DNA from: an uncultured Gammaproteobacteria bacterium
GTDB taxonomy: Bacteria > Pseudomonadota > Gammaproteobacteria > SZUA-140
DNA: 64,000 nucleotides
Assembly: GCA_964487925.1 (NCBI GenBank)
Contig: CAZASZ010000003.1
Coordinates: 738-64,737 of the forward strand
Direction of reading: 5' to 3'
In this document: piece by piece, positions 1 to 64,000 of the stretch
Numbering within the stretch: the stretch's first letter is position 1
Layout of the letters: each line of letters opens with the position of its first letter
The notes under the pieces: generated by a model
Told to the model about the DNA's origin: nothing
The model's database searches: none
The model's input: the letters and a program-made list of their open reading frames with translations, nothing else
Made by a program: the position numbers and the translations under genes

Positions 1-1
1 A

Positions 2-400
2 ACGCCCTCAGGCGGAGATTCATGCACCGCGTCTATTCCAAGCACGAATTGCGCCCTGAGCACCTCGGGAGGCACGGCTACCACATTTCATTTCTCCGAC
101 TATGTCGGCCCAGGCTCAACCACTTTGACGGATACTTTTTTTTTGGTGGGCCCTGGCACATTCGATTTTCTGGTCAATGCGCAGGCCTTGTTCGAAAGCT
201 TTGCGTCTTCCAGCGCAATGGTGACACCCGACAACGGTACCTTAAGTTGGACTGGCAACGCGCAAGTAAGCTACACATACGACCCGGCGCAAACCGTCGA
301 CCCGCTGGCACCACCCGTTCCTGAACCGGGTACGCTCCTTCTGCTGACAATGGGAGTGATCGGCGCCGGGTACAGGATGCTGGGATCCAAGGGTCATTAA
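2..400 (+). CDS. PEP-CTERM sorting-domain protein, 5'-truncated by the window edge; the frame stays open back to nt 2
   Basis: C-terminus reads ...PVPEPGTLLLLTMGVIGAGYRMLGSKGH: a PEP motif, a hydrophobic TM stretch and a basic tail, which is the exosortase sorting-signal architecture. No in-frame stop from nt 2 to the first candidate start, TTG at 125. Upstream part is Thr/Ser/Gly-rich as in secreted proteins. Confidence 0.5.
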   Translation, partial: TPSGGDSCTASIPSTNCALSTSGGTATTFHFSDYVGPGSTTLTDTFFLVGPGTFDFLVNAQALFESFASSSAMVTPDNGTLSWTGNAQVSYTYDPAQTVDPLAPPVPEPGTLLLLTMGVIGAGYRMLGSKGH

Positions 401-446
401 CAAAAATAATTTTCGCACGAAATAATAAGGCTTTAGTATCTTGCGA

Positions 447-2279
447 CTACTCCACTGTGACACTCTTGGCGAGATTTCTTGGCTGATCAACATCAGTGCC
501 TTTCAGAATCGCGGCGTGATAGGCTAAGAGTTGCAGGGGGATCGTGTAGACGATTGGGGCGATAATATCGCTGACCTGGGGGACGGAAATAACCTGCACA
601 TCGTCGCTGGAGCCCACATCGGCCTCGGCGTCGGCAAAGACAATAAGTTTGCCGCCACGGGCACGGACCTCATGGAGGTTGGACTTGAGCTTCTCAAGCA
701 GCTCGTTGTTCGGGGCCACGGCGATGACAGGCATCTCGGAATCGACGAGCGCTAGCGGACCATGCTTGAGTTCGCCAGCCGGATAGGCCTCGGCATGGAT
801 GTAGGAGATCTCCTTGAGCTTGAGCGCCCCTTCCATGGCAACTGGATACTGGGAACCCCGACCCAGAAACAGGGCATGGTGCTTATCTGCAAACTGTTCA
901 GAGAGTTTTTTGATGATGCCATTCAATTTCAGGGTACTCTCGATCGCTGCCGGCAACCCTGCCAAGTCCCGAACGATAGCGGCCTCGTCGTCCTCGGTAA
1001 TGCCGTGACGGCGACCGAGAACGACCGCCAGCAACAACAAGGCGACGAGCTGGGTCGTAAAGGCCTTGGTTGAGGCGACACCGATTTCGGGACCGGCGTG
1101 GGTCATCGATACAATATCCGAAGCCCGCACAAGCGAGCTCTCAGGGACATTACAGATGGTCACGGAAAACCCCATGCCAAGGCGTTGAGTCTCTTTGAGC
1201 GCTGCCAGGGTGTCAGCGGTCTCGCCGGACTGGGAGATCGTAACGATCAATGTACCCGGTAGATTTACGGACTTGCGGTAGCGAAACTCGCTGGCAACCT
1301 CGACCGTACAGGGGACACCCGCCAGGCCTTCGAACCAGTAACGGGCCGTGAGCCCCGCGTGGTAACTCGTACCACAGGCGATGATGACTACGCGCTCGAC
1401 CTTATCGAAGATATCGGACACCCTGTAGCCGAAGGCCGACTCCAGTATCCGGCCATTGTGGATGCGTCCTTCTAGCGTTTCGGCTATCGCGCTGGGCTGT
1501 TCAAAGATCTCCTTGAGCATGTAGTGGCGATATCCGCCCCGATCGGTGACGTCGCCCGCGAGGACGCTGGTCTGTATGGGCCGCTCGACAAGACTCGCTT
1601 CGCTATCGAAGATCCGAATCCCCGCACGCGTGAGTTCGGCCGTATCACCATCCTCGAGGAAAATGAATTGCTGCGTAACGGGGATCAGCGCCATGACATC
1701 AGAGGCGATGAAATATTCGCCGACGCCTACACCAATTAGCAGCGGACTACCCCGGCGGGCCGCTACCATACAGTCCAGCTCACCCTTACAGATCACGCCC
1801 AGGGCGTAGGCGCCGTCAAGCGCTGCGACCGCCTGCTGAACGGCCCCCAGAAGCCCGGCGCCCTGTTCACAGAAATCCTCTACGAGATGGGCAACGACCT
1901 CGCTGTCGGTCTCGGACGTAAATTCGTAGCCTTGCGCTACCAGCCCTTGGCGCAGCGTCTCGTGGTTCTCGATGATACCGTTATGGACGACAGCGACACT
2001 GTTCCGACTGATATGCGGATGGGCATTGCCTTCGGTGGGCTCACCGTGGGTCGCCCATCGGGTATGAGCGATGCCGATATGACCTTCAAGCGGCGCATCA
2101 TCGATGCAAGCAGCCAGGCTGACGATCTTGCCAGCCGCTCGCCGCCGCTCCAGTTCTCCGGCCCTGGAAATGACCGACACACCGGCGGAGTCATACCCTC
2201 GATACTCGAGCCTGCGCAGACCTTCGACCAGGATCGGCACCACATCACGTTGAGCGATCGCACCTACAATGCCGCACAT
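447..2279 (-). CDS. glmS: glutamine--fructose-6-phosphate aminotransferase
   Basis: 610 aa. N-terminal MCGIVG (Ntn amidotransferase Cys1) and two SIS domains; conserved C-terminus ...PRNLAKSVTVE. Strong full-length similarity to GlmS. Confidence 0.97.
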   Translation of the reverse strand: MCGIVGAIAQRDVVPILVEGLRRLEYRGYDSAGVSVISRAGELERRRAAGKIVSLAACIDDAPLEGHIGIAHTRWATHGEPTEGNAHPHISRNSVAVVHNGIIENHETLRQGLVAQGYEFTSETDSEVVAHLVEDFCEQGAGLLGAVQQAVAALDGAYALGVICKGELDCMVAARRGSPLLIGVGVGEYFIASDVMALIPVTQQFIFLEDGDTAELTRAGIRIFDSEASLVERPIQTSVLAGDVTDRGGYRHYMLKEIFEQPSAIAETLEGRIHNGRILESAFGYRVSDIFDKVERVVIIACGTSYHAGLTARYWFEGLAGVPCTVEVASEFRYRKSVNLPGTLIVTISQSGETADTLAALKETQRLGMGFSVTICNVPESSLVRASDIVSMTHAGPEIGVASTKAFTTQLVALLLLAVVLGRRHGITEDDEAAIVRDLAGLPAAIESTLKLNGIIKKLSEQFADKHHALFLGRGSQYPVAMEGALKLKEISYIHAEAYPAGELKHGPLALVDSEMPVIAVAPNNELLEKLKSNLHEVRARGGKLIVFADAEADVGSSDDVQVISVPQVSDIIAPIVYTIPLQLLAYHAAILKGTDVDQPRNLAKSVTVE

Positions 2280-2315
2280 GTTATTGACTCCAATTCAAAA
2301 AGTTAGGCGATATCT

Positions 2316-3683
2316 TCATTGCTTCTTTTTTCTAGGACGCTGCCACCCTGATCGAGTCTTCTGAGGCACACGACTCAGAGTTAACTCATACTCAGGAGCG
2401 TCCCGGGTGATCGTCGAACCAGCGCCAATGGTTGAACCGTCGCCAAGCTTTACGGGCGCAACGAGCTGGGTATCTGAACCGATGAAAACATCGTTGCCGA
2501 TCGTCGTCCGAAACTTATTAGCGCCATCATAGTTGCAGGTGATCGTACCAGCACCAACGTTGACTTTGCTCCCCATATCCGTATCGCCGATATAGCTCAG
2601 GTGATTTACCTTGGAGCCCAGACCTATATTAGATTTCTTTATCTCGACGAAATTGCCGACGTGGACTTCTGCCGCAAGCCGGGTCTCCGGTCGGATACGC
2701 GCATAGGGACCCAAGCGGGCCGAGCGCCCAATCTCTGCATCCTCTATGACCGTATGCGACTGAATGATGACGTCGTCCTCGATCACGGCATTACGGATAC
2801 GACAAAAGGGGCCGATGCGACAACCTCGTCCGATGCGTACCTTGCCCTCCAGGATTACGTCGACATCTATCTCGCAGTCCTCGCCAATCGAAACATCGCC
2901 ACGAATATCGAGGCGGGCCGGATCACGCAAGGTGACGCCGGAGGTCATAAGGCTGCCGGCCATACGCTGTTGATAGAAACGCTCAATCTGGGACAGTTGA
3001 ATACGGTCGTTGACGCCCATGACCTCCATAGACTCATCGACGATGACCGGGTTCACTTGAGTTCCATCGGAGACCGCCATGGCGATGATATCGGTCAGGT
3101 AGTATTCCTTCTGATCGTTGTTATTGCTCAGTGCGTCGAGCCAGCCCGACAAATTACGATGGGGCAAGATCATGATCCCCGAGTTAATTTCATTGATAGC
3201 TCGTTGTGCAGGTGAGGCATCACGGTGTTCGACGATCGCCGTAACGTTATCCGATTCGTCACGCAGGATACGGCCATAACCATCGGGGACATCGAGCAAG
3301 GCGGTCAACATCGCGACCGATTGATGTTCTCCCTTTTCAAGCAGGCGACAAATGGTTTCCGTCGTTAACAGCGGCACGTCGCCGTAGAGCACCAGAACCC
3401 TGTCCGGGTTATCTAGGTGAGGGAGCGCCTGCTGCACGGCATGCCCAGTACCCAGGCGTTCTCGCTGCTCGACCCAATTGACCGAAAGCTGCGACAAGCG
3501 CTCTCTGACGACATCTCCGCCGTGGCCAAAAACGACATGAATCCGCTTGGGTGAAAAAGTTTCCGCAGTATGGACGACGTGTTCCAGCAGGCTCCGTCCA
3601 CCGATCTCGTGAAGGACCTTGGGAAGACTCGACCGCATCCGCTTTCCCGCGCCCGCAGCAAGTATCACAACCTCAAGAGACAT
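2316..3683 (-). CDS. glmU: bifunctional UDP-N-acetylglucosamine pyrophosphorylase / glucosamine-1-phosphate N-acetyltransferase
   Basis: [25 protein letters not shown] matches the GlmU N-terminus; C-terminal left-handed beta-helix hexapeptide repeats. Start taken at the internal ATG (MSLEVV), which has GGAGGAG 7 nt upstream. Lies downstream of atpC as in E. coli. Confidence 0.93.
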
Positions 3684-3696
3684 CAATCCACTCCTC

Positions 3697-3730
3697 CATA
3701 AAACAATCAAGGCCGCTAAAAGCGGCCTTG
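3697..3730 (-). terminator. intrinsic terminator after atpC (end of the atp operon)
   Basis: Hairpin AAGGCCGCT-AAAA-AGCGGCCTT at 3710-3730, followed on the minus strand by a U-rich tract (GAUUGUUUUAUGG). Confidence 0.6.
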
Positions 3731-3766
3731 ATCATACATTCACGAATTGGAACACGCCGACTATTG

Positions 3767-4195
3767 TTAGTGCTGAGCGTTTTCCCGTATACGCTTGATA
3801 GCCTTGAGCTGAGCAACGGCCTCAGCGAGTTCAGACTCCGCAAGCGCGAAATCAAACTCAGAGCTCTTATCCTTGAGCTTCTCTTCGGCACGCTCCTTGG
3901 CGGCCACAGCCGCAGCCTCATCAAGGTCCTTAGCGCGTATCGCAGTGTCGGCCAAGACCGTCACCACATGCGGTTGAACTTCGAGCAGGCCCCCGGAGAT
4001 ATAGTAAAACTCCTGACCGGCATCACCCGTTTTATCGACCCTGACCTCGCCAGGCTTGAGACGCGTCAGAAGCGGCGCGTGACGTGGCAGAATACCGAGT
4101 TCACCCATGGTGCCCGGTACCACGATCATTTCCACCGTGCCCGAAAAGATCTCTTTTTCAGCGCTGACGATATCCACATGCATTGTCATGCCCAT
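3767..4195 (-). CDS. atpC: F1 ATP synthase epsilon subunit
   Basis: [19 protein letters not shown]... aligns with E. coli AtpC MAMTYHLDVVSAEQQMFSG; operon position. Confidence 0.93.
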
Positions 4196-4216
4196 TCGAC
4201 TAACTCCGGAAAGATC

Positions 4217-5608
<1,392 letters not shown>

Positions 5609-5675
5609 TTAATCTAAAATTCTTTAGTATCCAAGCAAACGCATCACGGTGCGGTATGCCCTGTTGACCTCATTA

Positions 5676-6536
5676 TCAAACGGCTGCCGCGCCACCCACG
5701 ATCTCGGAAATCTCCTGGGTAATCGCTGCCTGACGGGCCTTGTTGTAGACCAGTTGCAACTCCCCGATCATGTCCCCGGCGTTGTCCGAGGCAGCCTTCA
5801 TGGCGACCATCCGGGCGGCCTGCTCGCAGGCGGCATTCTCAACAACGCCCTGATATACAAGCGACTCGATATAACGCACCAGCAGCTCATCGATGACCTC
5901 TTTAGCCTCAGGCTCATAGAGATAGTCCCATTGATGATTGAGCTCATCGTCCTCAGCGGGAGGAATGGGTAACAACTGAATCACCGACGGACTCTGGGTC
6001 ATGGTATTCACAAACCCGTTGTAGCAAAGATAAAGCCGGTCGATCTCACCAGCGTCGAAGGCATCCAGCATGACCTTGATCGCACCAGTCAAGTCCTCCA
6101 GCCTCGGGGCATCCCCCATATGCGAGACATGGGCCTTGACGGCGCCGCCAAGCCGGGCGAAGAAGCCGTAGGCCTTACTCCCTACCGTGGACAGATCGAC
6201 ATCGACACCGGAATCTTTCTGGCGCTTCATTTCACCGACGATCTTACGGAACAGGTTGCTGTTCAAACCACCGCAAAGACCGCGATCGGACGAAATGATG
6301 ATATAACCGGCCCGCTTTTCCTCTCGATCATCAAGGTAAGTGTGGCGGTATTCGGGATGCGCCATGGCCAGGTGGCTAACCACCTGGCGCATCTTGACCG
6401 CATAAGGCCGGGTGCCGTTCATCCGGTCCTGCGCCTTGCGCATCTTGCTCGCCGCGACCATTTCCATGGCCCGCGTGATCTTCTGGGTGTTCTTGATACT
6501 ATTGATCTGAACACGTATCTCTTTGCCTACAGCCAT
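5676..6536 (-). CDS. atpG: F1 ATP synthase gamma subunit
   Basis: 286 aa. [36 protein letters not shown] is the typical AtpG N-terminus. Confidence 0.96.
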
Positions 6537-6551
6537 GGCTGACTCCCTCTA

Positions 6552-8093
6552 CTACCAGACGCTGTTCGACTTGAAGGCCTCAATCGCGGACTTCATGCCA
6601 GAGGTGATTTCTTCGTTCAGGTCACCGGTCGAGTTGATCTTGTCCATCAAGGCCTTGTGCTGGCTGTTCATATTGCTATGCAGCGCGTCCTCGAAGTCAC
6701 CAATCTTGTTGAGTTCAACGTCATCCAGATAGCCGCTGTTGGCGGCGAACAGAGAAACGGCCTGCTCGGCGATGCTGAGCGGCTGATACTGTTTCTGCTT
6801 CATGAGTTCGGTCACGCGCTGACCACGCTCAAGCTGCTTCCGAGTGGCCTCATCAAGGTCGGAGGCGAACTGGGCGAAGGCCGCCAGCTCACGATACTGG
6901 GCCAAATCCAAACGCACACCGCCACCGAATTTCTTGACGATCTTGGTCTGGGCGGCGCCACCGACTCGGGACACTGACAGACCGGCATTGATGGCCGGGC
7001 GGATGCCGGAGTTGAAAAGATCGGTCTCAAGGAAGATCTGACCGTCGGTGATCGAGATCACGTTGGTCGGAACGAATGCGGACACGTCACCGGCCTGTGT
7101 CTCGATGATCGGCAGCGCCGTCAGCGATCCGGACTTGCCTTTGACTTCGCCGTTGGTGAATTTCTCGACGTAGTCCGCATTAACCCGAGATGCACGTTCA
7201 AGCAGACGTGAATGCAGATAGAAGACGTCACCAGGATAGGCCTCGCGACCCGGCGGACGACGCAACAGCAGGGACACCTGACGATAGGCCCAGGCCTGCT
7301 TGGTCAGATCATCGTATACGATCAGGGCGTCTTCACCGCGATCGCGGAAGTACTCGCCCATGGTGCAGCCCGCGTAGGGAGCGATAAACTGCATGGAGGC
7401 CGGCATCGAGGCACTGGCGGCGACGATGATGGTGTGATCCATCGCACCGTGTTCTTCGAGCTTGCGCACGACGGCAGCGATGGAAGAGGCCTTCTGGCCG
7501 ACGGCGACGTAGATACACTTAACGCCGGTACCCTTCTGATTGATGATGGCATCAATGGCGACGGCCGTCTTACCTGTCTGGCGGTCACCGATGATAAGCT
7601 CACGCTGGCCACGACCGATAGGCACCATGGCGTCGATGGCCTTGATACCGGTCTGGACCGGCTGGTCAACCGACTGCCTTTCGATAACGCCCGGCGCGAT
7701 TCTCTCGATAGGAGAGCTCAGTTTGGCCTCGTTCGGCCCCTTGCCGTCGATGGCGTTGCCGAGTGAGTCGACGACACGGCCCAGCAACTCGGGGCCAATC
7801 GGGACCTCAAGGATACGTCCCGTACAGCGAACTGTGTCGCCCTCGGAGATCTTCTCGTAAGGACCCAGAACCACGGCGCCCACGGAATCACGTTCCAGGT
7901 TCAGGGCCATGCCATAGGTGTCGCCAGGAAACTCGAGCATCTCGCCCTGCATGACGTCGGCCAGGCCGTGGATACGCACGATACCGTCGGTCACACTGAC
8001 AACCGTGCCTTCCGTACGCGCCTCGCTGACCTTCTCGAACCCTTCGATCCGTTGGCGGATCAGGTCGCTGATTTCTGCTGCGTTCAACTGCAT
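6552..8093 (-). CDS. atpA: F1 ATP synthase alpha subunit
   Basis: [19 protein letters not shown] matches E. coli AtpA MQLNSTEISELIKQRIAQF. Walker A GDRQTGKT. Start placed at MQLN (the ORF track begins 5 codons earlier). Confidence 0.96.
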
Positions 8094-8117
8094 TGCACTT
8101 CCCCTCAAATGTTAAAT

Positions 8118-8654
8118 CTAGCGGGACAACGTACTGCCAAGCCTTTGCATCTGCTTGACCACGCTTCCATCAATAACCAAATCACCGGCGCGAATGACGG
8201 CGCCGCCAACCAATGTCTTGTCGGTCGATGCGACGAGCTTGACCTCTCTGCCCAAACGTTTCTTCATGGCCGCGGCAATGCCTTCCTTCTGCTTGGCATT
8301 CAGAGCAAAAGCGGAGACGACATCAACCTGGATGGTCTTTTCGGACTCGGCGCGGTAGATCTCGTAGAGCTGAGCGATTTCCGGCAACACGGAGACGCGG
8401 CCATTTTCGATCAAGAGAGCGAGCAAGGACTTGGCCTCGTCATCTGCAAGTTCGCCGCAGATATTGCTGATCATGTCCTTGAGCTTACCCTTATCGGTAC
8501 CTGGGTCCCCTGCCAGCGCCTTAACGCCGTCGTCACTTGCAATCACGGCAAGCACAGCGAGCGCGTCAGACCACTTCGCCAGCTCCTTCTTACTCTCCGC
8601 CAGTGAAAAGATGGCCTGAGCATAGGGCCTGGCGATCGTATTCAACTCTGCCAT
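8118..8654 (-). CDS. atpH: F1 ATP synthase delta subunit (OSCP)
   Basis: 178 aa. MAELNTIARPYAQAIF... is the typical AtpH N-terminus; operon position. Confidence 0.92.
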   Translation of the reverse strand: MAELNTIARPYAQAIFSLAESKKELAKWSDALAVLAVIASDDGVKALAGDPGTDKGKLKDMISNICGELADDEAKSLLALLIENGRVSVLPEIAQLYEIYRAESEKTIQVDVVSAFALNAKQKEGIAAAMKKRLGREVKLVASTDKTLVGGAVIRAGDLVIDGSVVKQMQRLGSTLSR

Positions 8655-8670
8655 TTCTTATGCCTCTTGT

Positions 8671-9141
8671 TCAGATCTGCGAAACCAGATCCTTGAGGAC
8701 CTGATCGTGGGCTTGGCGATCGACCTCGCGACCCAAGATCTTCTCGGCGCCGGAGATCGCGATATCCGCCACTTGGGCTCGCAGATCCTCTTTGGCGCGA
8801 TTGAACTCCTGCGTCACCTCGGCACGGGCTGCAGTCAACAGTCGCTCGCCCTCGACCTGGGCATTCGCTTTGGCCTCATCGACGATTTCACTGGCGCGTT
8901 TTTCGGACTGCGCAATGATCTCTGCCGCCTTGCCTTTGGCCTCATGCAAAAACTCCTTAGCCTTCTTTTCAGAAAGTTCAAGGTCATGCTTACCCTTGTC
9001 AGCTGCAGCCAGGCCATCGGCAATACGTTTCTGGCGGTCCGCAAGCAGTGCGTTCAGCGGCCCCCAAAGAACTTTATTGACAAACCAGATCAGCAGGACG
9101 AAGGCCGCCATTTGCGCGATCAGCGTCACGGTAATATTCAT
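8671..9141 (-). CDS. atpF: Fo ATP synthase subunit b
   Basis: 156 aa. N-terminal TM helix followed by a long charged coiled-coil (AADKGKHDLELSEKKAKE...); operon position. Confidence 0.9.
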   Translation of the reverse strand: MNITVTLIAQMAAFVLLIWFVNKVLWGPLNALLADRQKRIADGLAAADKGKHDLELSEKKAKEFLHEAKGKAAEIIAQSEKRASEIVDEAKANAQVEGERLLTAARAEVTQEFNRAKEDLRAQVADIAISGAEKILGREVDRQAHDQVLKDLVSQI

Positions 9142-9192
9142 CTTACTCTACCCCTCATATAACTGGATGCGATCAGGTCGCGGGAACCCGGA

Positions 9193-9492
<300 letters not shown>

Positions 9493-9499
9493 CTATTCA

Positions 9500-9535
9500 A
9501 CTAAAGTTCAAAGTTCTTAAAGTGACTAAAGTATA
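9500..9535 (-). repeat. four tandem ACUUU(R) motifs in the atpB-atpE intergenic leader
   Basis: The plus strand shows AAAGT at 9503, 9510, 9519 and 9528 (7-9 nt spacing). On the mRNA strand this is a U-rich tract just upstream of the atpE RBS GGAGAG, reminiscent of the U-rich translational enhancer upstream of E. coli atpE. Confidence 0.4.
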
Positions 9536-9599
9536 AATCTCAAATCAAACAACAAATTAGCGCGGAATCGTTTTAGCGCCCCAGCGTTCTTTACAATGT

Positions 9600-10592
<993 letters not shown>

Positions 10593-10692
10593 TTAATTCT
10601 TACATGAGGACTCAACGCCCCAAAACACTTGGGCAACCCAACAGCTACTGAATTCGTATAGCCTCGGAAACCACCAGCTCACCAATATCTCA

Positions 10693-11076
10693 TCAGGCAG
10701 CGCGCCCTCGTTGCCCGCCCCTGGCCAGAAACGGGAATGCAAGTTGCGCAATCACGAATCCCACGAGTACCGCCAGCGGGTCCAGCCTAAGAATCCCCAT
10801 CCCCACGGCCAACCCAACTAGCACCAGCACGAAACGCGCCACAGCGCCGCCGTACAGGTACCAAGCGCCTGACGCAGTGTTATCCGCCATGCGGGCAACC
10901 CCGCCGCCAAGCAAATACGCTGAAACGATGCAGATCCCGGATCCATAAAGTGCAGACCAAGCCTGCCACTGCCCGGAATAGAAGAAGAAAAAACCAGCGC
11001 ACACCAGGCCAACGCTAAGCTGAATAAACAACAGCCGTTGCCTTTGTGACGTGACGCTGCGAGCCGCAACTCCCAC
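10693..11076 (-). CDS. atpI: ATP synthase protein I
   Basis: 127-aa hydrophobic four-helix protein directly upstream of atpB, the classic atpI position and size. Confidence 0.7.
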   Translation of the reverse strand: MGVAARSVTSQRQRLLFIQLSVGLVCAGFFFFYSGQWQAWSALYGSGICIVSAYLLGGGVARMADNTASGAWYLYGGAVARFVLVLVGLAVGMGILRLDPLAVLVGFVIAQLAFPFLARGGQRGRAA

Positions 11077-11077
11077 G

Positions 11078-11278
11078 TTAACTAGCTCTGCTCAACAACC
11101 GGTACACCTTCAAAAAACCGCCTATCATTCCGAGGCAGCCGAATATTAGCATAAAGAACGGGCGCGTATCCAGCCATTCATCGGTCAAATATCCGAGCAA
11201 GAAGCCGGAGATCACCATTGAGGTCAGCATGGAGCCGACGCCGACAAGGACCAAGCCCTCTGCACGCAATTTAGTCAA
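11078..11278 (-). CDS. AtpZ/Atp1-family small membrane protein (ATP synthase-associated)
   Basis: 66 aa, two TM helices. ...GFLLGYLTDEWLDTRPFFMLIFGCLGMIGGF resembles the AtpZ family signature (lGywLDkwlgTsPw...G). Sits immediately upstream of atpI, 1 nt away. Confidence 0.55.
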   Translation of the reverse strand: MTKLRAEGLVLVGVGSMLTSMVISGFLLGYLTDEWLDTRPFFMLIFGCLGMIGGFLKVYRLLSRAS

Positions 11279-11325
11279 GGTGGCACCCTGTCGGAATAAC
11301 CGCAGGAAACAGGTCCATTCCGCGG

Positions 11326-12219
11326 TTATTGAATCCGCCCGAGGATGCCCTCGAGCTGATCGAGATCGTTATACTCAATAATCAGGCGGCCCTTTCCAGA
11401 CGCCTGATGCTGAAAGCGAACACCCGCCCCCAAGCGCTGAGTAAGGTCGTCTTGGAGTTGCAAGATATCGGTATCCGTCTCCTTGTGAACCTTGGGCGAG
11501 CCACCGAGGCCGATCTGCTCTGCCGCCGCCTTTTCCCTGCGCACGAGCTGCTCGGCCTCACGCACCGAAAAACCGCGACTGACGATCTTGCGCGCGATCG
11601 CGGGCTGTGCATCGAGGTCAAGTGCAAGCAGCGCGCGGGCGTGGCCCATCTCCAGTTGACGATGGGAAAGCATTTCGCGGACATCGGCGTGCAGTTCACC
11701 AAGCCTGAGTAGATTGGTCACTGCTGCGCGCGACCGGCCGACGGCCTCGGCGGTCTGCTGATGGGTCAGACCGAATTCATCTATGAGCCGGCGCAGAGCC
11801 CGCGACTCCTCCATGGGATTGAGGTTCTCGCGTTGGATGTTCTCAATCAGCGCCATGGCCAACGCGACCTGATCGGTCACGTCACGTATTACGACAGGAA
11901 CCTCATGCAGCCCTGCCATTTGAGCCGCCCGCCAACGCCGTTCGCCAGCGATGATCTCATAGCGCTGATCGTCGAGCGCACGCACCACGATCGGCTGCAC
12001 GACGCCCTGAGCGCGAATCGAAGCGGCCAGGTCCTCAAGGGCCGACGGCTCGATCTCGTCGCGCGGCTGATAACGGCCACGCTGCATCAAATCGACCGGA
12101 AGCGTCGTCAGGCGGTCGGCGGGACCACGCTGTGCGGAGCCGGACCCTTGCCCCTGGTCGCCACTCGCTGCCAACAGGGCATCCAGACCACGTCCCAAAC
12201 CCCTCTTTTTTACCGCCAT
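11326..12219 (-). CDS. parB: chromosome partitioning protein ParB
   Basis: MAVKKRGLGRGLDALL N-terminus; ParB box GERRWRAA; HTH region. Confidence 0.95.
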   Translation of the reverse strand: MAVKKRGLGRGLDALLAASGDQGQGSGSAQRGPADRLTTLPVDLMQRGRYQPRDEIEPSALEDLAASIRAQGVVQPIVVRALDDQRYEIIAGERRWRAAQMAGLHEVPVVIRDVTDQVALAMALIENIQRENLNPMEESRALRRLIDEFGLTHQQTAEAVGRSRAAVTNLLRLGELHADVREMLSHRQLEMGHARALLALDLDAQPAIARKIVSRGFSVREAEQLVRREKAAAEQIGLGGSPKVHKETDTDILQLQDDLTQRLGAGVRFQHQASGKGRLIIEYNDLDQLEGILGRIQ

Positions 12220-12278
12220 GCTTTCATCCTGCCTTCATAGTGTTGGGGAATCTCTGACCGATCTCGATTTCTCTCGAA

Positions 12279-13079
12279 TTAATCAGCGACACCTAAATTC
12301 ACAACCGCCGGCTCGATCTCGCGGCGACGACGCAACATCTCACCAGCCAACGCGAGATAGGCCTGCGCGCCCAGCGAGGATTTATCATAATGCAATACGG
12401 GCAGCCCATGGCTGGGCGCCTCGGCCAGCCGAACATTGCGCGGGACTACTGTATTGAACACCTGTTTGTCGAAATGCGACAACAACTGTCCGGCAACCTC
12501 GTTGGCCAAACGATTGCGGCCATCGTACATGGTTCTGAGCAAGCCTTCGATCCTCAGCTCAGGATTGACGGAGCCCCTTATCTGTTCGATCGTTTCGAGC
12601 AACGCCGACAAACCCTCCAATGCATAGTACTCGCACTGCATCGGGATGATGACGCCGTCCGCCGCAGTCAAGGCATTGATCGTCAGCATATTCAACGACG
12701 GTGGACAGTCGATGAAGATAAATTCGTACTGTGACGCCACTTCGGCAAGGATATGGCCCAGAGCCCGCTGACCTTCGCCGCGCCGCATGAGTTGCACCTC
12801 GGCGGCTGTGAGGTCCCCATTGGCAGGTAACAGGTCAAAGCCACCTTCGACATGGACCAGGGCCTCGGCAAGATTGGCCTCTCCGAGCAGCACCTCGCAG
12901 CTGCCGGCATCCAAATGCCGTTTGTTGACGCCGCATCCCATGGTCGCGTTGCCTTGTGGATCCATGTCGACGAGCAGAACCCGCCGTTTCATGGCTGCGA
13001 GCGAAGCCGCAAGGTTGACGCAGGTCGTCGTCTTGCCGACGCCGCCCTTCTGGTTCGTGATTGCGATGATCTCAGCCAT
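12279..13079 (-). CDS. parA: chromosome partitioning ATPase ParA/Soj
   Basis: MAEIIAITNQKGGVGKTTT deviant Walker A; 266 aa. Confidence 0.95.
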   Translation of the reverse strand: MAEIIAITNQKGGVGKTTTCVNLAASLAAMKRRVLLVDMDPQGNATMGCGVNKRHLDAGSCEVLLGEANLAEALVHVEGGFDLLPANGDLTAAEVQLMRRGEGQRALGHILAEVASQYEFIFIDCPPSLNMLTINALTAADGVIIPMQCEYYALEGLSALLETIEQIRGSVNPELRIEGLLRTMYDGRNRLANEVAGQLLSHFDKQVFNTVVPRNVRLAEAPSHGLPVLHYDKSSLGAQAYLALAGEMLRRRREIEPAVVNLGVAD

Positions 13080-13088
13080 GTGTTCTCT

Positions 13089-13754
13089 CTATTCCGCGCA
13101 CTCAGGCGTGCTTATCAAAAGGTGGCGCTCCGCCCCCAGTCCCGGGACGGACAGTGGAACAATCTCGATCGTGCGCCCCTTGACCGGCAAGACATCCAAC
13201 TCATCCCCCGACAGACGCCCCTTCATCATGACGATCCTACCCCGCTCCGACACTAGGTGGCTGACGAGACTCAGTATCCGGTCAGCGGCGCTAAAGGCAC
13301 GGGCAACGACGCAATCGAAGGTTTCCATCGGACGATAATCCTCGATACGGGCATGTTCGGTACGGGCATTTCCAAGCCCGAGCTCTGCGATCGCCTGGGT
13401 AACGAAGGCCAGCTTTTTACGGTTGCTATCCAGCATGACAATCTCCCACTCGGGATGCATCATCGCAAGTAGGATACCCGGAAGCCCTGCCCCCGTCCCA
13501 ACATCCAGGATACACGGCCCGCGTACATGGGGTTCGATGGCTATGCAATCAAGGGCATGACCACGCATCATCTCGCCCGGACCGCTCATTGCCGTCAGAT
13601 TATAAACCCCATTCCATTTTTCCAGCAGGTGCAGATACTCGGTCACCTGTCGCGCCAACGCGGCATCGGGCGCCATGCCCATCGCGGCCATGGAATCGCT
13701 TAGGGAACCAGCAAGGGATTCCCATGTCTCAGAGTTGTGCATGGGGCGTATCAT
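13089..13754 (-). CDS. rsmG: 16S rRNA (guanine527-N7)-methyltransferase
   Basis: SAM-binding motif ILDVGTGAGLPGILLA; conserved position next to parA. The start may be one of several in-frame ATGs near the N-terminus. Confidence 0.88.
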   Translation of the reverse strand: MIRPMHNSETWESLAGSLSDSMAAMGMAPDAALARQVTEYLHLLEKWNGVYNLTAMSGPGEMMRGHALDCIAIEPHVRGPCILDVGTGAGLPGILLAMMHPEWEIVMLDSNRKKLAFVTQAIAELGLGNARTEHARIEDYRPMETFDCVVARAFSAADRILSLVSHLVSERGRIVMMKGRLSGDELDVLPVKGRTIEIVPLSVPGLGAERHLLISTPECAE

Positions 13755-14061
13755 CGCTGGTCATAAGGAAAGGCTCAAGCCCCGCAAACAACTTCTATCA
13801 CACCATTGGAAACGGCCCCAGTACTTATAACCATCCCATCCGTGCCGTTACACGACATGAACTGCTGTGTGCAGAGACGCGACCAACGGTTATACTACGC
13901 GCGATTTTGGACGCAATTTTGGTGGAGCGGCTGAATCTTACGGGGCTGCGATACACCCGTCATCATAAAACTGTAATATTAGCAGGATAGCGTTGTCTCC
14001 TCGCCGGAATCGCGACTGTTCGGCTCAAGACACAAACACCAACGGATAAACGACACCGCCA

Positions 14062-16065
14062 ATGCCTATCGAAACACCTACAGAACAGACCATCCATTCG
14101 GCGCCCAGCGCGCGAGCAATGGTCAGGTCCCGTATTGGGACACTGCTTCTGATCTGGTGCCTAACAGCATTGAATACGGCCGCGTTGGCTGAACCCATCA
14201 CGCTGAACCTCAAGGACGCCGACATCGGGGCCGTCATCACGACTGTCGCGGACATCACGGGCAAGAACTTCATCGTAGACCCGCGAGTCAAGGGCAAAGT
14301 CACGATCATCTCGTCGCGACCCATGGACAAAGAGGCGGTCTATCAGGTCTTTCTGTCCCTGCTGAGCGTCCACGGCTTCTCTGCGGTCGAGAGTGGCAAT
14401 GTTATCAAGATTCTTCCCGACGCAAATGCCAAGCAGAACGCCCTGCCGGTCCTTGATGATACCCGCCGCGAGGACAATGATGCCGTCGTGACCCGCATCA
14501 TCGAGCTGCACAATGTCTCTGCAGCACAGTTGGTCCCGATCTTGAGACCGCTGGTCCCGCAACAAGGTCACCTAGCGGCCTATGTACCGGGCAATACCCT
14601 GATCATTTCCGACCGCGCCGCCAATATTCAGCGCATCGTAGAGATCATCGAACGCATCGACCTGCCAAACAATGAAGAGATAGAGATCATCCCGCTCGAG
14701 CATGCCTCTGCCACCGATATCGCACGCACACTGACCACGCTGACCCAAAGCAACAAGGGCGCCGGCAGGCAGGCCAATGTGAGTGAGTCCACGTCGGTCA
14801 TCATTGCCGATGAACGCACCAACAGCATCCTGTTGGGCGGTAGCAAGTCGGGGCGTTTGCGGTTGCGCACCCTGATTTCGCATCTCGATACGCCACTCGT
14901 CAACGAGGGCAATACACAAGTCATCTATCTACACTATGCGCGTGCAAAGGATCTCGTACCGATCCTGACCGGTATCAACACGAGTCTTGAACAACAGGCC
15001 AAAGCCAAGGGCGGCGCGGTGGCAAAGGCCAATGACCCGGTCAGCATCCAGGCTGATGAAAGCACCAATGCGCTGATCATCACGGCCCCACCCAGCACAC
15101 TGAGCTCGCTGCAGTCCGTCGTTCGTCAGCTGGATATCCGTCGGGCTCAAGTCCTCGTCGAATCGGTTATCGCGGAGGTCCAAGCCAACGCCAACAACGA
15201 GCTGGGCATCGAGTGGGTCGTGGACAGCACACCGGGCGGCAACGGGCCGGTTGGGGTCAGCAACTTCGGCAACATCGCCGGGGTAGCTTCCGCAGTCGCC
15301 ACGAAAAACCTGCCCACTCTGCCCATTGGGCTGACCATGGGCATCGGACGGTTCAACTCGGGCAATATCAATTTTGCGGCCATCCTTCATGCACTCAAGG
15401 GCGATGCCTCTACCAATATCCTGTCCACACCCTCGATCATCACGCTCGATAATGAGGAAGCTGAAATCGTCGTCGGCCAAGAGGTCCCGTTCGTCACCGG
15501 ATCGTTTACGTCTACCGGCAGCTCGACCTCGCCGACCAACCCATTTCAAACCATCAACCGCAAGAATGTCGGCCTGACGCTCAAGGTCACGCCCCAGATC
15601 AACGAGGGTAACGCCATCAACCTGGCGATCGATCAGTCCATCGACAGCCTGAGCGCGAGTTCGTTGAACGCCGTCGATCTCGTGACTAACAAGCGTTCTA
15701 TCAAGACCTCGATCCTGGTCGAGGACGGCCAGATGATCGTACTCGGTGGATTGATCAAAGACGACCTCAAAGACACCACACAAAAGGTTCCGTTGCTCGG
15801 TGACATCCCAGTACTGGGCTGGCTGTTTACGAGCAAGTCGACAACCAAGGAAAAGACCAACCTCATGGTATTCCTACGCCCCACGATTATTCGCGACAGC
15901 GCGCTCGCGACTCGTATCAGCGATGGCAAATACCGCTATATCCAGGACCTCCAACAGTCCATTAAAGATCGCGACGACACCATGCTGCCCAAGGAAGAGG
16001 CGCCCGTCATCCAGCCGTTGGACGACTATCTGCCGCCGCCCCCGCCGATCGAGGAATCACCGTAG
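14062..16065 (+). CDS. gspD: type II secretion system secretin
   Basis: 667 aa. N0-N3 domains (NLKDADIGAVITTVADITGKNFIVDPRVKGKVTI...), a secretin domain (NILSTPSIITLDNEEAEIVVGQEVPFVTG...VPLLGDIPVLGWLF) and an S-domain tail. The signal peptide probably starts at the internal M (MVRSRIGTLLLIW...). Confidence 0.95.
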   Translation: MPIETPTEQTIHSAPSARAMVRSRIGTLLLIWCLTALNTAALAEPITLNLKDADIGAVITTVADITGKNFIVDPRVKGKVTIISSRPMDKEAVYQVFLSLLSVHGFSAVESGNVIKILPDANAKQNALPVLDDTRREDNDAVVTRIIELHNVSAAQLVPILRPLVPQQGHLAAYVPGNTLIISDRAANIQRIVEIIERIDLPNNEEIEIIPLEHASATDIARTLTTLTQSNKGAGRQANVSESTSVIIADERTNSILLGGSKSGRLRLRTLISHLDTPLVNEGNTQVIYLHYARAKDLVPILTGINTSLEQQAKAKGGAVAKANDPVSIQADESTNALIITAPPSTLSSLQSVVRQLDIRRAQVLVESVIAEVQANANNELGIEWVVDSTPGGNGPVGVSNFGNIAGVASAVATKNLPTLPIGLTMGIGRFNSGNINFAAILHALKGDASTNILSTPSIITLDNEEAEIVVGQEVPFVTGSFTSTGSSTSPTNPFQTINRKNVGLTLKVTPQINEGNAINLAIDQSIDSLSASSLNAVDLVTNKRSIKTSILVEDGQMIVLGGLIKDDLKDTTQKVPLLGDIPVLGWLFTSKSTTKEKTNLMVFLRPTIIRDSALATRISDGKYRYIQDLQQSIKDRDDTMLPKEEAPVIQPLDDYLPPPPPIEESP

Positions 16066-16067
16066 CG

Positions 16068-17612
16068 GTGACCGGCGGACAGCAACCCATGTCCATCTCC
16101 GACCTCGCGACCGATCAGTCGATACCGATGAACGAAGCGGCGACAACACTGACCATTCCCTTCGCGTTCGCCAAACGTCACGGTGTGCTCGTAACACCAT
16201 CGCACGAAGGTCCGCCGACGGTGCTGATGCGTCACGGGTTTTCACCGCTCGCCCTGGCGGAACTCGGCCGAAATATCCCGACCGGCTTCAAACTTCGCTG
16301 CATCTCTGCGGACGAATTCGATAAGACCTTGCGTTCGGCCTACGAGGACAATAGCAGTCAAAGCATGGCCATTATGGGTGAGGTCGGTGAAGACATGGAC
16401 CTCAACAGCATTGCCCAGGCATTGCCCGAACCACAGGATCTGCTCGAAAGCGATGACGACGCGCCGGTCATCCGGCTCATCAATGCGCTATTCACCGAGG
16501 CCGTCAAGGAAAATGCCTCCGATATCCACGTCGAGCCCTTCGAGTCCAGACTGCTCGTCCGTTTCCGGGTCGATGGCGTCCTCAGAGAGATCCTCGAACC
16601 GGCCCGCGTGCTGGCGCCTATCCTTGTCTCTCGAATCAAGGTCATGGCAAAGCTCGATATCGCCGAAAAACGCCTGCCTCAAGACGGCCGAATCTCGCTA
16701 CGCATCGCCGGCCGAGCCGTCGACGTCCGCGTCTCGACCATGCCGGCCGGTCATGGTGAGCGCGTCGTCATGCGTCTACTCGACAAACAGGCGGGGCGTA
16801 TCGATCTCGAACGACTTGGGATGGCGCCCCATGACCTACGGTCTATCAACGAAGTTATTCAACGGCCACACGGCATCATCCTGGTCACAGGCCCAACCGG
16901 TTCCGGTAAGACGACCAGCCTCTACGCCATGTTGAGCCGACTCAATAACCACATCAGCAATATCATGACGGTTGAGGACCCGATCGAATACTATCTGGAC
17001 GGTATCAGTCAGACCCAGGTTCAGACCAAGGTCGACATGAGCTTTGCGCGAGGCCTTCGGGCCATCCTGCGTCAGGACCCGGACGTCGTCATGGTCGGTG
17101 AGATCCGTGACCTCGAGACCGCAGAGATCGCGGTCCAGGCCAGTCTGACGGGTCACCTCGTGCTGTCGACACTTCACACCAACAGCGCCACCGGCGCCAT
17201 CGTGCGCATGCGAGACATGGGTGTAGAGGCCTTCCTGCTGTCATCTAGCATCGTCGGCATCATCGCCCAGCGCCTGCTCCGGCTGCTCTGCCCCGAATGC
17301 AAGACGGCCTATGAACCCAATCGTGAGGATTGCGAGAAACTCAACATCCCGTTCGAGGAAGGCCGAGCCATCTATCACTCGGTCGGCTGTCCGCATTGCA
17401 AGGGGATGGGTTACATCGGCCGGACCGCGATCTTCGAGGTCGTGACGATCAACGACCAGATGCGTACGATGATCCACGACGGCAGCTCAGAACAGACGCT
17501 AGAGGCCGCCGCGCGTCGTCGCGGCCCCGGGATTTACGATGATGGTATGCGCCGCGTCCTGAGCGGCGAAACCTCGGTCGATGAACTGCTGCGCGTCATC
17601 CATGGTGCCTGA
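16068..17612 (+). CDS. gspE: type II secretion ATPase
   Basis: Walker A GPTGSGKTT; Asp box, His box and a tetracysteine motif (CPECK...CPHCKG) as in GspE. Confidence 0.96.
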   Translation: MTGGQQPMSISDLATDQSIPMNEAATTLTIPFAFAKRHGVLVTPSHEGPPTVLMRHGFSPLALAELGRNIPTGFKLRCISADEFDKTLRSAYEDNSSQSMAIMGEVGEDMDLNSIAQALPEPQDLLESDDDAPVIRLINALFTEAVKENASDIHVEPFESRLLVRFRVDGVLREILEPARVLAPILVSRIKVMAKLDIAEKRLPQDGRISLRIAGRAVDVRVSTMPAGHGERVVMRLLDKQAGRIDLERLGMAPHDLRSINEVIQRPHGIILVTGPTGSGKTTSLYAMLSRLNNHISNIMTVEDPIEYYLDGISQTQVQTKVDMSFARGLRAILRQDPDVVMVGEIRDLETAEIAVQASLTGHLVLSTLHTNSATGAIVRMRDMGVEAFLLSSSIVGIIAQRLLRLLCPECKTAYEPNREDCEKLNIPFEEGRAIYHSVGCPHCKGMGYIGRTAIFEVVTINDQMRTMIHDGSSEQTLEAAARRRGPGIYDDGMRRVLSGETSVDELLRVIHGA

Positions 17613-17614
17613 TC

Positions 17615-18832
17615 ATGGGAGCTTATTCCTACATCGCCCTCGATCAACGTGGGCGCCAACGTAAGGGAGTTATTGAAGGCGATACACCGCGTCAGATCCG
17701 CCAGAAGTTGCGCGATCAGGGGCTTGCCGCAACCTCGTTAATCGAAATCGCCGAACAGGAAAAGGCCGCCGGCCCCCGGACAGGTCTGGGTAGACGGCCA
17801 GCCAACACCGCTGACCTTGCCCTCGTGACGCGCCAACTCGCCACGCTTGTGGGCTCGGGTCTGCCGCTCGAAGAATCGCTCCGTACAGTCGCGGAACAAT
17901 GTGAAAGACCCCGACTTAAAGGCATGATCGTCGCTATCCGCTCGCGAATCATGGAGGGTCAGTCCTTTGCTACGGCGCTCAACGACTTTCCCCGCGTCTT
18001 TTCAGATCTCTACCGCGCCACGGTCTCCGCTGGTGAGCAATCGGGACATCTCGAGGGTGTGCTGGACCGCCTCGCGGACTATACGGAGGAGCACCAGGCT
18101 ACTCGACAACGAGTCGTGCTATCCCTGATCTACCCTATCCTCGTTCTGGTCGTTGCCATACTGGTTGTAGCTCTGTTACTGGCCTATGTCGTGCCTCAGG
18201 TCGTATCCGTGTTCTCGGACATGGGTCAGGAACTTCCCGCCTTGACACAGGCCATGATCGCGGCTAGCGACTTCATTCGCGCACAAGGCCTATTTGTACT
18301 GGCTTTAACAGTGTCCATCGTTTTGGTCGCTCGAATTCTCCTGCGCCGGCCTCGGATCAAACAGGCCGTACATCGTTTCTGGCTCGCCATGCCCTTGATC
18401 TCCGGTCTCGTCAAGGGCATGAACGCAGCCCGCTTCGCACGCACGCTCAGCATCCTGTCGGCCAGTGGCGTCCCGGTCCTCGACGCCTTGCACATCGCGG
18501 CTCAGGTCGTGACTAATCTGCCGATGCGCAACGCTGTCGATATGGCTGCCCGCCAGGTTCGGGAAGGGGCCTCGCTCCACGTCTCGCTCGAGCGTAGCGG
18601 TTATTTTCCGCCGCTGACCGTGCAGCTCATTGCGAGCGGCGAGGCCAGTGGAAAACTCGATCTCATGCTTGAGCGCGCGGCCAACAGCCAGGAACGCGAA
18701 CTCGATGCCTTGATCAAGACCATGACCGGCCTGTTCGGCCCGCTTATGATCCTGGGAATGGGTGGCATGGTCCTGCTGATCGTGCTCGCTATCCTGATGC
18801 CTATCTTCAACCTCAATCAGCTCCTCGTCTAA
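17615..18832 (+). CDS. gspF: type II secretion inner-membrane platform protein
   Basis: 405 aa. Two repeated GspF cytoplasmic domains and three TM helices; follows gspE. Confidence 0.94.
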   Translation: MGAYSYIALDQRGRQRKGVIEGDTPRQIRQKLRDQGLAATSLIEIAEQEKAAGPRTGLGRRPANTADLALVTRQLATLVGSGLPLEESLRTVAEQCERPRLKGMIVAIRSRIMEGQSFATALNDFPRVFSDLYRATVSAGEQSGHLEGVLDRLADYTEEHQATRQRVVLSLIYPILVLVVAILVVALLLAYVVPQVVSVFSDMGQELPALTQAMIAASDFIRAQGLFVLALTVSIVLVARILLRRPRIKQAVHRFWLAMPLISGLVKGMNAARFARTLSILSASGVPVLDALHIAAQVVTNLPMRNAVDMAARQVREGASLHVSLERSGYFPPLTVQLIASGEASGKLDLMLERAANSQERELDALIKTMTGLFGPLMILGMGGMVLLIVLAILMPIFNLNQLLV

Positions 18833-18857
18833 CGCAATCTTTCAGAGAGAAATCGCC

Positions 18858-19274
18858 ATGTCATTTGTGCAAACACGCGCCACTTCAAGATCCCGAAAAC
18901 AACGCGGCTTCACGCTGATCGAAGTCCTGGTCGTCGTCGTGATCCTCGGTATCCTCGCCGCCATCATCGTCCCGAATATCATGGACAAACCCGGCTTGGC
19001 CCGCATCACCAAGGCCAAGTCCGATATCCGTGCGGTCGAGGCCGCCCTGAATATGTACCGTCTCGATAACCACAACTACCCGACGACCGACGAGGGTCTA
19101 GCCAAGCTCGTCGGCAAATACCTGCCGCGCCTGCCGATGGACCCTTGGGACCGGGAATACCTCTACCTGTATCCGGGTGTGCAATCCGAGGTCGATGTCT
19201 ATACCCTGGGTCGTGACGGCCAGGAAGGCGGCCAGGATGAAGACGCCGATATCGGCAACTGGGACCTCAACTAA
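18858..19274 (+). CDS. gspG: type II secretion major pseudopilin
   Basis: Prepilin signature ...KQRG|FTLIEVLVVVVILGILAAIIVPNIM; GspG-like C-terminus with a calcium-binding region (DPWDREY). Confidence 0.95.
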   Translation: MSFVQTRATSRSRKQRGFTLIEVLVVVVILGILAAIIVPNIMDKPGLARITKAKSDIRAVEAALNMYRLDNHNYPTTDEGLAKLVGKYLPRLPMDPWDREYLYLYPGVQSEVDVYTLGRDGQEGGQDEDADIGNWDLN

Positions 19275-19295
19275 ACACGGCGGCCGTAGCCCATC

Positions 19296-19856
19296 ATGAC
19301 CGCCTACTGGACGCTGCCTCACGGCCGGCTGGTCACACCATGGCGCCGGGTACAGAAGGGTTTCACGCTCCTTGAGGTTCTCGTGGTGGTCTTTATCGTC
19401 GGAATCATTTTGAGCGTGGCCGTGATCAGCATCCCTGCCGATAAAGAAAAGGCTCTGCAGACCGAGGCTGAGCGTATCGACGCTCTGATCGGCCTGGCCC
19501 AGCAGGAGGCCATCATCCGCGACCGTGAGCTGGCGCTGGAGGTCAAATCCGATGGCTATCGTTTCCTGATCCAGGACGAGGCATCGTGGACGCCCATGCC
19601 CGACTCGAACTTCAGGCCCAGGTCATTGGAGGAGCCGATGCAGCTTGAGCTCGTCATGGAAGGCATCCCTCTCCTGACACGCGATGAAGGACAAGACTCG
19701 GATGGCGAAGACGACCAAGCGCCGCGGATTTTCATCCTGTCCAGTGGAGAGCTCTCCCAGTTTACGATCAGTGTGGCACACCCGGAGGTCCCCGTTGAGT
19801 TCCTGATCCACGGTGACATTTCCGGTCGCCACTCCGTGGAGAAAAAGGCCAAATGA
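19296..19856 (+). CDS. gspH: type II secretion minor pseudopilin
   Basis: Prepilin motif QKG|FTLLEVLVVVFIVGII; operon position. Confidence 0.85.
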   Translation: MTAYWTLPHGRLVTPWRRVQKGFTLLEVLVVVFIVGIILSVAVISIPADKEKALQTEAERIDALIGLAQQEAIIRDRELALEVKSDGYRFLIQDEASWTPMPDSNFRPRSLEEPMQLELVMEGIPLLTRDEGQDSDGEDDQAPRIFILSSGELSQFTISVAHPEVPVEFLIHGDISGRHSVEKKAK

Positions 19857-20260
19857 TAGGCCACTGGCCCCCGCTGGCCCGCGCCCGCTGCAACGGATTC
19901 ACGCTGCTCGAAATCATGGTCGCGCTCGCCGTACTGGCCATCGCCCTGGCCGCGATCGTGACCGAGTCCAGTCAGAACATTAAGAACCTGATACGCCTGC
20001 GCGAGCACACTATCGCCCACTGGGTGGCAATGAATCGAATCGCCGAACTCCAGCTCCAACCCGCGTGGCCCGCGACTGGTCAGGCATCCGGAGTCGTCGA
20101 GATGGCCCACGGTAGTTGGCGCTGGGAGACCCGCGTCACGGACACCGACGACGATGCCGTGCGACGACTGGACATCGACGTCCTAAAAGACACGCCTCGC
20201 AATGATGACGTACTGGAGCATTTGATCTCCTATCTTGGACAACCGATGGTGAACCCCTGA
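19853..20260 (+). CDS. gspI: type II secretion minor pseudopilin
   Basis: Prepilin motif CNG|FTLLEIMVALAVLAIALAAIV; 135 aa; 4-nt overlap with gspH. Confidence 0.85.
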   Translation: MIGHWPPLARARCNGFTLLEIMVALAVLAIALAAIVTESSQNIKNLIRLREHTIAHWVAMNRIAELQLQPAWPATGQASGVVEMAHGSWRWETRVTDTDDDAVRRLDIDVLKDTPRNDDVLEHLISYLGQPMVNP

Positions 20261-20262
20261 CC

Positions 20263-20943
20263 ATGGTAGCAACCGTTGTAGGCAAACGTATGCGTGCCCC
20301 AAGACGGACGCCGAGCGCAGCTGGTGAATGGGGATTCACGCTGATCGAGCTGCTGGTGGCGCTGGCAATCTTCGCGATTCTCGCGGTTATGGCCTACCGC
20401 GGGCTGGATGTAGTCCTGACCACGGACCAGGTGGGTCAGGCCCAGGCCAAGCGGCTTGCGCGCCTGCAAACCGCCTATCGGCTCGTGGGTAGAGATGTCG
20501 AACAAATTGTGGCCCGTTCCATACGTGACCAGTTCGGCGACAGACAGCCGGCGCTCATCGGCGATTCCAGCACAATCGAAATGTCCCGAATCGGCTGGAG
20601 AAACCCCGCGCACTTGCCGCGAAGCCGGATTCAACGGGTCGGCTATCAGCTTACAGAGGACAACCTGCTCCGGTCGAGTTGGGGTGTCCTCGATCGTGCC
20701 CAGGATACGGAACCGACCGGATCGGAGGTCCTGAATGATATCGATGAACTCGGCTTTCGTTACTTCGACTTAGAGCAAGGATGGCAAACCCACTGGCCAC
20801 TCGACAATGAGGATGCCTCCCGACTGGTCCTACCCGCGGCCGTTGAGGTGACGCTTACCTTGAAGGACTTTGGCAACATCGTGTGGCTCTTCCGTGTCCC
20901 TTCCGGCAGCGTTCCGACGCCGACCAACAATGGTAGCAACTAA
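20263..20943 (+). CDS. gspJ: type II secretion minor pseudopilin
   Basis: Prepilin motif EWG|FTLIELLVALAIFAILAVMAYRGLD; 226 aa. Confidence 0.85.
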   Translation: MVATVVGKRMRAPRRTPSAAGEWGFTLIELLVALAIFAILAVMAYRGLDVVLTTDQVGQAQAKRLARLQTAYRLVGRDVEQIVARSIRDQFGDRQPALIGDSSTIEMSRIGWRNPAHLPRSRIQRVGYQLTEDNLLRSSWGVLDRAQDTEPTGSEVLNDIDELGFRYFDLEQGWQTHWPLDNEDASRLVLPAAVEVTLTLKDFGNIVWLFRVPSGSVPTPTNNGSN

Positions 20944-20944
20944 T

Positions 20945-21892
20945 ATGCCGGTAATTAGTGCGCCGAAACCCCGACGCGAGCAACGCGGTATCGCCCTGAT
21001 CACGGCCATGCTCGTGACTGCCATCGCCGCGACCGCGGCTGTCAACATGGCCTCGCGACAGCAGATCGACTTTAGACGCAGCGAAAATCTGTTCGGCGCC
21101 GACCAGGGTTATCTGTTCGCCCTCGGGGTCGAGTCCTGGGCAAGCCAGATTTTGCGCCGAGACGCCCAGGAGGGCAACATCGACAGCCTTGATGAAGACT
21201 GGGCCGTCACTCTGCCGCCGATCGCCGTCGAGGGCGCGGTCCTATCGGGCGGCATCGAGGATCTGCAGAGCCGCTTCAACCTCAACAATCTGATCAAAAA
21301 CAACGCGGTCAGCGAACCCGACCTCAAACGCTTTAAACGACTCTTGAAAAATCTCGAAATCGATGAAGCCGTTGCCGATGCCGTGGTAGACTGGCTCGAC
21401 AGTGATACCTCGCCGTTGCTCCCCGACGGTGCCGAAGACGTGGACTACTTGATACTGAGTCCAGGGTATCGCACGGCCAACGCCCCATTGGTCAGCCCGT
21501 CGGAGCTATTGCTGATAAAAGGAATCGACCAAGCCGCGTTCGAGAAACTCGAGCCCTATGTACAATGCGTCCCTGTGCGGACCTCAATCAATGTCAATAC
21601 CGCGCCGCCGGCCGTGCTGATGATGCTGGCCGATGGCCTGACACAGGCCGACGCGGAACAAATTCGGGATGACAGGACCGACAAGCACTTCGACAGCGCT
21701 TCCGAGTTTACGAATCTGCCGGTCATCAAGGGTCTTGGACAAAACTTCACGGATATCAGCGTAACGAGTCACTATTTCATGGTCAGAGCAAATACGGAAT
21801 ACGGCCACAGCCGAGTCCAAGCCACCATTATCCTGAGCCGGAATGATAAGGGCCAGACCGAGACCATATTGCGTTCTCAGGGGGGCTACTGA
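20945..21892 (+). CDS. gspK: type II secretion minor pseudopilin
   Basis: QRGIALITAMLVTAIAATAA N-terminus (the GspK-type non-cleavable pseudopilin). Start taken at the ATG 1 nt after the gspJ stop. Confidence 0.85.
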   Translation: MPVISAPKPRREQRGIALITAMLVTAIAATAAVNMASRQQIDFRRSENLFGADQGYLFALGVESWASQILRRDAQEGNIDSLDEDWAVTLPPIAVEGAVLSGGIEDLQSRFNLNNLIKNNAVSEPDLKRFKRLLKNLEIDEAVADAVVDWLDSDTSPLLPDGAEDVDYLILSPGYRTANAPLVSPSELLLIKGIDQAAFEKLEPYVQCVPVRTSINVNTAPPAVLMMLADGLTQADAEQIRDDRTDKHFDSASEFTNLPVIKGLGQNFTDISVTSHYFMVRANTEYGHSRVQATIILSRNDKGQTETILRSQGGY

Positions 21893-21895
21893 GCC

Positions 21896-23131
21896 ATGCG
21901 CCCAACGCTGTTGATTCATATCGTCTCGGGTCCCGAAGAGTCCATCGAGTGGCTTACCTGCAGCGGGGATCAAACGGTCAGTTGCGCCGATTTCGGCCAA
22001 GGTACGCTCGATGATCTCGGTGACCTCGGTCATGGCCGTGAAGTCAGGGTTCTGATCTCGGGACCGGATATCGTCCTGACGGCCGCTCGGGTCCCCGGCC
22101 GCCAACGCCAGCAAATCGCCGCCGCGCTGCCCTATCTGATCGAAGATCAGTTCATTGAGGAGGTCGAGGCCATCCATTTCGCGCTTGGGCCCCGAGACCC
22201 GGACGGCCTCGTGCATGCCGCCGCCATCAGCCACGATCGCATGCAATTTTGGCGGCAACGGCTCAGCGAGGCCGGCATCGAAGCGCAATCGATCAGTCCG
22301 GGCATCCTCTACCTACCATTCGACGACAGTGGTTGGACCGTGGTCGAACACCACGGATTGATGTTCGTCCGGAGCAGCCCGACATCAGGCTTCGCATGCA
22401 CCCCGGAGCACCTCGAACCCTTGCTGAGCCAGCTTTCGGAGACCGAGCGACCTGAACTCATTCGACTACATACTTTTTCCGATTCCGAACCGACCCAGTT
22501 GACATCCAACGATCAGACGATCGGCGGTATTGCGAGTGAATGGCAGCATCATGATGCCCATCTACTTGAGGTCATGACCGAGTCAATAACGAAAAAGGGA
22601 CAGATCGATCTCCTGCAAGGCCCCTACGGGCGCAGTACGAAGCTCAATCAAGTTTGGCTCAAGTGGCGGCCGGCCGCCATACTCGCCGGACTGCTCGTGA
22701 CGGCCTTGTTGGCCAACGGCGTATCCCGCGTACTGGAACTCGGCACCCGTAATGACCAGCTTCATCAGGAAATCCGCACGATATATCGAGATGCATTCCC
22801 CAACGAGAAGCGCATCGTCAACCCCCGCGTACAAATGCAGCGCCATCTAAACGCCCTGCGCGAAGGCTCGGGGCATACATCGGCGACTTGGATCATGGAC
22901 ACCTTGGACCGGACAGGCCCCGTTCTCACGGCTACATCCGGCCTTGTTCTGCAACGACTCACCTATAAAAACGAAACCTTCTCGCTGCGCCTCGACCTGC
23001 CCAACCTGGGCAGCGTCGAACAACTCAAGAACAAGTTGTCGGTGCTAGAGGACATTAACGTCGAGATCGTAACCGCTAGCTCCAACAACGGGCACGTCAC
23101 GGCAAATCTACTGCTGAAACCTAAGAGCTAG
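21896..23131 (+). CDS. gspL: type II secretion inner-membrane protein
   Basis: 411 aa. Cytoplasmic actin-like domain plus a single TM (WRPAAILAGLLVTALLANGV) and a periplasmic domain; position between gspK and gspM. Confidence 0.85.
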   Translation: MRPTLLIHIVSGPEESIEWLTCSGDQTVSCADFGQGTLDDLGDLGHGREVRVLISGPDIVLTAARVPGRQRQQIAAALPYLIEDQFIEEVEAIHFALGPRDPDGLVHAAAISHDRMQFWRQRLSEAGIEAQSISPGILYLPFDDSGWTVVEHHGLMFVRSSPTSGFACTPEHLEPLLSQLSETERPELIRLHTFSDSEPTQLTSNDQTIGGIASEWQHHDAHLLEVMTESITKKGQIDLLQGPYGRSTKLNQVWLKWRPAAILAGLLVTALLANGVSRVLELGTRNDQLHQEIRTIYRDAFPNEKRIVNPRVQMQRHLNALREGSGHTSATWIMDTLDRTGPVLTATSGLVLQRLTYKNETFSLRLDLPNLGSVEQLKNKLSVLEDINVEIVTASSNNGHVTANLLLKPKS

Positions 23132-23134
23132 AAC

Positions 23135-23629
23135 ATGCGCCGAGCCTTTGACAACCTGAGCCAATCGGAACGTACTTTGATCATTGTAGCGAGCGTCGTC
23201 CTGCTCGCCGGACTGATCTATGGTTTGGTCTGGCGCCCGTTGCAGGTCAACCTTGTAGCGCAGGAGAATAAACTCGAACAGAATCTGAAGACGGTTAAAT
23301 GGATGCGGCAATCCGCTCAGGAGCTCGCCCGGATCAAGGCTCAGACAACCGGCCAGGGGCAAAGTGGCGCCCGCCAGTCCATCCTCTCCTTGGTGGACCA
23401 GACCGCGCGCAAGGCCGGACTCGGAGACACCATCAAACGCGTCGAGCCGGCCGGCCAGGGCAAGGTCCGAATCCGTATGGAGTCCGTCGCCTTCGACGAC
23501 ATGATTGCCTGGCTTGAAGGTCTCCTGAGGTCATCGGCGATCGCCATCGAGAGTATCGCCGTAGACCGCAGTGATCTACAGGGCCTTGTCGATGCCCACC
23601 TCACGCTATCTGATCCGACTGCGCAATGA
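23135..23629 (+). CDS. gspM: type II secretion inner-membrane protein
   Basis: 164 aa, N-terminal TM (LIIVASVVLLAGLIYGLVW); position after gspL. Confidence 0.82.
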   Translation: MRRAFDNLSQSERTLIIVASVVLLAGLIYGLVWRPLQVNLVAQENKLEQNLKTVKWMRQSAQELARIKAQTTGQGQSGARQSILSLVDQTARKAGLGDTIKRVEPAGQGKVRIRMESVAFDDMIAWLEGLLRSSAIAIESIAVDRSDLQGLVDAHLTLSDPTAQ

Positions 23630-24420
23630 GGGCACACAAATGGCATTTTCTTGTTTTCGGGATTCTGATCTACGTGGTCGCCCTGGTCGTAACCTTTCCG
23701 GCGAATCGCGCCTATGGATGGATCAGACCCACGCTCGGATCAAACATCCCGGTGCAGCTATATGGCGTCAATGGTACGGTCTGGTCGGGTACGGCAAGCC
23801 AAGCGCAGCTATTCGATTATGCAGTCAACGACCTGCATTGGAGACTCCACCCACTTGCCCTACTTCTCGGCAGTTTGGAAGTGGCCCTCGACGCGCCTTT
23901 GTCCGGGGGACGCGCCACCGGCACGCTGATTCGCCCTTTGACCGGACAGGGGCTCTCGATCGAGACACCGCATATTGATCTGCCTCTCGCCACATTGTTG
24001 GATGCCAACCGTTTTCCAACCCCCATCGCAGGACGCCTGACGGGCGATCTGACTCGGGTCGACATCACCGATAGTGGTGAGTTTCAAGTCGATACAGGCG
24101 ACCTTTTGATCCGGGATTTAACTGTGCAGGCACTGGGTCAGCTCGCACTCGGGGAATTCAAAGTCAGGATTGAGCACGATACCAAAGGCGCCCTACTGAT
24201 CAAGACAACGGATACCGGCGGCCCACTGAAATTGAACGCGACCGTGACATTTGCGAACAACGATCGCTATATGCTGATCGCGGAGCTCAGCGCACGGAAC
24301 AATCGCGACGCCGTATTGATGCAAACGCTGCGCATGCTGGGGGCCCCCGACCGCACAGGGACATACAGGATTCAGCGCCAGGGCTCGATCAAGCAGGACT
24401 TGGCCCTTTTGGGTGGTTAG
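23626..24420 (+). CDS. gspN: type II secretion protein N
   Basis: 264 aa, N-terminal TM, GspN-like; last gene of the operon, 4-nt overlap with gspM. Confidence 0.75.
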   Translation: MRAHKWHFLVFGILIYVVALVVTFPANRAYGWIRPTLGSNIPVQLYGVNGTVWSGTASQAQLFDYAVNDLHWRLHPLALLLGSLEVALDAPLSGGRATGTLIRPLTGQGLSIETPHIDLPLATLLDANRFPTPIAGRLTGDLTRVDITDSGEFQVDTGDLLIRDLTVQALGQLALGEFKVRIEHDTKGALLIKTTDTGGPLKLNATVTFANNDRYMLIAELSARNNRDAVLMQTLRMLGAPDRTGTYRIQRQGSIKQDLALLGG

Positions 24421-24457
24421 CCCTTTTCGACGGTTAGTTAGAACCTGCCTCAAAACG

Positions 24458-24508
24458 TAACGAGGCCTTCGACCCACCCCAAAAGAAGGATGAATCGAAG
24501 GCCTCGTT
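24458..24508. terminator. bidirectional stem-loop between convergent gspN and rho
   Basis: 14-bp perfect inverted repeat AACGAGGCCTTCGA ... TCGAAGGCCTCGTT (24458-24472 / 24495-24508). On the minus strand it is followed by ACGUUUUGAGG. Confidence 0.5.
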
Positions 24509-24529
24509 GCCGGCCGCTGACAGGAGTCG

Positions 24530-25786
24530 TCAGCGCTTCATGGACGCGAAGAATTCCGCATTGGTCTTGGTAGCCTTGATCTTGTCGAGCAGGAACTCCA
24601 TAGCCGCCAGCTCATCCATCGGATGCAACAACTTGCGCAGGATCCACATCTTCTGCAGCTCATCCGGCTTGGTCAGCAACTCTTCACGGCGTGTACCGGA
24701 CCGGTTTAGGTTAATGGCCGGATAGATGCGCTTTTCGGCAATTCGGCGATCAAGATGGATCTCGTTGTTGCCTGTGCCCTTGAACTCTTCATAGATAACG
24801 TCATCCATCCTCGATCCGGTCTCGACCAGGGCCGTCGCAATGATGGTCAGACTGCCACCCTCCTCGACATTGCGAGCCGCGCCGAAGAAGCGCTTCGGCC
24901 GCTGCAATGCATTGGCATCCACACCACCGGTTAGGACCTTGCCCGAGGAAGGGATCACGGTGTTGTAGGCACGCGCCAGACGCGTAATGGAATCAAGCAT
25001 GATGACAACGTCGCGCTTGTGCTCAACGAGGCGCTTGGCCTTTTCGATAACCATCTCGGCAACCTGCACGTGTCGGCTGGCCGGCTCGTCGAAGGTACTG
25101 GAGATGACTTCTCCGCGCACGGAGCGCTTCATCTCGGTCACCTCCTCGGGACGCTCGTCGATCAGCAGGACGATGACATAGCACTCAGGGCTCTGTTGCG
25201 TGATCGAATGGGCGATGTTCTGCAGCATCATGGTCTTACCGGCCTTGGGCGGGGAGACGATCATACCGCGCTGGCCCTTGCCGATCGGCGCCACGAGTTC
25301 GATGATGCGCGGCGTGATGTCCTCGGTGCTGCCGTTGCCGATTTCCATTGGCAGGCGCTTGTTGGCAAACAGGGGGGTCAGGTTTTCGAACAGGATCTTG
25401 TGCTTGGCGGCCTCGGGTGGCTCGTAATTGATCTGATTGACCTTCAGCAAGGCGAAATAGCGCTCGCCGTCCTTGGGTGGTCGAATTCGCCCCCCCACGG
25501 TATCCCCGGTTCTGAGGCTGAATCGCCGGATCTGACTGGGCGAGACATAGATGTCGTCCGGTCCGGCAAGATAGGAACTGTCCGCCGACCGCAGAAACCC
25601 GAAGCCATCCTGGAGTATCTCCAGTACGCCCTCGCTCTCGATCTCCTCGCCCTTCTTCGCCTGGGCCTTGAGGATCGCAAAGATGATGTCCTGACGCCTT
25701 GAACGCGCCAAACCATCGATGCCCATTTGCTCGCTCAGTTGCAGGAGTTCAGCTGCGGATTTTGCTTTTAAGTCATTGAGATTCAT
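24530..25786 (-). CDS. rho: transcription termination factor Rho
   Basis: [24 protein letters not shown]-terminus; RNA-binding OB domain; Walker [11 protein letters not shown]; 418 aa. Confidence 0.98.
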
Positions 25787-26238
25787 GATTCAGTATCTTG
25801 TTATTAGCATGTAGAGAAGAAGGGCATGCGAATGCACGACCGGTTGGGCAAAACTTGCGGTTTTGGAATGCTTATTGGATTAAGGGATTTAAAGAATTAT
25901 TCGGGACAACCAGTCTTAGCCGGGTTTATTGTCCCCCTGGGGTTTGATAATCAACCCTCGCGATGTGCCGCACAGCATAACACCATGTAGCGATCAAATC
26001 CACATGAACTTGAGTGCTCATCTGCATCTTGCCAGCCAGACACCATAAAACCAAATAGGGCGCCAACCGCAACGCGATCGCACCCGAAGGTAAGATTTTT
26101 ACAAATCAATATTAACAGGCTGTTAAGGTAACCAAATAGGCTCAGCCTGGGGAACCCCGGACAGAATTGGTCAGCAATCAAGTCCGGTGATGTGGACGAA
26201 CCCCATCACCGGATCATAACGAAGAGCAACGTCTCCTA

Positions 26239-26565
26239 TCAGATGTTGCTATCGATGAAGGCGGCAAGCTGTGATTTGGAGACCGCGCCGACCTTGGTCG
26301 CCTCGACGTTCCCACCCTTGAAGAGCATCAGGGTCGGGATACCACGAATCCCATACTTGGGCGGCGTGGCCTGATTCTCGTCAATGTTGAGCTTGGCGAC
26401 GATAATCTTACCCTCATACTCACTGGCGATGTCCTCGAGGATCGGGGCAATCATCTTGCAAGGGCCGCACCATTCCGCCCAGAAATCCACCAATACAGGG
26501 GTATCTGAACCCAGGACCTTGTCATCAAATTCGGCATCCGTTACGTAAATAATCTGCTCACTCAC
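26239..26565 (-). CDS. trxA: thioredoxin 1
   Basis: 108 aa; WCGPCK active site; [20 protein letters not shown]. Confidence 0.97.
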
Positions 26566-26738
26566 TGTTGGGGTACTCCGTTGTTCTCGAACTCTGTGGG
26601 GCTTGACGTCCAGGCACGTCCGGGACTCAGGTCGCCATTATTAACCAATCAAGCCGGCTATTCAAATCTCCTTTGTCGCAACTCGCGATAAAAGCTTGCT
26701 ATCCAATCTGCGGCGTATATCTGCTATTCTTAATCGTT

Positions 26739-28046
26739 ATGAGCAAAAGTCATCTGACCCAAACCACGTTCGCCAGTCTTCAGCTTCCGGAAACATTACG
26801 CCAAGGAATCGAACAGGCTGGATTTTCCTACTGCACCCCGATCCAGGCCGAGGCCCTCCCGATCACGCTAGCCGGGCACGACATGCTTGGCCAGGCTCAA
26901 ACCGGCACCGGCAAGACAGCCGCCTTTCTGGTATCTGCTATCAACCGCTTGCTGGCGACACCGCGCACCAACCAACCGCGTTGCCTGATACTGGCCCCGA
27001 CCCGCGAGCTGGCGGTACAGATCCATAGTGACGCTCTACCGCTGTGTCAGTTCACCGATCTTAAGGTCGGCGTGGTCTTTGGCGGTACAGGTTACGACAC
27101 CCAAAAGAATATGCTTGAGGCCGGAGTCGATCTTCTGGTCGCGACACCGGGACGCGTCATCGATTTCTATAAGCAACACCTGTTCAACCTTAAGCATATC
27201 GAGGTCATGGTCCTTGACGAGGCCGACCGTATGTTCGATCTCGGTTTTATCAAGGATATCCGCTATCTATTGCGCCAAATGCCGCCGCCGCAAAAGCGAC
27301 TGAATATGCTGTTCTCGGCAACCATGCCTTGCCGCGTCACCGAGCTCGCCTACGAACACATGAATAACCCGAAGATGGTCAAGATCGCCGCCGAGCTCAT
27401 GACGGCAGATAAGGTCGAGCAATACGTCTATTACACGTCCAACGAGGAAAAGATCCCATTGCTACTCGGGATCCTCAAATCCGGTGATATGACCCGAACA
27501 CTGGTCTTCGCCAATACCCGGCATGCGACCAATCGGATCGCGGAATACCTGCTCGGCAATGGATTTGAGACGGCCATCCTCTCCGGAGAGGTGCCCCAGA
27601 AAACCCGAATGGCGCTGTTAAAGCGCTTTCAAGCTGGTGAACTTCCCATACTCGTGGCAACGGATGTGGCGGCGCGGGGCCTGCATATCAAAAGCATCAG
27701 TCATGTCATCAATTTCGACCTGCCGCAGGATGCTGAAGATTATGTTCATCGCATCGGACGCACTGCCCGGGCCGGCGCCACGGGTGAGGCCTACAGCTTC
27801 GCCTGCGAGCAATATGCCTTCTCGCTGCCGGAGATCGAAGCCTATGTCGGAAACAAGATCACTGTAAGGCCCGTCGATCCAGCCCTGCTGGTCAAGCCCC
27901 AGCCAAGAAAACGACTCAAAACGGAGTCATCGGACAAGCCCGGCAGGCACTCAAGGAAGGGCAACGGTGCTCAGGCTACCTCGCAGCGCCGCAAAAGACA
28001 GCACCGTAGCCCAAAGCCCGCGACCAGCAATACCAATACCCCTTAA
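26739..28046 (+). CDS. rhlB: ATP-dependent DEAD-box RNA helicase RhlB
   Basis: Q motif (FASLQLPETLRQGIEQAGFSYCTPIQ), AQTGTGKT, DEAD (VLDEADRMFDLGF), SAT and HRIGRTARAG motifs; basic RhlB-like C-terminal tail. Divergent from trxA as in E. coli. Start taken at MSKSHLTQ. Confidence 0.9.
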   Translation: MSKSHLTQTTFASLQLPETLRQGIEQAGFSYCTPIQAEALPITLAGHDMLGQAQTGTGKTAAFLVSAINRLLATPRTNQPRCLILAPTRELAVQIHSDALPLCQFTDLKVGVVFGGTGYDTQKNMLEAGVDLLVATPGRVIDFYKQHLFNLKHIEVMVLDEADRMFDLGFIKDIRYLLRQMPPPQKRLNMLFSATMPCRVTELAYEHMNNPKMVKIAAELMTADKVEQYVYYTSNEEKIPLLLGILKSGDMTRTLVFANTRHATNRIAEYLLGNGFETAILSGEVPQKTRMALLKRFQAGELPILVATDVAARGLHIKSISHVINFDLPQDAEDYVHRIGRTARAGATGEAYSFACEQYAFSLPEIEAYVGNKITVRPVDPALLVKPQPRKRLKTESSDKPGRHSRKGNGAQATSQRRKRQHRSPKPATSNTNTP

Positions 28047-28075
28047 GACTTCGAATAACCAAGGGTTACAACCGT

Positions 28076-29359
28076 CTATTGGGCGGACAAACGCCCCTGC
28101 GTGGCTGTGGACGGCAACACGATCGTCGGTGTCAGTGACGCGATGGCCGTGGCATCCTTACCGCTAGATAGCTCGTCGTCCTCCCCAAGCAGACGGATGC
28201 CCTGGCGATAATAGCCTAGGGCCGCCTCAGTCTCGCCAAGCTGCTCTAGTAGATCGCCTAGGATCCGACAGGTCTCCGCATAAGGATGTAGGGCAATACT
28301 CTCCTCTAGGTACTGACACGCCCGTTTCCATTGTTCGTTTTGGATGCATAAACGACCCAGGGTCAACATCAATACGGGACTATGCGGATGGCCCTTGAGC
28401 CAAGACTCGGCGCGGTGCAACTGCCGGATGGCATCGGCGCTCTCGAGATGCCCGTAGATATACACCAGCTTGTCGTTCCAGCTGCTCTTGGTCAGCGTGT
28501 AGATAGCGGATTCCGCAGCGTCCCCGTATCCTAGTTTCATGAGCTGCCGAACATAGTTTTCGACCACTTCCGGACGGCTGCGCAAAGTCTTGGGCGCCCG
28601 CTTCCAGGCCTCAATCATGGTATTGCCGTCTTGGCTCTCGACACTCTGACTAAAAATCCCCGCGTAGGCTTTGTCTTCCAAGCGCGCCTTTTCTTCTAAG
28701 GTCACGAGACCCAGTGAGCGCAGATCGGGAATCAACTTGGCGAGTTTGTCCCAGCGACCCAGTTCGGTATAAACCTTTCGTGCGAGGCAGGCCACTCCCT
28801 TGTCCTTGGGCGCACGACCGCGCAGCCAACGTAGCATCTCCTCTGCAATCTCTCCATTTCCCTGCTCCAAATAGGCCTCGACCTCGGCGATGCCCACAGC
28901 CACGTCTCCGTTCCGCATAGCATTTTTCGCCTTCTGCAGATAACCAGAACAACGGGCGTTCTCCCCCTGCTTCAACGCTGCGCGCGCAGCGAATAGATAG
29001 CTTAGGTAGGGCAAGGAATTATTCTTCGCCGAATTGACGAAGGCGGCCTCGGCGTCCCTCCATTGACAAGAGGCGAGATTGGCATAGCCCTGAGCCAATC
29101 GTTTCATGGATGAGCGCTCTCGGCGCAAACGCCGCCAACGCTGATACCTACTCGGCGCATCCCTCGATACGCTGAGCAGTCTGACCAGGTAATAAAGCGC
29201 CGCAAAAGCCGCGATGCCGGCCACCAAGAAGACTACAAAGCTCGACTCAATGGTCCAGTCGCGTACCGTAATCATGACGTAGCCGGGATCTTCCCGAATC
29301 ACCATGGCCAAGGCCACGGCGATCAGCAGTACGATCAACCCGGTAAACAGCGCCTTCAC
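28076..29359 (-). CDS. hemY: HemY-like heme-biosynthesis-associated TPR membrane protein
   Basis: Two N-terminal TM helices plus TPR repeats; sits downstream of hemX with a 4-nt overlap. Confidence 0.85.
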   Translation of the reverse strand: MKALFTGLIVLLIAVALAMVIREDPGYVMITVRDWTIESSFVVFLVAGIAAFAALYYLVRLLSVSRDAPSRYQRWRRLRRERSSMKRLAQGYANLASCQWRDAEAAFVNSAKNNSLPYLSYLFAARAALKQGENARCSGYLQKAKNAMRNGDVAVGIAEVEAYLEQGNGEIAEEMLRWLRGRAPKDKGVACLARKVYTELGRWDKLAKLIPDLRSLGLVTLEEKARLEDKAYAGIFSQSVESQDGNTMIEAWKRAPKTLRSRPEVVENYVRQLMKLGYGDAAESAIYTLTKSSWNDKLVYIYGHLESADAIRQLHRAESWLKGHPHSPVLMLTLGRLCIQNEQWKRACQYLEESIALHPYAETCRILGDLLEQLGETEAALGYYRQGIRLLGEDDELSSGKDATAIASLTPTIVLPSTATQGRLSAQ

Positions 29360-30714
29360 GACGGCATCCTCGAATCAGCAGTCGGCGCACTCAGGGCCAC
29401 GCCCTGGCTGCCCAATACCTTCAGAAGACTGGTCAGGGAATCCGAAATATCGGGAAGCGCCGGATTGATGTTGACCTGATCAAGCCGATCCAGCGTCAAC
29501 ATAGGGGCCGCGGACTCTCCCGCAGCATAACGCTTCAGCCAGTCTCTGACCGCACCGAGGCTAGCATGAAAGTTTGCATCATCCCCACGCATGAGCGCGA
29601 GACGTGCGGTTTCCAGTTTGAGCCGGGAGTTCTCGACAAGATAGAACTGCTGCTCCGGAGAACGCAGCGGAGTGTCCTCGGCGTTGCGGCGGCGAATAGT
29701 TACAAGACCCTTGACCTTCGACCACATGTCGGAGAAAAAGCCTTTAACCGATTCGACCGCACCATGGGTCTCCAGCTTGTCAACACCAGGAGCGGCCTTC
29801 AATCCAGGCTGAGGCAATGGCAAACCGTCGAGCTGATGTTGCATATCGATCAGGTCAACCGACAGAGCAGCCAGATCGGGTACTTGCACGGCCCCCAGAC
29901 GGTCGATGCCCTGTACAATCAGGGCAATGGTGTCGGCGACGCCATCAGCCTTACTCTGTTTGAGTCGATTACCGGCCGCCTCCAAAGCCATCTTGGCAGT
30001 CCGAACATCGCGATCAAAATGGAGGCTATCGTTGGCAATGCGCAACAAGTGTGCGGCATCACGAAGTAGGGTTAGGTCGGTACCATTGGCGAGCTGCTTC
30101 TGAACTGTGTCCAGCTGTTCAGAGAGCGCCTTCAGCGCGGTCGCATTTCCATCAAGACGCGCGGTGAGCGCTGCCTTTTCAGCGTTAAGATCGGAACGGC
30201 TGGCCATGGATTGGAACGAACCGGTCATCTCCTGAATCGAAGCCTGTAGGGCATCGACTCGGCCTTGAAGCGCGCTTGTGTCCCCGTTGTTCGGCATCGC
30301 GCTAGCAGCAGCGACTGCACGTCTCAGCTCGCTAATCGCGGCATCAACAGGCTGAAGACTCTGATCAATTTGACCACGGAGGCCCGATCTGAGCTGACTT
30401 AAGGTCGATTCAAGGCGATTGAAGCGGGCATCTTGAGCAGAACCAGCATCCGCAGACTTCTCAAGGGAGACAATGCGCTTGTCGACGCCACGCATCGCCT
30501 CATCGCTCTCCTGCCAGAAAAGATAGCCCCCTACGCCGACTCCCACGGCCACTAGCAGGGCCAGAAAGGCCAGAAAACCACCGCCGCCACCGGTCCCCTT
30601 CTGCTCGGCACGATCACCGGATTCCGAAACAGATTCACTAACTCCCGAACTCTGTTCCGTGGCGTTGCCCTCATCCTCAGGCGCTGTATCTTTAGATTGC
30701 TGGCTTTCAGTCAC
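29356..30714 (-). CDS. hemX: HemX-like putative uroporphyrinogen-III C-methyltransferase / membrane protein
   Basis: Acidic N-terminus, one TM (GFLAFLALLVAVGVGVGGYLFW), then a long coiled-coil; position between hemD and hemY. Probable GTG start at 30712-30714 (reading VTESQQS.., RBS AGGGTGGGGGG); the ORF track extends to a TTG at 30744. Confidence 0.8.
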   Translation of the reverse strand: MTESQQSKDTAPEDEGNATEQSSGVSESVSESGDRAEQKGTGGGGGFLAFLALLVAVGVGVGGYLFWQESDEAMRGVDKRIVSLEKSADAGSAQDARFNRLESTLSQLRSGLRGQIDQSLQPVDAAISELRRAVAAASAMPNNGDTSALQGRVDALQASIQEMTGSFQSMASRSDLNAEKAALTARLDGNATALKALSEQLDTVQKQLANGTDLTLLRDAAHLLRIANDSLHFDRDVRTAKMALEAAGNRLKQSKADGVADTIALIVQGIDRLGAVQVPDLAALSVDLIDMQHQLDGLPLPQPGLKAAPGVDKLETHGAVESVKGFFSDMWSKVKGLVTIRRRNAEDTPLRSPEQQFYLVENSRLKLETARLALMRGDDANFHASLGAVRDWLKRYAAGESAAPMLTLDRLDQVNINPALPDISDSLTSLLKVLGSQGVALSAPTADSRMPS

Positions 30715-31107
30715 GATGCCCCCCACCCTTGTGTTGTTAAGCAATTGAAACCGATATCCTTACATCGGAGATCCGACGGGACTTAAGGCATCCGTTCCGG
30801 TTCATAACCGGCGCGAACACAAGACCCATTGCGCGTTATGTATCAGCGTTGGAAACAATCCATGCCCGGAATCCATCTCCCGACTGCCATGTCCCTCCTG
30901 GCCAGCCGTGGTCTCCCTGCGGGTCTTCCTGATCGCGCAATATTTTTTCGTTATTATCTTGATTATCCTTATTAGGAAACCTCTGATCCAATCGCGAGCC
31001 GCCTCTTCGCGCGAAAAGGCGTACATCATGAGTCGCAAACTCGAACAAAACCTTAGCGATCACTCGCCATCCCGTCTTGAAGGTGCAACATTTCATGGCA
31101 ACCCGGC

Positions 31108-31923
31108 TCACCCAGGATGCATCAGAGGGCCCTTAGAATAACATCCTTTTAGGGTAAGAATGAAACCAAGGTCGGTCATTTCCGCGGCCACCATTACCGG
31201 TCCGCCGAAACCCAGATCTCGCGCCAACGTGACGATCCTGGGGCCAATGACAACCAAAGGCAGAGATAGTAACCAGGACAGGCAGGCGGCCTCGCGTCCG
31301 GCGCCGACAAGGTTCTCGAGCGCCTCTCCGCTCGTCGCCGTAACCACATCAACACTCCGATCCGCAGCGAGCAGACTCAGTCGTCGCGCGCAATCTGGGG
31401 GGCTCCTGCGTGCGTAGACCTCCAGATACCCAACCGTCGCGCCCTGGGCTCTCAGTCCTTCCGCCAGCAACGCCCGCCCACCAAGACCGCGAATGATCAG
31501 GATTTTCTGCCCCGCGAGTCCGGCAAGTTCCGGTGCGGCTAGCAAGGACTCACTGTCACTGACCGAACCGGGACAAAGATCCACCCTCACCCCCCGTTCA
31601 GCCAAACCAGCGGCCGTTGCCTGGCCGATGGCAACCACCCTGGGACGGGTCGGCCAGGAGCCGTAGTGCCCCATGATCGCGGAATAACCAAACCTGACGG
31701 CATTAGCGCTGATGAATACGAGCCAGCTGAAGTCATCCAGCGACGCCGGACCACCCCTAACCCAATCCGGCTCGATTGCGACGATCTCCAGCGATGGCAG
31801 GGCGATCGCCTGACCGCCCGCCTGCTCGATCAGGCGACATAGAGCTTCAGACTGTCCGGAGGGACGGGTCACGAGCACCCGGAGACCGGAGAGGTCCGCA
31901 GGCCCTTGCGTCACCTTGGTCAT
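31108..31923 (-). CDS. hemD: uroporphyrinogen-III synthase
   Basis: 271 aa. LRVLVTRPSGQSEALCRLIEQAGGQAIALP is the typical HemD N-terminus; follows hemC. Confidence 0.88.
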   Translation of the reverse strand: MTKVTQGPADLSGLRVLVTRPSGQSEALCRLIEQAGGQAIALPSLEIVAIEPDWVRGGPASLDDFSWLVFISANAVRFGYSAIMGHYGSWPTRPRVVAIGQATAAGLAERGVRVDLCPGSVSDSESLLAAPELAGLAGQKILIIRGLGGRALLAEGLRAQGATVGYLEVYARRSPPDCARRLSLLAADRSVDVVTATSGEALENLVGAGREAACLSWLLSLPLVVIGPRIVTLARDLGFGGPVMVAAEMTDLGFILTLKGCYSKGPLMHPG

Positions 31924-31943
31924 GGCGCCCGGTGACTGCCCGT

Positions 31944-32888
31944 TCAGACCCGGGCAGCATCTCCGTTTTCGTAAACTGCGGCCAGTATCTCGCGCCCCCC
32001 AGCATCAAGGATCTCATCGGCCAGGGATTCCCCCATGGCGACGCCATCGCCCCGGTCACCGGAGCGCGAGCCTTCGACAATCCGACTGCCGTCCACTTCT
32101 CCGACCAGCCCCCTGAGGCTGAGAGTGTCACTATCGAGCACGGCATGCCCTCCAATCGGTACCTGGCACCCACCCTGCAAACGTGCATTGAAAGCCCGTT
32201 CGGCGAGCACGCGACAACGGGTATCGGGATCATCAAGACAGGCAATAAGCTGATCGATCCGGGCATCTCCCATCCTCGACTCGATACCGATAGCGCCCTG
32301 CCCAATCGCCGGCAAACATACCTCCGTAGACAGCAACTCGCGAATATGTACATTTAGCCCAAGGCGGATCAGCCCCGCAGAGGCCAGGATAATGGCATCG
32401 AACTGGCCTTCTTCAAGACGCTTCAAACGCGTACCGACATTGCCACGCAGGCTGGCGATCTTGAGATCGGGGCGCGCGCGCAACAACTGCAATTGCCGAC
32501 GCAGGCTGGAGGTCCCAACGCGAGCCTCCTCGGGAAGATTCGCGAAGCAGTCAAATCGCTCAGAGACAAAGGCATCCCGAGGCTCTTCGCGTTCGAGGAT
32601 GGTCGACAGATGCAAACCGTCTGGCAACTCGACAGGAACGTCCTTCATAGAATGAACGGCAATATCCGCTCGGCCATCCAACAGCGCCTGCTCAAGTTCC
32701 TTGACGAACAGCCCCTTGCCACCAACCTTGGCAAGCGGCGTGTCGAGTATTTTGTCGCCCTGCGTGACCATTCGAACCAGCTCGACCTCAAGTCCCTCAT
32801 GTTGCGCCATCAAGAGCGCACGTACATGCTCGGCCTGCCACAGGGCAAGGGGACTCTGTCTGGTAGCGATGCGAATGATGTCTGACAT
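31944..32888 (-). CDS. hemC: porphobilinogen deaminase (hydroxymethylbilane synthase)
   Basis: [22 protein letters not shown] aligns with E. coli HemC; dipyrromethane cofactor Cys in ...[14 protein letters not shown]. Confidence 0.96.
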
Positions 32889-33025
32889 GACGAACACAAC
32901 CTTGGCTGAAATTGGAAACCGCGGAGTTTAACATGCCCACGGTGCGATCAGGGAATTCGGCCCTGGGAGTCTTTCGGAACAGGGTGATATACTGCCGCCC
33001 TCCACCCAATTCAGGATTTTCGAGC

Positions 33026-34450
33026 ATGTCAGAGGAACCATCGACCACCGCCAAACCCTGGGGCGGGCGCTTTACGGAAGCGACCGACAGCTTTGTCGAC
33101 GCCTTCGGCGCGTCCGTCGGATTTGACCGGCGGCTTTATCGTCACGATATCGCGGGCTCAATCGCCCACGCCCGTATGCTCGCTCGAGTCGGCGTACTGA
33201 CCGAGGAGGAGTGCGAGGCCATCTGCACCGGACTTGATGAGATCCGCTCGGAAATAGATCGCGGCGACTTCAATTGGCTGGTCAGCCTTGAAGACGTACA
33301 TATGAATATTGAGGCCCGGTTGACTCAGCGCATCGGTGACGCTGGCAAAAAGCTCCATACCGGACGCTCCCGGAATGATCAGGTCGCGACCGACCTGCGC
33401 CTCTATCTGAGAGACGAATGCGATGCGATCGTTGAACAGCTGATTCGCCTTCAGGAGGTCATCATCGATCTGGCTGAGACCGAGGCCGGAACGATCATGC
33501 CGGGTTTCACGCATCTTCAGACCGCGCAACCGATCACTTTCGGTCATCACATGCTAGCCTGGAATGCCATGTTGCAACGGGATCGTGAACGTATCTCCGA
33601 CTGCCGCAAGCGTATCAATATCATGCCGCTGGGGTCAGCAGCCCTAGCCGGAACGAGCTACCCGATTGACCGTGCCTACACGGCAGAGCTGCTTGGGTTT
33701 TCAGGCATCAGCGAGAATTCTCTGGACGCCGTCAGCGATCGTGACTTCGTCGTTGAATTTATCGCGGCCGGGGCATTGATCATGACTCACCTATCGCGAT
33801 ATTCCGAGGAACTGATCCTCTGGTCCACGGCGCAATTCGATTTCATCGAGCTATCAGACGGTTTTTGTACGGGCTCATCCATCATGCCGCAGAAAAAGAA
33901 TCCGGATGTCCCTGAACTGATCCGAGGAAAGACGGGCCGGGTCAACGGGGATCTAATCTGCATGCTGACCTTGCTAAAGGGCCAGCCATTGGCCTACAAC
34001 AAGGACAACCAGGAGGATAAGGAACCACTGTTCGATACCATCGACACGCTACGGGGCAGCCTGCATGTCTTCGCCGAGATGCTGCCCGCTATGGAGATCC
34101 GCCGGGAGAATATGAAGAAGGCCGCGAACGAGGGTTTTTCGACCGCGACCGATCTTGCCGACTACCTCGTGCGCCGCGGCATCCCGTTCCGCGACGCCCA
34201 CGAGATCGTCGGCAAAACCGTGCGCTACTGCATTGATCATGGCAAAGGCCTTTCCGACCTCAGCATCGACGAACTGCAAGCGCTCAACCCACAGATTGAA
34301 GACGACGTATTCGCGATCCTGACTCTGGAAGGATCCGTGGCGGCGCGTGATCACCTCGGTGGCACCGCACCAAGACAGGTTCGCCTGGCCGCCAAACGGG
34401 CTCGCCAATCGCTTCATAAGGAAAACTTAAGCAAGCCACATACCGAGTAG
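33026..34450 (+). CDS. argH: argininosuccinate lyase
   Basis: [13 protein letters not shown]-terminus; fumarate lyase signature [12 protein letters not shown]. Start placed at MSEEPSTT. Confidence 0.96.
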
Positions 34451-34667
34451 TTCTCTGCCGCCGTACAGCCCGTTCCCGACTTGATCGGGCCTGCGACACC
34501 CCGAATCTGCGAACTCGTTCACCAAACGACGCTCACTCCGCAACCTAATCTGTGCTCTCCATCGCGGAATCATCTCGCTATGGAAGGCTCCATCTTTTCA
34601 CGGTCAGGCCGTTATTAATGCTGATGACACCGGCAAAACTAATTCAGCATCGGCAGCTCTGTTTAGC

Positions 34668-37511
34668 ATGATTGATATTAAGACCACACAACGACACTTT
34701 TTGGCCCTCAACCAGGAACGTCTCCGACGGACCAGCGAGGCGCTACGTCGCCGCCACAGGGAGGCCCTGGATATACTGCCCCTGCTCTTTCATGCCAACC
34801 ATCCGACCTTTCCGGGCTATATATCGCCCAATACCCCCAAAGGGGTCGCGAATTATATCCCGTCCCAACGCAGTCTCGATGCCGCCGCCCGGTTCGTCAA
34901 AGAATTTGACTATAAACGTCGTGCTCAGCCGAGATACGATATCCACGCAATCTTTTTGATGGGCAGCAGTGGCACCATCGCACATTCGGAAAAGAGCGAT
35001 TTCGATATCTGGCTCTGTCACTCGGACCACCTCAACTACGAGCAGCTGAGCGAACTCCAGGCAAAGGCGCACGCCATTGAACAGTGGGCCGAACAAATGG
35101 ATCTGGAGATCCACTTTTTTCTCATGAATGCGCGGGCATTCTCCAACGGTGAAGGCGTCGAGCTCTCAAGCGAAAGTAGCGGCAGCGCCCAACATCACCT
35201 GCTGCTGGACGAATTCTATCGCACAGGCCTTATCATCGCCGGACGTACCCCAATATGGTGGCTGATTCCCGTAGAAGACGAATCCAACTACGAGACGATC
35301 GTCCATAAACTTATTCAAAAAAAGACCGTGATCGAAAACGAGGTCATCGATTTTGGCGGTCTGCCCGAGGTCCCAGCCGCGGAATTCTTCGGCGCTTCGC
35401 TCTGGCAACTCTACAAAGGTATCGACTCACCCTATAAATCAGTCCTCAAGATCATGCTGCTCGAGGTCTATGCCGCCTGCTATCCGCGTCTGGAACTGTT
35501 GAGTCTGCGTTTCAAGAAGGCAATTCACGACGGTGAAACTGAGCTCGCGAAACTCGACCCTTACATCATGCTCTACAACGAAATCGCCGAATATCTCGAG
35601 GCCTGCGAAGACACCGAACGGCTTGAATTGCTGCGGCGATGTTTCTACATGAAGGTCAATGAAAAGCTAAGCCTGCCCGACGACCTTAAGAACCCGAGCT
35701 GGCGTAGGGAGACCCTGCACGAGATGGTGGAATCATGGGGCTGGGGCGCCGGCGAATTGCTCGAACTCGACAACAGGCCCCAATGGCGCATCGAGAAGGT
35801 CATAAAGGAACGCCGCAGCCTCGTCGCCGCCCTGACGCAAAGCTATAATGCCCTGTCCGATTTCGCTCGGACCCACAATAATCTAGCAATGATCAAACAG
35901 GATGATCTCAACACATTGGGCCGAAAGCTCTACGCTGCGTTCGAGAAAAAACCCGGCAAGATTGATCTGATCAACCGTGGGATTAGCGACAGCATCCAAG
36001 AACCGGCACTGTCGCTACATGAACATAGCGCCGCCGGCCAGTCCCACTGGTTGTTGTATCGTGGCATCGTCAACCGCGACGACGCCCTCGATCTCGCGCC
36101 GCTGCACCGTTCTCCAACCGTGATCGAAATGCTCAGCTGGTGCCACTTCAACCAAATCAACAATGAGCAAACGGCCTGGGCCATCCATGTCTTGGACGCG
36201 AACTTCAATATCAAGGAGGTCAGAGGGCTCCAGACCATCCTGAGTCATCACTTCCCGAACGGGCTTCTGAACTTCGGGCAAGAACCAGACGTCACACGAG
36301 CCAGGGCCATGGTTTCGAGCACCGTATTCGCGAACGTCTGCGCGGAGCTTCCACAGGATCACATCCGGCGTGGACATTGTCTGACCAGCGACAAAACGGA
36401 CGCATTGAGCTTTGGGGGGATCAGCGAGAACCATATTATTTCGCTTGACCAAGTCGTCCAGACCAGCTGGAACGAGGTCATCACTTCCCATTACAGTGGC
36501 GTACAGGGCATCCTGGACTGCCTGCGCGACAACCTTAGGTGGTCATCCATTGAGGGCAAGGACAGCCATTGGACCGCGCCGACATGTCACTGCTCGTCCA
36601 TCGGACATGGGGTTTCGATCTCACGCCGGGTCAACAATCTGCTCCGGGACGTCGAAGCGGCCCTCGGTGGCGGTGGCACCGGCGCAAACCCGAATCGCTA
36701 TGTCCTGACCATCGGGCGCGACATGTATCTTCTTTGGCGCGACGTCAACGGCATGCAATCGCAAAAACTGGAGTCCTACCAGGAGCTCGTTCAGTATCTC
36801 GGAGACGTTCTGGCCTACTACAGTCCCGTGGTGTTCGATCGCTACACGTTGCCGAAAGACGTGCTACCGGCAATCTACCATCACCACGAGGCAGGCAAAA
36901 TCCATGTGTACTATGTGAACCTACGCAGCAAGACTCGGCTCTTTATCATCGACGAAGGCGGCACCTTGGTGTGCCAGACAGTACCAACTGACAACTCTGC
37001 CCTGTCCTTGCATCGCTACGTCACATTCCTGAAACAATGCAAACTCTTGGCTGGCCAGGAACCGGCCCCACTATGGGGTCATCCGGAGATCGCGTGCTTT
37101 CAGGTCAAGGCCGATCAGCGCTCGGATATCGTGCTGAGCCCGGCGCCCGCCACCGCACGCCACGTGTCCGAAAATGAGACCCGGATACTCGCGTTGTCGG
37201 TCGAGAGTCACGCCGATGCGGATGAGCGCCCGACCTTTTCCATACAGTGCGGGGACAAGACCTTTGCATCGCACCAACTGGGCGATAAGATGTTCCGGGA
37301 ACTCGCGCTCCACCTCATGACTCACGCCGACCGTGATCCGGGATATCCCTTGCGGATCACTTCCTTGGAAGCAATGCCGCGTTCGCTCGGTACCGATACA
37401 TCCACGGGTATCCGCATGAGTCATTTCCTGAACTATCGCATGCGCATCGAAAAACGTATCGATCACGCACTTATGCTGTTACAGGAAGAAAAAAAGGACC
37501 AAGCCGTGTGA
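34668..37511 (+). CDS. cyaA: class I adenylate cyclase
   Basis: 947 aa. The N-terminal catalytic region (ALDILPLLFHANHPTFPGYISPNTPKGVANY; FLMGSSGTIAHSEKSDFDIWLCH) matches enterobacterial-type CyaA, followed by a long regulatory domain. Confidence 0.93.
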   Translation: MIDIKTTQRHFLALNQERLRRTSEALRRRHREALDILPLLFHANHPTFPGYISPNTPKGVANYIPSQRSLDAAARFVKEFDYKRRAQPRYDIHAIFLMGSSGTIAHSEKSDFDIWLCHSDHLNYEQLSELQAKAHAIEQWAEQMDLEIHFFLMNARAFSNGEGVELSSESSGSAQHHLLLDEFYRTGLIIAGRTPIWWLIPVEDESNYETIVHKLIQKKTVIENEVIDFGGLPEVPAAEFFGASLWQLYKGIDSPYKSVLKIMLLEVYAACYPRLELLSLRFKKAIHDGETELAKLDPYIMLYNEIAEYLEACEDTERLELLRRCFYMKVNEKLSLPDDLKNPSWRRETLHEMVESWGWGAGELLELDNRPQWRIEKVIKERRSLVAALTQSYNALSDFARTHNNLAMIKQDDLNTLGRKLYAAFEKKPGKIDLINRGISDSIQEPALSLHEHSAAGQSHWLLYRGIVNRDDALDLAPLHRSPTVIEMLSWCHFNQINNEQTAWAIHVLDANFNIKEVRGLQTILSHHFPNGLLNFGQEPDVTRARAMVSSTVFANVCAELPQDHIRRGHCLTSDKTDALSFGGISENHIISLDQVVQTSWNEVITSHYSGVQGILDCLRDNLRWSSIEGKDSHWTAPTCHCSSIGHGVSISRRVNNLLRDVEAALGGGGTGANPNRYVLTIGRDMYLLWRDVNGMQSQKLESYQELVQYLGDVLAYYSPVVFDRYTLPKDVLPAIYHHHEAGKIHVYYVNLRSKTRLFIIDEGGTLVCQTVPTDNSALSLHRYVTFLKQCKLLAGQEPAPLWGHPEIACFQVKADQRSDIVLSPAPATARHVSENETRILALSVESHADADERPTFSIQCGDKTFASHQLGDKMFRELALHLMTHADRDPGYPLRITSLEAMPRSLGTDTSTGIRMSHFLNYRMRIEKRIDHALMLLQEEKKDQAV

Positions 37512-37523
37512 ATACTTCACCGG

Positions 37524-37655
37524 CTAAAGCCGGTGGCTTCGGGTTACGGCTAAAAGCCGGATTGATCGGCCGTACGGCCGATTGTACCCTCTCCCCATCA
37601 AGGGGAGAGGGAGTAAAAGCAACATTGCCGCCTAAAGGCGTGAGATTTTAAATCT
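37524..37655. repeat. cluster of REP-like short hairpins downstream of cyaA
   Basis: Five small palindromes in 130 bp: CACCGGCTAAAGCCGGTG, CGGCTAAAAGCCG, ATCGGCCGTACGGCCGAT, CCCTCTCCCCATCAAGGGGAGAGGG and CGCCTAAAGGCG. Three of them share a TAAA(A) loop. Confidence 0.6.
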
Positions 37656-37712
37656 CCTATTTAAAGACTTTAAAGCGCGCCGAAGGGTGTATTGCCGTGT
37701 TAAAAACAGTAT

Positions 37713-38228
37713 CTATAGCTGAGGCGGCAGAATGGGCTCGTCCTGGGTGTCCTGACCGACGGGCACCGCGCCCTTGATAAGGGCGTGCGCCCGTCTGACA
37801 TCGATCATTTCAGAGGCCCCCCGAAACTCGCCGTCGACCGGAGTCATGACAATATATTGTGTTTCGGCAGGCTTGAGATTGAACTCACGCGAATGAACCC
37901 GTGTATCGAAGGCATGCTTCGGTCCCCAGGTGGTATCTGAATACACCTTGACCCGAACCTTACCGGGCAGCAATCGCAACAAGATGTATTCCCCCTTGCC
38001 CATCGCCATGAGATGCTTGCGCCCGACCTCAACCTGAATACGGTTATCGGCGGCGCCCATGTAGCGTTCGGTCCGGGGCCGAATAAAATAGACCTTGGTG
38101 GCCAAACCATCGCTCTTAGGTCGCAGCAGTGGATGGTCGCGGTCGACGGTCGTCACCGTGCAGGCGCCGAGCGCCACCGCCATCAAAACCAGGATCACAC
38201 CGACCCGCCACGTCGCCTTTTTCAACAT
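37713..38228 (-). CDS. hypothetical lipoprotein
   Basis: Signal peptide plus lipobox (LMAVALGAC|TV). No recognisable catalytic motif; possibly DUF2846-like. Start taken at MLKKATW. Confidence 0.6.
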   Translation of the reverse strand: MLKKATWRVGVILVLMAVALGACTVTTVDRDHPLLRPKSDGLATKVYFIRPRTERYMGAADNRIQVEVGRKHLMAMGKGEYILLRLLPGKVRVKVYSDTTWGPKHAFDTRVHSREFNLKPAETQYIVMTPVDGEFRGASEMIDVRRAHALIKGAVPVGQDTQDEPILPPQL

Positions 38229-38306
38229 AGCCTTCGCCCCAAACCCCGAAAACCGAAAGTGTAACACGACAACCCAGCTCTCATCGCACTTGGCACCGAC
38301 CGCCCC

Positions 38307-39533
38307 CTAGACTCGCCGCAACAACCATGCGCCACCGATAAAAAGCGGTATTATCGCCAGCACGCCCATTCGATTATCTCCGCTGAGCATGGTCACGAGG
38401 CCCAACACCACGGGGCCAAATATGGCTGCGGATTTCCCCAGCATGTTGTAGAAACCAAAGAGCTCCGCCGCGCGACCGGCAGGGATAAGGCTGGCAAAGA
38501 AGGAACGGCTCAAGGCCTGAATACCGCCTTGGACCAATCCGATCATTACCGCAAGAAGATAGAACTCCTTCTCCGAGTTCATGCCATAGGCCAGCAGGCA
38601 CACACTGATATAAACGGCGATCCCGACATAGAGTCCGTTTCGGGGACCTATACGATCAGCGGCCCAACCAAAAACCAACGCTGCGGGAAATCCAACGAAC
38701 TGGGTAATCAGGAGTGCGATGATCAGGTCATCCGATTTAAGCCCGATAGACAGGCCGAAGTCCACGGCCATCCTGATCACGGTATCGACACCGTCGATAT
38801 AGAGCCAATATGCCAGCAGGAAGGTCCAGACCGGGCGCAGACCACGCAGGTGACCAAGCGTCTGCCGAAGGCGGCCAACCGCCGAGCCCAACAGACCGCG
38901 CATTGATCCTGTGCCGGTGCGTGCCTCGTCGACAAAATACCAAAGGGGAATCGAAAACACAGCCCACCAGACGGCCACGGACAGAAAGGACCAGCGCACG
39001 GCCATAGCCTTATCGGCAATCCCGAAGGCGCCGGGCCAGAGCGTCATGGACACATTCACGGCAAACAATAACCCTCCACCAAGATAGCCGAGGGAGAATC
39101 CCAGTGCCGAGATTCGCCCCATTATGCCCGCGCGGCCTACGTCCAAGATCAACGCATCATAAAATACGTTAGCCGATGAAAAACCGATGATCGCAACTGT
39201 ATAGCAGACCATCGCAAGCCCCCACGCCCCCTGTCCCACGAGATAAAGTGCGCCCGTGGTCGCGATTCCCAAGCCCGCGAAACCCAGCAACAGACGTTTC
39301 TTGAGGCCACCCCGGTCAGCCATGGCGCCCAACAGCGGCGCCAATACGGCAACGATTAAGCTGGCGCCAGCATTGGTGAGGGCAAGATAAAAAGTACTGT
39401 CGGCGATCTCAAGCGAGGCGGCCCAATATTGCTTGAAGAATAGCGGGAAAAATCCGGCCATGACCGTGGTCGCGAAGGCCGAATTCGCCCAGTCATACAG
39501 GGCCCAGGAAAAGATCGACCGATCGACCCTCAC
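38307..39533 (-). CDS. MFS transporter, Atg22/UMF1-like family
   Basis: 408 aa, about 12 TM helices. N-terminus FSWALYDWANSAFATTVMAGFFPLFF is characteristic of the bacterial Atg22-like MFS family. Confidence 0.8.
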   Translation of the reverse strand: MRVDRSIFSWALYDWANSAFATTVMAGFFPLFFKQYWAASLEIADSTFYLALTNAGASLIVAVLAPLLGAMADRGGLKKRLLLGFAGLGIATTGALYLVGQGAWGLAMVCYTVAIIGFSSANVFYDALILDVGRAGIMGRISALGFSLGYLGGGLLFAVNVSMTLWPGAFGIADKAMAVRWSFLSVAVWWAVFSIPLWYFVDEARTGTGSMRGLLGSAVGRLRQTLGHLRGLRPVWTFLLAYWLYIDGVDTVIRMAVDFGLSIGLKSDDLIIALLITQFVGFPAALVFGWAADRIGPRNGLYVGIAVYISVCLLAYGMNSEKEFYLLAVMIGLVQGGIQALSRSFFASLIPAGRAAELFGFYNMLGKSAAIFGPVVLGLVTMLSGDNRMGVLAIIPLFIGGAWLLRRV

Positions 39534-39594
39534 CTCAGCGCCCGAAAGGTGAAATCGCTCAGCACACCTGCAATTCCATCATCAAGACGCAAAT

Positions 39595-39777
39595 CTAAGG
39601 GGTCTTTTCCGTGCTAGCCTCATCAGACGGGGCCTGACCCTCTGCCTTAATGCGATCCTCTTCGGCACGCTCACGGCGGCTTTTACGATCATCCAAGGCA
39701 AACACCACCAGCAGTGCCAGAGCCAACCCGATTACCACGACTTGTATAATTATTCCTGAAATATCCTGGTCTTGCAT
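39595..39777 (-). CDS. small single-TM membrane protein (hypothetical)
   Basis: 60 aa. One hydrophobic helix (IIIQVVVIGLALALLVVFAL) then a charged tail. Sits between the MFS and VanZ-like genes on the same strand. No homology recognised. Confidence 0.35.
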   Translation of the reverse strand: MQDQDISGIIIQVVVIGLALALLVVFALDDRKSRRERAEEDRIKAEGQAPSDEASTEKTP

Positions 39778-39802
39778 ATCTTAAGATCCTTTATTGGTAT
39801 TT

Positions 39803-40216
39803 TCATCCGCGCGCCTTGCCAGCATTCATATCCCGCAAAACGGGCAACCGAGTCATCCAAGGCAATATCAGATAAAACAATAATATCCCGCTGGCATCGG
39901 CGCCGACATCCAACAACGACGACTCCCTACCAGGAATGAAATGCTGAGCCCCTTCGATCCCAAGGCCATAAGCGATGAGCAAACCCGACTCGAGCCAACC
40001 GAACAGCCGCTCTGGAAAGGAGAAGTTTGCCAAAAAACTCAGCACAAGGAATGCAAATCCATGATTGAGCTTGTCCCAATCAAAGAGGTTGAAGGGCGTC
40101 CCGTCGCTCGGAATCGTCGCATTGATAAATATAGATATCAAGGCCAACGCAAGCAGCATCCGGCAAGCCGGTATGAGCATCAAAATCCGCTCGTGATTCG
40201 GGATATTTGGGTGCAT
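39803..40216 (-). CDS. VanZ-like family membrane protein
   Basis: DKLNHGFAFLVLSF ... IPGRESSLLDVGADASGILLFY matches the VanZ signature (DK..H, R...D..D..G); 4 TM. Confidence 0.65.
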   Translation of the reverse strand: MHPNIPNHERILMLIPACRMLLALALISIFINATIPSDGTPFNLFDWDKLNHGFAFLVLSFLANFSFPERLFGWLESGLLIAYGLGIEGAQHFIPGRESSLLDVGADASGILLFYLILPWMTRLPVLRDMNAGKARG

Positions 40217-40280
40217 ACTCGGAAATTATGATCCAGTGGGATGGAGTATTCTACAGCATCAAGGACCCCAAAGGTGCGAT

Positions 40281-41747
40281 ATGGCGCAGACCACACCGCT
40301 GATTCTGATCCTTGACCAGGGCAGCCATGCGAGTCGGGCCATGCTCTATGACCTGAGGGGGCAGGCCATCAGCAGCTACCACATTCCCCTCGAACCCGAA
40401 CACCCCGATGCGATCCGCAGCGAATACCCTGCTGACGCGCCCTATGCGACATTGCGACATTGTATCAACCAAGTCCTATCGGATATCGGCGATGGCATTG
40501 TCCTGGCTGCAGCGCTCGCCTGTCAACGCTCCTCTATTGCCTGCTGGGACCGCCAGGACAATAGCCCCCTGTCACCCGTCATCAGCTGGCAAGATCGCCG
40601 AACCGAAGCTGATCTCACACACTGGAAGGAACATAGCGCGCATATCCAGGAACTGACCGGACTACGGCTTTCCACTTATTACGGCGCCACCAAACTCCGC
40701 TGGTGCCTTCATAACCTGCCCCAGGTCAAAGCGGCTAAGGATCGTGGACGTTTGGCGTGTGGTCCGCTGGCCAGCCGGTTGGTTTGGCAACTGACGCGTG
40801 AACATGGCCTGTTCATCGATCCGGCCAATGCCGCCCGCACCCTCTTGATCGACCATGCCAGCCGCGACTGGTCACCCCTACTACTCGAGCTCTTCGACTT
40901 AAACACCGCCTATCTGCCTACCTGCGTTTCGTCCGATTACGACTTCGGTCTCATACCAAGCGCTGTAGGCGACATCCCACTAAAGCTCGTCACCGGGGAT
41001 CAGTCGGCTGCGCTCTATGCCCACGGCCCGCTGCGCAAGGACACACTCTATGCAACCCTTGGTACCGGCGCCTTCCTGACTCAGCCGACCGCGGAGTGGG
41101 TTACCTCCGATCAACTACTGACAACAGTCGTTCATGACGACGGGACCCGCCGCGACCATGCCTTAGAAGGAACTATCAACGGAGCAGGAAGCGCGCTGAG
41201 CTGGTTCAAAGAGACGACTGAGGCGCACGCCATGGCTACGTTTCAGGAGGACCTGCCGCTTTGGATGGCGAACAAGACCGATCCGCCGATTTTCCTGAAC
41301 GGCGTCCACGGCCTAGGCACACCGTTCAGTGGTGCGAAACTCAGGTCTCGCTTCATCGCAACCCTGGGCAATCAACACCCCGACCTGGGGGACCGGGCCG
41401 TCGCCGTTATCGAAAGCATCGTCTTCCTACTCGAGGAAAACCGCCGCACCATGTTGGCATCGGGTACCATGGCGCGACAGATTGTTATCGGTGGCGGGCT
41501 TTCACGGCTCGACGGCCTCTGCCAGCGTCTGGCGGACCTCACGGGCCTGCCGATTAGACGCTGCAGCGAGCCCGAAACAACCGGCCACGGACTCGCATTT
41601 CTGTTGATACGGCAACTGACCGGATACGCCGTATTTAATCTCGAGGGAGGCCTCGTGGATGACTTCGCGCCGAGACCGAATACCGCACTTGCCGCGCGCT
41701 TTACAAACTGGCAGGCCGCCATGCAGGAGAATTTATCCCATGACTGA
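40281..41747 (+). CDS. FGGY-family carbohydrate kinase, divergent glycerol-kinase-like
   Basis: ILILDQGSHASRAMLYD ... ISWQDRRTEAD aligns with the GlpK N-terminus (IDQGTTSSRAVV...VWQCRRTAE). Two actin-like ATPase domains. Start at MAQTTPLI. Confidence 0.75.
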   Translation: MAQTTPLILILDQGSHASRAMLYDLRGQAISSYHIPLEPEHPDAIRSEYPADAPYATLRHCINQVLSDIGDGIVLAAALACQRSSIACWDRQDNSPLSPVISWQDRRTEADLTHWKEHSAHIQELTGLRLSTYYGATKLRWCLHNLPQVKAAKDRGRLACGPLASRLVWQLTREHGLFIDPANAARTLLIDHASRDWSPLLLELFDLNTAYLPTCVSSDYDFGLIPSAVGDIPLKLVTGDQSAALYAHGPLRKDTLYATLGTGAFLTQPTAEWVTSDQLLTTVVHDDGTRRDHALEGTINGAGSALSWFKETTEAHAMATFQEDLPLWMANKTDPPIFLNGVHGLGTPFSGAKLRSRFIATLGNQHPDLGDRAVAVIESIVFLLEENRRTMLASGTMARQIVIGGGLSRLDGLCQRLADLTGLPIRRCSEPETTGHGLAFLLIRQLTGYAVFNLEGGLVDDFAPRPNTALAARFTNWQAAMQENLSHD

Positions 41748-42495
41748 CACGGACGGCGGACCACAATTCATCGCCCACCGCGGTGCGGCCAGCTGCTTTC
41801 CGGAGAACTCACTGATCGGCATCGAGGCCGCCCTGCGATCTGGCGCGAGTCACGTCGAGATAGACGTCCAAGTCAGCGCCGACGGCATCCCCGTTGTGCT
41901 CCACGACGAGCACCTTGAGCGTATCACCGGCCAACCCGGATCGGTAGTTCAGACGGACTGGGCTACCCTGAGCACCCTGCCCGCCGGCGAACCAGGTCGA
42001 CTCGGCGCCGCTTTCGCCTATACCCGACTGATAACGCTTGAGGCGCTCGCCACGCGCTGGCAAGACTGGCCTGGAGCAACCCTCTGGGTCGAGATCAAGG
42101 AGGAGAGCATCTGGCACTTCGGTATTACTCGGGTAGTGGAAAGCATCCTGGCCGCACTACGCGCCATAGCCAAGCAATTCATCCTGATCTCCTACGATCA
42201 CTGCGTCCTGCAATACGTCCGCGAGCGTTGCGACGCGCCCATCGGCTGGGTGCTACATGACTATGACGATGCCAGCCGACGGACTGCGGACAGGCTTAGT
42301 CCCGAGTTCATGATCTGCAACGTCAACAAGATTCCGATTGAGGGACTCTGGTCCGGCCCCTGGCAGTGGGCACTTTATGAATTCACCGACCCCCAACTAG
42401 CGCTTCAGTGGCATCATCTCGGCGCCCAATTCATCGAGACCATGGCGATCACGGAGCTACTCCAAGACCCGCGCTTACGGAGAGATCAAGCATGA
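41740..42495 (+). CDS. glycerophosphodiester phosphodiesterase (GDPD family)
   Basis: FIAHRGAASCFPENSLIGIEAALRSGASHVEIDVQVSADGIPVVLHDEHLERITG is the GDPD catalytic signature (HRG...ENS...E.D.....DG..VV.HD). 8-nt overlap with the kinase. Confidence 0.85.
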   Translation: MTDTDGGPQFIAHRGAASCFPENSLIGIEAALRSGASHVEIDVQVSADGIPVVLHDEHLERITGQPGSVVQTDWATLSTLPAGEPGRLGAAFAYTRLITLEALATRWQDWPGATLWVEIKEESIWHFGITRVVESILAALRAIAKQFILISYDHCVLQYVRERCDAPIGWVLHDYDDASRRTADRLSPEFMICNVNKIPIEGLWSGPWQWALYEFTDPQLALQWHHLGAQFIETMAITELLQDPRLRRDQA

Positions 42496-43661
42496 CGGCA
42501 GCCTATGATGTCGTTGTGATCGGCGCAGGCATTCACGGTGCGGGCGTCGCTCAAGCCGTTGCCGCGAGTGGCCACTCAGTGCTTGTGCTAGAACAAAGCG
42601 GCATCGCCAGTGGTACCTCAAGCCGATCCAGCAAACTCATCCATGGCGGCCTGCGCTATCTGGAAAGTCGTCAGTTCGGGCTGGTCCGTGAATGCCTTTA
42701 TGAGCGTCGGCGATTGCTGCAACTGGCGCCTGAGCTGGTCCGGCTCGTACCATTTTTTATCCCGATCTATCAGGAAACCCGGCGGCGGCCCTGGCAGCTA
42801 CATATCGGCCTTGGCATCTATCGCTGGCTTAGCGGTGACTCTTCAGGGAGCTACGTGACCGTCCCCAAAAAACACTGGCACGAACTGGACGACCTGGCGA
42901 CGACAGGACTCACAAGCGTGTTTCAATATCAGGATGCCCAGACTGACGACGCCGCGTTGACACGGGCTGTGATTCGGGCCGCCCTCGACCTAGGAGCAGA
43001 ACTCAGAGTACCCGCATTGTTCAAGTGCGCCGAGTTTGAACCCCATGGCTGCCTGGTCGAATTCGAGGAAAACGGTCAATCGCAGACTTGCAAGGCCAAG
43101 GTACTTATCAACGCAGCGGGTCCAACTGTCAATAAGGTCCTTTTCCACTGTCTTCCTCAGCCTGTTGCCGAACCGATCGAGCTTGTGCAGGGCACCCATA
43201 TCGTCCTGGATACACCGTTCCGGAAAGGCTGCTATTACGTCGAATCACCGCACGACGGCCGCGCGGTGTTCGTTATGCCCTGGCAAGAAAATCGTTTGTT
43301 GATCGGTACAACGGAACGGAGCATCCCGGAGGGCACCGAACCGACGCCAACGGAGACCGAAATTGCTTACCTTCAGGAAACGGCCAGCCGCTACTTCCCC
43401 GCACTCGACTCCTTTGCGATCAGTGACGCCTTCGCCGGCGCCCGTGTCCTACCCGCAAGCGGCGGCACTGCCTTTGGCCGCCCCCGCGATACCCGTCTCG
43501 TGACTGACCGCGACGAACGACCACGCCTTCTAACAATCTATGGAGGAAAACTGACCGCCTACCGGCTCACAGCCGAAAAGGTCATGGCGCAAATCGCCGC
43601 CAGCCTCCCCGAACGCGACGCCATTGCCGACACCCGAACCATGCCGCTACGACCGGAATAA
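42492..43661 (+). CDS. FAD-dependent glycerol-3-phosphate dehydrogenase, short GlpD-like
   Basis: YDVVVIGAGIHGAGVAQ...TSSRSSKLIHGGLRYLE aligns with the GlpD N-terminus. At 389 aa it is shorter than canonical GlpD (about 500 aa). ATGA overlap with the GDPD gene. Confidence 0.8.
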   Translation: MTAAYDVVVIGAGIHGAGVAQAVAASGHSVLVLEQSGIASGTSSRSSKLIHGGLRYLESRQFGLVRECLYERRRLLQLAPELVRLVPFFIPIYQETRRRPWQLHIGLGIYRWLSGDSSGSYVTVPKKHWHELDDLATTGLTSVFQYQDAQTDDAALTRAVIRAALDLGAELRVPALFKCAEFEPHGCLVEFEENGQSQTCKAKVLINAAGPTVNKVLFHCLPQPVAEPIELVQGTHIVLDTPFRKGCYYVESPHDGRAVFVMPWQENRLLIGTTERSIPEGTEPTPTETEIAYLQETASRYFPALDSFAISDAFAGARVLPASGGTAFGRPRDTRLVTDRDERPRLLTIYGGKLTAYRLTAEKVMAQIAASLPERDAIADTRTMPLRPE

Positions 43662-43705
43662 CTACCTGTCAGCAGACGACCCGCATCCGACGGGCTATGA
43701 CTACC

Positions 43706-43839
43706 AGCCCTGAAAAGGTCTTATACGAGTGCGAGACAAGGCGAAATTCGCCGAGAAAGCGCAGTTTACGTTTTGTAAATGAGCATTTCGAGGCGAATTT
43801 TAACGCCGTATCGTGCCGTATAAGGCCTTTTCAGCCGGG
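43706..43839. repeat. imperfect 20-bp inverted repeat flanking about 90 bp, with internal palindromes
   Basis: Arms CCCTGAAAAGGTCTTATACG (43708-43727) and CGTATAAGGCCTTTTCAGCCGGG (43817-43839) match at 19/20 positions. Between them are GGCGAAATTCGCC and GAGGCGAATTTTAACGCC. The region is lower in GC than its surroundings, and arm 2 overlaps the 3' end of the HIT gene. Confidence 0.5.
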
Positions 43840-44175
43840 AGGCCAACCTAGGATGCGTCCGGCTAGGACATGCATGTGAATATGATAAACCGCCTGACCG
43901 GCGTCACTGTTACAGTTGAAGACCGTACGGTAGCCACGCTGGCCGTAACCAGCGTCCGTTGCCAAATCCTTTGCCACGATGAACAAATGGCCGATCAGCT
44001 CCTTGTGCTCTGATTCGAGTTCAATCAGCGTCGGGATATGCTCCTTCGGAATAACCAGCAGATGGAAGGGCGCCTGGGGATTGATGTCCTTAAACGCGAC
44101 CACCTTATCGTCTTCATAAACCACGTCCGCCTTCAAGTTACCCTTGACGATCTCGCAAAATAGACAGCTACTCAT
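43831..44175 (-). CDS. HIT-family nucleotide hydrolase (HinT-like)
   Basis: Histidine triad HIHMHVL; MSSCLFCEIVKG N-terminus; 114 aa from the internal start. Confidence 0.88.
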   Translation of the reverse strand: MSSCLFCEIVKGNLKADVVYEDDKVVAFKDINPQAPFHLLVIPKEHIPTLIELESEHKELIGHLFIVAKDLATDAGYGQRGYRTVFNCNSDAGQAVYHIHMHVLAGRILGWPPG

Positions 44176-44240
44176 ATTCCTCCCCTCCCTCTCCATTTAT
44201 AGTGGATTAAGATAGCCTTAAGACGTTCGAACGTCCAGTC

Positions 44241-45023
44241 CTACCGCCTCCACTTACCCTCCCACAAGCGCTCCACCCGACTCACGATCCTGCCATCGGG
44301 ATGCAGCCAAAGATGCCTGAAACCCGGCGAGCGTTCGTCGATCCGCAACGCCCTAGACCCCGGCTGAAATTGGACCGAAGTCGCTGGCGTCCCCCAGCAG
44401 GGCAAGCCATGGGCCTGTTCGTGAAAATCCTGGTGGATATGCCCCCAAATAAGCCCTCGAACGGAGGCGAAGCGCCGAATAACATCGTGCAACGCATCGG
44501 GATTGTCGAGCGTCATTTCGCTATCCAGCCAAGCGCAACCGTTGGGTAGGACCGGGTGATGTAGGGCGATCAGACGATGGCGTTCAAGATCGATATGCAG
44601 ACGCGCCGACAGCCCGGATAGGGATACATCGGAGAGATGTCCCGAACAACGACCAGGGACGGTTGAATCCAACAAGATGATTTGCCAATCCCTTAGTTCG
44701 ATCGCCTCCGGCATCCCAATATTCCCGCCAGGCAGCACCCGGAGCATGACCCCGGGGTCATCGTGGTTGCCCGGCAGACAGGCCACCGGCAGATCGAGCG
44801 TGCGCAGATGATCGGCAAGCCGCTCGTATGACTCGACGCTGCCGTCGTCACTGAGGTCGCCGGTGGCAAGGCAATAATCGGGACGATAGGTCTTTATGAT
44901 TTCGGTTACGAGCGCTAAGGTCGCATCTGGATCGACGCCCCGAATTACGGGACCGATAGTCTCGGCCAGATGGCAATCAGTAATCTGGATAAGATGCCAT
45001 ACTCTCGATTCCGACACGGTCAT
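44241..45023 (-). CDS. cpdA: 3',5'-cyclic-nucleotide phosphodiesterase (class III, metallophosphoesterase)
   Basis: QITDCHL ... ATGDLSDDG ... LPGNHDD ... GHIH metallophosphoesterase motifs in CpdA-like order; 260 aa. Confidence 0.8.
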   Translation of the reverse strand: MTVSESRVWHLIQITDCHLAETIGPVIRGVDPDATLALVTEIIKTYRPDYCLATGDLSDDGSVESYERLADHLRTLDLPVACLPGNHDDPGVMLRVLPGGNIGMPEAIELRDWQIILLDSTVPGRCSGHLSDVSLSGLSARLHIDLERHRLIALHHPVLPNGCAWLDSEMTLDNPDALHDVIRRFASVRGLIWGHIHQDFHEQAHGLPCWGTPATSVQFQPGSRALRIDERSPGFRHLWLHPDGRIVSRVERLWEGKWRR

Positions 45024-45733
45024 ACGACAGCGTTGGATGGCCGCCTGGATTTAGTCGGAGGGGTTGCCACTTTATCGCGTAGATAAACTGGAAGGGCCAA
45101 CTCCGGGGCGACACATTCGCCTCGCGCATGCATCTGCGCGCCCAGCGTAGCGATATCTCGCGCCTGGGGCAGACATTCACCGACCCATGCAACGAGCGGA
45201 CGATCCAGGTGCCGGTGCAGACGAGACCCATAAGTGAACCAGCCAGTACCGCAGCCGAACCAATGTCCTTCCGGGGGCGACAGCACGTCCTCGGGTGCGC
45301 AAACACGCTCATCTTGGAGTGAGACTAGCGCACCCGACTCGACGACGCGGTAGCAACCCCAATAGACCTCCATCATGCGGGCGTCGATCGCCGGCAGAAT
45401 CTCTCTCTCGCCGCGTTCCCGCCAAGCACCCCAGGCCAACGCCGCCAGGGTCGACACTGGGGCAACCGGCAGATCGGCCGTAAAGGCCAGACCCTGCGTA
45501 ACGGCGCTTGCGATCCGCACACCCGTAAAGGCCCCCGGACCGCGACCGAAGGCGATCAGATCAAGCTGGGGCAGCGTCAACCCCGCCTCTTCGAGCAACG
45601 ACTCGACCATAGGCAGGATCAGTTCGGTATGCCGTCGCGGCGCGATCTCGAAACGTTCACGGATCTCGCCATCGATATCAAGAGCGGCGGAACATGCCTC
45701 AGTCGCAGTATCTATGGCAAGAATCCTGCTCAT
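45020..45733 (-). CDS. tsaB: tRNA threonylcarbamoyladenosine biosynthesis protein TsaB (YeaZ)
   Basis: ILAIDTATEACSAAL N-terminus; ...GPGAFTGVRIA motif; 237 aa; 4-nt overlaps on both sides. Confidence 0.88.
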   Translation of the reverse strand: MSRILAIDTATEACSAALDIDGEIRERFEIAPRRHTELILPMVESLLEEAGLTLPQLDLIAFGRGPGAFTGVRIASAVTQGLAFTADLPVAPVSTLAALAWGAWRERGEREILPAIDARMMEVYWGCYRVVESGALVSLQDERVCAPEDVLSPPEGHWFGCGTGWFTYGSRLHRHLDRPLVAWVGECLPQARDIATLGAQMHARGECVAPELALPVYLRDKVATPPTKSRRPSNAVV

Positions 45734-47685
45734 GACGGTGCTCCTATCGAAAGTGTTGTTCGTGTGCCCTCAGTCACCCTAAAAAAGTTTTTCACATCAT
45801 CGATTGAGCTGGTCCGGGTCATGGGTGGCAGGTTATTCAGAAAGACCCGCCCGTAGCTGCGGGACTTCAGTCTGGGATCGCACAACACGAGCACGCCGAA
45901 GTCGTCCTGATCACGGATCAACCGTCCCGCGCCCTGTTTGAGCGCCAGCACGGCCTGAGGCAATTGCAGCAGCCGAAAGGCGTTTTCGCCTTGATTGGCC
46001 AACTGAGTCTGACGGGCCTGAAAGACCGGGTCGTCGGGGCTGAAGAACGGCAATTTGTCGATGATCACGCAAGACAGGTGCTCACCGCGCACGTCCACAC
46101 CCTCCCAGAAACTCGAGGTCCCGAGCAGCACGGCGTTACCCAAACTGCGGAAGCGTTCGAGCAGCAAACCGCGCGGCCCCTCGCCCTGAACGAGCAACGG
46201 ATAGGCTAGCGACATCGAGCGCAGACGTTCGGCAGCAAAACGCAAAGCCTGATGGCTCGTAAAGAGTAAAAAAGTCCGGCCACGGCTCGCCGTCACAATC
46301 TCGGCTGCGAGATCAACGACCGCATCGGTGTAGGACCGGCTACCGGGATCGGGCAGCCCCTGGGGCATATACATCAGGGCCTGATTGGCATAATCAAAGG
46401 GGCTCGCCCACTGCCCGGTCTGCGGTTCTTCAATACCCAGGCGGGCCGTAAAATGGCTGAAATCGGTCCCTATGGACAGGGTAGCCGACGTGAAAACCCA
46501 GGCGCAGTCGTAGCGCTCCATTTGCGCACGAAAACCCTCCGCACAACTCATCGCGGTCTGATGCAGGCGAAATGCATGACGACTGGTCTCGTACCAACTG
46601 ACCAGGTTCTCGTCATCGCCGCCGATAACCTGAGCGAGATCGTCGCGCGCCACGGCACAGCGCTGACGGCAAGTTTCAAGCCCCTTGCTACGCTCGCTAT
46701 GGAGCTCAAGCGCGCCATAAAATTCCTGAATACGCGCGCCGAGCTCGGCCATAGCAGCCTGCATGCCCGGTAACGCAACCGCGGCACGCCAGGCACCGCG
46801 CGTATCGCCTTTGCCAAAGAGCGCGCGCACGGCATCCACCGCAGCGATCAAATGAGTTGCACTGTCGCCGATCTCGCGGGCATCGCCAACCTCCGCGGCC
46901 TGACACTGGGCGGCGTCGCGCGCCAGCGACTGCAATTGGTGGGCGCTGACCGTACGCCCGAAGAACTGACTCGCGAGCTCCGGCAACTGATGTGCCTCGT
47001 CGACGATGACGGCCTCGCAGTTCGGCAATAGCTCGCCGAAACCCTCCTCGCGCAAGCGCATATCGGAAAGCAGCAGGTGATGATTGATCACGACGATATC
47101 GGCAGCCTGGGCCGCCCGACGGGCCTTGACGACATGGCATCCCTGGTACTCGGGACACTCGGCGCCCAGACAATTCTCGGCCGTCGAAGTAACCTGATAC
47201 CAGATAGGGGCATCGGCCGGGACGTCGTCGACCTCCTCGACATCCCCACTGTGGGTGCGGCCACTCCAGCTCGAGATTCGGTGTAACTGGGCCTGTTGAC
47301 CGCGGGGCAACTGTCCCGATTGCTCTGCGATCTCAAGGCGGTATCGGCACAGATAGTTGCTACGCCCCTTGAGCATTGCCATGACGGGCCGAACACCGAG
47401 GGCGGCGCAGACCGTGGGCAGGTCGCGCCGGAAAAGCTGCTCCTGAAGGGTCCGGGTGCCGGTTGAGACCAGCGTACGCCCACCGCCAAGACAGACCGGC
47501 ACGAGATAGGCAAAGGTCTTGCCGGTACCGGTACCGGCCTCGGTCACGAGCGCGTCCTTGGCAGCCAACGCGGCCTCGACGGACTCAGCCATGGCCTGTT
47601 GCTCGGGACGTGCCCGAAATCCGGGGATATGCGACTGAAGTGGCCCCGTATCTCCGAGTGCATCGGAGGCACTTAACATGCTCAA
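45730..47685 (-). CDS. yoaA: DinG-family ATP-dependent DNA helicase (YoaA-like)
   Basis: Walker A EAGTGTGKTFAYL, DEAH box VIVDEAHQL, Fe-S cysteines (CLGAECPEYQGC) and C-terminal helicase motifs; 651 aa. Adjacent to tsaB as yoaA-yeaZ are in E. coli. Confidence 0.85.
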   Translation of the reverse strand: MSMLSASDALGDTGPLQSHIPGFRARPEQQAMAESVEAALAAKDALVTEAGTGTGKTFAYLVPVCLGGGRTLVSTGTRTLQEQLFRRDLPTVCAALGVRPVMAMLKGRSNYLCRYRLEIAEQSGQLPRGQQAQLHRISSWSGRTHSGDVEEVDDVPADAPIWYQVTSTAENCLGAECPEYQGCHVVKARRAAQAADIVVINHHLLLSDMRLREEGFGELLPNCEAVIVDEAHQLPELASQFFGRTVSAHQLQSLARDAAQCQAAEVGDAREIGDSATHLIAAVDAVRALFGKGDTRGAWRAAVALPGMQAAMAELGARIQEFYGALELHSERSKGLETCRQRCAVARDDLAQVIGGDDENLVSWYETSRHAFRLHQTAMSCAEGFRAQMERYDCAWVFTSATLSIGTDFSHFTARLGIEEPQTGQWASPFDYANQALMYMPQGLPDPGSRSYTDAVVDLAAEIVTASRGRTFLLFTSHQALRFAAERLRSMSLAYPLLVQGEGPRGLLLERFRSLGNAVLLGTSSFWEGVDVRGEHLSCVIIDKLPFFSPDDPVFQARQTQLANQGENAFRLLQLPQAVLALKQGAGRLIRDQDDFGVLVLCDPRLKSRSYGRVFLNNLPPMTRTSSIDDVKNFFRVTEGTRTTLSIGAPS

Positions 47686-48179
47686 ACCGTGCTTGTCTGG
47701 TTGTCCCAGACCTCATCGGTGACCAAGCCCTCTTCACGATTCCAGGCCATGCGCCCGACGCGCCTAAAGCGCGCCACGGTCATAGCCCCGCGCCGATTCT
47801 TAGACGTCGAATCGAGGGCCTCGCGGACCTCGGCACGATCGGCCTCGTAGATCTCAAACGGCTCCAGATCGGCATCCATGAGCACAAGCACGACAAGATC
47901 CCAATCCTGATCCATCTTGAACTGTCCGATTCGATGCCCGGATTTGGATTCATCGAAGATCGTACGGCCCTTGATCAAGACCCGTTTACCCGCACGCGCC
48001 CCCCGGCCAATGGCATCACAACCGGGATCCGTACTGGCCTCAAGATCAAGCAAGCGAATGGCATCGTGGAGGCAGACCTCACCGCTAACCCCCGCCAAGG
48101 GCTTACCGGTCGCGCGATAATAATCCGCCGCCAGTTTGCGAGCCTCAGCGATCAGCTTGTCGACGGAATAGACACCCAT
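47682..48179 (-). CDS. hypothetical protein, translationally coupled upstream of yoaA
   Basis: 165 aa, soluble, not recognised. Its stop overlaps the helicase start by 4 nt. Central region ...DAIGRG...RVLIKGR...WDLVVLVLMDADLEPFEIYEA might be nuclease-like, but that is speculative. Confidence 0.45.
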   Translation of the reverse strand: MGVYSVDKLIAEARKLAADYYRATGKPLAGVSGEVCLHDAIRLLDLEASTDPGCDAIGRGARAGKRVLIKGRTIFDESKSGHRIGQFKMDQDWDLVVLVLMDADLEPFEIYEADRAEVREALDSTSKNRRGAMTVARFRRVGRMAWNREEGLVTDEVWDNQTSTV

Positions 48180-48308
48180 TAGAGGTCTCGTATGGCCTTA
48201 CGATATAGAGTAATTGAAGCATTCTAGCATCACCCGGGGAAATCCAAAGCATATGCACAATCCGAGCGATCACAAGGATCACTCGTTGGACATTTATATG
48301 GCGTCAAT

Positions 48309-48322
48309 GGCATGTGCCATAA
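48309..48322. promoter_or_regulatory. perfect 14-bp palindrome ATGGCATGTGCCAT in a divergent intergenic region
   Basis: Seen directly in the sequence between the 165-aa gene (minus strand) and the kinase gene (plus strand). Candidate dimeric-regulator operator; alternatively, if the long upstream start is real, it lies inside the kinase N-terminus. Confidence 0.35.
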
Positions 48323-48396
48323 TGCTCGGGACGGAACCTGAGTCCGCTTTCCAAACGAATTTGTCGCATTCAGAGCCAAGTACCGGGACACCCGAG

Positions 48397-49938
48397 ATGC
48401 CAAACGCCCTCATCGACGCGCTGCAGGACCCGACGCTCTACGATCATCCCGTGACCGCTTTCCAAGTCATCGAGACCCATAGCTCATGGGTCCTCCTAAC
48501 AGGCCTCATGGCCTATAAAATCAAGAAACCCATCGACCTGGGGTTCCTGGACTTCTCGTCCCTAGAGAAGCGCCATACCGACTGTCTGGAGGAAATCCGA
48601 CTCAACCGCCGTCTGGCCGAATCGCTCTACCTGGACGTCGTGCCCATTACCGGAATCCCCGAGAAGCCCCGCCTCGGCGGGACGGGTACCGCCATAGAAT
48701 ACGCCGTACGGATGCGGCAGTTCGATCCGGAGACTCAGCTCGATGTGCTAATTGAAAAAGGCGAACTGACGGCGGCAATCTGTCGACGCCTCGCGAAACG
48801 CATCGCTCGCTTCCACGCTGACTGTCCGACGGCACAGGAAGACAGCGACTTCGGCCAACCCGAGGCCATCCGCCAAGCTGTCTTCGACAACTTCATCCAC
48901 CTCGCTGAGATGGACATCCGCGTTGAAGAACGGGCGCATATTGACGACATACACACCTGGACGCGGACGCAACACGAGCGACTGGCGGCTTCGTTTGCCA
49001 ACCGACGCGCCGCCGGCCATATACGCGAATGCCACGGTGATCTGCACCTAGCCAACATCGCGCTGATCAACGGTGATCCCTTACCCTTCGATTGCCTGGA
49101 ATTCAACCCCAATCTACGCTGGATAGACACCATGAGCGAGATGGCTTTCCTGGTAATGGACCTCGACCGGCGCTGCCGAGCCGACTTGGCTCGCGTAACC
49201 CTGAATGCCTACCTAGAGGCGGGTGGGGACTATGAGGGCATTACCCTGTTTCGATACTACGCCGTCTATCGCGCCATGGTTCGGGTCAAGGTGGCCGCGA
49301 TCCGTCGCACTCAGGCCGGCGCTGACGAGCTCGAAGCCCTGAGCCGAGAGATCAGCGCCGGCCTCAAACTCGCGCAGCGGTATACAATGCCCACAGAAGG
49401 TCGCCTGATCCTTACCCACGGACTATCCGGATCCGGCAAAAGCTTGGTCTCGGCCAAGCTCCTGGCAGAGGCCGACATCATCAGGACCCGCTCAGACGTC
49501 GAGCGCCGGCGCTTGTTCCCCGAATCGGCCGGACGTTATTCCGCTGCGGCCAGCCAAGCCACATATGCGCACCTGACCCATGTCGCAAAGCACATCATCA
49601 AGGCTGGGTACAGCGCCCTGATCGATGCGACCTTCCTGAAACAGACTCAGCGCGCCGGTTTTATCGCCTTAGCCGAAGCATTGAATTGTCCCCTGGTTAT
49701 CCTTGACCTACAGGCGCCCGAAGAACTGTTGAGACAGTGGATACGTGAGCGCGCGCTCCGTGGCGGCGATCCCTCGGAGGCCGACGAGGCCGTGCTCACT
49801 CGTCAAATACAGACTTACGACCCCCTCAGCAACGGGGAACTTCGCTATGCGGTGAGCGTAGATACCAGTCAAACGATCGACGCCGGGGCACTCGCCGAGG
49901 CAATTCTCTCGCCAACCCACAAGAATGGCGCCGATTGA
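48397..49938 (+). CDS. bifunctional aminoglycoside-phosphotransferase-like / P-loop kinase protein
   Basis: N-terminal APH/protein-kinase-like fold with HGDLHLANI (the catalytic HGD...N motif). C-terminal P-loop NTPase GLSGSGKSL (AAA_33/zeta-toxin-like kinase). Start chosen at MPNALIDAL (513 aa); the ORF is open back to 48214. Confidence 0.65.
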   Translation: MPNALIDALQDPTLYDHPVTAFQVIETHSSWVLLTGLMAYKIKKPIDLGFLDFSSLEKRHTDCLEEIRLNRRLAESLYLDVVPITGIPEKPRLGGTGTAIEYAVRMRQFDPETQLDVLIEKGELTAAICRRLAKRIARFHADCPTAQEDSDFGQPEAIRQAVFDNFIHLAEMDIRVEERAHIDDIHTWTRTQHERLAASFANRRAAGHIRECHGDLHLANIALINGDPLPFDCLEFNPNLRWIDTMSEMAFLVMDLDRRCRADLARVTLNAYLEAGGDYEGITLFRYYAVYRAMVRVKVAAIRRTQAGADELEALSREISAGLKLAQRYTMPTEGRLILTHGLSGSGKSLVSAKLLAEADIIRTRSDVERRRLFPESAGRYSAAASQATYAHLTHVAKHIIKAGYSALIDATFLKQTQRAGFIALAEALNCPLVILDLQAPEELLRQWIRERALRGGDPSEADEAVLTRQIQTYDPLSNGELRYAVSVDTSQTIDAGALAEAILSPTHKNGAD

Positions 49939-50119
49939 TTCACGACAGCATGACTCCCGGTGATTGGTCAAAGCTGTCCCTAAGCATTCATCATGCACTC
50001 TGCTATACTCCGACCTCCCGTCGCCACCGATTTTGGGGATGGTCGGCGAACGAATTCGTTAACGGTCGGGAGATCGGCGCTCGCGACCCGCCTTTTTCAC
50101 ATAAAAATCAGGAGGCAAT

Positions 50120-51337
50120 ATGTCCAAACTCGTCAAACCACACGGTGGTGGTGAACTGCACCCCCTCTTGCTCACCGACCAGGATCTCGAGGCGGAGAAG
50201 GCGCATGCCGCCACGCTTCCCCAGGTTAGAATCGGGTCTCGGGAGACCGGCGACCTCATTATGATGGGTATCGGCGGTTTCACCCCGCTGACCGGCTTCA
50301 TGACCCATGCCGATTGGGAAGGCGTCTGCGACGGGTACCGTATGGTCAGCGGGCTGTTCTGGCCGATTCCGATTACGTTGTCCACCGACCAGGCCACCGC
50401 CGATACGCTCAACACGGGCGCGGAGATTGCCCTAGTCAGCGATGAGACCGGCGAGATCATGGCGACCATGCAGCTGACCGAAAAATACACCATAGACAAG
50501 GCTCATGAGTGTATCTCGGTCTTCAAGACTACCGACGAGGCCCATCCTGGCGTCAAGATGGTCATGGAACAAGGTGAGGTCAACTTGGCCGGTCCGGTCA
50601 AAGTCCTGTCCGAGGGCGATTTCGCTGAACGCTTCCCAGGCATCTACATGACGCCTACCCAAACCCGCGCCCTGTTTGAAGAGAAGAACTGGAATACGGT
50701 CGCGGCCTTTCAAACCCGCAACCCCATGCATCGCTCGCACGAGTATCTGGCTAAGATCGCTGTCGAGACCTGTGATGGTCTGCTGATCCATTCGCTGCTC
50801 GGTAAACTCAAGCCCGGTGACATCCCCGCCGAGGTCCGCAGCGACGCCATCAACGCACTGGTGGATAACTATTTCGTCGACAACACCGTCGTCCACGCCG
50901 GTTATCCGCTCGACATGCGCTACGCAGGTCCCCGCGAAGCCCTGCTGCATGCGCTATTCCGCCAAAACTACGGCTGCTCGCACCTCCTGGTAGGCCGTGA
51001 TCATGCCGGTGTCGGCGACTACTACGGCCCCTTCGATGCTCACCACATCTTCGACGATATCCCGGCCGATGCCCTCGAGACCCAGCCGATCAAGATCGAC
51101 TGGACCTTCTGGTGCTATCGCTGCAACGGCATGGCTTCTATGCGGACCTGCCCGCATGGCGGCGAGGATCGTCTGATGGTATCAGGCACCAAGCTGCGCA
51201 AGGCCCTCTCCGAAGGCGAGGAAGTCTCTCCCGAGTTCAGCCGTCCCGAGATCCTCGACATCCTGCGCGCCTACTACGCGGGCATTGATCCCGAGAACCG
51301 CGTCGAGGTCAAACTCAGCGGCCATTCGGCGCGCTGA
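50120..51337 (+). CDS. sat: sulfate adenylyltransferase, homo-oligomeric Sat type (ATP sulfurylase)
   Basis: 405 aa. [13 protein letters not shown] (the QTRN...H..H ATP sulfurylase motif) and [17 protein letters not shown] 7 nt upstream. Confidence 0.92.
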
Positions 51338-51356
51338 TCTGCCTTCTGCTATACAC

Positions 51357-51379
51357 GGGGCCGGATATCACCCGGCCCC
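51357..51379 (+). terminator. stem-loop downstream of sat (possible terminator)
   Basis: GGGGCCGG-ATATCAC-CCGGCCCC hairpin 20 nt after the sat stop. There is no clear U-tract, so it may be a Rho-dependent or weak site. Confidence 0.35.
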
Positions 51380-51462
51380 GTCCTTGCGGGGTGTGCACCC
51401 GTTCGGGACCCTGCTACAATCCTAGGCAATTCCAGTGTTTCTAGTCGATACTTAGGGGTGAC

Positions 51463-52830
51463 ATGCAAGCGTCCATCATCGATTCCGCCTACGAGCTCCT
51501 CGACGAAACCATCCTCTACCACAATGGCCAGCCCGTAGGTACGACGGCGGCGGTCCCCAGCAATCTCTCGGCCGTCAATTACGGCGACTGTTTTATTCGC
51601 GACTTCTTTCCCTCCGCACTTGTCTTTCTCATGAAGGGCGAACCCGAAATCGTCCGTAACTTCCTGACCACTGTGCTGTCCCTATGCGATCAGCAGGAAC
51701 ACATGCCCGGCCATGAATATGCGGAAGGCCTGATGCCGGCCAGTTTCGAGGTCGCAGCCACCGAGGATGGCGGCAGCAAGCTCGTGGCTGACTTCGGTGA
51801 TCGCGCCATCGGTCGCGTAGCGCCCGTGGACTCGGCAACTTGGTGGATGATCCTGCTCCGGGTCTACTCACTGGCAACCGGGGACATCGAGCTGGCGCAC
51901 AGTGAACGCTTCCAGGAAGGCATGCGCAAGGTCCTCGGGCTCTATCTGCATGAGAGCTTCGAGATATCCCCGGCCATGCTGGTACCGGACGCAGCTTTCA
52001 TGATCGATCGCCGGATGGGGGTTTACGGCCACCCACTCGAGATCCAGGCACTGTTCTACGGCATGCTGGCCACGGCCCAGGAACTGCTACTACCCGGACC
52101 GAAGAACGACGGCCTGCTGCGAATCATCAACAAACGCATGCCGGCGCTCTGCTCCTATGTCCGACTGTTCTATTGGCTCGACGAACAGCGCCTCAACGAG
52201 ATCCACCGCTACAAGTCCGAGGAGTTCGGCTGGGACGCGCAAAACCTGCTCAATATCTACCCCGAAACCATACCGGACTGGCTCGACGGCTGGCTGTGCC
52301 GTAACGATGGCTACATGGTCGGCAATATCGGTCCCGGTAAAATCGACTTCCGTTATTTTGCGGGCGGCAACCTGCTCGCAATCATCTTCGGGCTTACGAC
52401 CGACGCGCAGGGCGACATGATCATGCGCCTCTACGAATCACACTGGGACAGCCTAACCGGCCGGATGCCGTTCAAACTCGTCTACCCGGCGGTGAGCGGT
52501 CAGGAGTGGGCCCTGCTGACCGGATGCGACCCAAAGAATTCGCCCTGGTCCTATCACAACGGCGGTAACTGGCCCTGCCTACTCTGGATGTTTACCTGCG
52601 CGGCCATCCGCACGGGGCACGCCGATCTGGCGGCGCGGGCCGTCGAGGTTGCCGCGGCGCGTCTGCAGCGGGACCACTGGCCCGAATACTATGATGGCCA
52701 GATGGGCTCACTGATCGGTCGCCGTGCCAACCTGAACCAGACCTGGACCGCGACGGCGCTGATTATCGCCCATCAGCTACTCGACAATCCGGATAGCCTG
52801 GCCGTCTTCGAGGCCCTAATCAGCACATGA
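51463..52830 (+). CDS. alkaline/neutral invertase, glycoside hydrolase family 100
   Basis: Hallmark GH100 blocks: FIRDFFPSALVFL, DFGDRAIGRVAPVDSATWWMILLRVY, FMIDRRMGVYGHPLEIQALFYGML and YHNGGNWPCLLWMF. Size 455 aa, similar to cyanobacterial InvA/InvB. Confidence 0.85.
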   Translation: MQASIIDSAYELLDETILYHNGQPVGTTAAVPSNLSAVNYGDCFIRDFFPSALVFLMKGEPEIVRNFLTTVLSLCDQQEHMPGHEYAEGLMPASFEVAATEDGGSKLVADFGDRAIGRVAPVDSATWWMILLRVYSLATGDIELAHSERFQEGMRKVLGLYLHESFEISPAMLVPDAAFMIDRRMGVYGHPLEIQALFYGMLATAQELLLPGPKNDGLLRIINKRMPALCSYVRLFYWLDEQRLNEIHRYKSEEFGWDAQNLLNIYPETIPDWLDGWLCRNDGYMVGNIGPGKIDFRYFAGGNLLAIIFGLTTDAQGDMIMRLYESHWDSLTGRMPFKLVYPAVSGQEWALLTGCDPKNSPWSYHNGGNWPCLLWMFTCAAIRTGHADLAARAVEVAAARLQRDHWPEYYDGQMGSLIGRRANLNQTWTATALIIAHQLLDNPDSLAVFEALIST

Positions 52831-53639
52831 TCGCTATCAGCCAACTTCGTTTGCCCGCCGTTTCACCGGAGGGAATGCACGCCATTGACCTGCTCAACCA
52901 GGACGAACCCGACATCCGCGCGCTGACCGAGTGCATCCTCCGCGATTCGATCAGCGCGCTGGCACTGATCAAGTACGCCAATTCACCGCTCTTCCGGCGC
53001 CCCACGCCGATCGACTCCGTCCATGGCGCCATCCGCGTCCTCGGACTCCGAAACGTCCGTAGCGCCTTACTCGTCGCGACCATTCGCGGCCTGGCTGAAA
53101 ACCTACCACAGAACTGCTGGATCATCGCACGACACTGCACCGACTGCGCCTTCCTGGCCGCGCGTTTGGTCCAAAATATTCAACCCGAGATCGTCGACGA
53201 GATGGCCTTTCTGGGCCTGATCCATGACATGGGCATGCTGATTCTGGCAAGCAACTTCCCTGAAGCCTATAGCCGGATCATGGACCTCTCGATCAGCGAG
53301 GGTGAAGTCATCGGCAACCTCGAAGAGGCCGAGTTCGGGGTACAGCATGATGACATCATCGAACGCCTCTTCAAGGATTTTCGGCTACCCGTTGAGCAGA
53401 TCAACCTGCTGTCGTGTTACCACCGTGAGGTCTGTTTGCCCGATGACGACCCGCAACTCATTCGCCGCATGGTCCTCGACCTGGCCCACGCCATCTGGAC
53501 CGACAGCCTCGGTGAGATAGCCTTCCACGAGACCTGCGGGGATCAGGACATCGAAGGACTCACAGCCCGACTCGGGATCATGCCCGACGACCTGACGGCT
53601 ATACGGGACGAGTACATAAGACTCAAAGACGCAAGCTGA
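52827..53639 (+). CDS. HDOD-domain signalling protein (stand-alone)
   Basis: 270 aa. HD-related output domain pattern (...GLIHDMGMLILASNFPE...HCTDCAFLAARL...). The start codon overlaps the invertase stop (ATGA). Confidence 0.7.
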   Translation: MIAISQLRLPAVSPEGMHAIDLLNQDEPDIRALTECILRDSISALALIKYANSPLFRRPTPIDSVHGAIRVLGLRNVRSALLVATIRGLAENLPQNCWIIARHCTDCAFLAARLVQNIQPEIVDEMAFLGLIHDMGMLILASNFPEAYSRIMDLSISEGEVIGNLEEAEFGVQHDDIIERLFKDFRLPVEQINLLSCYHREVCLPDDDPQLIRRMVLDLAHAIWTDSLGEIAFHETCGDQDIEGLTARLGIMPDDLTAIRDEYIRLKDAS

Positions 53640-53700
53640 TATTGGCCGGGCGCGCACTATACACGCCCCACAGTCCTCTTTAACGAGGTATGGAAGAACA

Positions 53701-54501
53701 ATGTGTCCGCCCCGCACCCGAAGTAAACGGCCCACGAAAACGTTCACTACCCACCTGTTCCTAATTTGCGCCCTATTAATCCCGAGCTTCTCCTACGCCG
53801 ATGGCCTGGTACTCGAGGTCATCCCGCTCCACCACCGCTCCTCGTCAGCGATCGCGCCCATGGTCCGTGGCTTCATCGCCAAGGGTGGGACCATCAAGGC
53901 GGCCGACGACAAACTCATGGTACGCACGAATCCGAGCAACCTGAAAGAACTGCGCAAACTCGTCGCCAAATTGGATGTACCGCTGCGCCACCTGCTCATC
54001 ACGGTGAGACAATTGTCAGGTGAACGCGCGCGGCGAGCGGGGACGGTCGGTGAACTCCGTGTCTGGCAAACCGAGAATTCTGACGACGCCAACCGGACAC
54101 AGCAGGTTCAGGTGCTGGAAGGCAAGGAGGCCTTTATCGACGTGGGCCGCGAGATCCCCATCAGCGACTTTGCCGTTTCGCAATCGCAAACCGGGACGAT
54201 TTTCGAACAAAAAACCCGCTATATCGGGGCGACTACGGGGTTCTCCGTCCGCCCTCACCTCGATGGCGATACCGTGAATATCGATATTACCGCCACTCAA
54301 AAACGCCAATCCGGCGTCGCTTCACCACCTGAGTTCGAGACCCAGGCGGTACATACCACCGCATCGGGAAAATTGGGCGAGTGGATAACCATCGGAGCCA
54401 GCGCTGCGCGGGAAAGGACCCCAGGAATCATCGATTATTCGACCTCAAAGCGGGACGAACAGGACCGACGGACGCTGCTGAGAGTGACCATGTCCCCATG
54501 A
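53701..54501 (+). CDS. secreted secretin-N-domain protein lacking the pore-forming secretin C-domain
   Basis: Signal peptide (LFLICALLIPSFSYA|DG). Then LVLEVIPLHHRSSSAIAPMVRGFIAKGGTIKAADDKLMVRTNPSNLKELRKLVAKLDVP, a classic secretin N1-type module. The C-terminal part (GFSVRPHLDGDTVNIDITATQ...) resembles only the first strands of a secretin domain. 266 aa in total. Confidence 0.6.
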   Translation: MCPPRTRSKRPTKTFTTHLFLICALLIPSFSYADGLVLEVIPLHHRSSSAIAPMVRGFIAKGGTIKAADDKLMVRTNPSNLKELRKLVAKLDVPLRHLLITVRQLSGERARRAGTVGELRVWQTENSDDANRTQQVQVLEGKEAFIDVGREIPISDFAVSQSQTGTIFEQKTRYIGATTGFSVRPHLDGDTVNIDITATQKRQSGVASPPEFETQAVHTTASGKLGEWITIGASAARERTPGIIDYSTSKRDEQDRRTLLRVTMSP

Positions 54502-54514
54502 GCCAATTCTTTGC

Positions 54515-55102
54515 TCAGTTGTCAGCAGATGCCTTGTTTGAGCTCATCGTTTTTCGGTCGGAATCTTCTGCCTCCGTCCTCCGGGGCCGATAGCGACGAA
54601 CCTTGCCGCTATCTGAATACTTGGCATCGTACATCGCTTGATCCGCCAGACTGATCAACCCCGCAGCATTCTCGCTGTCATCCGGATATATCGAGTAACC
54701 CATGCTGACTTCCACGTTAATCACGTGTCCATCGATTTCCAAGGGCTGATTTAAAGTATTGATCATTCGCTCCACGGCCGGAAGCACCTCGCTTTCGTCC
54801 TCTAGCTCGCTGAGCAAGACAATGAATTCGTCGCCGCCAAGTCGCGCCACCGTGTCACCGCCCCGAACAGAAGTCCTGAGACGTCGCGCAACCTCTATGA
54901 GTACGCGATCGCCGGCGGCATGGCCGAAATTATCGTTAATCGGTTTGAAGTTATCCAGGTCGGCAAAACAGACCACCAACAAACGTCTAGTGCGGGCGTT
55001 TCGGGCAATGGCCAAGTTGAGGCGGTCAAACATCAGGGTACGGTTAGGCAGTTGTGTTAGCGCGTCGTGATAGGCCTTGCCCAAATGAGGCAACGTCGAC
55101 AA
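54515..55102 (-). CDS. minimal diguanylate cyclase (GGDEF domain only)
   Basis: DALTQLPNR start of the GGDEF domain at residue 13; GGDEF active site (RLGGDEFIVLL); I-site-like RxxD (RGGD). 195 aa with no sensor domain. Confidence 0.85.
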   Translation of the reverse strand: MSTLPHLGKAYHDALTQLPNRTLMFDRLNLAIARNARTRRLLVVCFADLDNFKPINDNFGHAAGDRVLIEVARRLRTSVRGGDTVARLGGDEFIVLLSELEDESEVLPAVERMINTLNQPLEIDGHVINVEVSMGYSIYPDDSENAAGLISLADQAMYDAKYSDSGKVRRYRPRRTEAEDSDRKTMSSNKASADN

Positions 55103-55163
55103 AACTCCAGGTCAATTGAGATTCTGCTCCTAAACCACCAATAAACTTCCGATAGAACAGATT

Positions 55164-55194
55164 GAAAAAAAGGGCCTCAAATGAGGCCCTTTTT
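55164..55194 (-). terminator. intrinsic terminator of htpG (bidirectional hairpin)
   Basis: AGGGCCTCA-AA-TGAGGCCCT, flanked by AAAAAAA on one side and TTTTGG on the other. On the minus strand the hairpin is followed by UUUUUUU, 37 nt after the htpG stop. Confidence 0.8.
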
Positions 55195-55230
55195 GGTTGA
55201 AGACTCCGAAGAATCTCTACTATTTCGGTT

Positions 55231-57150
55231 TTAGCCCGCCATACGATGCAATAAACCGTTGAGGCGTTTTACGAACAGAGCCGGGTCCTCAAGCTGACCG
55301 CCCTCGCTGAGCAGGGCTTGATCGTGCAGGATGTGGACCCAGTCGGCGAAACGTTCCTCGTCCTGCTCGTCACGCACACTCGCCATCAGTGGATGCTGCG
55401 GGTTGACCTCAAGGATGGGCTCGCTGTTCGGGACGGCCTGCCCTGCCGACTCCAACATACGGCGCAGATTCAGAGCCATCTCGTCCTCTTCAACAACCAG
55501 ACAGGCCGGCGAGTCGGTCAGACGATCGGTCACACGGACCTCCTTGACCTGATCACCAAGCACCTCTTTCATGCGCGTCGTAATGTCTCCGAGTTCGTCG
55601 GCGGCCTGCTTGCGGGCCTCCTTTTCAGCCTCGTCCTCGAGCTCGCCGAGTTCAAGATCGCCCTTGGCAACCGAACGCAATTGCTTGTCGTCGAAGGCAT
55701 CTAGCGCGGTCAGCATCCAGTCATCTACCCGCTCATGCATGAGCAGAACCTCAATGCCCTTCTTCTTGAAGACCTCAAGGTGCGGGCTGTTGCACGCCGC
55801 CGTCAGGCTGTCTGCGGTGATGTAGTAGATCTTGTCCTGACCTTCCTTCATGCGCGAGACATAATCGGCGAGCGATACGTCCTCGGCATCGCCTTCGGAA
55901 GTCGTCGACGTGAAGCGAAGCAGACCGGACAGCGTTTCTTTGTTGGCGGAGTCCTCGACAATGCCTTCCTTAAGGACACGGCCGAACTCCTTCCAAAAGC
56001 TCTGATACTTCTCGGCGTCATCCTTGGCCATACTGGAGAGCAGCCCCAGGACCTTCTTGACCGAGGCAGCGCGCATGACGTCGATCTGACGGTTGTTTTG
56101 CAGGATCTCGCGCGATACGTTGAGCGGCAGGTCATCGGAGTCGATGACGCCACGAATGAAACGCAGGTAACGCGGCATCAGCTGCTCGGCGTCTTCCATG
56201 ATGAAGACGCGGTGGACATAAAGTTTGATGCCGTGACGCTGCTGCTGATCCCAAAGGTCGAATGGAGCCCGTTTCGGGATAAAGAGCAGCGAGGTATAAG
56301 ACTGGCGACCCTCGGTGCGGGTATGCACCCAGGACAGCGGGTCTTCGAAATCGTGGCCGACATGCTTGTAGAATTCGCCGTATTCCTCGTCCGTGACCTC
56401 TGACTTGGGACGCGACCACAGGGCCGAGGCCTGATTCACGGTCTCGTATTCTGCTTTCTCTTCCGCAGTATCGTCCGCCTCCTCCTCGGTCGCCTCATCG
56501 GCGGCGGCCTTCATGTTAATGGGTAAGGCGATGCTATCGGAATATTTGCGCACGACGGTACGTAGGCGGTAGCCCTCAAGGAATTCTTCCTCATCCTTAC
56601 GCAGGTGCAGCGTAATTCGGGTCCCGCGCTCGGCGCGTTCAATGGTCTCGAGCGAATAACTGCCCTCGCCTTCCGACTCCCAGCGCACACCGTGCTCGGC
56701 ACCCAGTCCGGCGCGGCGGGTCTCCAACGTGACCTTGTCGGCCACAATAAAACTCGAATAGAAACCGACGCCGAACTGGCCGATCATGCGCGCATCCTTG
56801 GCCTGATCCCCACTCAGGGAATCAAGGAACTGGCGTGTGCCCGAGCGAGCGATCGTACCGATATTGTCCATGACCTCTTGGCGGTTCATGCCGATGCCGT
56901 TATCGGTGATGGTCAGCGTTCGGGCCTCCTTGTCGATATCGATCCGCACATTGAGCTCACTCTGACCTTCATAGAGGGCGTCATCGGTCAGGGCCTCGAA
57001 GCGCAGCTTGTCGCAGGCATCGGCTGCATTGGATAACAGCTCGCGCAGAAAGATCTCCTTGTTCGAATAGAGGGAATGGATCATCAGATGCAGGAGCTGC
57101 TTGGCCTCGGTCTGAAAATCCAGCGTTTCTCTGTGAGTCTCTATGGTCAT
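55231..57150 (-). CDS. htpG: molecular chaperone HtpG (Hsp90)
   Basis: 639 aa. GHKL ATPase N-domain ([24 protein letters not shown]...) and canonical HtpG middle and C domains. Confidence 0.97.
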
Positions 57151-57316
57151 TGCTCTCTCTCGTCGTTCATTTATTCATGGAATGTTAGCGACGGGCGATT
57201 TCCCGAACGCCCTGTAAAACGGGGCGCACAACGTCCCGTTTCGCGCTATTATGCGTCCTAATATCGCGGCTACTACGCCCTGAAGTGTCGATCAGGTCGT
57301 TGATACCGCACCCTCT

Positions 57317-57343
57317 TTATGGGGGCATTTGACCGGATTTAAA
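57317..57343 (-). promoter_or_regulatory. putative sigma-32 heat-shock promoter for htpG
   Basis: On the minus strand: CTTTAAA, 13 nt, CCCCATAA (consensus CTTGAAA-N13-15-CCCCATNT), about 170 nt upstream of the htpG start. Confidence 0.35.
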
Positions 57344-57420
57344 GCCCGAACGGACACCCGGACCAAACCGGAGCGGCCAAACAAGTGTCCATTGCACGGA
57401 CCATCCGGTTGCAAACTTGA

Positions 57421-60557
<3,137 letters not shown>

Positions 60558-60571
60558 CGACAAGTGAAGAG

Positions 60572-61681
60572 ATGAAGGTAACGACTGATCGGGATATATC
60601 CAGTGAACTTCAGACCCGGGTCCTCGAAGCTATCGAAGGCAAGGAGGCGATCTGCTTGCGCGGCGGTGGCAGCCTGGACTTCTATGGACGTATTCCGAGC
60701 GGCCGCGTGCTCGAACTCAGCGGTCACTGCGGCATCACTCACTATGCCCCGAGCGAACTGGTGATCACGGCACGCGCCGGCACACCTATTGCCATGCTCG
60801 AGCAGACACTGGCAGAGCAAGGACAGATGTTGGCCTTCGAGCCTCCGCGCTACTCACCCGCGGCCACACTGGGCGGCGTCGTTTCGGCCAATCTGTCCGG
60901 CCCTCGCCGGGCTATCTGCGGCGCTGCCCGGGACTTTGTCCTCGGCTGCCGGATCGTCAACGGTCGCGGCGAGATATTGTCTTTCGGTGGCGAGGTCATG
61001 AAAAACGTGGCCGGGTTCGATGTCTCCCGGCTCATGACAGGCGCGCTGGGGACGCTCGGCATCTTGCTTGAGGTCTCGATCCGGACACTACCGCGCCCTC
61101 AGGCCGAAGCGACCCATATCATCGAGTCAGGCTCCATTGCCGCAGCCCTCGCAACCTTGACCCGAATGCGCGGGCAGCCGCTGCCGATCTCTGCTAGCGC
61201 CATTGTCAACGAGGTTCTCTACCTGCGGTTCAGTGGCAGCCCGGCCGGGGTCTCGGCTGCCAGAAAAGTCATCGGTGGCGATATCCTGCCAGCGGATAAA
61301 GCGGCGCTTTTCTGGTCACGGATCCGCGACCATGGACACCCTTTTTTCGAACCTGGGCACCCCCTATGGCGCCTATCGGTTCCTTCCGACATGCCCCCGC
61401 CTGAACTAGACGGCAACTGCCTCATCGAATGGGATGGACAATTACGTTGGCTGCGTACTGAGGCGCCACCCGCGACCGTTTTCGCGCTGGCTGCCAAAGC
61501 CGGCGGTCATGCCACGGCCTTCCGATATCAAGGCGGAGGTTGCCGGGGAGATGGGCGCGATCAGGTCTTCCACCCCATCGCCGCCCCGCTCATGGCCCTC
61601 CAAGACCGCATCAAGGCAGCCTTCGATCCTCACTGTATCTTCAACCCCGGACGCATCCATGCAGACGCGCATTCGACCTGA
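60572..61681 (+). CDS. glcE: glycolate oxidase FAD-binding subunit
   Basis: 369 aa. FAD_binding_4 domain (ICLRGGGS...). Sits between glcD and glcF. Confidence 0.85.
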   Translation: MKVTTDRDISSELQTRVLEAIEGKEAICLRGGGSLDFYGRIPSGRVLELSGHCGITHYAPSELVITARAGTPIAMLEQTLAEQGQMLAFEPPRYSPAATLGGVVSANLSGPRRAICGAARDFVLGCRIVNGRGEILSFGGEVMKNVAGFDVSRLMTGALGTLGILLEVSIRTLPRPQAEATHIIESGSIAAALATLTRMRGQPLPISASAIVNEVLYLRFSGSPAGVSAARKVIGGDILPADKAALFWSRIRDHGHPFFEPGHPLWRLSVPSDMPPPELDGNCLIEWDGQLRWLRTEAPPATVFALAAKAGGHATAFRYQGGGCRGDGRDQVFHPIAAPLMALQDRIKAAFDPHCIFNPGRIHADAHST

Positions 61682-62900
61682 TCTCCTTGAGACCCCCGAA
61701 GGTCAGCGCGCCGGTCGTATCTTACGCAATTGCGTACACTGCGGATTCTGCACCGCAACCTGCCCGACCTACCGGATTCTGGGCGATGAACTCGACAGTC
61801 CCAGAGGACGCATCTATCTGATCAAACAGGTCCTCGAAGGCGGCCCTGTCAGCGCCACGACCCAGGGGCATCTCGACCGCTGCCTGACCTGCCGGTCCTG
61901 TGAGACAACCTGCCCATCGGGCGTCGAATACGGCCACCTCGTCGACATTGGTCGCCAACTGGTCGAACAACAGGTTAGGCGCCCAGGCAAGGAACGGCTG
62001 CTACGCTGGTTTTTGATGCGTTTGCTGCCTTACCCGTCCCGCCTGGCGCCGTTGTTAAGGACCGGACAGTTTCTTCGCCCTGTGCTCCCCAAGGCCCTCC
62101 GGCTTGCGATTCCAGAAAACATGTCTACCGATAGTTGTGCGCGTGCCACTACGTCCCACCATGCCCGCCGTATGCTAATCCTGGAAGGTTGTGTGCAAAG
62201 CCTTATCTCGACCGGTACCAACCAAGCCGCGCGGCGAGTCTTTGATCGTCTCGGCATCGAACTCATTTCCGCGCCCGAGGCAGGCTGCTGTGGCGCCATC
62301 AGCCACCACCTGAACGCCCCCGGTGAGACCAAGGCCCAGATCCGAAGGAATATCGATGCCTGGTGGCCCAAGGTCGAGGTCGGGATCGAGGCTATTGTTA
62401 TGACCGCGAGTGGATGTGGGGCCATTGTCCGCGAATATGGCGATCTGTTGCGTGACGACCCGGACTACGCCGACAAGGCCCGGCAGATCAGTTCCCTGAC
62501 ACGCGATGCCAGTGAGGTGCTCTACGCCGTGTTGAAAGATGTCGATACTGAAGGATTATTTACGAAGGGCAAACGTCCAGGCGTGGCCTTTCACAACCCC
62601 TGCAGTCTGCAACACGGTCAAGGTGTCACGGGCATCGTCGACGCCATGCTCGAACAGGCCGGTTATCCCCTGCGTCCAGTTGCCGATGCTCACCTTTGTT
62701 GCGGCTCGGCCGGGACCTATTCACTCCTGCAGCCAAAGATCGCGAATCGACTTCGTTCCGACAAACTCCGTGCCCTCGAGAACGGCCAACCCGAGATCAT
62801 CGCCACGGCCAATGTAGGTTGCCAACACCATCTCGCCGCCGAATCATCGGTGCCGGTCGTGCACTGGCTTGAACTCATCGATCGCGCTACTGCAAAGTGA
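61659..62900 (+). CDS. glcF: glycolate oxidase iron-sulfur subunit
   Basis: Two 4Fe-4S ferredoxin motifs (CVHCGFCTATCP, CLTCRSCETTCP) plus C-terminal CCG domains (CCGA...; CCGSAGTY). Start at MQTRIRPDLL, overlapping the glcE end. Confidence 0.88.
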   Translation: MQTRIRPDLLETPEGQRAGRILRNCVHCGFCTATCPTYRILGDELDSPRGRIYLIKQVLEGGPVSATTQGHLDRCLTCRSCETTCPSGVEYGHLVDIGRQLVEQQVRRPGKERLLRWFLMRLLPYPSRLAPLLRTGQFLRPVLPKALRLAIPENMSTDSCARATTSHHARRMLILEGCVQSLISTGTNQAARRVFDRLGIELISAPEAGCCGAISHHLNAPGETKAQIRRNIDAWWPKVEVGIEAIVMTASGCGAIVREYGDLLRDDPDYADKARQISSLTRDASEVLYAVLKDVDTEGLFTKGKRPGVAFHNPCSLQHGQGVTGIVDAMLEQAGYPLRPVADAHLCCGSAGTYSLLQPKIANRLRSDKLRALENGQPEIIATANVGCQHHLAAESSVPVVHWLELIDRATAK

Positions 62901-63222
62901 CATCCCGAACGTCATTCGCCCGTTCCTGGACTAGAATCCAGGGCGCGATGACGACGGCCCAGAGCGTGCAGCCTTGCCAACCGAGTGCATCATCCTCGGT
63001 CGCGGGCGCGACTTCAGCGGACTGCATGGCCCTGGCAATCACATCAACCTCATCCAAGGTCATGGCGATAGCTATATCGATAAGGTCGGTACTATCGGCG
63101 ACCCGGATCACGTTCCCTCGCGCAAAGTGACGCTCGAGATCGGACCACGCAATGCGAGCCGTCTCGGCATTAAGGCGAGCCTTGATTTCCTCGCGGTCAG
63201 GGATATCGTTCTTGTCATTCAT
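62887..63222 (-). CDS. DUF2288-like hypothetical protein
   Basis: 111 aa. Recalled resemblance to DUF2288 (C-terminal ...CTLWAVVIAPWILVQE). Convergent with glcF, 14-nt overlap. Confidence 0.45.
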   Translation of the reverse strand: MNDKNDIPDREEIKARLNAETARIAWSDLERHFARGNVIRVADSTDLIDIAIAMTLDEVDVIARAMQSAEVAPATEDDALGWQGCTLWAVVIAPWILVQERANDVRDVTLQ

Positions 63223-63239
63223 AAGGAAGTGGTCTCAAA

Positions 63240-63920
63240 TCAGTATGGTACAACCTGACCGTCGTAGGCCACGAAGGCGCCAAGGGGATAGTCGGCGATA
63301 TGGGCGATAACCTGGGTCATGCCCGCGACCGATTCTTCAATATCGACCAAGCCGGTCTGATGGGTCATGTCGGTCCGAACCCATCCTGGATGCAGCGTGA
63401 TGACACGGACACCGTCGTCGGCAAGGTCAACGGCCAGCGACTTGGAGACAATGATCAGCGCAGCCTTCGCGGCGCGGTAGGCATAGGTTCCACCGCTGGA
63501 ATTGTCTGCGCTTGAGCCCATCTTGGAGCTCAGATTGGCAATCCGTCCAGATGCATGAATAACCCTGTTCTTCAATGCCTTGACGGTCATGAGCGGCCCG
63601 ACGCAATCGACCTCAAAGACGCTGCTCATAACATCGGCAGTGATATGTCCCAGCTCCTGACCATCCTGTCCGGGTCCGTAAATCCCCGCGTTGTTGATCA
63701 ACAGGTCAATCCCATTGGGCAATCCGCGCGCCTTGATGTCGTCTTCCGTATAGGCACGGGTGACATCCCATTGAAAACTGCTCAGGTGGTCATTATCGAT
63801 ATCATCAAGTCCGCCAGGCGAATGACGGTAACTGGCCCATACTCGATGCCCTTGTTGCAGATAGTATCTGACAAAACCCAGGCCGATGCCCCGATTGGCG
63901 CCGATGATGGCAACGTTCAT
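63240..63920 (-). CDS. SDR-family short-chain dehydrogenase (C-factor/CsgA-like)
   Basis: IIGANRGIG Rossmann motif, NNAG, and YAYRAAKAA (the catalytic YxxxK). Start at MNVAIIG (226 aa). Confidence 0.8.
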   Translation of the reverse strand: MNVAIIGANRGIGLGFVRYYLQQGHRVWASYRHSPGGLDDIDNDHLSSFQWDVTRAYTEDDIKARGLPNGIDLLINNAGIYGPGQDGQELGHITADVMSSVFEVDCVGPLMTVKALKNRVIHASGRIANLSSKMGSSADNSSGGTYAYRAAKAALIIVSKSLAVDLADDGVRVITLHPGWVRTDMTHQTGLVDIEESVAGMTQVIAHIADYPLGAFVAYDGQVVPY

Positions 63921-64000
63921 GTCCCAGTCTCCGGTTATCAAATTAGCCCTATATTGACGCATGACGAGGCTATGAAACAAGAACGAGCGGGTACCAACCC

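What the first reader, a model, noticed from the sequence alone, without database searches (positions are those of the whole stretch)
14062..24420. Complete gspD-N operon without gspC or gspO, with unusually long pseudopilin leaders
Eleven contiguous T2SS genes (D,E,F,G,H,I,J,K,L,M,N) are present. The secretin-gating protein GspC and the prepilin peptidase GspO are not in the locus, and nothing precedes gspD except the rsmG intergenic region. The predicted pseudopilin leader peptides before the conserved G|F cleavage site are long compared with the 6-8 aa typical of GspG (for example MSFVQTRATSRSRKQRG|F for GspG; 22 aa for GspH). Either start codons are mis-set or the processing is atypical. 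The secretin also lacks an obvious pilotin neighbour.
Basis: partly seen in the sequence, partly recalled or inferred. Interest (0 to 1): 0.5.

Follow-up and report, generated by a model that had tools for sequence, protein, structure and literature searches.

The report
Split type II secretion operon, gspC unlinked
This is an ordinary, intact type II protein-secretion operon (gspD to gspN) from an uncultured gammaproteobacterium; in a related genome the "missing" gspC sits at the operon's old chromosomal site, and the long pseudopilin leaders are normal for this branch of bacteria.

Summary
Window 14062-24420 (+) carries eleven contiguous T2SS genes, gspDEFGHIJKLMN, between rsmG(-) and rho(-). 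All eleven pass curated family cut-offs. No gspC or prepilin peptidase gene lies anywhere in the 64 kb.

The interpretation of something atypical does not hold.

(1) 70 of 80 related loci have a canonical gspC (HR + PDZ) directly upstream of gspD. The window belongs to a clade whose operon sits at the same derived site, parB-parA-rsmG-(glgP)|gspD..N|rho, without gspC.

(2) In one MAG of that clade (WGFB01), gspD-N is on contig 45. A conserved gspC that passes TIGR01713 is on contig 109, in the context polA-DUF2782-HGSNAT-gspC-rpmE. Other lineages have the whole gspC-M operon at that same site. So gspD-N moved and gspC stayed behind.

Its presence there is inferred, not shown.

(4) The leaders of 14-24 aa are real: no closer start codons exist and the Met positions are conserved. 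They are also clade-typical: 116 of 120 closest GspG homologues have leaders of 12 aa or more. They fall inside the published 6-26 aa range.

(5) A gspO outside the operon is the norm, because PilD is shared with type IV pili.

Verdict: ordinary, with a modest evolutionary vignette.

The parts
13755..14118 (+). rsmG-gspD intergenic region; presumed promoter region of the operon
   Evidence: No ORF with a family hit (ORF 13589-13990: 0 families). No Rfam family. No promoter-like match above chance. In sister lineages L003/L004/L005/L007/L009 a glycogen phosphorylase gene (-) lies here.
14062..16065 (+). gspD secretin (likely true start ATG 14119)
   Evidence: TIGR02517 591.7 bits; Pfam N0, Secretin_N x3, Secretin. 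The N0 domain is 96% identical within the window lineage and 75% identical to gspC-linked outgroups.
16068..17612 (+). gspE ATPase
   Evidence: TIGR02533 687.4 bits; T2SSE and GSPE_N1E.
17615..18832 (+). gspF inner-membrane platform
   Evidence: TIGR02120 504.5 bits.
18858..19274 (+). gspG major pseudopilin; leader MSFVQTRATSRSRKQRG|F, 17 aa
   Evidence: TIGR01710 147.5 bits. Only ATG or GTG at codon 4 are possible starts. Met at -17 is conserved in L083 and L086.
19296..19856 (+). gspH minor pseudopilin; 22-aa leader
   Evidence: TIGR01708 86.8 bits. A single in-frame start. Met at -22 is conserved in L083 and L086.
19853..20260 (+). gspI minor pseudopilin; 15-aa leader
   Evidence: TIGR01707 86.7 bits. 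A single in-frame start that overlaps the gspH stop, preceded by GGAG.
20263..20943 (+). gspJ minor pseudopilin; leader 24 aa (or 15 aa)
   Evidence: TIGR01711 178 bits. Met at -24 is present in all three genomes of the window lineage.
20930..21892 (+). gspK minor pseudopilin (no Glu5); leader 20 or 15 aa
   Evidence: NF037980 303.9 bits. Start options. The gene caller on the identical contig L001 chose the 315-aa form.
21896..23131 (+). gspL
   Evidence: TIGR01709 264.9 bits; T2SSL and GspL_C.
23135..23629 (+). gspM
   Evidence: PF04612 at 9e-32, 110.9 bits.
23626..24420 (+). gspN (a true GspN, not a GspC/XpsN-type protein)
   Evidence: PF01203 T2SSN at 9.3e-36. No hit to the GspC HMM. gspC-linked relatives carry both gspC and gspN.
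24460..24507 (.). 20-bp-stem hairpin between convergent gspN and rho; likely bidirectional terminator that ends the operon
   Evidence: Terminator-like scan, 20 pairs of which 11 are G-C.

Best explanation
The locus is a canonical, functional type II secretion operon, gspDEFGHIJKLMN, of an uncultured gammaproteobacterium. Its relatives are MAGs labelled Chromatiales, Thiohalobacter, Thiogranum and similar. The ancestral arrangement was gspCDEFGHIJKLMN downstream of polA-DUF2782-HGSNAT. In the common ancestor of the window's clade, the block gspD-N was moved to a site between rsmG and rho near the replication origin, while gspC stayed at the old site, next to rpmE. The machine therefore works like any other T2SS. 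GspC (TM + HR + PDZ), encoded elsewhere, links the GspL/M/F platform to the N0 domain of the GspD secretin. The five pseudopilins are inserted into the inner membrane. A prepilin peptidase encoded elsewhere, most likely the PilD of the type IV pilus genes, cleaves them after the conserved Gly. GspE then powers pseudopilus assembly. [quoted passage not shown] Shown here: the gene identities, the absence of C and O from the 64 kb, the clade-wide synteny, the unlinked gspC in a same-clade MAG, and that the leaders are real and common. Inferred: that the window's own genome still has gspC and pilD, the direction of the move, and secretion activity.
For: 70 of 80 related loci have a T2SSC+PDZ gene directly upstream of gspD. 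The window, L083, L084, L086, L003, L004, L005, L007 and L009 share rsmG-(glgP)|gspD..N and lack gspC; where the sequence reaches past gspN (window, L086, L004, L005) rho follows, except in L083, where a PilZ gene does. They group together on a GspD NJ tree (69% bootstrap for the core clade, 100% for each subclade). In the GspC tree, clades sister to the L017-type GspC are not adjacent to any gspD. All eight orphan-type GspC proteins looked up (P0183, P0189, P0197, P0221, P0208, P0241, P0248, P0256) lie in DUF2782-HGSNAT-gspC-rpmE, preceded by polA wherever the contig extends that far. P0199 has HGSNAT-gspC-gspD..M at that same site. The same-MAG link: L099 is WGFB01000109.1 (orphan gspC; TIGR01713 134.5 bits against a cut-off of 101.6) and L005 is WGFB01000045.1 (gspD-N without gspC). 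Their tetranucleotide correlation is 0.94. The orphan GspC proteins are well conserved across TM, HR and PDZ (mean column identity 65%). The N0 domain of the window's GspD is not relaxed. Leaders: 116 of 120 closest GspG homologues have leaders of 12 aa or more, mostly 14-20. Across related loci the median longest-ATG leader is 16 aa for GspG and GspH. Met positions are conserved in three genomes. The published range is 6-26 aa (PMC4471445). Precedents for split T2SS loci and a shared PilD are Legionella and Acinetobacter. pilMNO lies on the orphan-gspC contigs L090 and L092.
Against: No gspC was found for the window's own lineage (window, L083, L086). All orphan-gspC contigs I fetched pair by tetranucleotide composition with the L004/L005/L009 subclade (r 0.90-0.96) and not with the window lineage (r<=0.82; the within-genome control is 0.91-0.96). 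Two orphan gspC contigs from the same sample as L083 clearly belong to another organism (r 0.66-0.73). The same-MAG link depends on metagenomic binning. The GspD tree supports the gspC-less clade only moderately (69%), and L013 lacks gspC but groups elsewhere. No pilD was seen in any contig of the gspC-less clade.
Confidence: 0.8

Rival explanations
1. The window's lineage has truly lost gspC. Its T2SS then either works without a GspC linker, with another protein or GspN bridging the platform and the secretin, or is on its way to decay.
For: No gspC in 64 kb. No orphan gspC contig with the compositional signature of the window lineage among about 15 examined. The window lineage sits on a long branch in the GspD tree.
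Against: All 11 genes are intact in three genomes of the lineage, at 91-93% GspD identity. The GspC-docking N0 domain is the best conserved periplasmic domain (96% within the lineage, 75% to gspC-linked outgroups, similar to L004/L005, whose MAG has gspC). The sister subclade, with the same insertion site, keeps a conserved unlinked gspC.
Confidence: 0.08
2. The last gene, 'gspN', is really the GspC equivalent, as XpsN is in the Xanthomonas xpsE-N,D cluster, so nothing is missing.
For: It occupies the position after gspM, as XpsN does. That comparison is from my own knowledge of the Xps system and was not tested here.
Against: It matches Pfam T2SSN (PF01203, 124 bits) and not T2SSC. The GspC HMM does not hit it. 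Relatives with a bona fide gspC upstream of gspD also carry this gspN.
Confidence: 0.02
3. The long leaders are annotation artefacts; the true starts lie downstream and give leaders of 6-8 aa.
For: GspJ and GspK each have a second ATG that would shorten the leader to 15 aa.
Against: GspG, GspH and GspI have no in-frame ATG, GTG or TTG closer than -14, -22 and -15. Even the shortest possible options are 14 aa or more. The Met positions are conserved in sister genomes. 116 of 120 homologues have leaders of 12 aa or more.
Confidence: 0.03
4. The rsmG|gspD junction, and hence the absence of gspC, is an assembly or binning chimera.
For: The closest relatives are all metagenome-derived.
Against: The same junction is present in independent assemblies from other samples (L083, L084, L086). 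L001 is identical to the window over 17 kb. Composition is uniform across the window.
Confidence: 0.01

Closest known systems
Legionella pneumophila Lsp T2SS (lspC, lspDE, lspFGHIJK, lspLM, pilBCD)
   Same: The T2SS core genes are split over several loci. lspC stands alone in its own small operon. The prepilin peptidase is PilD, the last gene of pilBCD, and is shared with type IV pili (PMC6617341).
   Different: Here only gspC, and presumably the peptidase, are separate; D-N remain one 10.4-kb operon and gspN is present. The orphan gspC of the clade follows an HGSNAT-family membrane protein gene, not a Sel1-repeat gene.
Acinetobacter baumannii T2SS (five gsp loci plus pilD in pilBCD)
   Same: Core gsp genes are scattered and a single PilD serves both the T2SS and type IV pili (PMC9952577).
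   Different: Acinetobacter is much more fragmented than the present system.
Contiguous gspC-N operons in related uncultured gammaproteobacteria (e.g. L011, L015, L017, L088); the classical Vibrio Eps and Klebsiella Pul clusters are organised the same way (my own knowledge, not tested here)
   Same: The same eleven D-N genes in the same order, the same domain architectures, and a GspC with HR + PDZ in relatives.
   Different: gspC is not upstream of gspD in the window. The leaders are 14-24 aa rather than under 10 aa.
Xanthomonas Xps cluster (xpsE-N, D)
   Same: A T2SS operon in which no gene is labelled 'C'.
   Different: In Xps the protein in the N position is regarded as the GspC equivalent (my own knowledge, not tested here). 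The window's GspN is a true T2SSN-family protein, and gspD comes first, not last.

Membership tests
Type II secretion system (Gsp/T2SS) | Outer-membrane secretin GspD with N0, N1-N3 and secretin domains | tested here: met
   TIGR02517 591.7 bits against a cut-off of 351; PF21305, PF03958 x3, PF00263.
Type II secretion system (Gsp/T2SS) | Cytoplasmic ATPase GspE and polytopic platform protein GspF | tested here: met
   TIGR02533 687 bits (cut-off 630); TIGR02120 504 bits (cut-off 424).
Type II secretion system (Gsp/T2SS) | Assembly-platform proteins GspL and GspM | tested here: met
   TIGR01709 264.9 bits; PF05134, PF12693, PF04612.
Type II secretion system (Gsp/T2SS) | [quoted passage not shown] | tested here: met
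   TIGR01710, TIGR01708, TIGR01707, TIGR01711 and NF037980 all above cut-off; N_methyl motif in G-J; sequences.
Type II secretion system (Gsp/T2SS) | GspC (TM + HR domain + PDZ or coiled coil) linking the platform to the secretin | tested here: inconclusive
   Absent from the 64-kb window. Present unlinked in a same-clade MAG (WGFB01 contig 109 against contig 45). Not located for the window's own lineage.
Type II secretion system (Gsp/T2SS) | Prepilin peptidase GspO/PilD (Peptidase_A24) | tested here: inconclusive
   No PilD-like sequence in the window, nor inside any of the related gsp operons fetched. PilD appears only in pilBCD-coaE beside gsp in L061, L066, L067, L078 and L082.
Type II secretion system (Gsp/T2SS) | Sec- or Tat-dependent substrates are secreted across the outer membrane | not testable with these tools
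   Requires experiment.
Type IVb pilin-like subunits (long-leader class) | Long leader together with a type IVb-type mature N-terminus and a type IVb assembly machinery | tested here: not met
   Residue +1 is Phe and the N-terminus is FTLIEVLVV. The proteins score as GspG-K equivalogs inside a gsp operon. The review notes type IVa-class prepilins and pseudopilins with leaders of up to 18 aa.
Xps-type T2SS in which the 'N' protein is the GspC homologue | The protein after GspM carries a GspC-type HR domain | tested here: not met
   PF01203 T2SSN at 9.3e-36 with no T2SSC match; no GspC-HMM hit.

The most novel reading that the evidence does not exclude
The window's own lineage (window, L083, L086) may have lost gspC altogether after the operon moved, and may run a T2SS whose secretin is coupled to the inner-membrane platform without a GspC-family protein.
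Probability: 0.07. Interest if true: 0.7.

Novelty: new member of a known kind. Interest (0 to 1): 0.2.

Why it matters
It matters little for mechanism. It shows that 'missing' gspC and gspO in a T2SS locus, and leaders longer than the textbook 6-8 aa, should not be read as atypical biology without comparative context.

Two modest points of value remain. The first is a clean, datable example of operon splitting. gspD-N moved next to the replication origin and gspC was left at the ancestral polA-HGSNAT-rpmE site, now apparently co-transcribed with, and in some genomes overlapping, the upstream HGSNAT-family gene. The second is a practical rule for annotating these uncultured sulfur-cycle and sediment gammaproteobacteria: look for gspC between the HGSNAT-family gene and rpmE.

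Tried and rejected
(1) I looked for gspC and pilD inside the window with a 62-sequence GspC HMM and PilD tblastn. Nothing was found.

(2) I tried to tie orphan gspC genes to gspC-less MAGs through protein accession numbers (listing of cluster members). Almost no accessions were returned, so this was not useful.

(3) I tried to find the window lineage's own gspC by sample co-occurrence. P0248 and P0256 occur in the same sample as L083/L084. Tetranucleotide correlation (0.66-0.73 against a within-genome 0.91-0.96) shows they belong to another organism, so I rejected them as a link.

(4) A sigma-70 promoter scan of the operon region did not exceed chance: 6 found against 5.9 expected. Rfam found nothing.

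(5) A literature search for 'gspC' plus 'unlinked' returned nothing; 'scattered' gave the Legionella and Acinetobacter precedents.

(6) A Biopython bootstrap timed out. I replaced it with a numpy implementation.

(7) I considered and rejected three readings: GspN as a GspC substitute, mis-set start codons, and an assembly chimera (see rival explanations).

(8) I did not run structure prediction, because the sequence family matches were unambiguous.
Full report
**1. Observation**

ORF listing and translation show eleven co-directional, nearly abutting genes at 14062-24420 on the + strand. Curated profile searches identify them as follows:
- GspD: TIGR02517, 591.7 bits against a cut-off of 351.
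- GspE: TIGR02533, 687 bits.
- GspF: TIGR02120, 504 bits.
- GspG, H, I, J: TIGR01710, TIGR01708, TIGR01707, TIGR01711.
- GspK: NF037980.
- GspL: TIGR01709.
- GspM: PF04612, 9e-32.
- GspN: PF01203, 9.3e-36.

Upstream lie rsmG(-), parA(-), parB(-) and the atp operon. Downstream lie rho(-), trxA(-) and rhlB(+). A 20-bp-stem hairpin at 24460-24507 sits between the convergent gspN and rho.

GspD most likely starts at ATG 14119, which gives a classical signal peptide. An identical 17-kb contig exists in ENA sample ERZ4201062 (L001).

Nothing else in the 64 kb resembles GspC. An HMM of 62 GspC proteins, run with --max against all six-frame segments of 40 aa or more, gave no hit at E<=10. Nothing resembles a prepilin peptidase either (tblastn with two PilD seeds).

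**2. Leaders**

Reading the DNA gives these start options:
- GspG can only start at the ATG (17-aa leader) or at GTG codon 4 (14 aa).
- GspH has a single possible start (22 aa).
- GspI has a single possible start (15 aa).
- GspJ has two ATGs (24 or 15 aa).
- GspK has two ATGs (20 or 15 aa).

In the two closest sister genomes (L083, L086; GspD 91-93% identical) the Met positions are conserved at -17 for GspG, -22 for GspH and -24 for GspJ, even though the leader sequences diverge fast.

Among the 120 closest GspG homologues (66-91% identity) the distance from Met to G|F is 12 aa or more in 116, with modes at 14, 17 and 20. Across the related loci the median longest-ATG leader is 16 aa for GspG and GspH, 14 for GspI, 10 for GspJ and 12 for GspK.

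The review by Berry and Pelicic gives 6-26 aa as the range of class III leader peptides. It states that the old length classes 'are not valid anymore' and that type IVa-class prepilins, found in both pili and pseudopili, have leaders of up to 18 residues (PMC4471445).

The long, basic leaders are thus real. They are a lineage trait inside the known range, and nothing suggests unusual processing.

**3. Who is it?**

The best GspD match among one genome per GTDB species is only 65% identical. The neighbours are uncultured gammaproteobacterial MAGs labelled Chromatiales, Thiohalobacter, Thiogranum, Thiohalomonadaceae, Competibacter and similar. Closer relatives (GspG 91%) exist only in metagenome assemblies (L083-L087).

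**4. Where is gspC?**

In 70 of the 80 related loci an ORF of about 300 aa lies directly upstream of gspD. Eight were checked against Pfam and all are T2SSC (PF11356) plus PDZ.

The exceptions with enough upstream sequence are L003, L004, L005, L007, L009 and L013. In these a glycogen phosphorylase gene (-) precedes gspD. L037 is also an exception: it has the order G-N, D, E, F.

The window, L083, L084 and L086 have rsmG(-) directly before gspD. The window, L003, L004, L005, L007 and L009 share parB-parA-rsmG-(glgP)|gspD. Where the sequence extends far enough, they also share gspN|rho. That is the same derived chromosomal site.

On a GspD NJ tree these loci group together:
- Core clade: 69% of 300 bootstraps.
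- Window lineage: 100%.
- L004/L005/L009/L008: 100%.

They fall next to the gspC-linked clade L006/L010/L014/L016/L017 and next to L088.

A profile of GspC from the gspC-linked neighbours retrieved 120 GspC proteins. In a GspC tree, three clades sister to the L017-type GspC were not adjacent to any of my gspD loci. Look-ups of their members gave a consistent picture:
- P0199 (L088) lies in polA(-)-DUF2782-APH-HGSNAT-gspC-gspD...gspM, so the full operon is at this site.
- P0189, P0183, P0197, P0221, P0208 and P0241 all lie in DUF2782-HGSNAT-gspC-rpmE. polA precedes this block where the contig extends that far, and SNase-maeB-mdh-gltA follow where it continues. gspC is there, but gspD-N are gone.
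- DUF2782-gspC-gspD is also seen in L106 and L114, and a further orphan in L104.

The decisive link is this. One copy of P0241 is on WGFB01000109.1 (L099). That is the same MAG (isolate S146_68, GCA_015492435.1) whose contig WGFB01000045.1 is L005, the gspC-less parB-parA-rsmG-glgP|gspD..N|rho locus. The two contigs have a tetranucleotide correlation of 0.94, as expected for one genome. The orphan passes the GspC equivalog model TIGR01713 (134.5 bits against 101.6).

The orphan GspC proteins are well conserved through the TM segment, HR domain and PDZ domain. In L183 and L184 the gspC start overlaps the stop of the HGSNAT-family gene, which suggests co-transcription.

The simplest history is that gspD-N was translocated to the rsmG-rho site and gspC stayed at the ancestral site.

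**5. Limits**

I could not find the gspC of the window's own lineage. Two orphan gspC contigs (L183, L184/L185) come from the very sample that holds L083/L084. Their tetranucleotide correlation with the window or L083 is only 0.66-0.73. The controls are 0.91-0.96 for 8-kb pieces of the window against the rest of it, and 0.94 for the same-MAG pair. They therefore belong to another organism.

All orphan contigs examined pair compositionally with the L004/L005/L009 subclade (r 0.90-0.96).

Presence of gspC in the window's genome is thus an inference. It rests on three points:
- (i) The shared insertion site with a subclade that demonstrably keeps an unlinked gspC.
- (ii) Eleven intact genes in three diverged genomes of the lineage.
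- (iii) The GspD N0 domain, the docking site of the GspC HR domain. It is the best conserved periplasmic domain: 96% within the lineage and 75% to gspC-linked outgroups, about the same as in L004/L005.

**6. gspO and pilotin**

No related gsp operon that I fetched contains a prepilin peptidase gene. PilD-like genes occur only as pilB-pilC-pilD-coaE, which happens to lie beside gspC-D in L061, L066, L067, L078 and L082. pilMNO is present on the orphan-gspC contigs L090 and L092, so type IV pili exist in the clade.

A PilD shared between type IV pili and the T2SS, encoded in pilBCD, is the documented situation in Legionella and Acinetobacter. Absence of a neighbouring pilotin is uninformative; I did not test for one beyond the family scans of nearby ORFs.

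**7. Comparison and verdict**

The system works like, and is a member of, the canonical Gsp T2SS. Every defining component that can be tested in the window is met. GspC and GspO are unlinked or unseen rather than shown absent.

It is not an Xps-type cluster, because the protein in the N position is a T2SSN-family protein and not an HR-domain protein. The pseudopilins are not type IVb-like.

Split T2SS loci with a solitary gspC are already known (Legionella lspC). This is therefore a new member of a known kind. The added detail is that the translocation left gspC at the ancestral polA-HGSNAT-rpmE site.

Interest is low, at 0.2. The only reading that would be surprising is a GspC-free T2SS in the window's lineage. 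The evidence does not exclude it, but I rate it at about 7%.

Noticed in passing
window 53701-54501 (+), after 52827-53639 (+): A 266-aa 'mini-secretin' with a signal peptide, one Secretin_N domain (1.7e-08) and a partial Secretin domain (1.1e-08). It is far shorter than GspD or PilQ and lies directly after an HDOD-domain protein and next to a GGDEF protein. It scores well below the PilQ and GspD curated cut-offs.
   Followed up: partly
window 13089-14118; L004 7205-9703; L013 7173-9677: mnmG (gidA) is not next to rsmG as in the usual mnmG-rsmG-parAB arrangement. In sister MAGs a glycogen phosphorylase gene (-) sits between rsmG and gspD. In the window lineage rsmG abuts the gspD intergenic region directly.
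   Followed up: partly
L183 6237-7897; L184 6222-7900; L099 5218-6930: The orphan gspC genes follow, and in L183 and L184 overlap, an HGSNAT_cat/Acyl_transf_3-like membrane protein gene (237-260 aa) that has no NCBIfam match. The pairing HGSNAT-gspC is also present where the full operon is intact (L088), which suggests a conserved and uncharacterised association.
   Followed up: partly
L037 (JAKITT010000006.1) 4273-14728: A 'Candidatus Polarisedimenticolaceae' MAG has the order gspG-N then gspD-E-F, with no GspC-HMM hit in the 22 kb fetched. This is another rearranged T2SS locus.
   Followed up: no
L184 (ERZ27249683 k141_975578, 241 kb), L183, L105: Two further orphan-gspC lineages (73% identical to each other, GC about 55%) co-occur in the same sample as the window's sister L083/L084 but differ in composition. 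Split T2SS loci therefore seem widespread among these sediment gammaproteobacteria.
   Followed up: partly
L026 (CAVYIJ010000008.1): A contig with rho-trxA-rhlB-gspC-gspDEF of gammaproteobacterial type is deposited in a MAG labelled 'uncultured Halobacteria archaeon'. This is probably a binning or label error. Its gspE and gspF also appear frameshifted.
   Followed up: no
window 20263-20273 and 20930-20940: gspJ and gspK both begin with the same 11 nt, ATGGTAGCAAC (MVAT). In gspK this start lies inside the end of gspJ. It is probably coincidence or a small duplication and is of unclear significance.
   Followed up: no
window 51463-52830 (+): An alkaline/neutral invertase (Glyco_hydro_100, 4.9e-187). 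To my knowledge this family is best known from cyanobacteria and plants. It hints at sucrose metabolism in this gammaproteobacterium.
   Followed up: no

What the first reader, a model, noticed from the sequence alone, without database searches (positions are those of the whole stretch)
44241..48179. Four-gene coupled operon: unknown 165-aa protein, yoaA (DinG family), tsaB, cpdA
All three junctions overlap by 4 nt (ATGA-type), implying translational coupling. yoaA-tsaB adjacency is known from E. coli, but the leading 165-aa soluble protein is unrecognised and is physically coupled to the Fe-S DinG-family helicase. Its central region (DAIGRG ... RVLIKGR ... DLVVLVLMDADLEPFE) has the spacing of a small nuclease-like or alpha/beta fold. 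A helicase with a dedicated small partner could be an undescribed repair module.
Basis: partly seen in the sequence, partly recalled or inferred. Interest (0 to 1): 0.5.

Follow-up and report, generated by a model that had tools for sequence, protein, structure and literature searches.

The report
Restriction-enzyme-like gene fixed before yoaA
The "unknown" 165-residue protein is a relative of methylation-dependent restriction enzymes that sits directly in front of the repair helicase gene yoaA in many sulfur-oxidising and related Gammaproteobacteria, so it is a candidate nuclease or DNA-recognition partner for that helicase, though no interaction has been shown.

Summary
The four minus-strand genes are real. 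Two junctions are ATGA overlaps. The first is most likely a 2-nt gap (TGA gc ATG), not an overlap. A HIT-family gene probably extends the operon to five genes.

Its clade behaves like a core gene, not a defence gene.
- yoaA lies directly downstream in 66 of 67 species-level genomes. This link is tighter than yoaA-tsaB (54 of 64), while the outer flanks vary.
- The link held in 5 of 7 more distant lineages sampled (45-53% identity where measured).
- The gene evolves more slowly than yoaA (dN/dS 0.057 against 0.073).

Relatives at 35-42% identity on plasmids and prophages are never next to yoaA.

Catalytic E34, D55 and K70 are invariant. The metal-binding Gln of QxK is Leu in this copy and Leu/Ile in 14 of 195 homologues.

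My best reading is a domesticated restriction-type endonuclease that works in the YoaA pathway. This is inferred only: no interaction or activity was tested. I found no paper describing this link. Rating: new variant of a known kind, moderate interest.

The parts
47682..48179 (-). Gene for the 165-aa BisI/PvuII-fold PD-(D/E)XK endonuclease-like protein, a clade of the DUF6998 / PADLOC mREase_II superfamily that is linked to yoaA
47970..48080 (-). Catalytic core: E34 (48078-48080), D55 (48015-48017), L68-I69-K70 (47970-47978). L68 occupies the position of the metal-binding Gln of the QxK motif.
   Evidence: E34, D55 and K70 are invariant in 195 non-identical homologues. Position 68 is Q in 181, L in 7 and I in 7. 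Mapping to NhoI WD/QVK and Eco15I AD/QIK.
47697..47717 (-). C-terminal tail motif D155-E-V-W-D-N-Q161, conserved in sequence but predicted to be disordered
   Evidence: The five best-conserved positions (D155, E156, W158, D159, N160) are 82-97% conserved in 120 homologues; positions 157 and 161 are 43% and 65%. pLDDT is below 50 for residues 156-165. Absent from plasmid and viral relatives. Also absent from some yoaA-linked lineages, for example P0123.
47677..47684 (-). Junction between the small gene and yoaA: stop TGA (47682-47684), 2-nt spacer gc, ATG start of yoaA (47677-47679). The alternative TTG start at 47685 would give a TTGA overlap.
   Evidence: Sequence. L008 has TGA-c-ATG and no TTG. 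The NCBIfam YoaA model aligns from residue 8 of the TTG-started ORF.
45730..47679 (-). yoaA, a DinG/XPD-family Fe-S 5'-3' DNA repair helicase
   Evidence: NCBIfam NF053712 at 846 bits against a 680 cutoff. 45% identical to E. coli YoaA over the full length, with the R-T pair at the position of the E. coli HolC-binding residues R619/T620. Four invariant Cys: C111, C170, C175, C181.
45020..45733 (-). tsaB (t6A complex dimerisation subunit), with an ATGA overlap onto yoaA
   Evidence: TIGR03725 at 206 bits against a 69 cutoff. Junction sequence. Same yoaA-then-tsaB order in E. coli K-12.
44241..45023 (-). CpdA-like calcineurin-type metallophosphoesterase, with an ATGA overlap onto tsaB
   Evidence: Pfam Metallophos. 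NF008359 at 203 bits, below the 225 cutoff. Junction. Present after tsaB in only 9 of 51 related genomes.
43831..44196 (-). HIT-family (HinT-like) gene, probably the fifth gene of the transcription unit
   Evidence: Pfam HIT / DcpS_C. 44-nt gap on the same strand and no terminator-like site between it and the cpdA-like gene. Co-occurs with the cpdA-like gene in related loci.

Best explanation
The first gene encodes a chromosomal, vertically inherited offshoot of the BisI/NhoI-type (PvuII-fold, PD-QxK) restriction-endonuclease superfamily.

Shown:
- Its fold and active-site layout.
- Its fixation at the 5' end of the ancestral yoaA-tsaB pair in a large group of Gammaproteobacteria.
- Strong purifying selection on it.
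- The absence of this clade from mobile elements.

Inferred:
- It probably forms a homodimer through its N-terminal helix, as NhoI does.
- It is made together with YoaA, because the stop and the next start are 2 nt apart.
- It acts in the same pathway. YoaA, recruited to stalled forks by chi/SSB, unwinds DNA at a blocked 3' end. The small protein would supply the DNA-cleaving or DNA-recognising step that E. coli gets from unlinked nucleases.
- It would then be an unfused counterpart of the nuclease-helicase fusions ExoDinG and EndoDinG.

In this window's copy the metal-binding Gln is Leu. Either E34 and D55 are enough for catalysis, or this lineage uses the protein mainly for DNA binding or targeting.
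For: Fold and homology:
- AF2 model pLDDT 85.5.
- Family profile against NhoI E 1e-5, with the PD and QxK motifs aligned.
- PADLOC mREase_II E 1.8e-22. DUF6998 matched by 15 of 17 homologues.
- E34, D55 and K70 invariant in 195 sequences.

Linkage:
- 446 species genomes carry a relative.
- yoaA lies directly downstream on the same strand in 66 of 67 loci. The comparison figures are 54 of 64 for yoaA-tsaB, 9 of 51 for the cpdA-like gene and 15 of 65 for the upstream AAA_33 gene.
- Linkage recurs with different flanks in distant lineages: P0123 (53% identity), P0124 (48%), P0128, P0131 (46%), and P0133 (45%). In P0133 two genes are inserted and no tsaB is present.

Core-gene behaviour:
- Mean pairwise identity is 66.5%, against 58.7% for YoaA and 54.0% for TsaB. 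Pairwise distances correlate with YoaA at r = 0.86.
- dN/dS is 0.057, against 0.073 and 0.072.
- GC and GC3 match the neighbours.

Contrast:
- Plasmid and prophage relatives at 35-42% identity are stand-alone and never next to yoaA.

Precedent:
- The E. coli model needs a nuclease acting in trans (PMC4636137; PMC11981726).
- DinG fusions to nucleases exist (PMC13650095).
Against: - No interaction, co-transcription or activity was tested.
- Conserved gene order alone is weak evidence. yoaA-tsaB is also conserved, in E. coli too, with no functional link that I know of.
- One close genome (L063) and two related lineages (P0129 in a flagellar cluster, P0138) lack the link.
- E. coli YoaA works without such a gene and its upstream neighbour is yoaB. 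The window's YoaA keeps the chi-binding R-T pair, so no partner is obviously missing.
- L68 in this copy replaces a residue whose mutation abolishes activity in Eco15I.
- The conserved tail is missing from some yoaA-linked lineages.
- No SOS box lies upstream in any of 81 loci, unlike E. coli yoaA.
Confidence: 0.5

Rival explanations
1. It is simply a solitary modification-dependent restriction endonuclease (Type IIM/IV, BisI-like) used for phage defence. Its position before yoaA is frozen synteny: it was inserted once at the promoter-proximal end of an operon that carries the essential tsaB, and it cannot easily be removed.
For: - Its closest solved structures are m5C-dependent REases.
- It matches the PADLOC mREase_II model.
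- The catalytic E, D and K residues are invariant.
- R72 and Q86 align with the NhoI external methyl-pocket residues R84 and Q96.
- Mobile relatives on plasmids and prophages look like defence cargo, for example next to an ABC-three-component system, IS elements and toxin-antitoxin genes.
Against: - It is more conserved than YoaA and TsaB, with dN/dS 0.057. That is atypical for a gene in an arms race.
- This clade is absent from the plasmid, phage and viral collections searched.
- The link to yoaA persists where tsaB is not adjacent (P0133) and is tighter than yoaA-tsaB.
- The metal-binding Gln was lost at least 3-4 times without decay of the gene, whereas all 21 viral homologues keep QIK.
- The NhoI R101 equivalent is Gln (Q91 in this family), and the (H/R)(V/I/T/M) motif is not consistently present.
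- PDLC03209 scores for the clade are 78-135 bits, against 119-301 for mobile members.
Confidence: 0.28
2. It is a non-catalytic DNA-binding protein built on a nuclease fold. It could be a transcriptional regulator of the yoaA operon or an adaptor, and cleavage is not part of its role.
For: - Q68 is L or I in 14 of 195 members, including this copy, and these stay under strong purifying selection.
- No LexA box lies upstream, so another regulator could control yoaA here.
- A conserved, disordered, acidic-aromatic tail suggests protein docking.
Against: - E34, D55 and K70 are 100% invariant, even in the L/I lineages. That is hard to explain without catalysis.
- 93% of members keep the full E-D-QxK set.
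- No conserved operator or promoter element was identified.
Confidence: 0.15
3. The 165-codon ORF is a chance or mis-called ORF in GC-rich DNA.
For: A 239-aa ORF overlaps it on the opposite strand. This copy has no Pfam, NCBIfam or PHROG match.
Against: - 926 homologues, and 1029 clusters at 50% identity.
- dN/dS 0.057 at dS about 1.2.
- A confident fold.
- A conserved start, MGVYSVDKLI.
Confidence: 0.01

Closest known systems
BisI family of m5C-dependent restriction endonucleases (NhoI, Eco15I N-terminal domain; PDB 8q5n, 8rpx, 8q5m, 8q5o; PMC11347163)
   Same: - Same small (about 165 aa) PvuII-like PD-QxK fold with an N-terminal helix.
- The aligned catalytic E, D and QxK positions correspond, and R72 and Q86 match NhoI R84 and Q96.
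   Different: - Only about 20% identity, and the single-sequence E-value is 0.15.
- A 3-residue G-R-G insertion follows the catalytic Asp.
- The R101 equivalent is Gln, and the (H/R)(V/I/T/M) motif is not clearly present.
- This copy has L in place of the catalytic Q.
- It is chromosomal, syntenic and slowly evolving, and linked to yoaA rather than stand-alone or mobile.
- It has a clade-specific C-terminal tail.
Mobile DUF6998 / PADLOC PDLC03209 'mREase_II' proteins on plasmids and prophages
   Same: Clear homologues at 35-42% identity and nearly full length, with the E, D and QIK residues intact.
   Different: - They are stand-alone genes in accessory regions and are never next to yoaA or tsaB.
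- They lack the DE-x-WDN tail. The three plasmid homologues aligned also lack the G-R-G motif and W93.
- They score much higher on the defence model: 119-301 bits against 78 for this copy.
EndoDinG and ExoDinG (DinG-family helicases fused to an N-terminal nuclease; PMC13650095, PMC11981726)
   Same: A DinG/XPD-family 5'-3' Fe-S helicase combined with a nuclease encoded immediately 5' of the helicase. For the fusions, the proposed logic is coordinated unwinding and cutting of 3' ends.
   Different: - Here the nuclease is a separate gene, not a domain.
- Its fold is the restriction-enzyme PvuII/BisI type, not the RecB/Cas4-like PD-(D/E)XK fold or the DnaQ fold.
- The helicase is a bona fide YoaA with chi-binding residues.
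- Coordination between the two proteins is untested.
E. coli YoaA-chi (HolC) complex
   Same: The helicase is orthologous: equivalog hit, 45% identity, conserved R-T chi-binding pair, and the same yoaA-tsaB order.
   Different: E. coli has no upstream small gene; its neighbour is the divergent yoaB. The known partner chi is encoded elsewhere and is unrelated in fold. E. coli yoaA is SOS-regulated, whereas no LexA box is present here.
MutH (a relative of the restriction enzyme Sau3AI recruited into mismatch repair, working with the UvrD helicase; from general knowledge, not tested here)
   Same: It is a conceptual precedent: a small type-II-restriction-like endonuclease that became a core repair factor and acts alongside a helicase.

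Membership tests
BisI family (modification-dependent REases) | PvuII-like PD-(D/E)XK fold with an N-terminal dimerisation helix | tested here: met
BisI family (modification-dependent REases) | Catalytic Glu (alpha1), Asp (PD motif) and Q-x-K | tested here: not met
   This copy has E34, D55 and K70 but L68 in place of Q. In the clade as a whole Q is present in 181 of 195 sequences. Every active-site mutation tested abolished activity in Eco15I.
BisI family (modification-dependent REases) | Methyl-pocket residues: R84, Q96 and S98 (external); R101 plus the (H/R)(V/I/T/M) motif (internal) | tested here: inconclusive
   By profile alignment, R72 corresponds to R84 and Q86 to Q96, both invariant. 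S98 corresponds to K88 and R101 to Q91. The C-terminal motif could not be placed without a structural superposition; R140-V141 fits in this copy, but position 140 is R in only 15 of 120 homologues.
BisI family (modification-dependent REases) | m5C/hm5C-dependent cleavage within GCNGC-type sites | not testable with these tools
   This needs enzyme assays.
BisI family (modification-dependent REases) | Stand-alone defence-type gene context | tested here: not met
   66 of 67 loci have yoaA directly downstream. The clade is absent from the plasmid, phage and viral collections. dN/dS 0.057.
Pfam DUF6998 (PF22522) | Score above the gathering threshold (27 bits) | tested here: not met
   No hit for the window protein at E <= 0.1. 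15 of 17 close homologues match at E <= 0.01, for example P0064 at 34.9 bits. The clade sits at the edge of the model.
PADLOC mREase_II (PDLC03209) | Significant full-length match to the model | tested here: met
   E 1.8e-22, 78 bits, residues 9-148 against model positions 16-159 of 166. Mobile members score 119-301 bits.
YoaA (for the helicase) | NCBIfam equivalog score at or above the cutoff | tested here: met
   846 bits against a 680 cutoff.
YoaA (for the helicase) | Four-Cys Fe-S cluster motif | tested here: met
   C111, C170, C175 and C181 are invariant in 15 YoaA sequences.
YoaA (for the helicase) | C-terminal helix with the HolC-binding R619/T620 (criterion in PMC11981726) | tested here: met
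   LPPMTRTSSI aligns with E. coli LPPAPRTRDI (criterion).
YoaA (for the helicase) | A HolC homologue in the same genome | not tested
   Only a 64-kb window is available, and it was not scanned for holC.
EndoDinG-type nuclease-helicase | Nuclease domain fused to the N-terminus of the DinG-like helicase | tested here: not met
   They are separate ORFs with a stop codon and a change of frame between them. The median intergenic gap in relatives is about 33 nt.
CpdA (3',5'-cAMP phosphodiesterase) | NCBIfam equivalog score at or above the cutoff | tested here: not met
   203 bits against a 225 cutoff. Pfam Metallophos is met.

The most novel reading that the evidence does not exclude
A restriction endonuclease of the BisI/PvuII type was domesticated in an ancestor of a large gammaproteobacterial group. 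It became a dedicated subunit of the YoaA replication-repair helicase. In this reading it is the 'missing' nuclease or lesion/structure reader that processes blocked 3' ends at stalled forks, possibly docking through its conserved acidic-aromatic C-terminal tail. That would be a second case, like MutH, of a defence nuclease being taken over for core genome maintenance. It would also be an unfused evolutionary counterpart of EndoDinG.
Probability: 0.3. Interest if true: 0.75.

Novelty: new variant of a known kind. Interest (0 to 1): 0.55.

Why it matters
- How YoaA-chi removes blocked 3' termini is still unclear, and the nuclease involved in E. coli is only inferred. A conserved nuclease-fold gene placed directly before yoaA in at least 66 species-level genomes gives a concrete candidate to test by co-purification, nuclease assays and complementation of AZT sensitivity.
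- It is a caution for defence-system annotation. PADLOC-type models label this gene a methyl-directed restriction enzyme, yet this clade behaves like a vertically inherited housekeeping gene.
- The repeated replacement of the metal-binding Gln by Leu or Ile under strong purifying selection is a natural experiment on what this active site needs.

Tried and rejected
**Attempts that failed**
- AF2 on a fused YoaA-linker-small chain with 14 genome-paired rows, to see whether the tail becomes ordered.
- A metagenome scan with a YoaA alignment, to measure how often yoaA loci carry the small gene.
- The afdb50 fold library was unavailable.

**Searches that found nothing**
- LexA/SOS box CTGT-N8-ACAG: none upstream in the window. 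The single match in the window is inside the AAA_33 gene, at chance level. None in 81 upstream regions.
- Sigma-70 consensus promoters: none in 43600-48600. The three terminator-like sites all lie inside genes and are no more than chance would give.
- Pfam, NCBIfam and PHROGs gave nothing for this copy.
- The phage GenBank collection had no homologue.
- A literature search for DUF6998 found 0 papers.

**Ideas rejected**
- The small protein as a chi (HolC) substitute. The fold is a nuclease fold, and YoaA keeps its chi-binding residues.
- The C-terminal tail as a universal marker of yoaA linkage. P0123 and P0124 are linked but lack the motif.
- The gene as recently transferred. Its GC and GC3 match its neighbours, and its distances track YoaA.

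Full report

The minus strand carries four ORFs: 47682-48179 (165 aa), 45730-47685 (651 aa from a TTG), 45020-45733 (237 aa) and 44241-45023 (260 aa).
- The second ORF is YoaA by the NCBIfam equivalog (846 bits, cutoff 680).
- The third is TsaB (206 bits, cutoff 69).
- The fourth is a calcineurin-type metallophosphoesterase. It scores 203 bits on the CpdA equivalog, below the 225 cutoff, so I call it CpdA-like.

The yoaA/tsaB and tsaB/cpdA-like junctions are ATGA overlaps. The first junction reads gtTTGAgcATG. It overlaps only if a TTG start is used. The nearest genome (L008) has TGA-c-ATG with no TTG, and its YoaA starts at the equivalent Met. The real arrangement is therefore most likely stop, 2 nt, ATG at 47679.

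A HIT-family gene follows 44 nt after the cpdA-like gene on the same strand, with no terminator-like site between.

**2. What is the 165-aa protein?**

This copy has no Pfam, NCBIfam or PHROG match. It does match PADLOC model PDLC03209, 'Type II methyl-directed restriction enzyme', over almost its full length (E 1.8e-22). Fifteen of 17 close homologues match Pfam DUF6998.

An AlphaFold2 model built from 17 homologues is confident (pLDDT 85.5, pTM 0.81). Its best structural matches are:

A profile of the family finds NhoI at E 1e-5 and Eco15I at E 0.004. The alignment puts the family's Y-D55 on the WD/AD ('PD') motif and Q68-I-K70 on the QVK/QIK motif. Those are the residues the structural paper identifies as catalytic (PMC11347163).

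**3. Active site**

In 195 non-identical homologues, E34, D55 and K70 are invariant. Position 68 is Q in 181, L in 7 and I in 7, and the window copy has L.
- The L/I forms arose at least three or four times. One L-type protein is 92% identical to a Q-type protein.
- They are not decaying. dN/dS between the window gene (L) and its 87%-identical orthologue (Q) is 0.057 at dS about 1.2. The same comparison gives 0.073 for yoaA and 0.072 for tsaB.
- All 21 viral-contig homologues keep QIK.
- In Eco15I, every active-site substitution abolished activity.

Either E34 and D55 suffice here, or cleavage is not the only property under selection. In NhoI, the residue equivalent to E34 (Glu50) contacts the metal in only some protomers. 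T73 co-varies with L/I68 (13 of 14, against 38 of 181), and I cannot explain this.

**4. Linkage to yoaA**

A scan of one genome per GTDB species found 446 genomes with a relative. The best 80 are all labelled as Gammaproteobacteria except one record named only 'Bacterium BMS3Bbin13'. They include Chromatiales, Thiogranum, Thiohalobacter, Thiohalomonadaceae, Sedimenticola and Thiotrichaceae MAGs.

| Adjacency in these loci | Count |
|---|---|
| small gene then yoaA, same strand, directly downstream (median gap about 33 nt) | 66 of 67 |
| yoaA then tsaB, directly | 54 of 64 |
| tsaB then the cpdA-like gene | 9 of 51 |
| AAA_33 kinase gene, divergent and adjacent upstream | 15 of 65 |

The small-gene/yoaA pair is the most stable adjacency in the neighbourhood. 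The single clear exception, L063, has DUF4389 and leuS downstream.

An exhaustive profile search found 1029 clusters at 50% identity (556 at E <= 1e-10). I sampled the contexts of more distant representatives.

| Representative | Identity to window protein | Context |
|---|---|---|
| P0123 | 53% | directly upstream of yoaA-tsaB |
| P0124 | 48% | 10 nt upstream of yoaA |
| P0128 | not measured | 72 nt upstream of a 610-aa DinG-family helicase |
| P0131 | 46% | 22 nt upstream of a YoaA N-terminus |
| P0133 | 45% | same-strand cluster: small gene, LemA, a GIDE-like gene, then YoaA (854 bits); no tsaB |
| P0129 | 47% | inside a flagellar cluster, between fliS and fliD |
| P0138 | 40% | tsaB 1.5 kb downstream, no yoaA |

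E. coli K-12 has yoaA then tsaB on the same strand, with the divergent yoaB upstream and no small gene. The small gene therefore looks like an addition to an older yoaA-tsaB pair.

**5. Core gene or defence gene?**

Relatives at 35-42% identity occur on megaplasmids (Cupriavidus, Burkholderia, Pseudomonas pQBR103, Rhizobium, Sinorhizobium) and in 21 IMG/VR contigs.
- The three plasmid copies whose annotation I read are stand-alone genes in accessory regions: beside IS elements and toxin-antitoxin genes in Cupriavidus, near an ABC-three-component system in Rhizobium, and among hypothetical genes in pQBR103.
- The 21 viral-contig homologues and the three plasmid homologues aligned all keep QIK. 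No yoaA or tsaB homologue was found in the 21 viral-contig loci or the three plasmid regions.
- The matches end at about residue 146-157, before the tail motif.
- They score 119-301 bits on the PADLOC model, against 78-135 bits for the yoaA-linked clade.

The yoaA-linked clade differs in several ways.
- It was not found on any plasmid, phage or viral contig.
- Its base composition matches its neighbours.
- It has higher mean pairwise identity (66.5%) than YoaA (58.7%) or TsaB (54.0%) from the same 56 genomes.
- Its pairwise distances track those of YoaA (r = 0.86).

This is the behaviour of a vertically inherited housekeeping gene. It is not typical of a restriction gene.

**6. Clade-specific features**

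The clade has invariant G58-x-G60, R62, Q86, W93, E109 and E112. Its C-terminal tail has the consensus D-E-(V/I/L)-W-D-N-(Q/R). The five best-conserved positions are 82-97% conserved, yet the tail lies in the only region of the model with pLDDT below 50. That pattern suggests a short docking motif.
- Variants of the tail occur in the linked lineages P0128, P0131 and P0133.
- It is missing in the linked lineages P0123 and P0124, so it is not required for linkage.

By profile alignment, R72 and Q86 correspond to the NhoI external methyl-pocket residues R84 and Q96. The equivalents of S98 and R101 are K and Q. The (H/R)(V/I/T/M) motif cannot be placed with confidence.

**7. How it most likely works**

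Shown:
- fold and active-site homology to BisI-type endonucleases;
- fixation directly 5' of yoaA;
- strong purifying selection;
- separation from the mobile relatives;
- the helicase is an orthologue of E. coli YoaA (45% identity), with four invariant Fe-S cysteines and the R-T pair that binds chi in E. coli.

Inferred:
- The protein is co-expressed with YoaA and acts in the same pathway. It would supply DNA cleavage, or recognition of a DNA structure, at blocked or stalled 3' ends that YoaA unwinds.
- The E. coli model explicitly calls for a nuclease acting in trans (PMC4636137; PMC11981726).
- DinG-family helicases fused to nucleases (ExoDinG, EndoDinG) show that this combination recurs (PMC13650095).

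I put this at about 0.5. The main rival, at about 0.28, is a solitary modification-dependent restriction enzyme whose position is frozen synteny. A non-catalytic DNA-binding or regulatory role is possible, at about 0.15.

Nothing here tests binding, co-transcription or activity. The yoaA-tsaB example shows that a conserved adjacency need not mean shared function.

**8. Known or new?**

The fold family (BisI/NhoI), the domain family (DUF6998), the helicase (YoaA) and the general idea of pairing a nuclease with a DinG helicase are all known.
- I found no paper that mentions DUF6998.
- The DinG-family review contains no occurrence of 'neighbor' or 'DUF6998'.
- Database names for these proteins are all 'hypothetical protein'.

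I rate it a new variant of a known kind: an unfused, restriction-fold partner gene for YoaA.

**9. Limits**

- I could not measure how often yoaA loci in these taxa lack the small gene, because the metagenome scan failed.
- I could not model the complex.
- No promoter or SOS box was identified.
- The source organism is an uncultured gammaproteobacterium. Identical copies occur in three metagenome contigs.

Noticed in passing
window 48214-49938 (+): A 574-aa protein (start uncertain) with APH-like and AAA_33 P-loop kinase domains is transcribed divergently from the small gene. The kinase part resembles the kinase domain of bacterial polynucleotide kinase-phosphatase (TIGR04075, E 3.9e-10, far below its cutoff). 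A homologue lies within a few kb upstream in many related loci, and is adjacent and divergent in 15 of 65. A possible end-healing role near yoaA was not explored.
   Followed up: partly
L004 9268-9918 (also L005 3800-4450): In some related genomes an ERCC4/XPF-type nuclease with HhH motifs lies immediately downstream of tsaB, in place of the cpdA-like gene. This is another nuclease in the yoaA neighbourhood.
   Followed up: no
L096 3550-4047; L097 3164-3661: A sister clade (P0129, 47% identical, no tail motif, seen on more than 24 contigs) sits inside a flagellar gene cluster between fliS and fliD. That is an odd place for a restriction-fold protein.
   Followed up: no
L122 4001-7952: In a lineage that carries a Fae gene nearby, two genes (a LemA family gene and a GIDE-like gene) are inserted between the small gene and yoaA on the same strand, and tsaB is not adjacent.
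   Followed up: partly
window 47976-47978 (L68) and 47961-47963 (T73): Thr at position 73 co-varies with the Leu/Ile replacement of the catalytic Gln: 13 of 14 L/I-type sequences against 38 of 181 Q-type. It could be compensatory or simply phylogenetic.
   Followed up: partly
window 43831-44196 (-): A HIT-family (HinT-like) gene lies 44 nt after the cpdA-like gene on the same strand. The cpdA-like and HIT genes travel together in the subset of related loci that have them.
   Followed up: partly
window 41659-43661 (+): A glycerophosphodiester phosphodiesterase (GDPD-type) and a FAD-dependent glycerol-3-phosphate-dehydrogenase-like gene (Pfam DAO) converge on the HIT gene. A glycerol-kinase-family gene lies beyond them. 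This looks like ordinary metabolism.
   Followed up: no
L095 2685-4103 (-): In the P0138 lineage a 472-aa ORF with no Pfam or NCBIfam match occupies, on the opposite strand, the position between the small gene and tsaB where yoaA would be expected.
   Followed up: partly

Follow-up and report, generated by a model that had tools for sequence, protein, structure and literature searches.

The invertase gene, the HDOD gene and their junction

The window, i.e. the whole stretch of 64,000 nucleotides that was analyzed, stems from an uncultured gammaproteobacterium and carries two adjoining genes on its forward strand. The first (51463..52830, +) encodes a cytoplasmic protein of 455 amino acids, which the sequence-only reading had assigned to the GH100 neutral/alkaline invertases. 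This assignment was confirmed by Pfam. PF12899 (Glyco_hydro_100) matched over its full length (profile positions 1-435 of 435) with an E value of 4.9e-187 and a score of 622 bits against a curated cut-off of 23.6, and the four motifs quoted earlier as typical of GH100 were found at residues 44, 117, 180, and 364. Solved structures matched by the sequence were 5GOO/5GOR (InvA; E 1e-159, 535 bits) and also 5Z73 and 6TTJ. In a pairwise alignment, the protein was 52% identical to Anabaena InvA over 441 residues, implying that it would adopt an (alpha/alpha)6-barrel fold. The catalytic residues of InvA, Asp188 and Glu414 (PMC6995568, a secondary source), aligned with Asp182 (52006-52008) and Glu408 (52684-52686), respectively. 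This predicted catalytic pair was invariant in 80/80 relatives.

Asn423 (52729-52731) lies close to the conserved residues Arg420 and Arg421 at a position held by Arg in InvA, InvB, and AtCINV1. The corresponding Arg430 of InvB has been reported to help the catalytic Glu. The equivalent Arg was absent from the window enzyme and from all 80 gammaproteobacterial relatives in the alignment, each of which had Asn instead; the residue equivalent to Arg430 is auxiliary and not family-defining. An identity as glucosylglycerate hydrolase was rejected, as model NF047898 scored 31 bits against an equivalog cut-off of 550. NCBIfam had no model covering either this protein or the HDOD protein described below. 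The Pfam and PDB matches of both ORFs are far beyond chance. We infer that the first ORF is the gene of an ordinary sucrose-splitting enzyme, with sucrose as its substrate.

The second gene (52827..53639, +) encodes an all-helical protein of 270 amino acids. PF08668 (HDOD) matched residues 17-199 with an E value of 1.9e-30 and 106 bits against a curated cut-off of 22.9, in agreement with its earlier description as a stand-alone HDOD gene. The AlphaFold model contained 15 helices and had a pLDDT of 89.7 and a pTM of 0.87. When the model was compared with solved structures by Foldseek, the top eight matches were chains of six HDOD structures, with TM scores up to 0.76; SadB (9QZK, TM 0.76), 3HC1 (TM 0.67), and 3MEM were the best of these. 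HD-GYP proteins ranked far below the HDOD structures (Bd1817, TM 0.34-0.39). At the sequence level, the PDB entries matched were MmoQ (3LJX; the best, E 1.3e-11) and 3HC1 (E 1.4e-10). All close relatives, i.e. the best 150 of 12,982, were 245-295 amino acids long, and no GH100-HDOD fusion protein occurred among these 150. Membership of the HDOD family suggests a role in signaling.

As evident from an alignment of 33 sequences, five His residues and one Asp residue are invariant in the HDOD subfamily. In the window these are His103 (53133-53135, +), the pair His133-Asp134 (53223-53228, +), His174 (53346-53348, +), His199 (53421-53423, +), and His221 (53487-53489, +). His103, His133-Asp134, His174, and His199 aligned with His/Asp residues of the ligand type in 3HC1, where five His and one Asp bind two iron ions (PMC12075610). 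Judged from the alignments, the invariant set equals the di-iron pocket of 3HC1 in residue composition.

The stop codon of the invertase gene overlaps the start codon of the HDOD gene, as the sequence-only reading had stated, in the tetranucleotide ATGA at 52827..52830 (+). The ATG occupies 52827-52829 and the TGA 52828-52830, and a GAGG is present at 52810-52813, 13 nt 5' of the HDOD start. Met17 (ATG 52875), which is preceded at a distance of just 1 nt by GGAGGG, was considered as an alternative start. It was discarded because the N-termini of the orthologues align to Met1: in an alignment of 28 orthologues, the conserved N-terminus begins at the ATG at 52827.

Upstream of the pair, a GC-rich hairpin at 51357..51379 (+) was read from the sequence, with an 8-bp stem (GGGGCCGG / CCGGCCCC) and a 7-nt loop. 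It is situated 20 nt past the sat stop codon and is not followed by a T-run; transcription of sat may end here, in which case the hairpin would delimit the invertase unit on its 5' side. It was not picked up by a simple terminator scan. The 125-nt spacer between sat and the invertase gene also contains the -10-like hexamer TACAAT (51415..51420, +). Its match to a -35 element is weak and it fell under the threshold of the sigma-70 scan, so it is only a candidate promoter element. A Shine-Dalgarno-like AGGGG (51454..51458, +) precedes the invertase ATG by 4 nt. Scanning of positions 50000-55300 for sigma-70 promoters and intrinsic terminators yielded no site of either kind between the two genes or just after them, and since the counts did not exceed the shuffled expectation, this result speaks neither for nor against such sites. 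Searches of the whole window with Rfam and for tRNA genes gave no matches.

A secretin-like ORF (53701..54501, +; 266 amino acids) begins 61 nt 3' of the HDOD gene and is a possible third gene of the unit. According to Pfam and NCBIfam, it contains a Secretin_N and a partial Secretin domain, and its N-terminus is hydrophobic. The ORF (cluster c61) is common only to the window and its closest relative, L005, and therefore stands outside the conserved pair. The phosphoglucomutase gene pgm (57457..59088, +; Pfam PGM_PMM I-III), previously placed about 5 kb downstream, was located 4.6 kb away and provides context only. An htpG-pgm block 3' of the pair was also present at L005, L011, L012, L019, L023, L031, and L150. 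No gene for sucrose phosphate synthase (SPS), sucrose synthase, SPP, or fructokinase was found by Pfam among the 28 larger ORFs of the window. The earlier statement that sucrose synthase and SPS are missing here was thus borne out, and no canonical sucrose cluster was seen among these ORFs.

Distribution of the pair and of GH100 genes

Two sets of loci were compared, one from the 80 closest species-level genomes and the other, centered on HDOD, from 67 metagenomic members of the subfamily. The sequence-only reading had listed a pairing unique to this genome among the conditions that would refute it. The pairing is not unique: an HDOD gene lay directly downstream of GH100 on the same strand at 27/80 genome loci, and GH100 was immediately upstream of HDOD at 53 of the 67 metagenome loci (79%). 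Counting the window, 28 pairs were measured, and 27 of them had intergenic distances from -4 to 90 nt (median near 30 nt). The pair was kept in at least ten different flanking contexts. The overlap of -4 is restricted to the lineage of the window and a few others; it recurred at L005, L084, L117, L118, and L127. The proposal of translational coupling held in part. The codons do overlap in the window, but most relatives have a spacer of 5-90 nt rather than an overlap, so that what is general is the operon-like pairing and not translational coupling as such. In an alternative arrangement, a gene for a longer HDOD protein was positioned directly upstream of GH100 (L014, L018, L027, and L040).

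GH100 had been described as sporadic in proteobacterial autotrophs. This view was not upheld, as no fewer than 530 species-level genomes and over 4000 protein clusters with GH100 were found, the closest of them mostly from gammaproteobacterial sulfur oxidizers. More distant gammaproteobacterial orthologues were encoded in zwf-pgl-SPP-SPS-PfkB-GH100 clusters, e.g. at L081. Within the HDOD-linked clade, SPS adjoined GH100 at L034 and L038, and a PfkB kinase gene was located three genes past the HDOD gene at L006. The zwf-pgl-spp-sps-fructokinase clusters tie the GH100 family to the turnover of sucrose as a compatible solute in halophilic sulfur oxidizers. At cluster-type loci, the gene 3' of GH100 often encoded either an Hpt or a DUF2288 protein. 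GH100 invertases are thus common in marine and halophilic sulfur-oxidizing Gammaproteobacteria, where they occur in sucrose-synthesis clusters or beside regulatory genes (HDOD, Hpt, and OmpR-type regulators). These contexts bear on how chemolithoautotrophs manage a carbon pool held as compatible solute.

GH100 and HDOD proteins are each of a known kind. A literature search found no paper naming both HDOD and invertase, and the conserved pairing appears to be undescribed. The recurrent pair is a modest but real clue to the role of the HDOD protein, although neither gene is surprising alone.

Possible roles of the HDOD protein

On balance, we lean toward a two-gene operon in which the HDOD partner regulates sucrose hydrolysis or signals from it. 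We infer that the two genes are co-transcribed and that the HDOD protein may interact with the invertase. The host would be a marine or halophilic sulfur-oxidizing gammaproteobacterium, and its cytoplasmic GH100 enzyme would split sucrose into glucose and fructose by means of the Asp/Glu pair of (alpha/alpha)6-barrel enzymes. These bacteria probably make sucrose themselves, as a compatible solute and store of carbon, so that the enzyme would set the rate at which the sucrose pool drains into central metabolism. The HDOD protein would be produced from the GH100 transcript and, in the lineage of the window, probably also by termination-reinitiation at the ATGA, which would yield both proteins in similar amounts. 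The predicted HDOD pocket of five His and one Asp would resemble the one in which 3HC1 binds two iron ions. The protein would most likely be a sensor or adaptor partner for a metal or a small ligand, and it would then either modulate the activity or stability of the invertase or inform other signaling, possibly related to c-di-GMP, of the state of sucrose catabolism. SadB, the best structural match, offers a precedent for an adaptor role, being an adaptor in proteolysis. Counted against the operon were the non-obligate link, the lack of fusions among the best 150 of the 12,982 HDOD relatives, the absence of sucrose-synthesis genes from the window, and the Arg to Asn exchange in the 80 gammaproteobacterial enzymes. 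In addition, the conservation may in part be inherited synteny, as a hemH ... HDOD ... htpG-pgm backbone was recurrent among the relatives.

Synteny could even be the whole explanation. The HDOD protein would then serve unrelated signaling (c-di-GMP, motility, or biofilm) and, in one clade of Gammaproteobacteria, merely have a promoter or neighborhood in common with the invertase. One HDOD clade has kept the hemH-flanked position and lost GH100, and two other clades are likewise without GH100. Conversely, several GH100 genes inside the clade are not accompanied by an HDOD gene, or an OmpR-type regulator takes its place. Each gene was thus also found on its own, and the link is not obligate. 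Outgroup members of the HDOD subfamily adjoin a gene for an HD-GYP-like protein, GGDEF or EAL genes are located near the pair in the window and in the L015-L029 group, and the HDOD proteins SadB, GsmR, and HdpA act in the control of motility or biofilm formation. All of these observations are in line with synteny alone, and we regard it as possible but on the whole unlikely. The pair has outlasted the rearrangement of its flanks in the ten or more contexts, with both genes on one strand throughout and, with rare exceptions, less than 100 nt between them, and the long HDOD gene upstream of GH100 represents an independent arrangement. Moreover, HDOD genes make up a small share of any genome, and yet GH100 is the immediate upstream neighbor in 79% of this narrow subfamily.

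In a stronger version of the operon reading, the 270-residue HDOD protein would be a regulatory subunit that serves the invertase alone in a roughly stoichiometric ratio, and its pocket would sense a metal, redox state, or a nucleotide and switch sucrose breakdown on and off post-translationally. This version is tentative, and we would not expect it to hold. Only four positions (146, 224, 228, and 450) separate HDOD-linked from unlinked GH100 proteins; they track phylogeny and thus give no evidence of an HDOD interface. Were the HDOD protein a regulatory subunit of the invertase, a stand-alone HDOD protein would gain a defined molecular target. Because the genes of this narrow HDOD subfamily are linked to that of one well-understood and easily assayed enzyme, the pair is a tractable system for studying the signals and the mode of action of HDOD domains.

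It is improbable that the HDOD protein is an active metal-dependent phosphohydrolase, acting on a phosphorylated sugar or nucleotide messenger in the same pathway, instead of a passive sensor or adaptor. The subfamily has kept the complete H...HD...H...H...H set without exception; the set is similar to the di-iron site of 3HC1 and intact where the sites of MmoQ and SadB are degenerate. However, the HDOD domain has been described as lacking phosphodiesterase activity (PMC6543031), the invertase reaction yields no phosphorylated intermediate, and the model resembles HDOD structures and not HD-GYP enzymes such as Bd1817. Even less probable is an activity of the GH100 proteins of this clade on an alpha-glucoside other than sucrose (e.g. 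glucosylglycerate, glucosylglycerol, or another compatible solute), for which the Asn found in all 80 relatives in place of the Arg of cyanobacterial and plant invertases, weak precomputed matches to the related MGH1-like and GDE_C families, and the absence of sucrose-synthesis genes from the window could be cited, against the 52% full-length identity to the sucrose-specific InvA, the low score of the glucosylglycerate hydrolase model, and the SPS, SPP, and fructokinase genes adjoining orthologues.

Comparison with known systems

The window enzyme is a full-length homologue of InvA (5GOO/5GOR) and InvB (5Z73) from Anabaena/Nostoc PCC 7120 and of Arabidopsis CINV1 (6TTJ). With InvA it has in common the catalytic Asp (188, here 182) and Glu (414, here 408) and the conserved blocks mentioned above. 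It differs from all three in its gammaproteobacterial host, in the pairing of its gene with HDOD, and in the motif GRRAN, which replaces GK(E/Q)AR so that the Arg at position 430 of InvB becomes Asn423. A closer counterpart is the sucrose cluster of Thiohalophilus thiocyanatoxydans DSM 16326 (L081). This organism belongs to the same broad group, and its orthologous GH100 is about 58% identical. In clusters of the L081 type, GH100 is linked to sucrose synthesis and hexose catabolism, whereas in the clade of the window it has departed from the sps/spp cluster and an HDOD gene is its neighbor instead.

The HDOD protein and 3HC1 from Geobacter sulfurreducens are both single-domain HDOD proteins of similar size with shared His/Asp positions. 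The second His of the 'HH' pair of 3HC1 is Arg in the window protein, which has another invariant His, His221. SadB from Pseudomonas aeruginosa (9QZK), which combines a YbaK-like part with HDOD and serves as adaptor in AmrZ proteolysis, was the best structural match (TM 0.76) and sets a precedent for an HDOD domain that works via protein-protein contacts. Unlike the window protein, it has an extra N-terminal domain and is missing most of the pocket His residues; its pocket is occluded, it needs no ligand, and it is without a link to a glycosidase. In the PDB, the sequence most similar to the HDOD protein was that of MmoQ (3LJX/3P3Q; E 1.3e-11), from the locus of the Methylococcus soluble methane monooxygenase. 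The PDB entry describes MmoQ as a response regulator, in contrast to the single HDOD domain of the window protein. The HD motif of MmoQ is degenerate (AD for HD), and it has no His at the position of His103. MmoQ is an HDOD protein encoded alongside an enzyme system that is under its partial control.

The overlapping gene pair and its surroundings

The ORF at 51463-52830 (+) encodes a protein of 455 amino acids that covered the whole PF12899 (Glyco_hydro_100) profile at an E value of 4.9e-187. This bears out the GH100 invertase proposed in the sequence-only reading, whose four quoted blocks were all present at residues 44, 117, 180, and 364. The following ORF of 270 amino acids (52827-53639, +) matched PF08668 at an E value of 1.9e-30 and is a stand-alone HDOD gene, as had been proposed. 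The invertase TGA (52828-52830, +) and the HDOD ATG (52827-52829, +) share bases as ATGA (52827-52830). In-frame Met17 was ruled out as the HDOD start; upon alignment of 28 orthologues, the conserved N terminus (M-x-I/V-x-I-S/N/D-Q-L...) fell on the ATG at 52827. Thus, the overlap read from the sequence is real.

Upstream lies sat, encoding ATP sulfurylase (50120-51337, +). A perfect 8-bp all-GC hairpin without a T-run (51357-51379) follows 20 nt past its stop codon; it may set sat apart from the invertase unit, acting in termination or processing. The HDOD gene is followed after 61 nt by a short secretin-like ORF (53701-54501, +; 266 amino acids), which was otherwise found only in the closest relative (locus L005); with a hydrophobic N terminus, Secretin_N, and part of the Secretin domain, it is much too short for a normal secretin. 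A convergent stand-alone GGDEF gene (54515-55102, -), 13 nt from the end of the invertase-HDOD-secretin-like unit, encodes a 195-amino acid diguanylate cyclase without a sensor domain, with an intact GGDEF motif and an RxxD inhibitory site 5 residues upstream of it. Then follow htpG (55231-57150, -), pgm (57457-59088, +), noted downstream already from sequence, and, farther on, glycolate-oxidase-like genes. Core chromosomal genes make up the remainder of the window, among them glmS, glmU, the atp operon, a type II secretion operon, rho, hemXY, argH, and cyaA. An adenylate cyclase of class I (enterobacterial type) is encoded at 34668-37511 (+), and a 574-amino acid protein with an APH-like phosphotransferase region and a C-terminal AAA_33 kinase domain at 48214-49938 (+). 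Scans of the window returned zero tRNA genes and zero Rfam matches.

Conservation of the pair and its limits

More than 4000 GH100 protein clusters were matched, the top ones annotated as Gammaproteobacteria MAG proteins, and at least 530 species-level genomes held a relative bearing two conserved GH100 peptides, the criterion of the genome scan. GH100 homologues in proteobacteria had been noted earlier (PMC10661998); the suggestion in the sequence-only reading that they are sporadic there did not hold for the present group, in which the family is not rare. The closest 80 genomes belonged nearly all to sulfur-oxidizer lineages, represented by Thiohalophilus, Thiohalomonadaceae, Ectothiorhodospiraceae, Thioalkalispiraceae, Thiogranum, and Acidiferrobacterales, with one Nitrospina. 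A GH100 protein encoded on a 2319-nt contig binned as "Halobacteria archaeon" (L057, JABDRC010000345.1) was 59% identical to the gammaproteobacterial protein and is most likely a binning contaminant, not an archaeal invertase.

For each of the 80 genome loci, ORFs were called and compared with HMMs of both families. Upon clustering of all neighbors, the 270-amino acid HDOD type emerged as the single most conserved GH100 neighbor, being the immediate downstream same-strand neighbor in 27 of 80 loci. Reciprocally, GH100 stood directly upstream of 53 of the 67 HDOD-subfamily members from metagenome contigs that had a readable upstream region. The pairing in other genomes, which the sequence-only reading had marked for checking, is conserved. 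The gaps were -4, -4, 0, and 5 nt, mostly 24-90 nt thereafter, with one of 202 nt, and the spacing is operon-like. Given this spread, tight co-orientation is the general trait, and the ATGA overlap is particular to the window lineage (window, L005, and L084) and a few others (L117, L118, and L127). At least 10 distinct flanking contexts were seen, varying by group: sat...secretin-like, hemH...NUDIX or S4-htpG-pgm, MerR...ABCF, and several unique ones. In a neighbor-joining tree of GH100 proteins, the HDOD-linked genes formed one large clade of closest relatives (about 63% identity or more to the window protein) with scattered losses of the HDOD gene.

The subfamily was narrow: of 12,982 HDOD-like proteins found among 1.84 billion, only 20 representatives (50% clustering) reached an E value of 1e-30. 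All close relatives were 245-295 amino acids long, and no GH100-HDOD fusion was found among the best 150. A second, independent arrangement places the gene for a longer HDOD protein (490-690 amino acids) immediately 5' of GH100, in the same orientation, in L014 (8413-9900), L018 (8327-9799), L027 (1670-3748), and L040. This sublineage has no 270-amino acid downstream HDOD gene, and the long proteins carry no annotation beyond HDOD. Two genes downstream of GH100, L015 and L036 encode an EAL-HDOD protein.

The link is not obligate. Fourteen HDOD loci in three clades lacked an upstream GH100. In the basal clade, an HD-GYP-like protein precedes the HDOD gene. In the second (metagenome contigs L086, L088, L091, L093, L094, L096, L098, and L128), hemH lies directly upstream and no GH100 occurred within 6 kb; because relatives have hemH-GH100-HDOD at the same position, GH100 was probably lost and the HDOD gene kept. 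The third (L108, L125, and L126) is nested beside a GH100-linked member. At several GH100 loci within the HDOD-linked clade, the HDOD gene was absent and an OmpR-type response regulator gene took its place after GH100. The hemH...HDOD...htpG-pgm backbone recurred in several groups, and therefore part of the pairing signal is inherited synteny. That inheritance explains the whole pairing, with HDOD serving unrelated signaling, is the foremost alternative, which we regard as rather unlikely beside the tight spacing across so many flanking contexts.

The HDOD protein

The AlphaFold model of the HDOD protein (33-sequence alignment as input) was all-helical, with a pLDDT of 89.7 and a pTM of 0.87. 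The eight highest-ranking Foldseek matches were chains from six solved HDOD structures, led by SadB (9QZK, TM 0.76), 3HC1 from Geobacter, and 3MEM; by sequence, the nearest solved proteins were MmoQ (3LJX) and 3HC1. His103, His133, Asp134, His174, His199, and His221 were invariant in 33 subfamily sequences. His/Asp residues of 3HC1, whose pocket binds two iron ions via five His and one Asp (PMC12075610), align with four of these positions, whereas MmoQ and SadB are degenerate there. By this match to 3HC1, the window protein is classed as an HDOD protein retaining a putative metal site. That the window HDOD protein is an enzymatically active phosphohydrolase is quite improbable; HD-GYP enzymes scored far lower in Foldseek, and the HDOD domain is described as lacking phosphodiesterase activity (PMC6543031). 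SadB is a proteolysis adaptor, for which c-di-GMP binding was reported in Pseudomonas fluorescens and not found in Pseudomonas aeruginosa.

The invertase and the meaning of the pair

In a search of solved structures, the window GH100 protein matched the Anabaena alkaline invertase InvA (5GOO/5GOR) at an E value of 1e-159, with 52% identity across 441 residues, and also InvB (5Z73) and Arabidopsis CINV1 (6TTJ). NCBIfam holds no GH100 model; its sole match, glucosylglycerate hydrolase, was rejected at 31 bits versus a cut-off of 550. Asp182 and Glu408, invariant in 80 of 80 relatives, align with Asp188 and Glu414, reported as catalytic in InvA (PMC6995568). Arg430 of InvB, associated in work on that enzyme with deprotonation of the catalytic Glu, is Arg in InvA, InvB, and CINV1; the window protein and 80 of 80 gammaproteobacterial relatives have Asn (Asn423, 52729-52731), in a GRRAN motif as opposed to GK(E/Q)AR. 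We treat this replacement, which could alter pH optimum or activity, as a lineage feature worth testing and not as evidence against GH100 membership.

No SPS, SuSy, or SPP was detected by Pfam among the 28 larger window ORFs, in agreement with the sequence-only reading for SPS and SuSy. In more distant relatives, whose identity is about 62% or lower and which include Thiohalophilus thiocyanatoxydans DSM 16326 (L081), GH100 lies at the end of a sucrose-type cluster that also holds zwf, pgl, SPP, an SPS gene whose product ends in an SPP-like domain, and a PfkB kinase gene. Two GH100 paralogues are present in certain of these clusters and flank SPP, SPS, and PfkB in L076, L079, L081, L083 (about 5-11.4 kb), and L056; the Thiohalophilus-type order is a larger c12-pgl-GH100-SPP-SPS-PfkB-GH100 cluster, c12 being a neighbor-gene cluster. 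Among members of the HDOD-linked clade, the gene order is GH100-regulator-SPS in L034 and L038 and GH100-HDOD-ABCF-regulator-PfkB in L006. Degradation of self-made sucrose is the sensible reading for the window-type invertase, and action on a non-sucrose substrate is the least probable alternative.

Other signaling genes also adjoin GH100. An Hpt phosphotransfer protein (about 115 amino acids), a second kind recurring there, is encoded immediately 3' in six loci, all of the cluster type (L064, L068, L070, L072, L077, and L078), with an MCP gene nearby in several (L072 and L077); a receiver-SpoIIE protein is present also in sister loci without Hpt. In L030 (11735-14617) and, with the same layout, L016, an OmpR-type regulator and then a CBM9-containing histidine kinase are encoded near GH100 and may form a sugar-sensing two-component system. 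The regulator between GH100 and SPS in L034 and L038 is of this type.

On balance, we lean toward the pair being a co-transcribed two-gene operon, in which the invertase would control drainage of a sucrose pool into hexose metabolism. HDOD would be made off the same message, in the window lineage via termination-reinitiation at ATGA, and would bind a metal or a ligand and, as a partner of the invertase, regulate it or signal from it. The analysis establishes what the two genes are, the catalytic residues, the overlap, and that the pair is conserved; co-transcription, the substrate, and any contact between the two proteins are inferred. No paper in the literature searched named HDOD together with an invertase. 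The pair is useful as a way into HDOD function. Each gene is an ordinary member of a known family, so named already in public annotation, and the picture of the GH100 and HDOD families is unchanged; the new element is a conserved, non-obligate, probable invertase-HDOD operon in one gammaproteobacterial clade.

Follow-up and report, generated by a model that had tools for sequence, protein, structure and literature searches.

The window, which is the whole stretch of 64,000 nucleotides analyzed here, contains a gene for a 266-aa precursor related to secretins. The gene lies 61 nt downstream of an ORF for a stand-alone HDOD protein and is convergent with an ORF for a short GGDEF protein across a gap of 13 bp (54502-54514), an arrangement that had been correctly read in the preliminary description of the locus. 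That the 266-aa protein carries a signal peptide is confirmed by its N-terminus, which combines a basic n-region and a hydrophobic core (residues 18-30) with a cleavage site of the A-x-A type (Table 1). Anchoring as a lipoprotein was considered and rejected: the Cys of the sequence LFLIC is not conserved, and the sequence is not a lipobox since the residue before the Cys is Ile. These data support the protein as a real, exported and short relative of the secretins.

Table 1. Coordinates in the window of the short secretin gene, the parts of its product and the two neighboring genes.
Feature	Position	Strand	Basis and remarks
Short secretin homologue gene (266-aa precursor)	53701..54501	+	ORF; Pfam Secretin_N and Secretin; conserved short family; AF2 model pLDDT 80.9
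Sec signal peptide, aa 1-34, cleavage SYA/DG	53701..53802	+	Residues 18-30 are the sole hydrophobic segment across the family; Ala33 ~90% conserved in the family; AF2 helix 15-30
Single Secretin_N domain, aa 37-95	53809..53985	+	PF03958; AF2 fold; alignment to pIV N3, GspD N1 and N3
Short first outer-sheet strand, aa 97-106	53989..54018	+	AF2 strand; aligns to start of pIV secretin domain, about half its length
Hydrophilic variable linker, aa 107-131, at position of membrane-spanning beta-lip	54019..54093	+	pLDDT 50-59; family length 19-60 aa; 31% charged
Inner-barrel and gate core, aa 132-234	54094..54402	+	
Equivalent of Gate 1, aa G149-G180, including R173 and the two hinge glycines	54145..54240	+	HMM alignment to pIV
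Hydrophilic loop, aa 235-255, replacing amphipathic helical loop (AHL)	54403..54465	+	18% hydrophobic, 29% charged; pLDDT <50 at 245-249
Last beta-strand, aa 256-264	54466..54492	+	AF2 strand; from sequence, one face R/L/R/T (polar), other T/L/V/M
GGDEF diguanylate cyclase, stand-alone, 195 aa, TTG start; neighbor outside the unit	54515..55102	-	PF00990 and motifs; strain-specific in slot
HDOD protein, stand-alone, 270 aa; neighbor outside the unit	52827..53639	+	Pfam HDOD E 1.9e-30; ATGA overlap with upstream GH100 invertase gene

Two Pfam profiles recognize the protein, and both secretin matches are far beyond chance. Secretin_N (PF03958) spans residues 39-95 (E 1.7e-8; 34.9 bits, cut-off 28.2 bits), and AF2 predicts a beta-alpha-beta-beta-alpha fold for this region at pLDDT >95, in line with the secretin N-domain that had been recognized from sequence. 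The domain occupies the position of N3 and resembles N1 in sequence. As in the superfamily at large, this Secretin_N domain (N3-type) lies directly N-terminal to the secretin C-domain. The Secretin profile itself (PF00263) matches residues 124-232 with 35.3 bits (E 1.1e-8; gathering score 27.5 bits; profile positions 4-120 of 169), a stretch that comprises the whole inner barrel together with the equivalents of Gate 1 and Gate 2 and thereby exceeds the "few strands" of a secretin domain originally noted. In an HMM alignment, G149, G180 and R173 correspond to G267, G297 and R293 of pIV, and the three residues are invariant in alignment A1, a search with which gave three genome and seven metagenome loci. 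Gate 1 is flanked by its two hinge glycines within the inner-barrel core, the arrangement typical of the superfamily fold. In the mature protein, a single N-domain leads directly into a conserved secretin core that includes the inner barrel, Gate 1, Gate 2 and shortened outer-sheet strands. Within the family, conservation is highest in gate and inner barrel and not in the N-domain, which argues against the earlier idea of a free N-domain module. Scores against the full-length models fall well below the cut-offs, both for GspD (TIGR02517; 35.4 bits, cut-off 351.35) and for PilQ (TIGR02515; 39.2 bits, cut-off 284.35).

The AHL is described as a signature of all solved secretins and as essential for membrane insertion (PMC8134430, PMC6532946); a further paper (PMC10550240) mentions neither the AHL nor the lip. 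In a regular-expression search with the AHL consensus (VPxLxxIPxxGxLF), none of 301 family members matched, while the positive controls, the GspD of the window (position 576) and pIV (position 389), did. The AHL corresponds to about positions 133-146 of the PF00263 profile, shortly after the match ends at position 120 (of 169). Likewise, a hydrophobic beta-lip, which is the main part of a secretin to span the membrane, was not found in the short secretins, which have a charged linker of 19-60 aa in its place, and the lip of pIV (199-234) has no counterpart in the alignment. Confidence is low for both replacement loops in two independent monomer models, the linker at the lip position being predicted as disordered also in the second model, that of a distant family member; this low confidence could mean that the loops fold only upon assembly or membrane contact. 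The outer-sheet strands are shortened, residues that point outward are polar or charged, as are the two replacement loops, and hydropathy analysis of the family found no hydrophobic segment besides the signal peptide. The protein terminates 2 aa beyond its last strand and therefore has no S-domain. The N0 domain (PF21305), present in the window's own GspD, is also absent. Because the AHL motif and the hydrophobic lip are missing, the 266-aa protein is probably unable to form a canonical outer-membrane pore alone, as its small size had already suggested.

Retention of the double-sheet core and its gates nevertheless raises the alternative of a genuine minimal outer-membrane channel, i.e., a stand-alone gated pore for a substrate that has no connection with T2SS or T4P, which would be inserted by divergent loops or by an unlinked partner such as a lipoprotein. 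At the position of the lip, members from Betaproteobacteria have a G/S-rich stretch that reaches 60 aa and could be a divergent lip. Furthermore, membrane insertion of secretins is only shallow (PMC6532946, PMC10499894), and the severely truncated mitochondrial GspD of jakobids and heteroloboseans still oligomerizes and forms pores (PMC8134430). However, mitochondrial GspD keeps the AHL that is called essential for insertion and that no member of the present family possesses. The lack of a pilotin-binding S-domain, the presence of Arg and Lys on the polar face of the terminal strands and a signal peptide as the sole hydrophobic segment also weigh against such a channel, and we consider it unlikely.

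Among the known secretins, the Tad secretin RcpA is ~416 aa long. In contrast to the short secretin, RcpA keeps the AHL, depends on the pilotin TadD and is the product of a gene in the tad operon (PDB 8ODN; PMC10499894). The smallest well-studied secretin is pIV of phage f1/M13 (PDB 7OFH; PMC8563730), which has an N0 domain for its inner-membrane partner, a 36-residue extracellular lip, aromatic girdles and the motif VPFLSKIPLIGLLF, none of which occurs in the short secretin. Moreover, the gene for pIV belongs to a phage assembly operon, while the short secretin gene is a chromosomal orphan. GspD, PulD and XcpQ (PDB 5WLN, 5W68, 5WQ7, 6HCG) are proteins of 650-760 aa with N0-N2, a beta-lip of ~80 aa, an AHL and an S-domain, all unlike the protein described here. 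Like mitochondrial GspD (PMC8134430), the short secretin is a naturally shortened homologue outside a canonical T2SS operon, but the truncation is complementary, in that N3 and the gate core are retained in the present family and AHL and lip are absent from it.

The shortened form is shared by a whole family. Close homologues (n = 55) are mostly 230-287 aa long, with one fragment of 176 aa. An exhaustive search yielded 1043 clusters at E<=1e-10, the best 150 of which are all <=372 aa, and a search with the family profile added 736 further proteins, the best 120 of which are 231-307 aa. When compared with PDB sequences, the profile matched 25 distinct sequences, secretins only, reaching GspD/XcpQ at E 7e-16. 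Members are labeled by NCBI only as "secretin N-terminal domain-containing protein," and a literature search for mini, short or orphan secretins returned nothing relevant. This large, uncharacterized family of secretin homologues of 250-300 aa, found in Gamma- and Betaproteobacteria, includes the 266-aa protein as an intact member. A length of less than half that of GspD, together with a partial Pfam Secretin match, might point to the decaying remnant of a truncated full-length secretin, and a pseudogene of this kind had been envisaged at the outset. This is refuted by the conservation of length throughout the family; since the homologues are all short, the copy in the window is no truncated remnant. 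Hundreds of homologues share its length, architecture and invariant core residues, the same deletions recur across Beta- and Gammaproteobacteria, and the signal peptide and final strand are intact, leaving a pseudogene scarcely credible. The short secretin is 56-65% identical between genomes in which GH100 and HtpG are 91-94% identical, and its faster divergence could reflect relaxed constraint.

Two other assignments were tried and rejected. For a mobile, phage or plasmid origin, tblastn gave no match among 72,556 plasmids and none among 50,697 phages, and a BFVD fold search matched solely full-length pIV-type proteins. As for a component of a defense system, no PADLOC match was obtained for the short secretin, GGDEF, HDOD or DUF7931 proteins.

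The convergent neighbor is a GGDEF-only protein, as first described. PF00990 matches its residues 10-163 (E 1.7e-49), the GGDEF motif at 89-93 is intact and is preceded, with five residues between, by RGGD at 80-83 (RxxD I-site), and the DxLTxLPNR and FKxxNDxxGHxxGD motifs are likewise intact (FKPINDNFGHAAGD at 52-65). At most 12 residues precede the domain, and therefore there is no space for a sensor. Outside the species, its nearest relatives are short GGDEFs (61-62% identical), followed by PAS-GGDEF proteins. Besides having an I-site, the protein appears competent for catalysis.

That the HDOD, short secretin and sensor-less GGDEF genes form one c-di-GMP-linked functional module had been proposed from their adjacency in the window, and the apparent competence of the cyclase and an EAL gene located ~5 kb from the homologue in loci L013 and L017 would agree with this. 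Synteny does not. Among ~25 related loci, no GGDEF homologue was found other than in the same strain (L027), which alone shares a GGDEF gene in this slot with the window, and GGDEF is absent from all precomputed Pfam gene tables. Two syntenic relatives have a sulfotransferase-like gene or glycogen phosphorylase between the short secretin gene and htpG, so that three syntenic genomes contain three different genes in the slot. The HDOD gene is coupled to the GH100 gene and travels with it, the pair being conserved in L002 and L009. By comparison, HDOD adjoins the short secretin in only 2 of ~10 contexts, and in one syntenic genome two opposite-strand genes lie between them. The EAL gene of L013 and L017 is beside bipA and four genes away. 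As the genes are convergent, they do not constitute an operon, and no c-di-GMP riboswitch was detected in the region, where the only Rfam match was a sub-threshold one to suhB/mmgR (E 0.34). On the basis of synteny and the riboswitch search we rejected the module, which is very improbable, and we infer that the GGDEF and HDOD genes are unrelated neighbors, the slot being a variable one within a region of the core genome.

Upstream neighbors of the short secretin gene are of six kinds, namely HDOD, DUF7931, Peptidase_M90, AFG1/ZapE, NlpC/P60 (divergent) and 6PGD. No secretion or pilus genes were found in the flanks across ~10 contexts, and genes of T2SS, T4P, T3SS, Tad or filamentous-phage assembly systems were absent from these distinct contexts. 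In the contexts examined, the gene is an orphan with no conserved neighbor across the family. As a separate observation, DUF7931 gave nothing convincing in the window (tblastn, best E 0.25), has no meaningful PDB relative by sequence and yielded no papers in a literature search.

Also encoded in the window, at 14062-24420, is a complete T2SS, which includes a GspD of 667 aa, and the short secretin had been suggested to regulate or mimic the N-domains of that GspD. The gsp operon is 30 kb from the short secretin gene, and no relative of the gene lies beside T2SS genes, so the proposed link was not upheld. In a broader form, the protein could assist or regulate a canonical secretin of the same cell (GspD or PilQ), either stacked beneath it as an extra gated ring or co-assembled with its N3 and gate region so as to alter gating or leakiness. 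The complete T2SS in the genome, the resemblance of the N-domain to GspD N1 and N3, and the fact that ring-on-ring stacking is normal for secretin N-domains are consistent with such a role. On the other hand, synteny with secretin systems is lacking in ~10 contexts, the conserved residues cluster in the gate of the protein itself and not on an interaction surface, and identity to canonical secretins is only 14-18%, making mixed rings improbable. An accessory role thus seems rather improbable.

On balance, we favor the explanation that the gene encodes one of a group of short, Sec-exported secretin relatives that would form a gated periplasmic ring, and that the GGDEF and HDOD genes are unrelated to it. 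N3 and the C-domain are the self-assembling unit of secretins, which in the outer membrane are detergent-resistant multimers of 12-15 subunits. Since this unit is kept and the conserved residues are located in the inter-subunit barrel and gate, an oligomeric ring is expected by homology; the subunits would oligomerize to a gated, double-walled ring resembling the periplasmic part of a secretin. Instead of crossing the outer membrane, such a ring would remain periplasmic, either in soluble form or attached peripherally. A separately encoded partner (e.g., a lipoprotein) could anchor or insert it. More speculatively, the family might represent a "gate-only" class of secretins, widespread in Beta- and Gammaproteobacteria and independent of T2SS, T4P, T3SS and Tad, whose Sec-exported subunits build a gated double-walled ring that is free in the periplasm or docked to another structure of the envelope. 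This possibility is tentative and we would not presume it; if true, the ring would be the first secretin-fold assembly other than an outer-membrane portal.

Secretins are defined as giant portals of the outer membrane, and each is invariably dedicated to a secretion, pilus or phage machine. Here, a large conserved family keeps the self-assembling N3 and gate core and sheds every known element of membrane insertion and machine coupling. Because the core is kept, these elements are shed and the gene is an orphan, the family suggests that the secretin fold either was put to another use in the envelope or serves known systems as a hidden accessory. It also provides a natural minimal construct for studies of secretin assembly and gating, and its members in the cultured hosts Plasticicumulans, Propionivibrio and Azonexus constitute a testable target.

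The short-secretin gene encodes an intact, exported and conserved protein of the secretin fold. As the preliminary description had it, the 266-aa ORF and the 195-aa ORF are convergent across a 13-bp gap, with an HDOD gene just upstream. The Secretin_N module of the 266-aa protein was confirmed by Pfam, but the view that only a few strands of secretin domain follow was not, because the Secretin match spans profile positions 4-120 of 169 and both matches exceed the Pfam gathering thresholds. The convergent gene was correctly read as GGDEF-only: its product carries the GGDEF motif (89-93), an RGGD (80-83) at canonical I-site spacing and intact GTP- and metal-binding motifs, and with at most 12 residues before the domain it is sensor-less.

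Features of the window and gene arrangements at related loci carrying short-secretin homologues
Feature	Position or loci	Strand	Description
HDOD ORF	52827-53639	+	270 aa; ends 61 nt upstream of 266-aa ORF
HDOD (Pfam)	residues 17-199		E 1.9e-30
Short-secretin ORF	53701-54501	+	266 aa
Secretin_N (Pfam)	residues 39-95		E 1.7e-8
Secretin (PF00263)	residues 124-232		E 1.1e-8
GGDEF ORF	54515-55102	-	195 aa, TTG start
GGDEF (Pfam)	residues 10-163		E 1.7e-49
GH100-HDOD pair	51463-53639		
Slot between short secretin and htpG	54502-55230		GGDEF gene
Same slot, L002	8700-9980		sulfotransferase-like gene
Same slot, L009	5457-8466		glycogen phosphorylase gene and small ORF
T2SS operon	14062-24420		complete: gspD, E, F, then H, J, K, L, M, N; GspD 667 aa
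ORF without Pfam match at E<=1e-5	37713-38267	-	184 aa
ORF without Pfam match at E<=1e-5	47682-48179	-	165 aa
Group A, syntenic	window, L002/L012, L009/L020		GH100 - HDOD - (nothing or 6PGD genes) - short secretin - (GGDEF, sulfotransferase-like or glycogen phosphorylase) - htpG
Group B	14 loci (including L001, L003, L005-L008, L011, L021-L026)		DUF7931 - short secretin, converging on mutL
Betaproteobacterial	L013, L017/L018		rmuC - Peptidase_M90 - short secretin - DUF2238
Rhodocyclaceae and others	L014-16, L029		AFG1/ZapE - short secretin
One further lineage	L028		NlpC/P60 (divergent) - short secretin - aminotransferase

A word-indexed search returned 55 close homologues (51-99% identity), nearly all of 230-287 aa, with a single 176-aa fragment. 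Exhaustive phmmer against 1.84 billion cluster representatives gave 1848 matches at E<=1e-3 (1043 at E<=1e-10), and the best 150 were all <=372 aa, the majority 246-303 aa; searching with a profile brought in a further 736 at E<=1e-10, and the top 120 of these measure 231-307 aa. The possibility that this copy is a decayed pseudogene of full-length secretins was therefore rejected, since homologues are short throughout the best-matching lists and form a large family. The family's named members belong to Plasticicumulans, Propionivibrio, Azonexus, Rhodocyclaceae, Burkholderiales and uncultured Gammaproteobacteria, and their annotations go no further than 'secretin N-terminal domain-containing protein' or hypothetical. 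The family falls under no NCBIfam model (those for GspD and PilQ reach ~35-39 bits vs. cut-offs of 351 and 284), and we found no literature on it. The short secretins are a widespread, uncharacterised, 'gate-only' family.

An AlphaFold2 model built on a 54-sequence alignment (pLDDT 80.9, pTM 0.68) places a signal-peptide helix before a beta-alpha-beta-beta-alpha N-domain (residues 37-91) and strands at 97-106, 132-139, 144-147, 151-162, 165-176, 179-188, 191-204, 211-224, 228-234, and 256-264, with low confidence at ~107-131 and 235-255. The fold is that of a secretin and not of an unrelated domain: all 38 PDB chains found by Foldseek at E<=1e-3 were secretins (probability 1.0), and the family profile matched 25 distinct PDB sequences, secretins only, led by XcpQ (E 7e-16). 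The family HMM was aligned to M13/f1 phage pIV and the window's GspD, and published pIV landmarks were transferred (PMC8563730). In this alignment the N-domain corresponds to pIV N3; G149 and G180 fall on the hinge glycines of Gate 1 (G267 and G297) and R173 on the conserved arginine of the gate (R293); residues ~195-216 correspond to Gate 2, and 'GEWITIG' to 'GQTLLLGG'. G149, G180, and R173 are invariant across close homologues, and wide-family conservation peaks in gate and inner-barrel columns. The protein consists of an N3-type domain with the gate and inner-barrel core.

Two canonical segments, the lip region and the amphipathic helical loop (AHL), have no counterpart. The first comprises the extracellular beta-lip together with the upper half of outer-barrel strand one (pIV 199-234; in the window's GspD, the ~80 aa that separate its Secretin_N match from its Secretin match). 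The family has a linker here (25 aa in the short secretin, 19-60 aa family-wide) that is 31% charged and 26% hydrophobic, vs. 10% and 43% for the GspD equivalent; a second AlphaFold2 model, made for a Betaproteobacterial member with 34% identity, predicts disorder here (97-149). The AHL occurs in all solved secretins as their most conserved region (PMC6532946) and has been called a signature of the family that is essential to insertion into the membrane (PMC8134430). A regular expression for its VPxLxxIPxxGxLF motif matched 0 of 301 family members, and the short secretin's Pfam match stops at profile position 120, just short of the motif at ~133-146. The replacing loop (235-255) is constant in length (19-23 aa) and 29% charged. 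The N-domain directly follows the signal peptide, which is the sole hydrophobic segment at family level, and the C-terminus lies two residues past the last strand, so N0 and S-domain are absent as well as AHL and hydrophobic lip. In the sequence, the first and last strands carry arginine and lysine on their polar faces.

By sequence and fold the protein qualifies for the secretin superfamily; by AHL, lip and system association it does not, and is therefore not a canonical secretin. Its nearest known counterparts are f1 pIV, the N3 and C-domain of GspD, RcpA, which has a single N-domain, and truncated mitochondrial GspD, a complementary case in which the AHL is kept and N3 lost. N3 is required for secretin self-assembly (PMC8134430), and the self-assembling part would be N3 plus the C-domain, so that the short secretin would oligomerise likewise. 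Given this and the conservation of barrel and gate, its most likely assembly is a gated ring of secretin type that would stay in the periplasm without spanning the outer membrane. Less probably, it could be a true minimal pore using an unlinked partner, or a ring accessory to GspD or PilQ. The flanks of the homologue loci examined contained no T2SS, T4P, T3SS, or Tad genes, and the gene is genomically orphan.

The window runs through glmS, glmU, the atp operon, parAB, gidB, and a complete gspD-N T2SS, then rho, hem genes, argH, cyaA, and the ATP sulfurylase, GH100 invertase, and HDOD genes, followed by the short secretin, the convergent GGDEF gene, htpG, pgm, and glcDEF. The T2SS operon lies directly beside gidB-parA-parB and the atp operon, indicating origin-proximal core chromosome. 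In group B, a DUF7931 gene (169-175 aa; e.g., L001 7529-8038) lies immediately upstream and, at loci with called genes, shares 38 nt with the start of the short-secretin gene; the conserved 'TPTCGGFISRY' at the N-terminus of the secretin precursor is probably a result of this overlap. DUF7931 is absent from the window, without literature and without a meaningful PDB relative by sequence. A gap of 10-14 nt separates the homologue from a preceding AFG1/ZapE ATPase gene in two Betaproteobacterial lineages (L014 4869-6813; L029 4872-6804) and from a preceding MtfA-like Peptidase_M90 gene in Betaproteobacterial L013 and L017 (5210-6858), and other loci have genes for cell-wall enzymes nearby (AmiB-type amidase in group B; NlpC/P60 and SLT_2 in L028); this nearness may be coincidental. 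Within group A (window vs. L002 and L009), GH100 and HtpG are 91-94% identical and HDOD 69-72%, whereas identity drops to 56-65% for the short secretin, which therefore evolves unusually fast. Its low identity could reflect fast evolution, diversifying selection or relaxed constraint.

The proposal that HDOD, secretin-N and GGDEF form a c-di-GMP module was rejected, since among the related loci the GGDEF gene is confined to the window and the same-strain contig L027, and HDOD is tied to GH100. Across these loci, tblastn with the window's GGDEF protein hit the window only, and precomputed Pfam tables listed PF00990 nowhere else; the slot before htpG is variable. Outside its own species, the nearest relatives of the GGDEF protein are short GGDEF proteins (61-62% identical, e.g., Gallionella), then PAS-GGDEF proteins, a pattern that fits sporadic acquisition. 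Rfam showed no c-di-GMP riboswitch or other element at the locus; a sub-threshold suhB/mmgR sRNA match between htpG and GGDEF (55157-55219, minus strand; 22.1 bits vs. gathering 41, E 0.34) is most likely chance. The HDOD gene travels with GH100: the pair, an alkaline/neutral invertase and a stand-alone HDOD protein, is kept in both syntenic MAGs (L002, L009), and the genes overlap by ATGA, indicating translational coupling.
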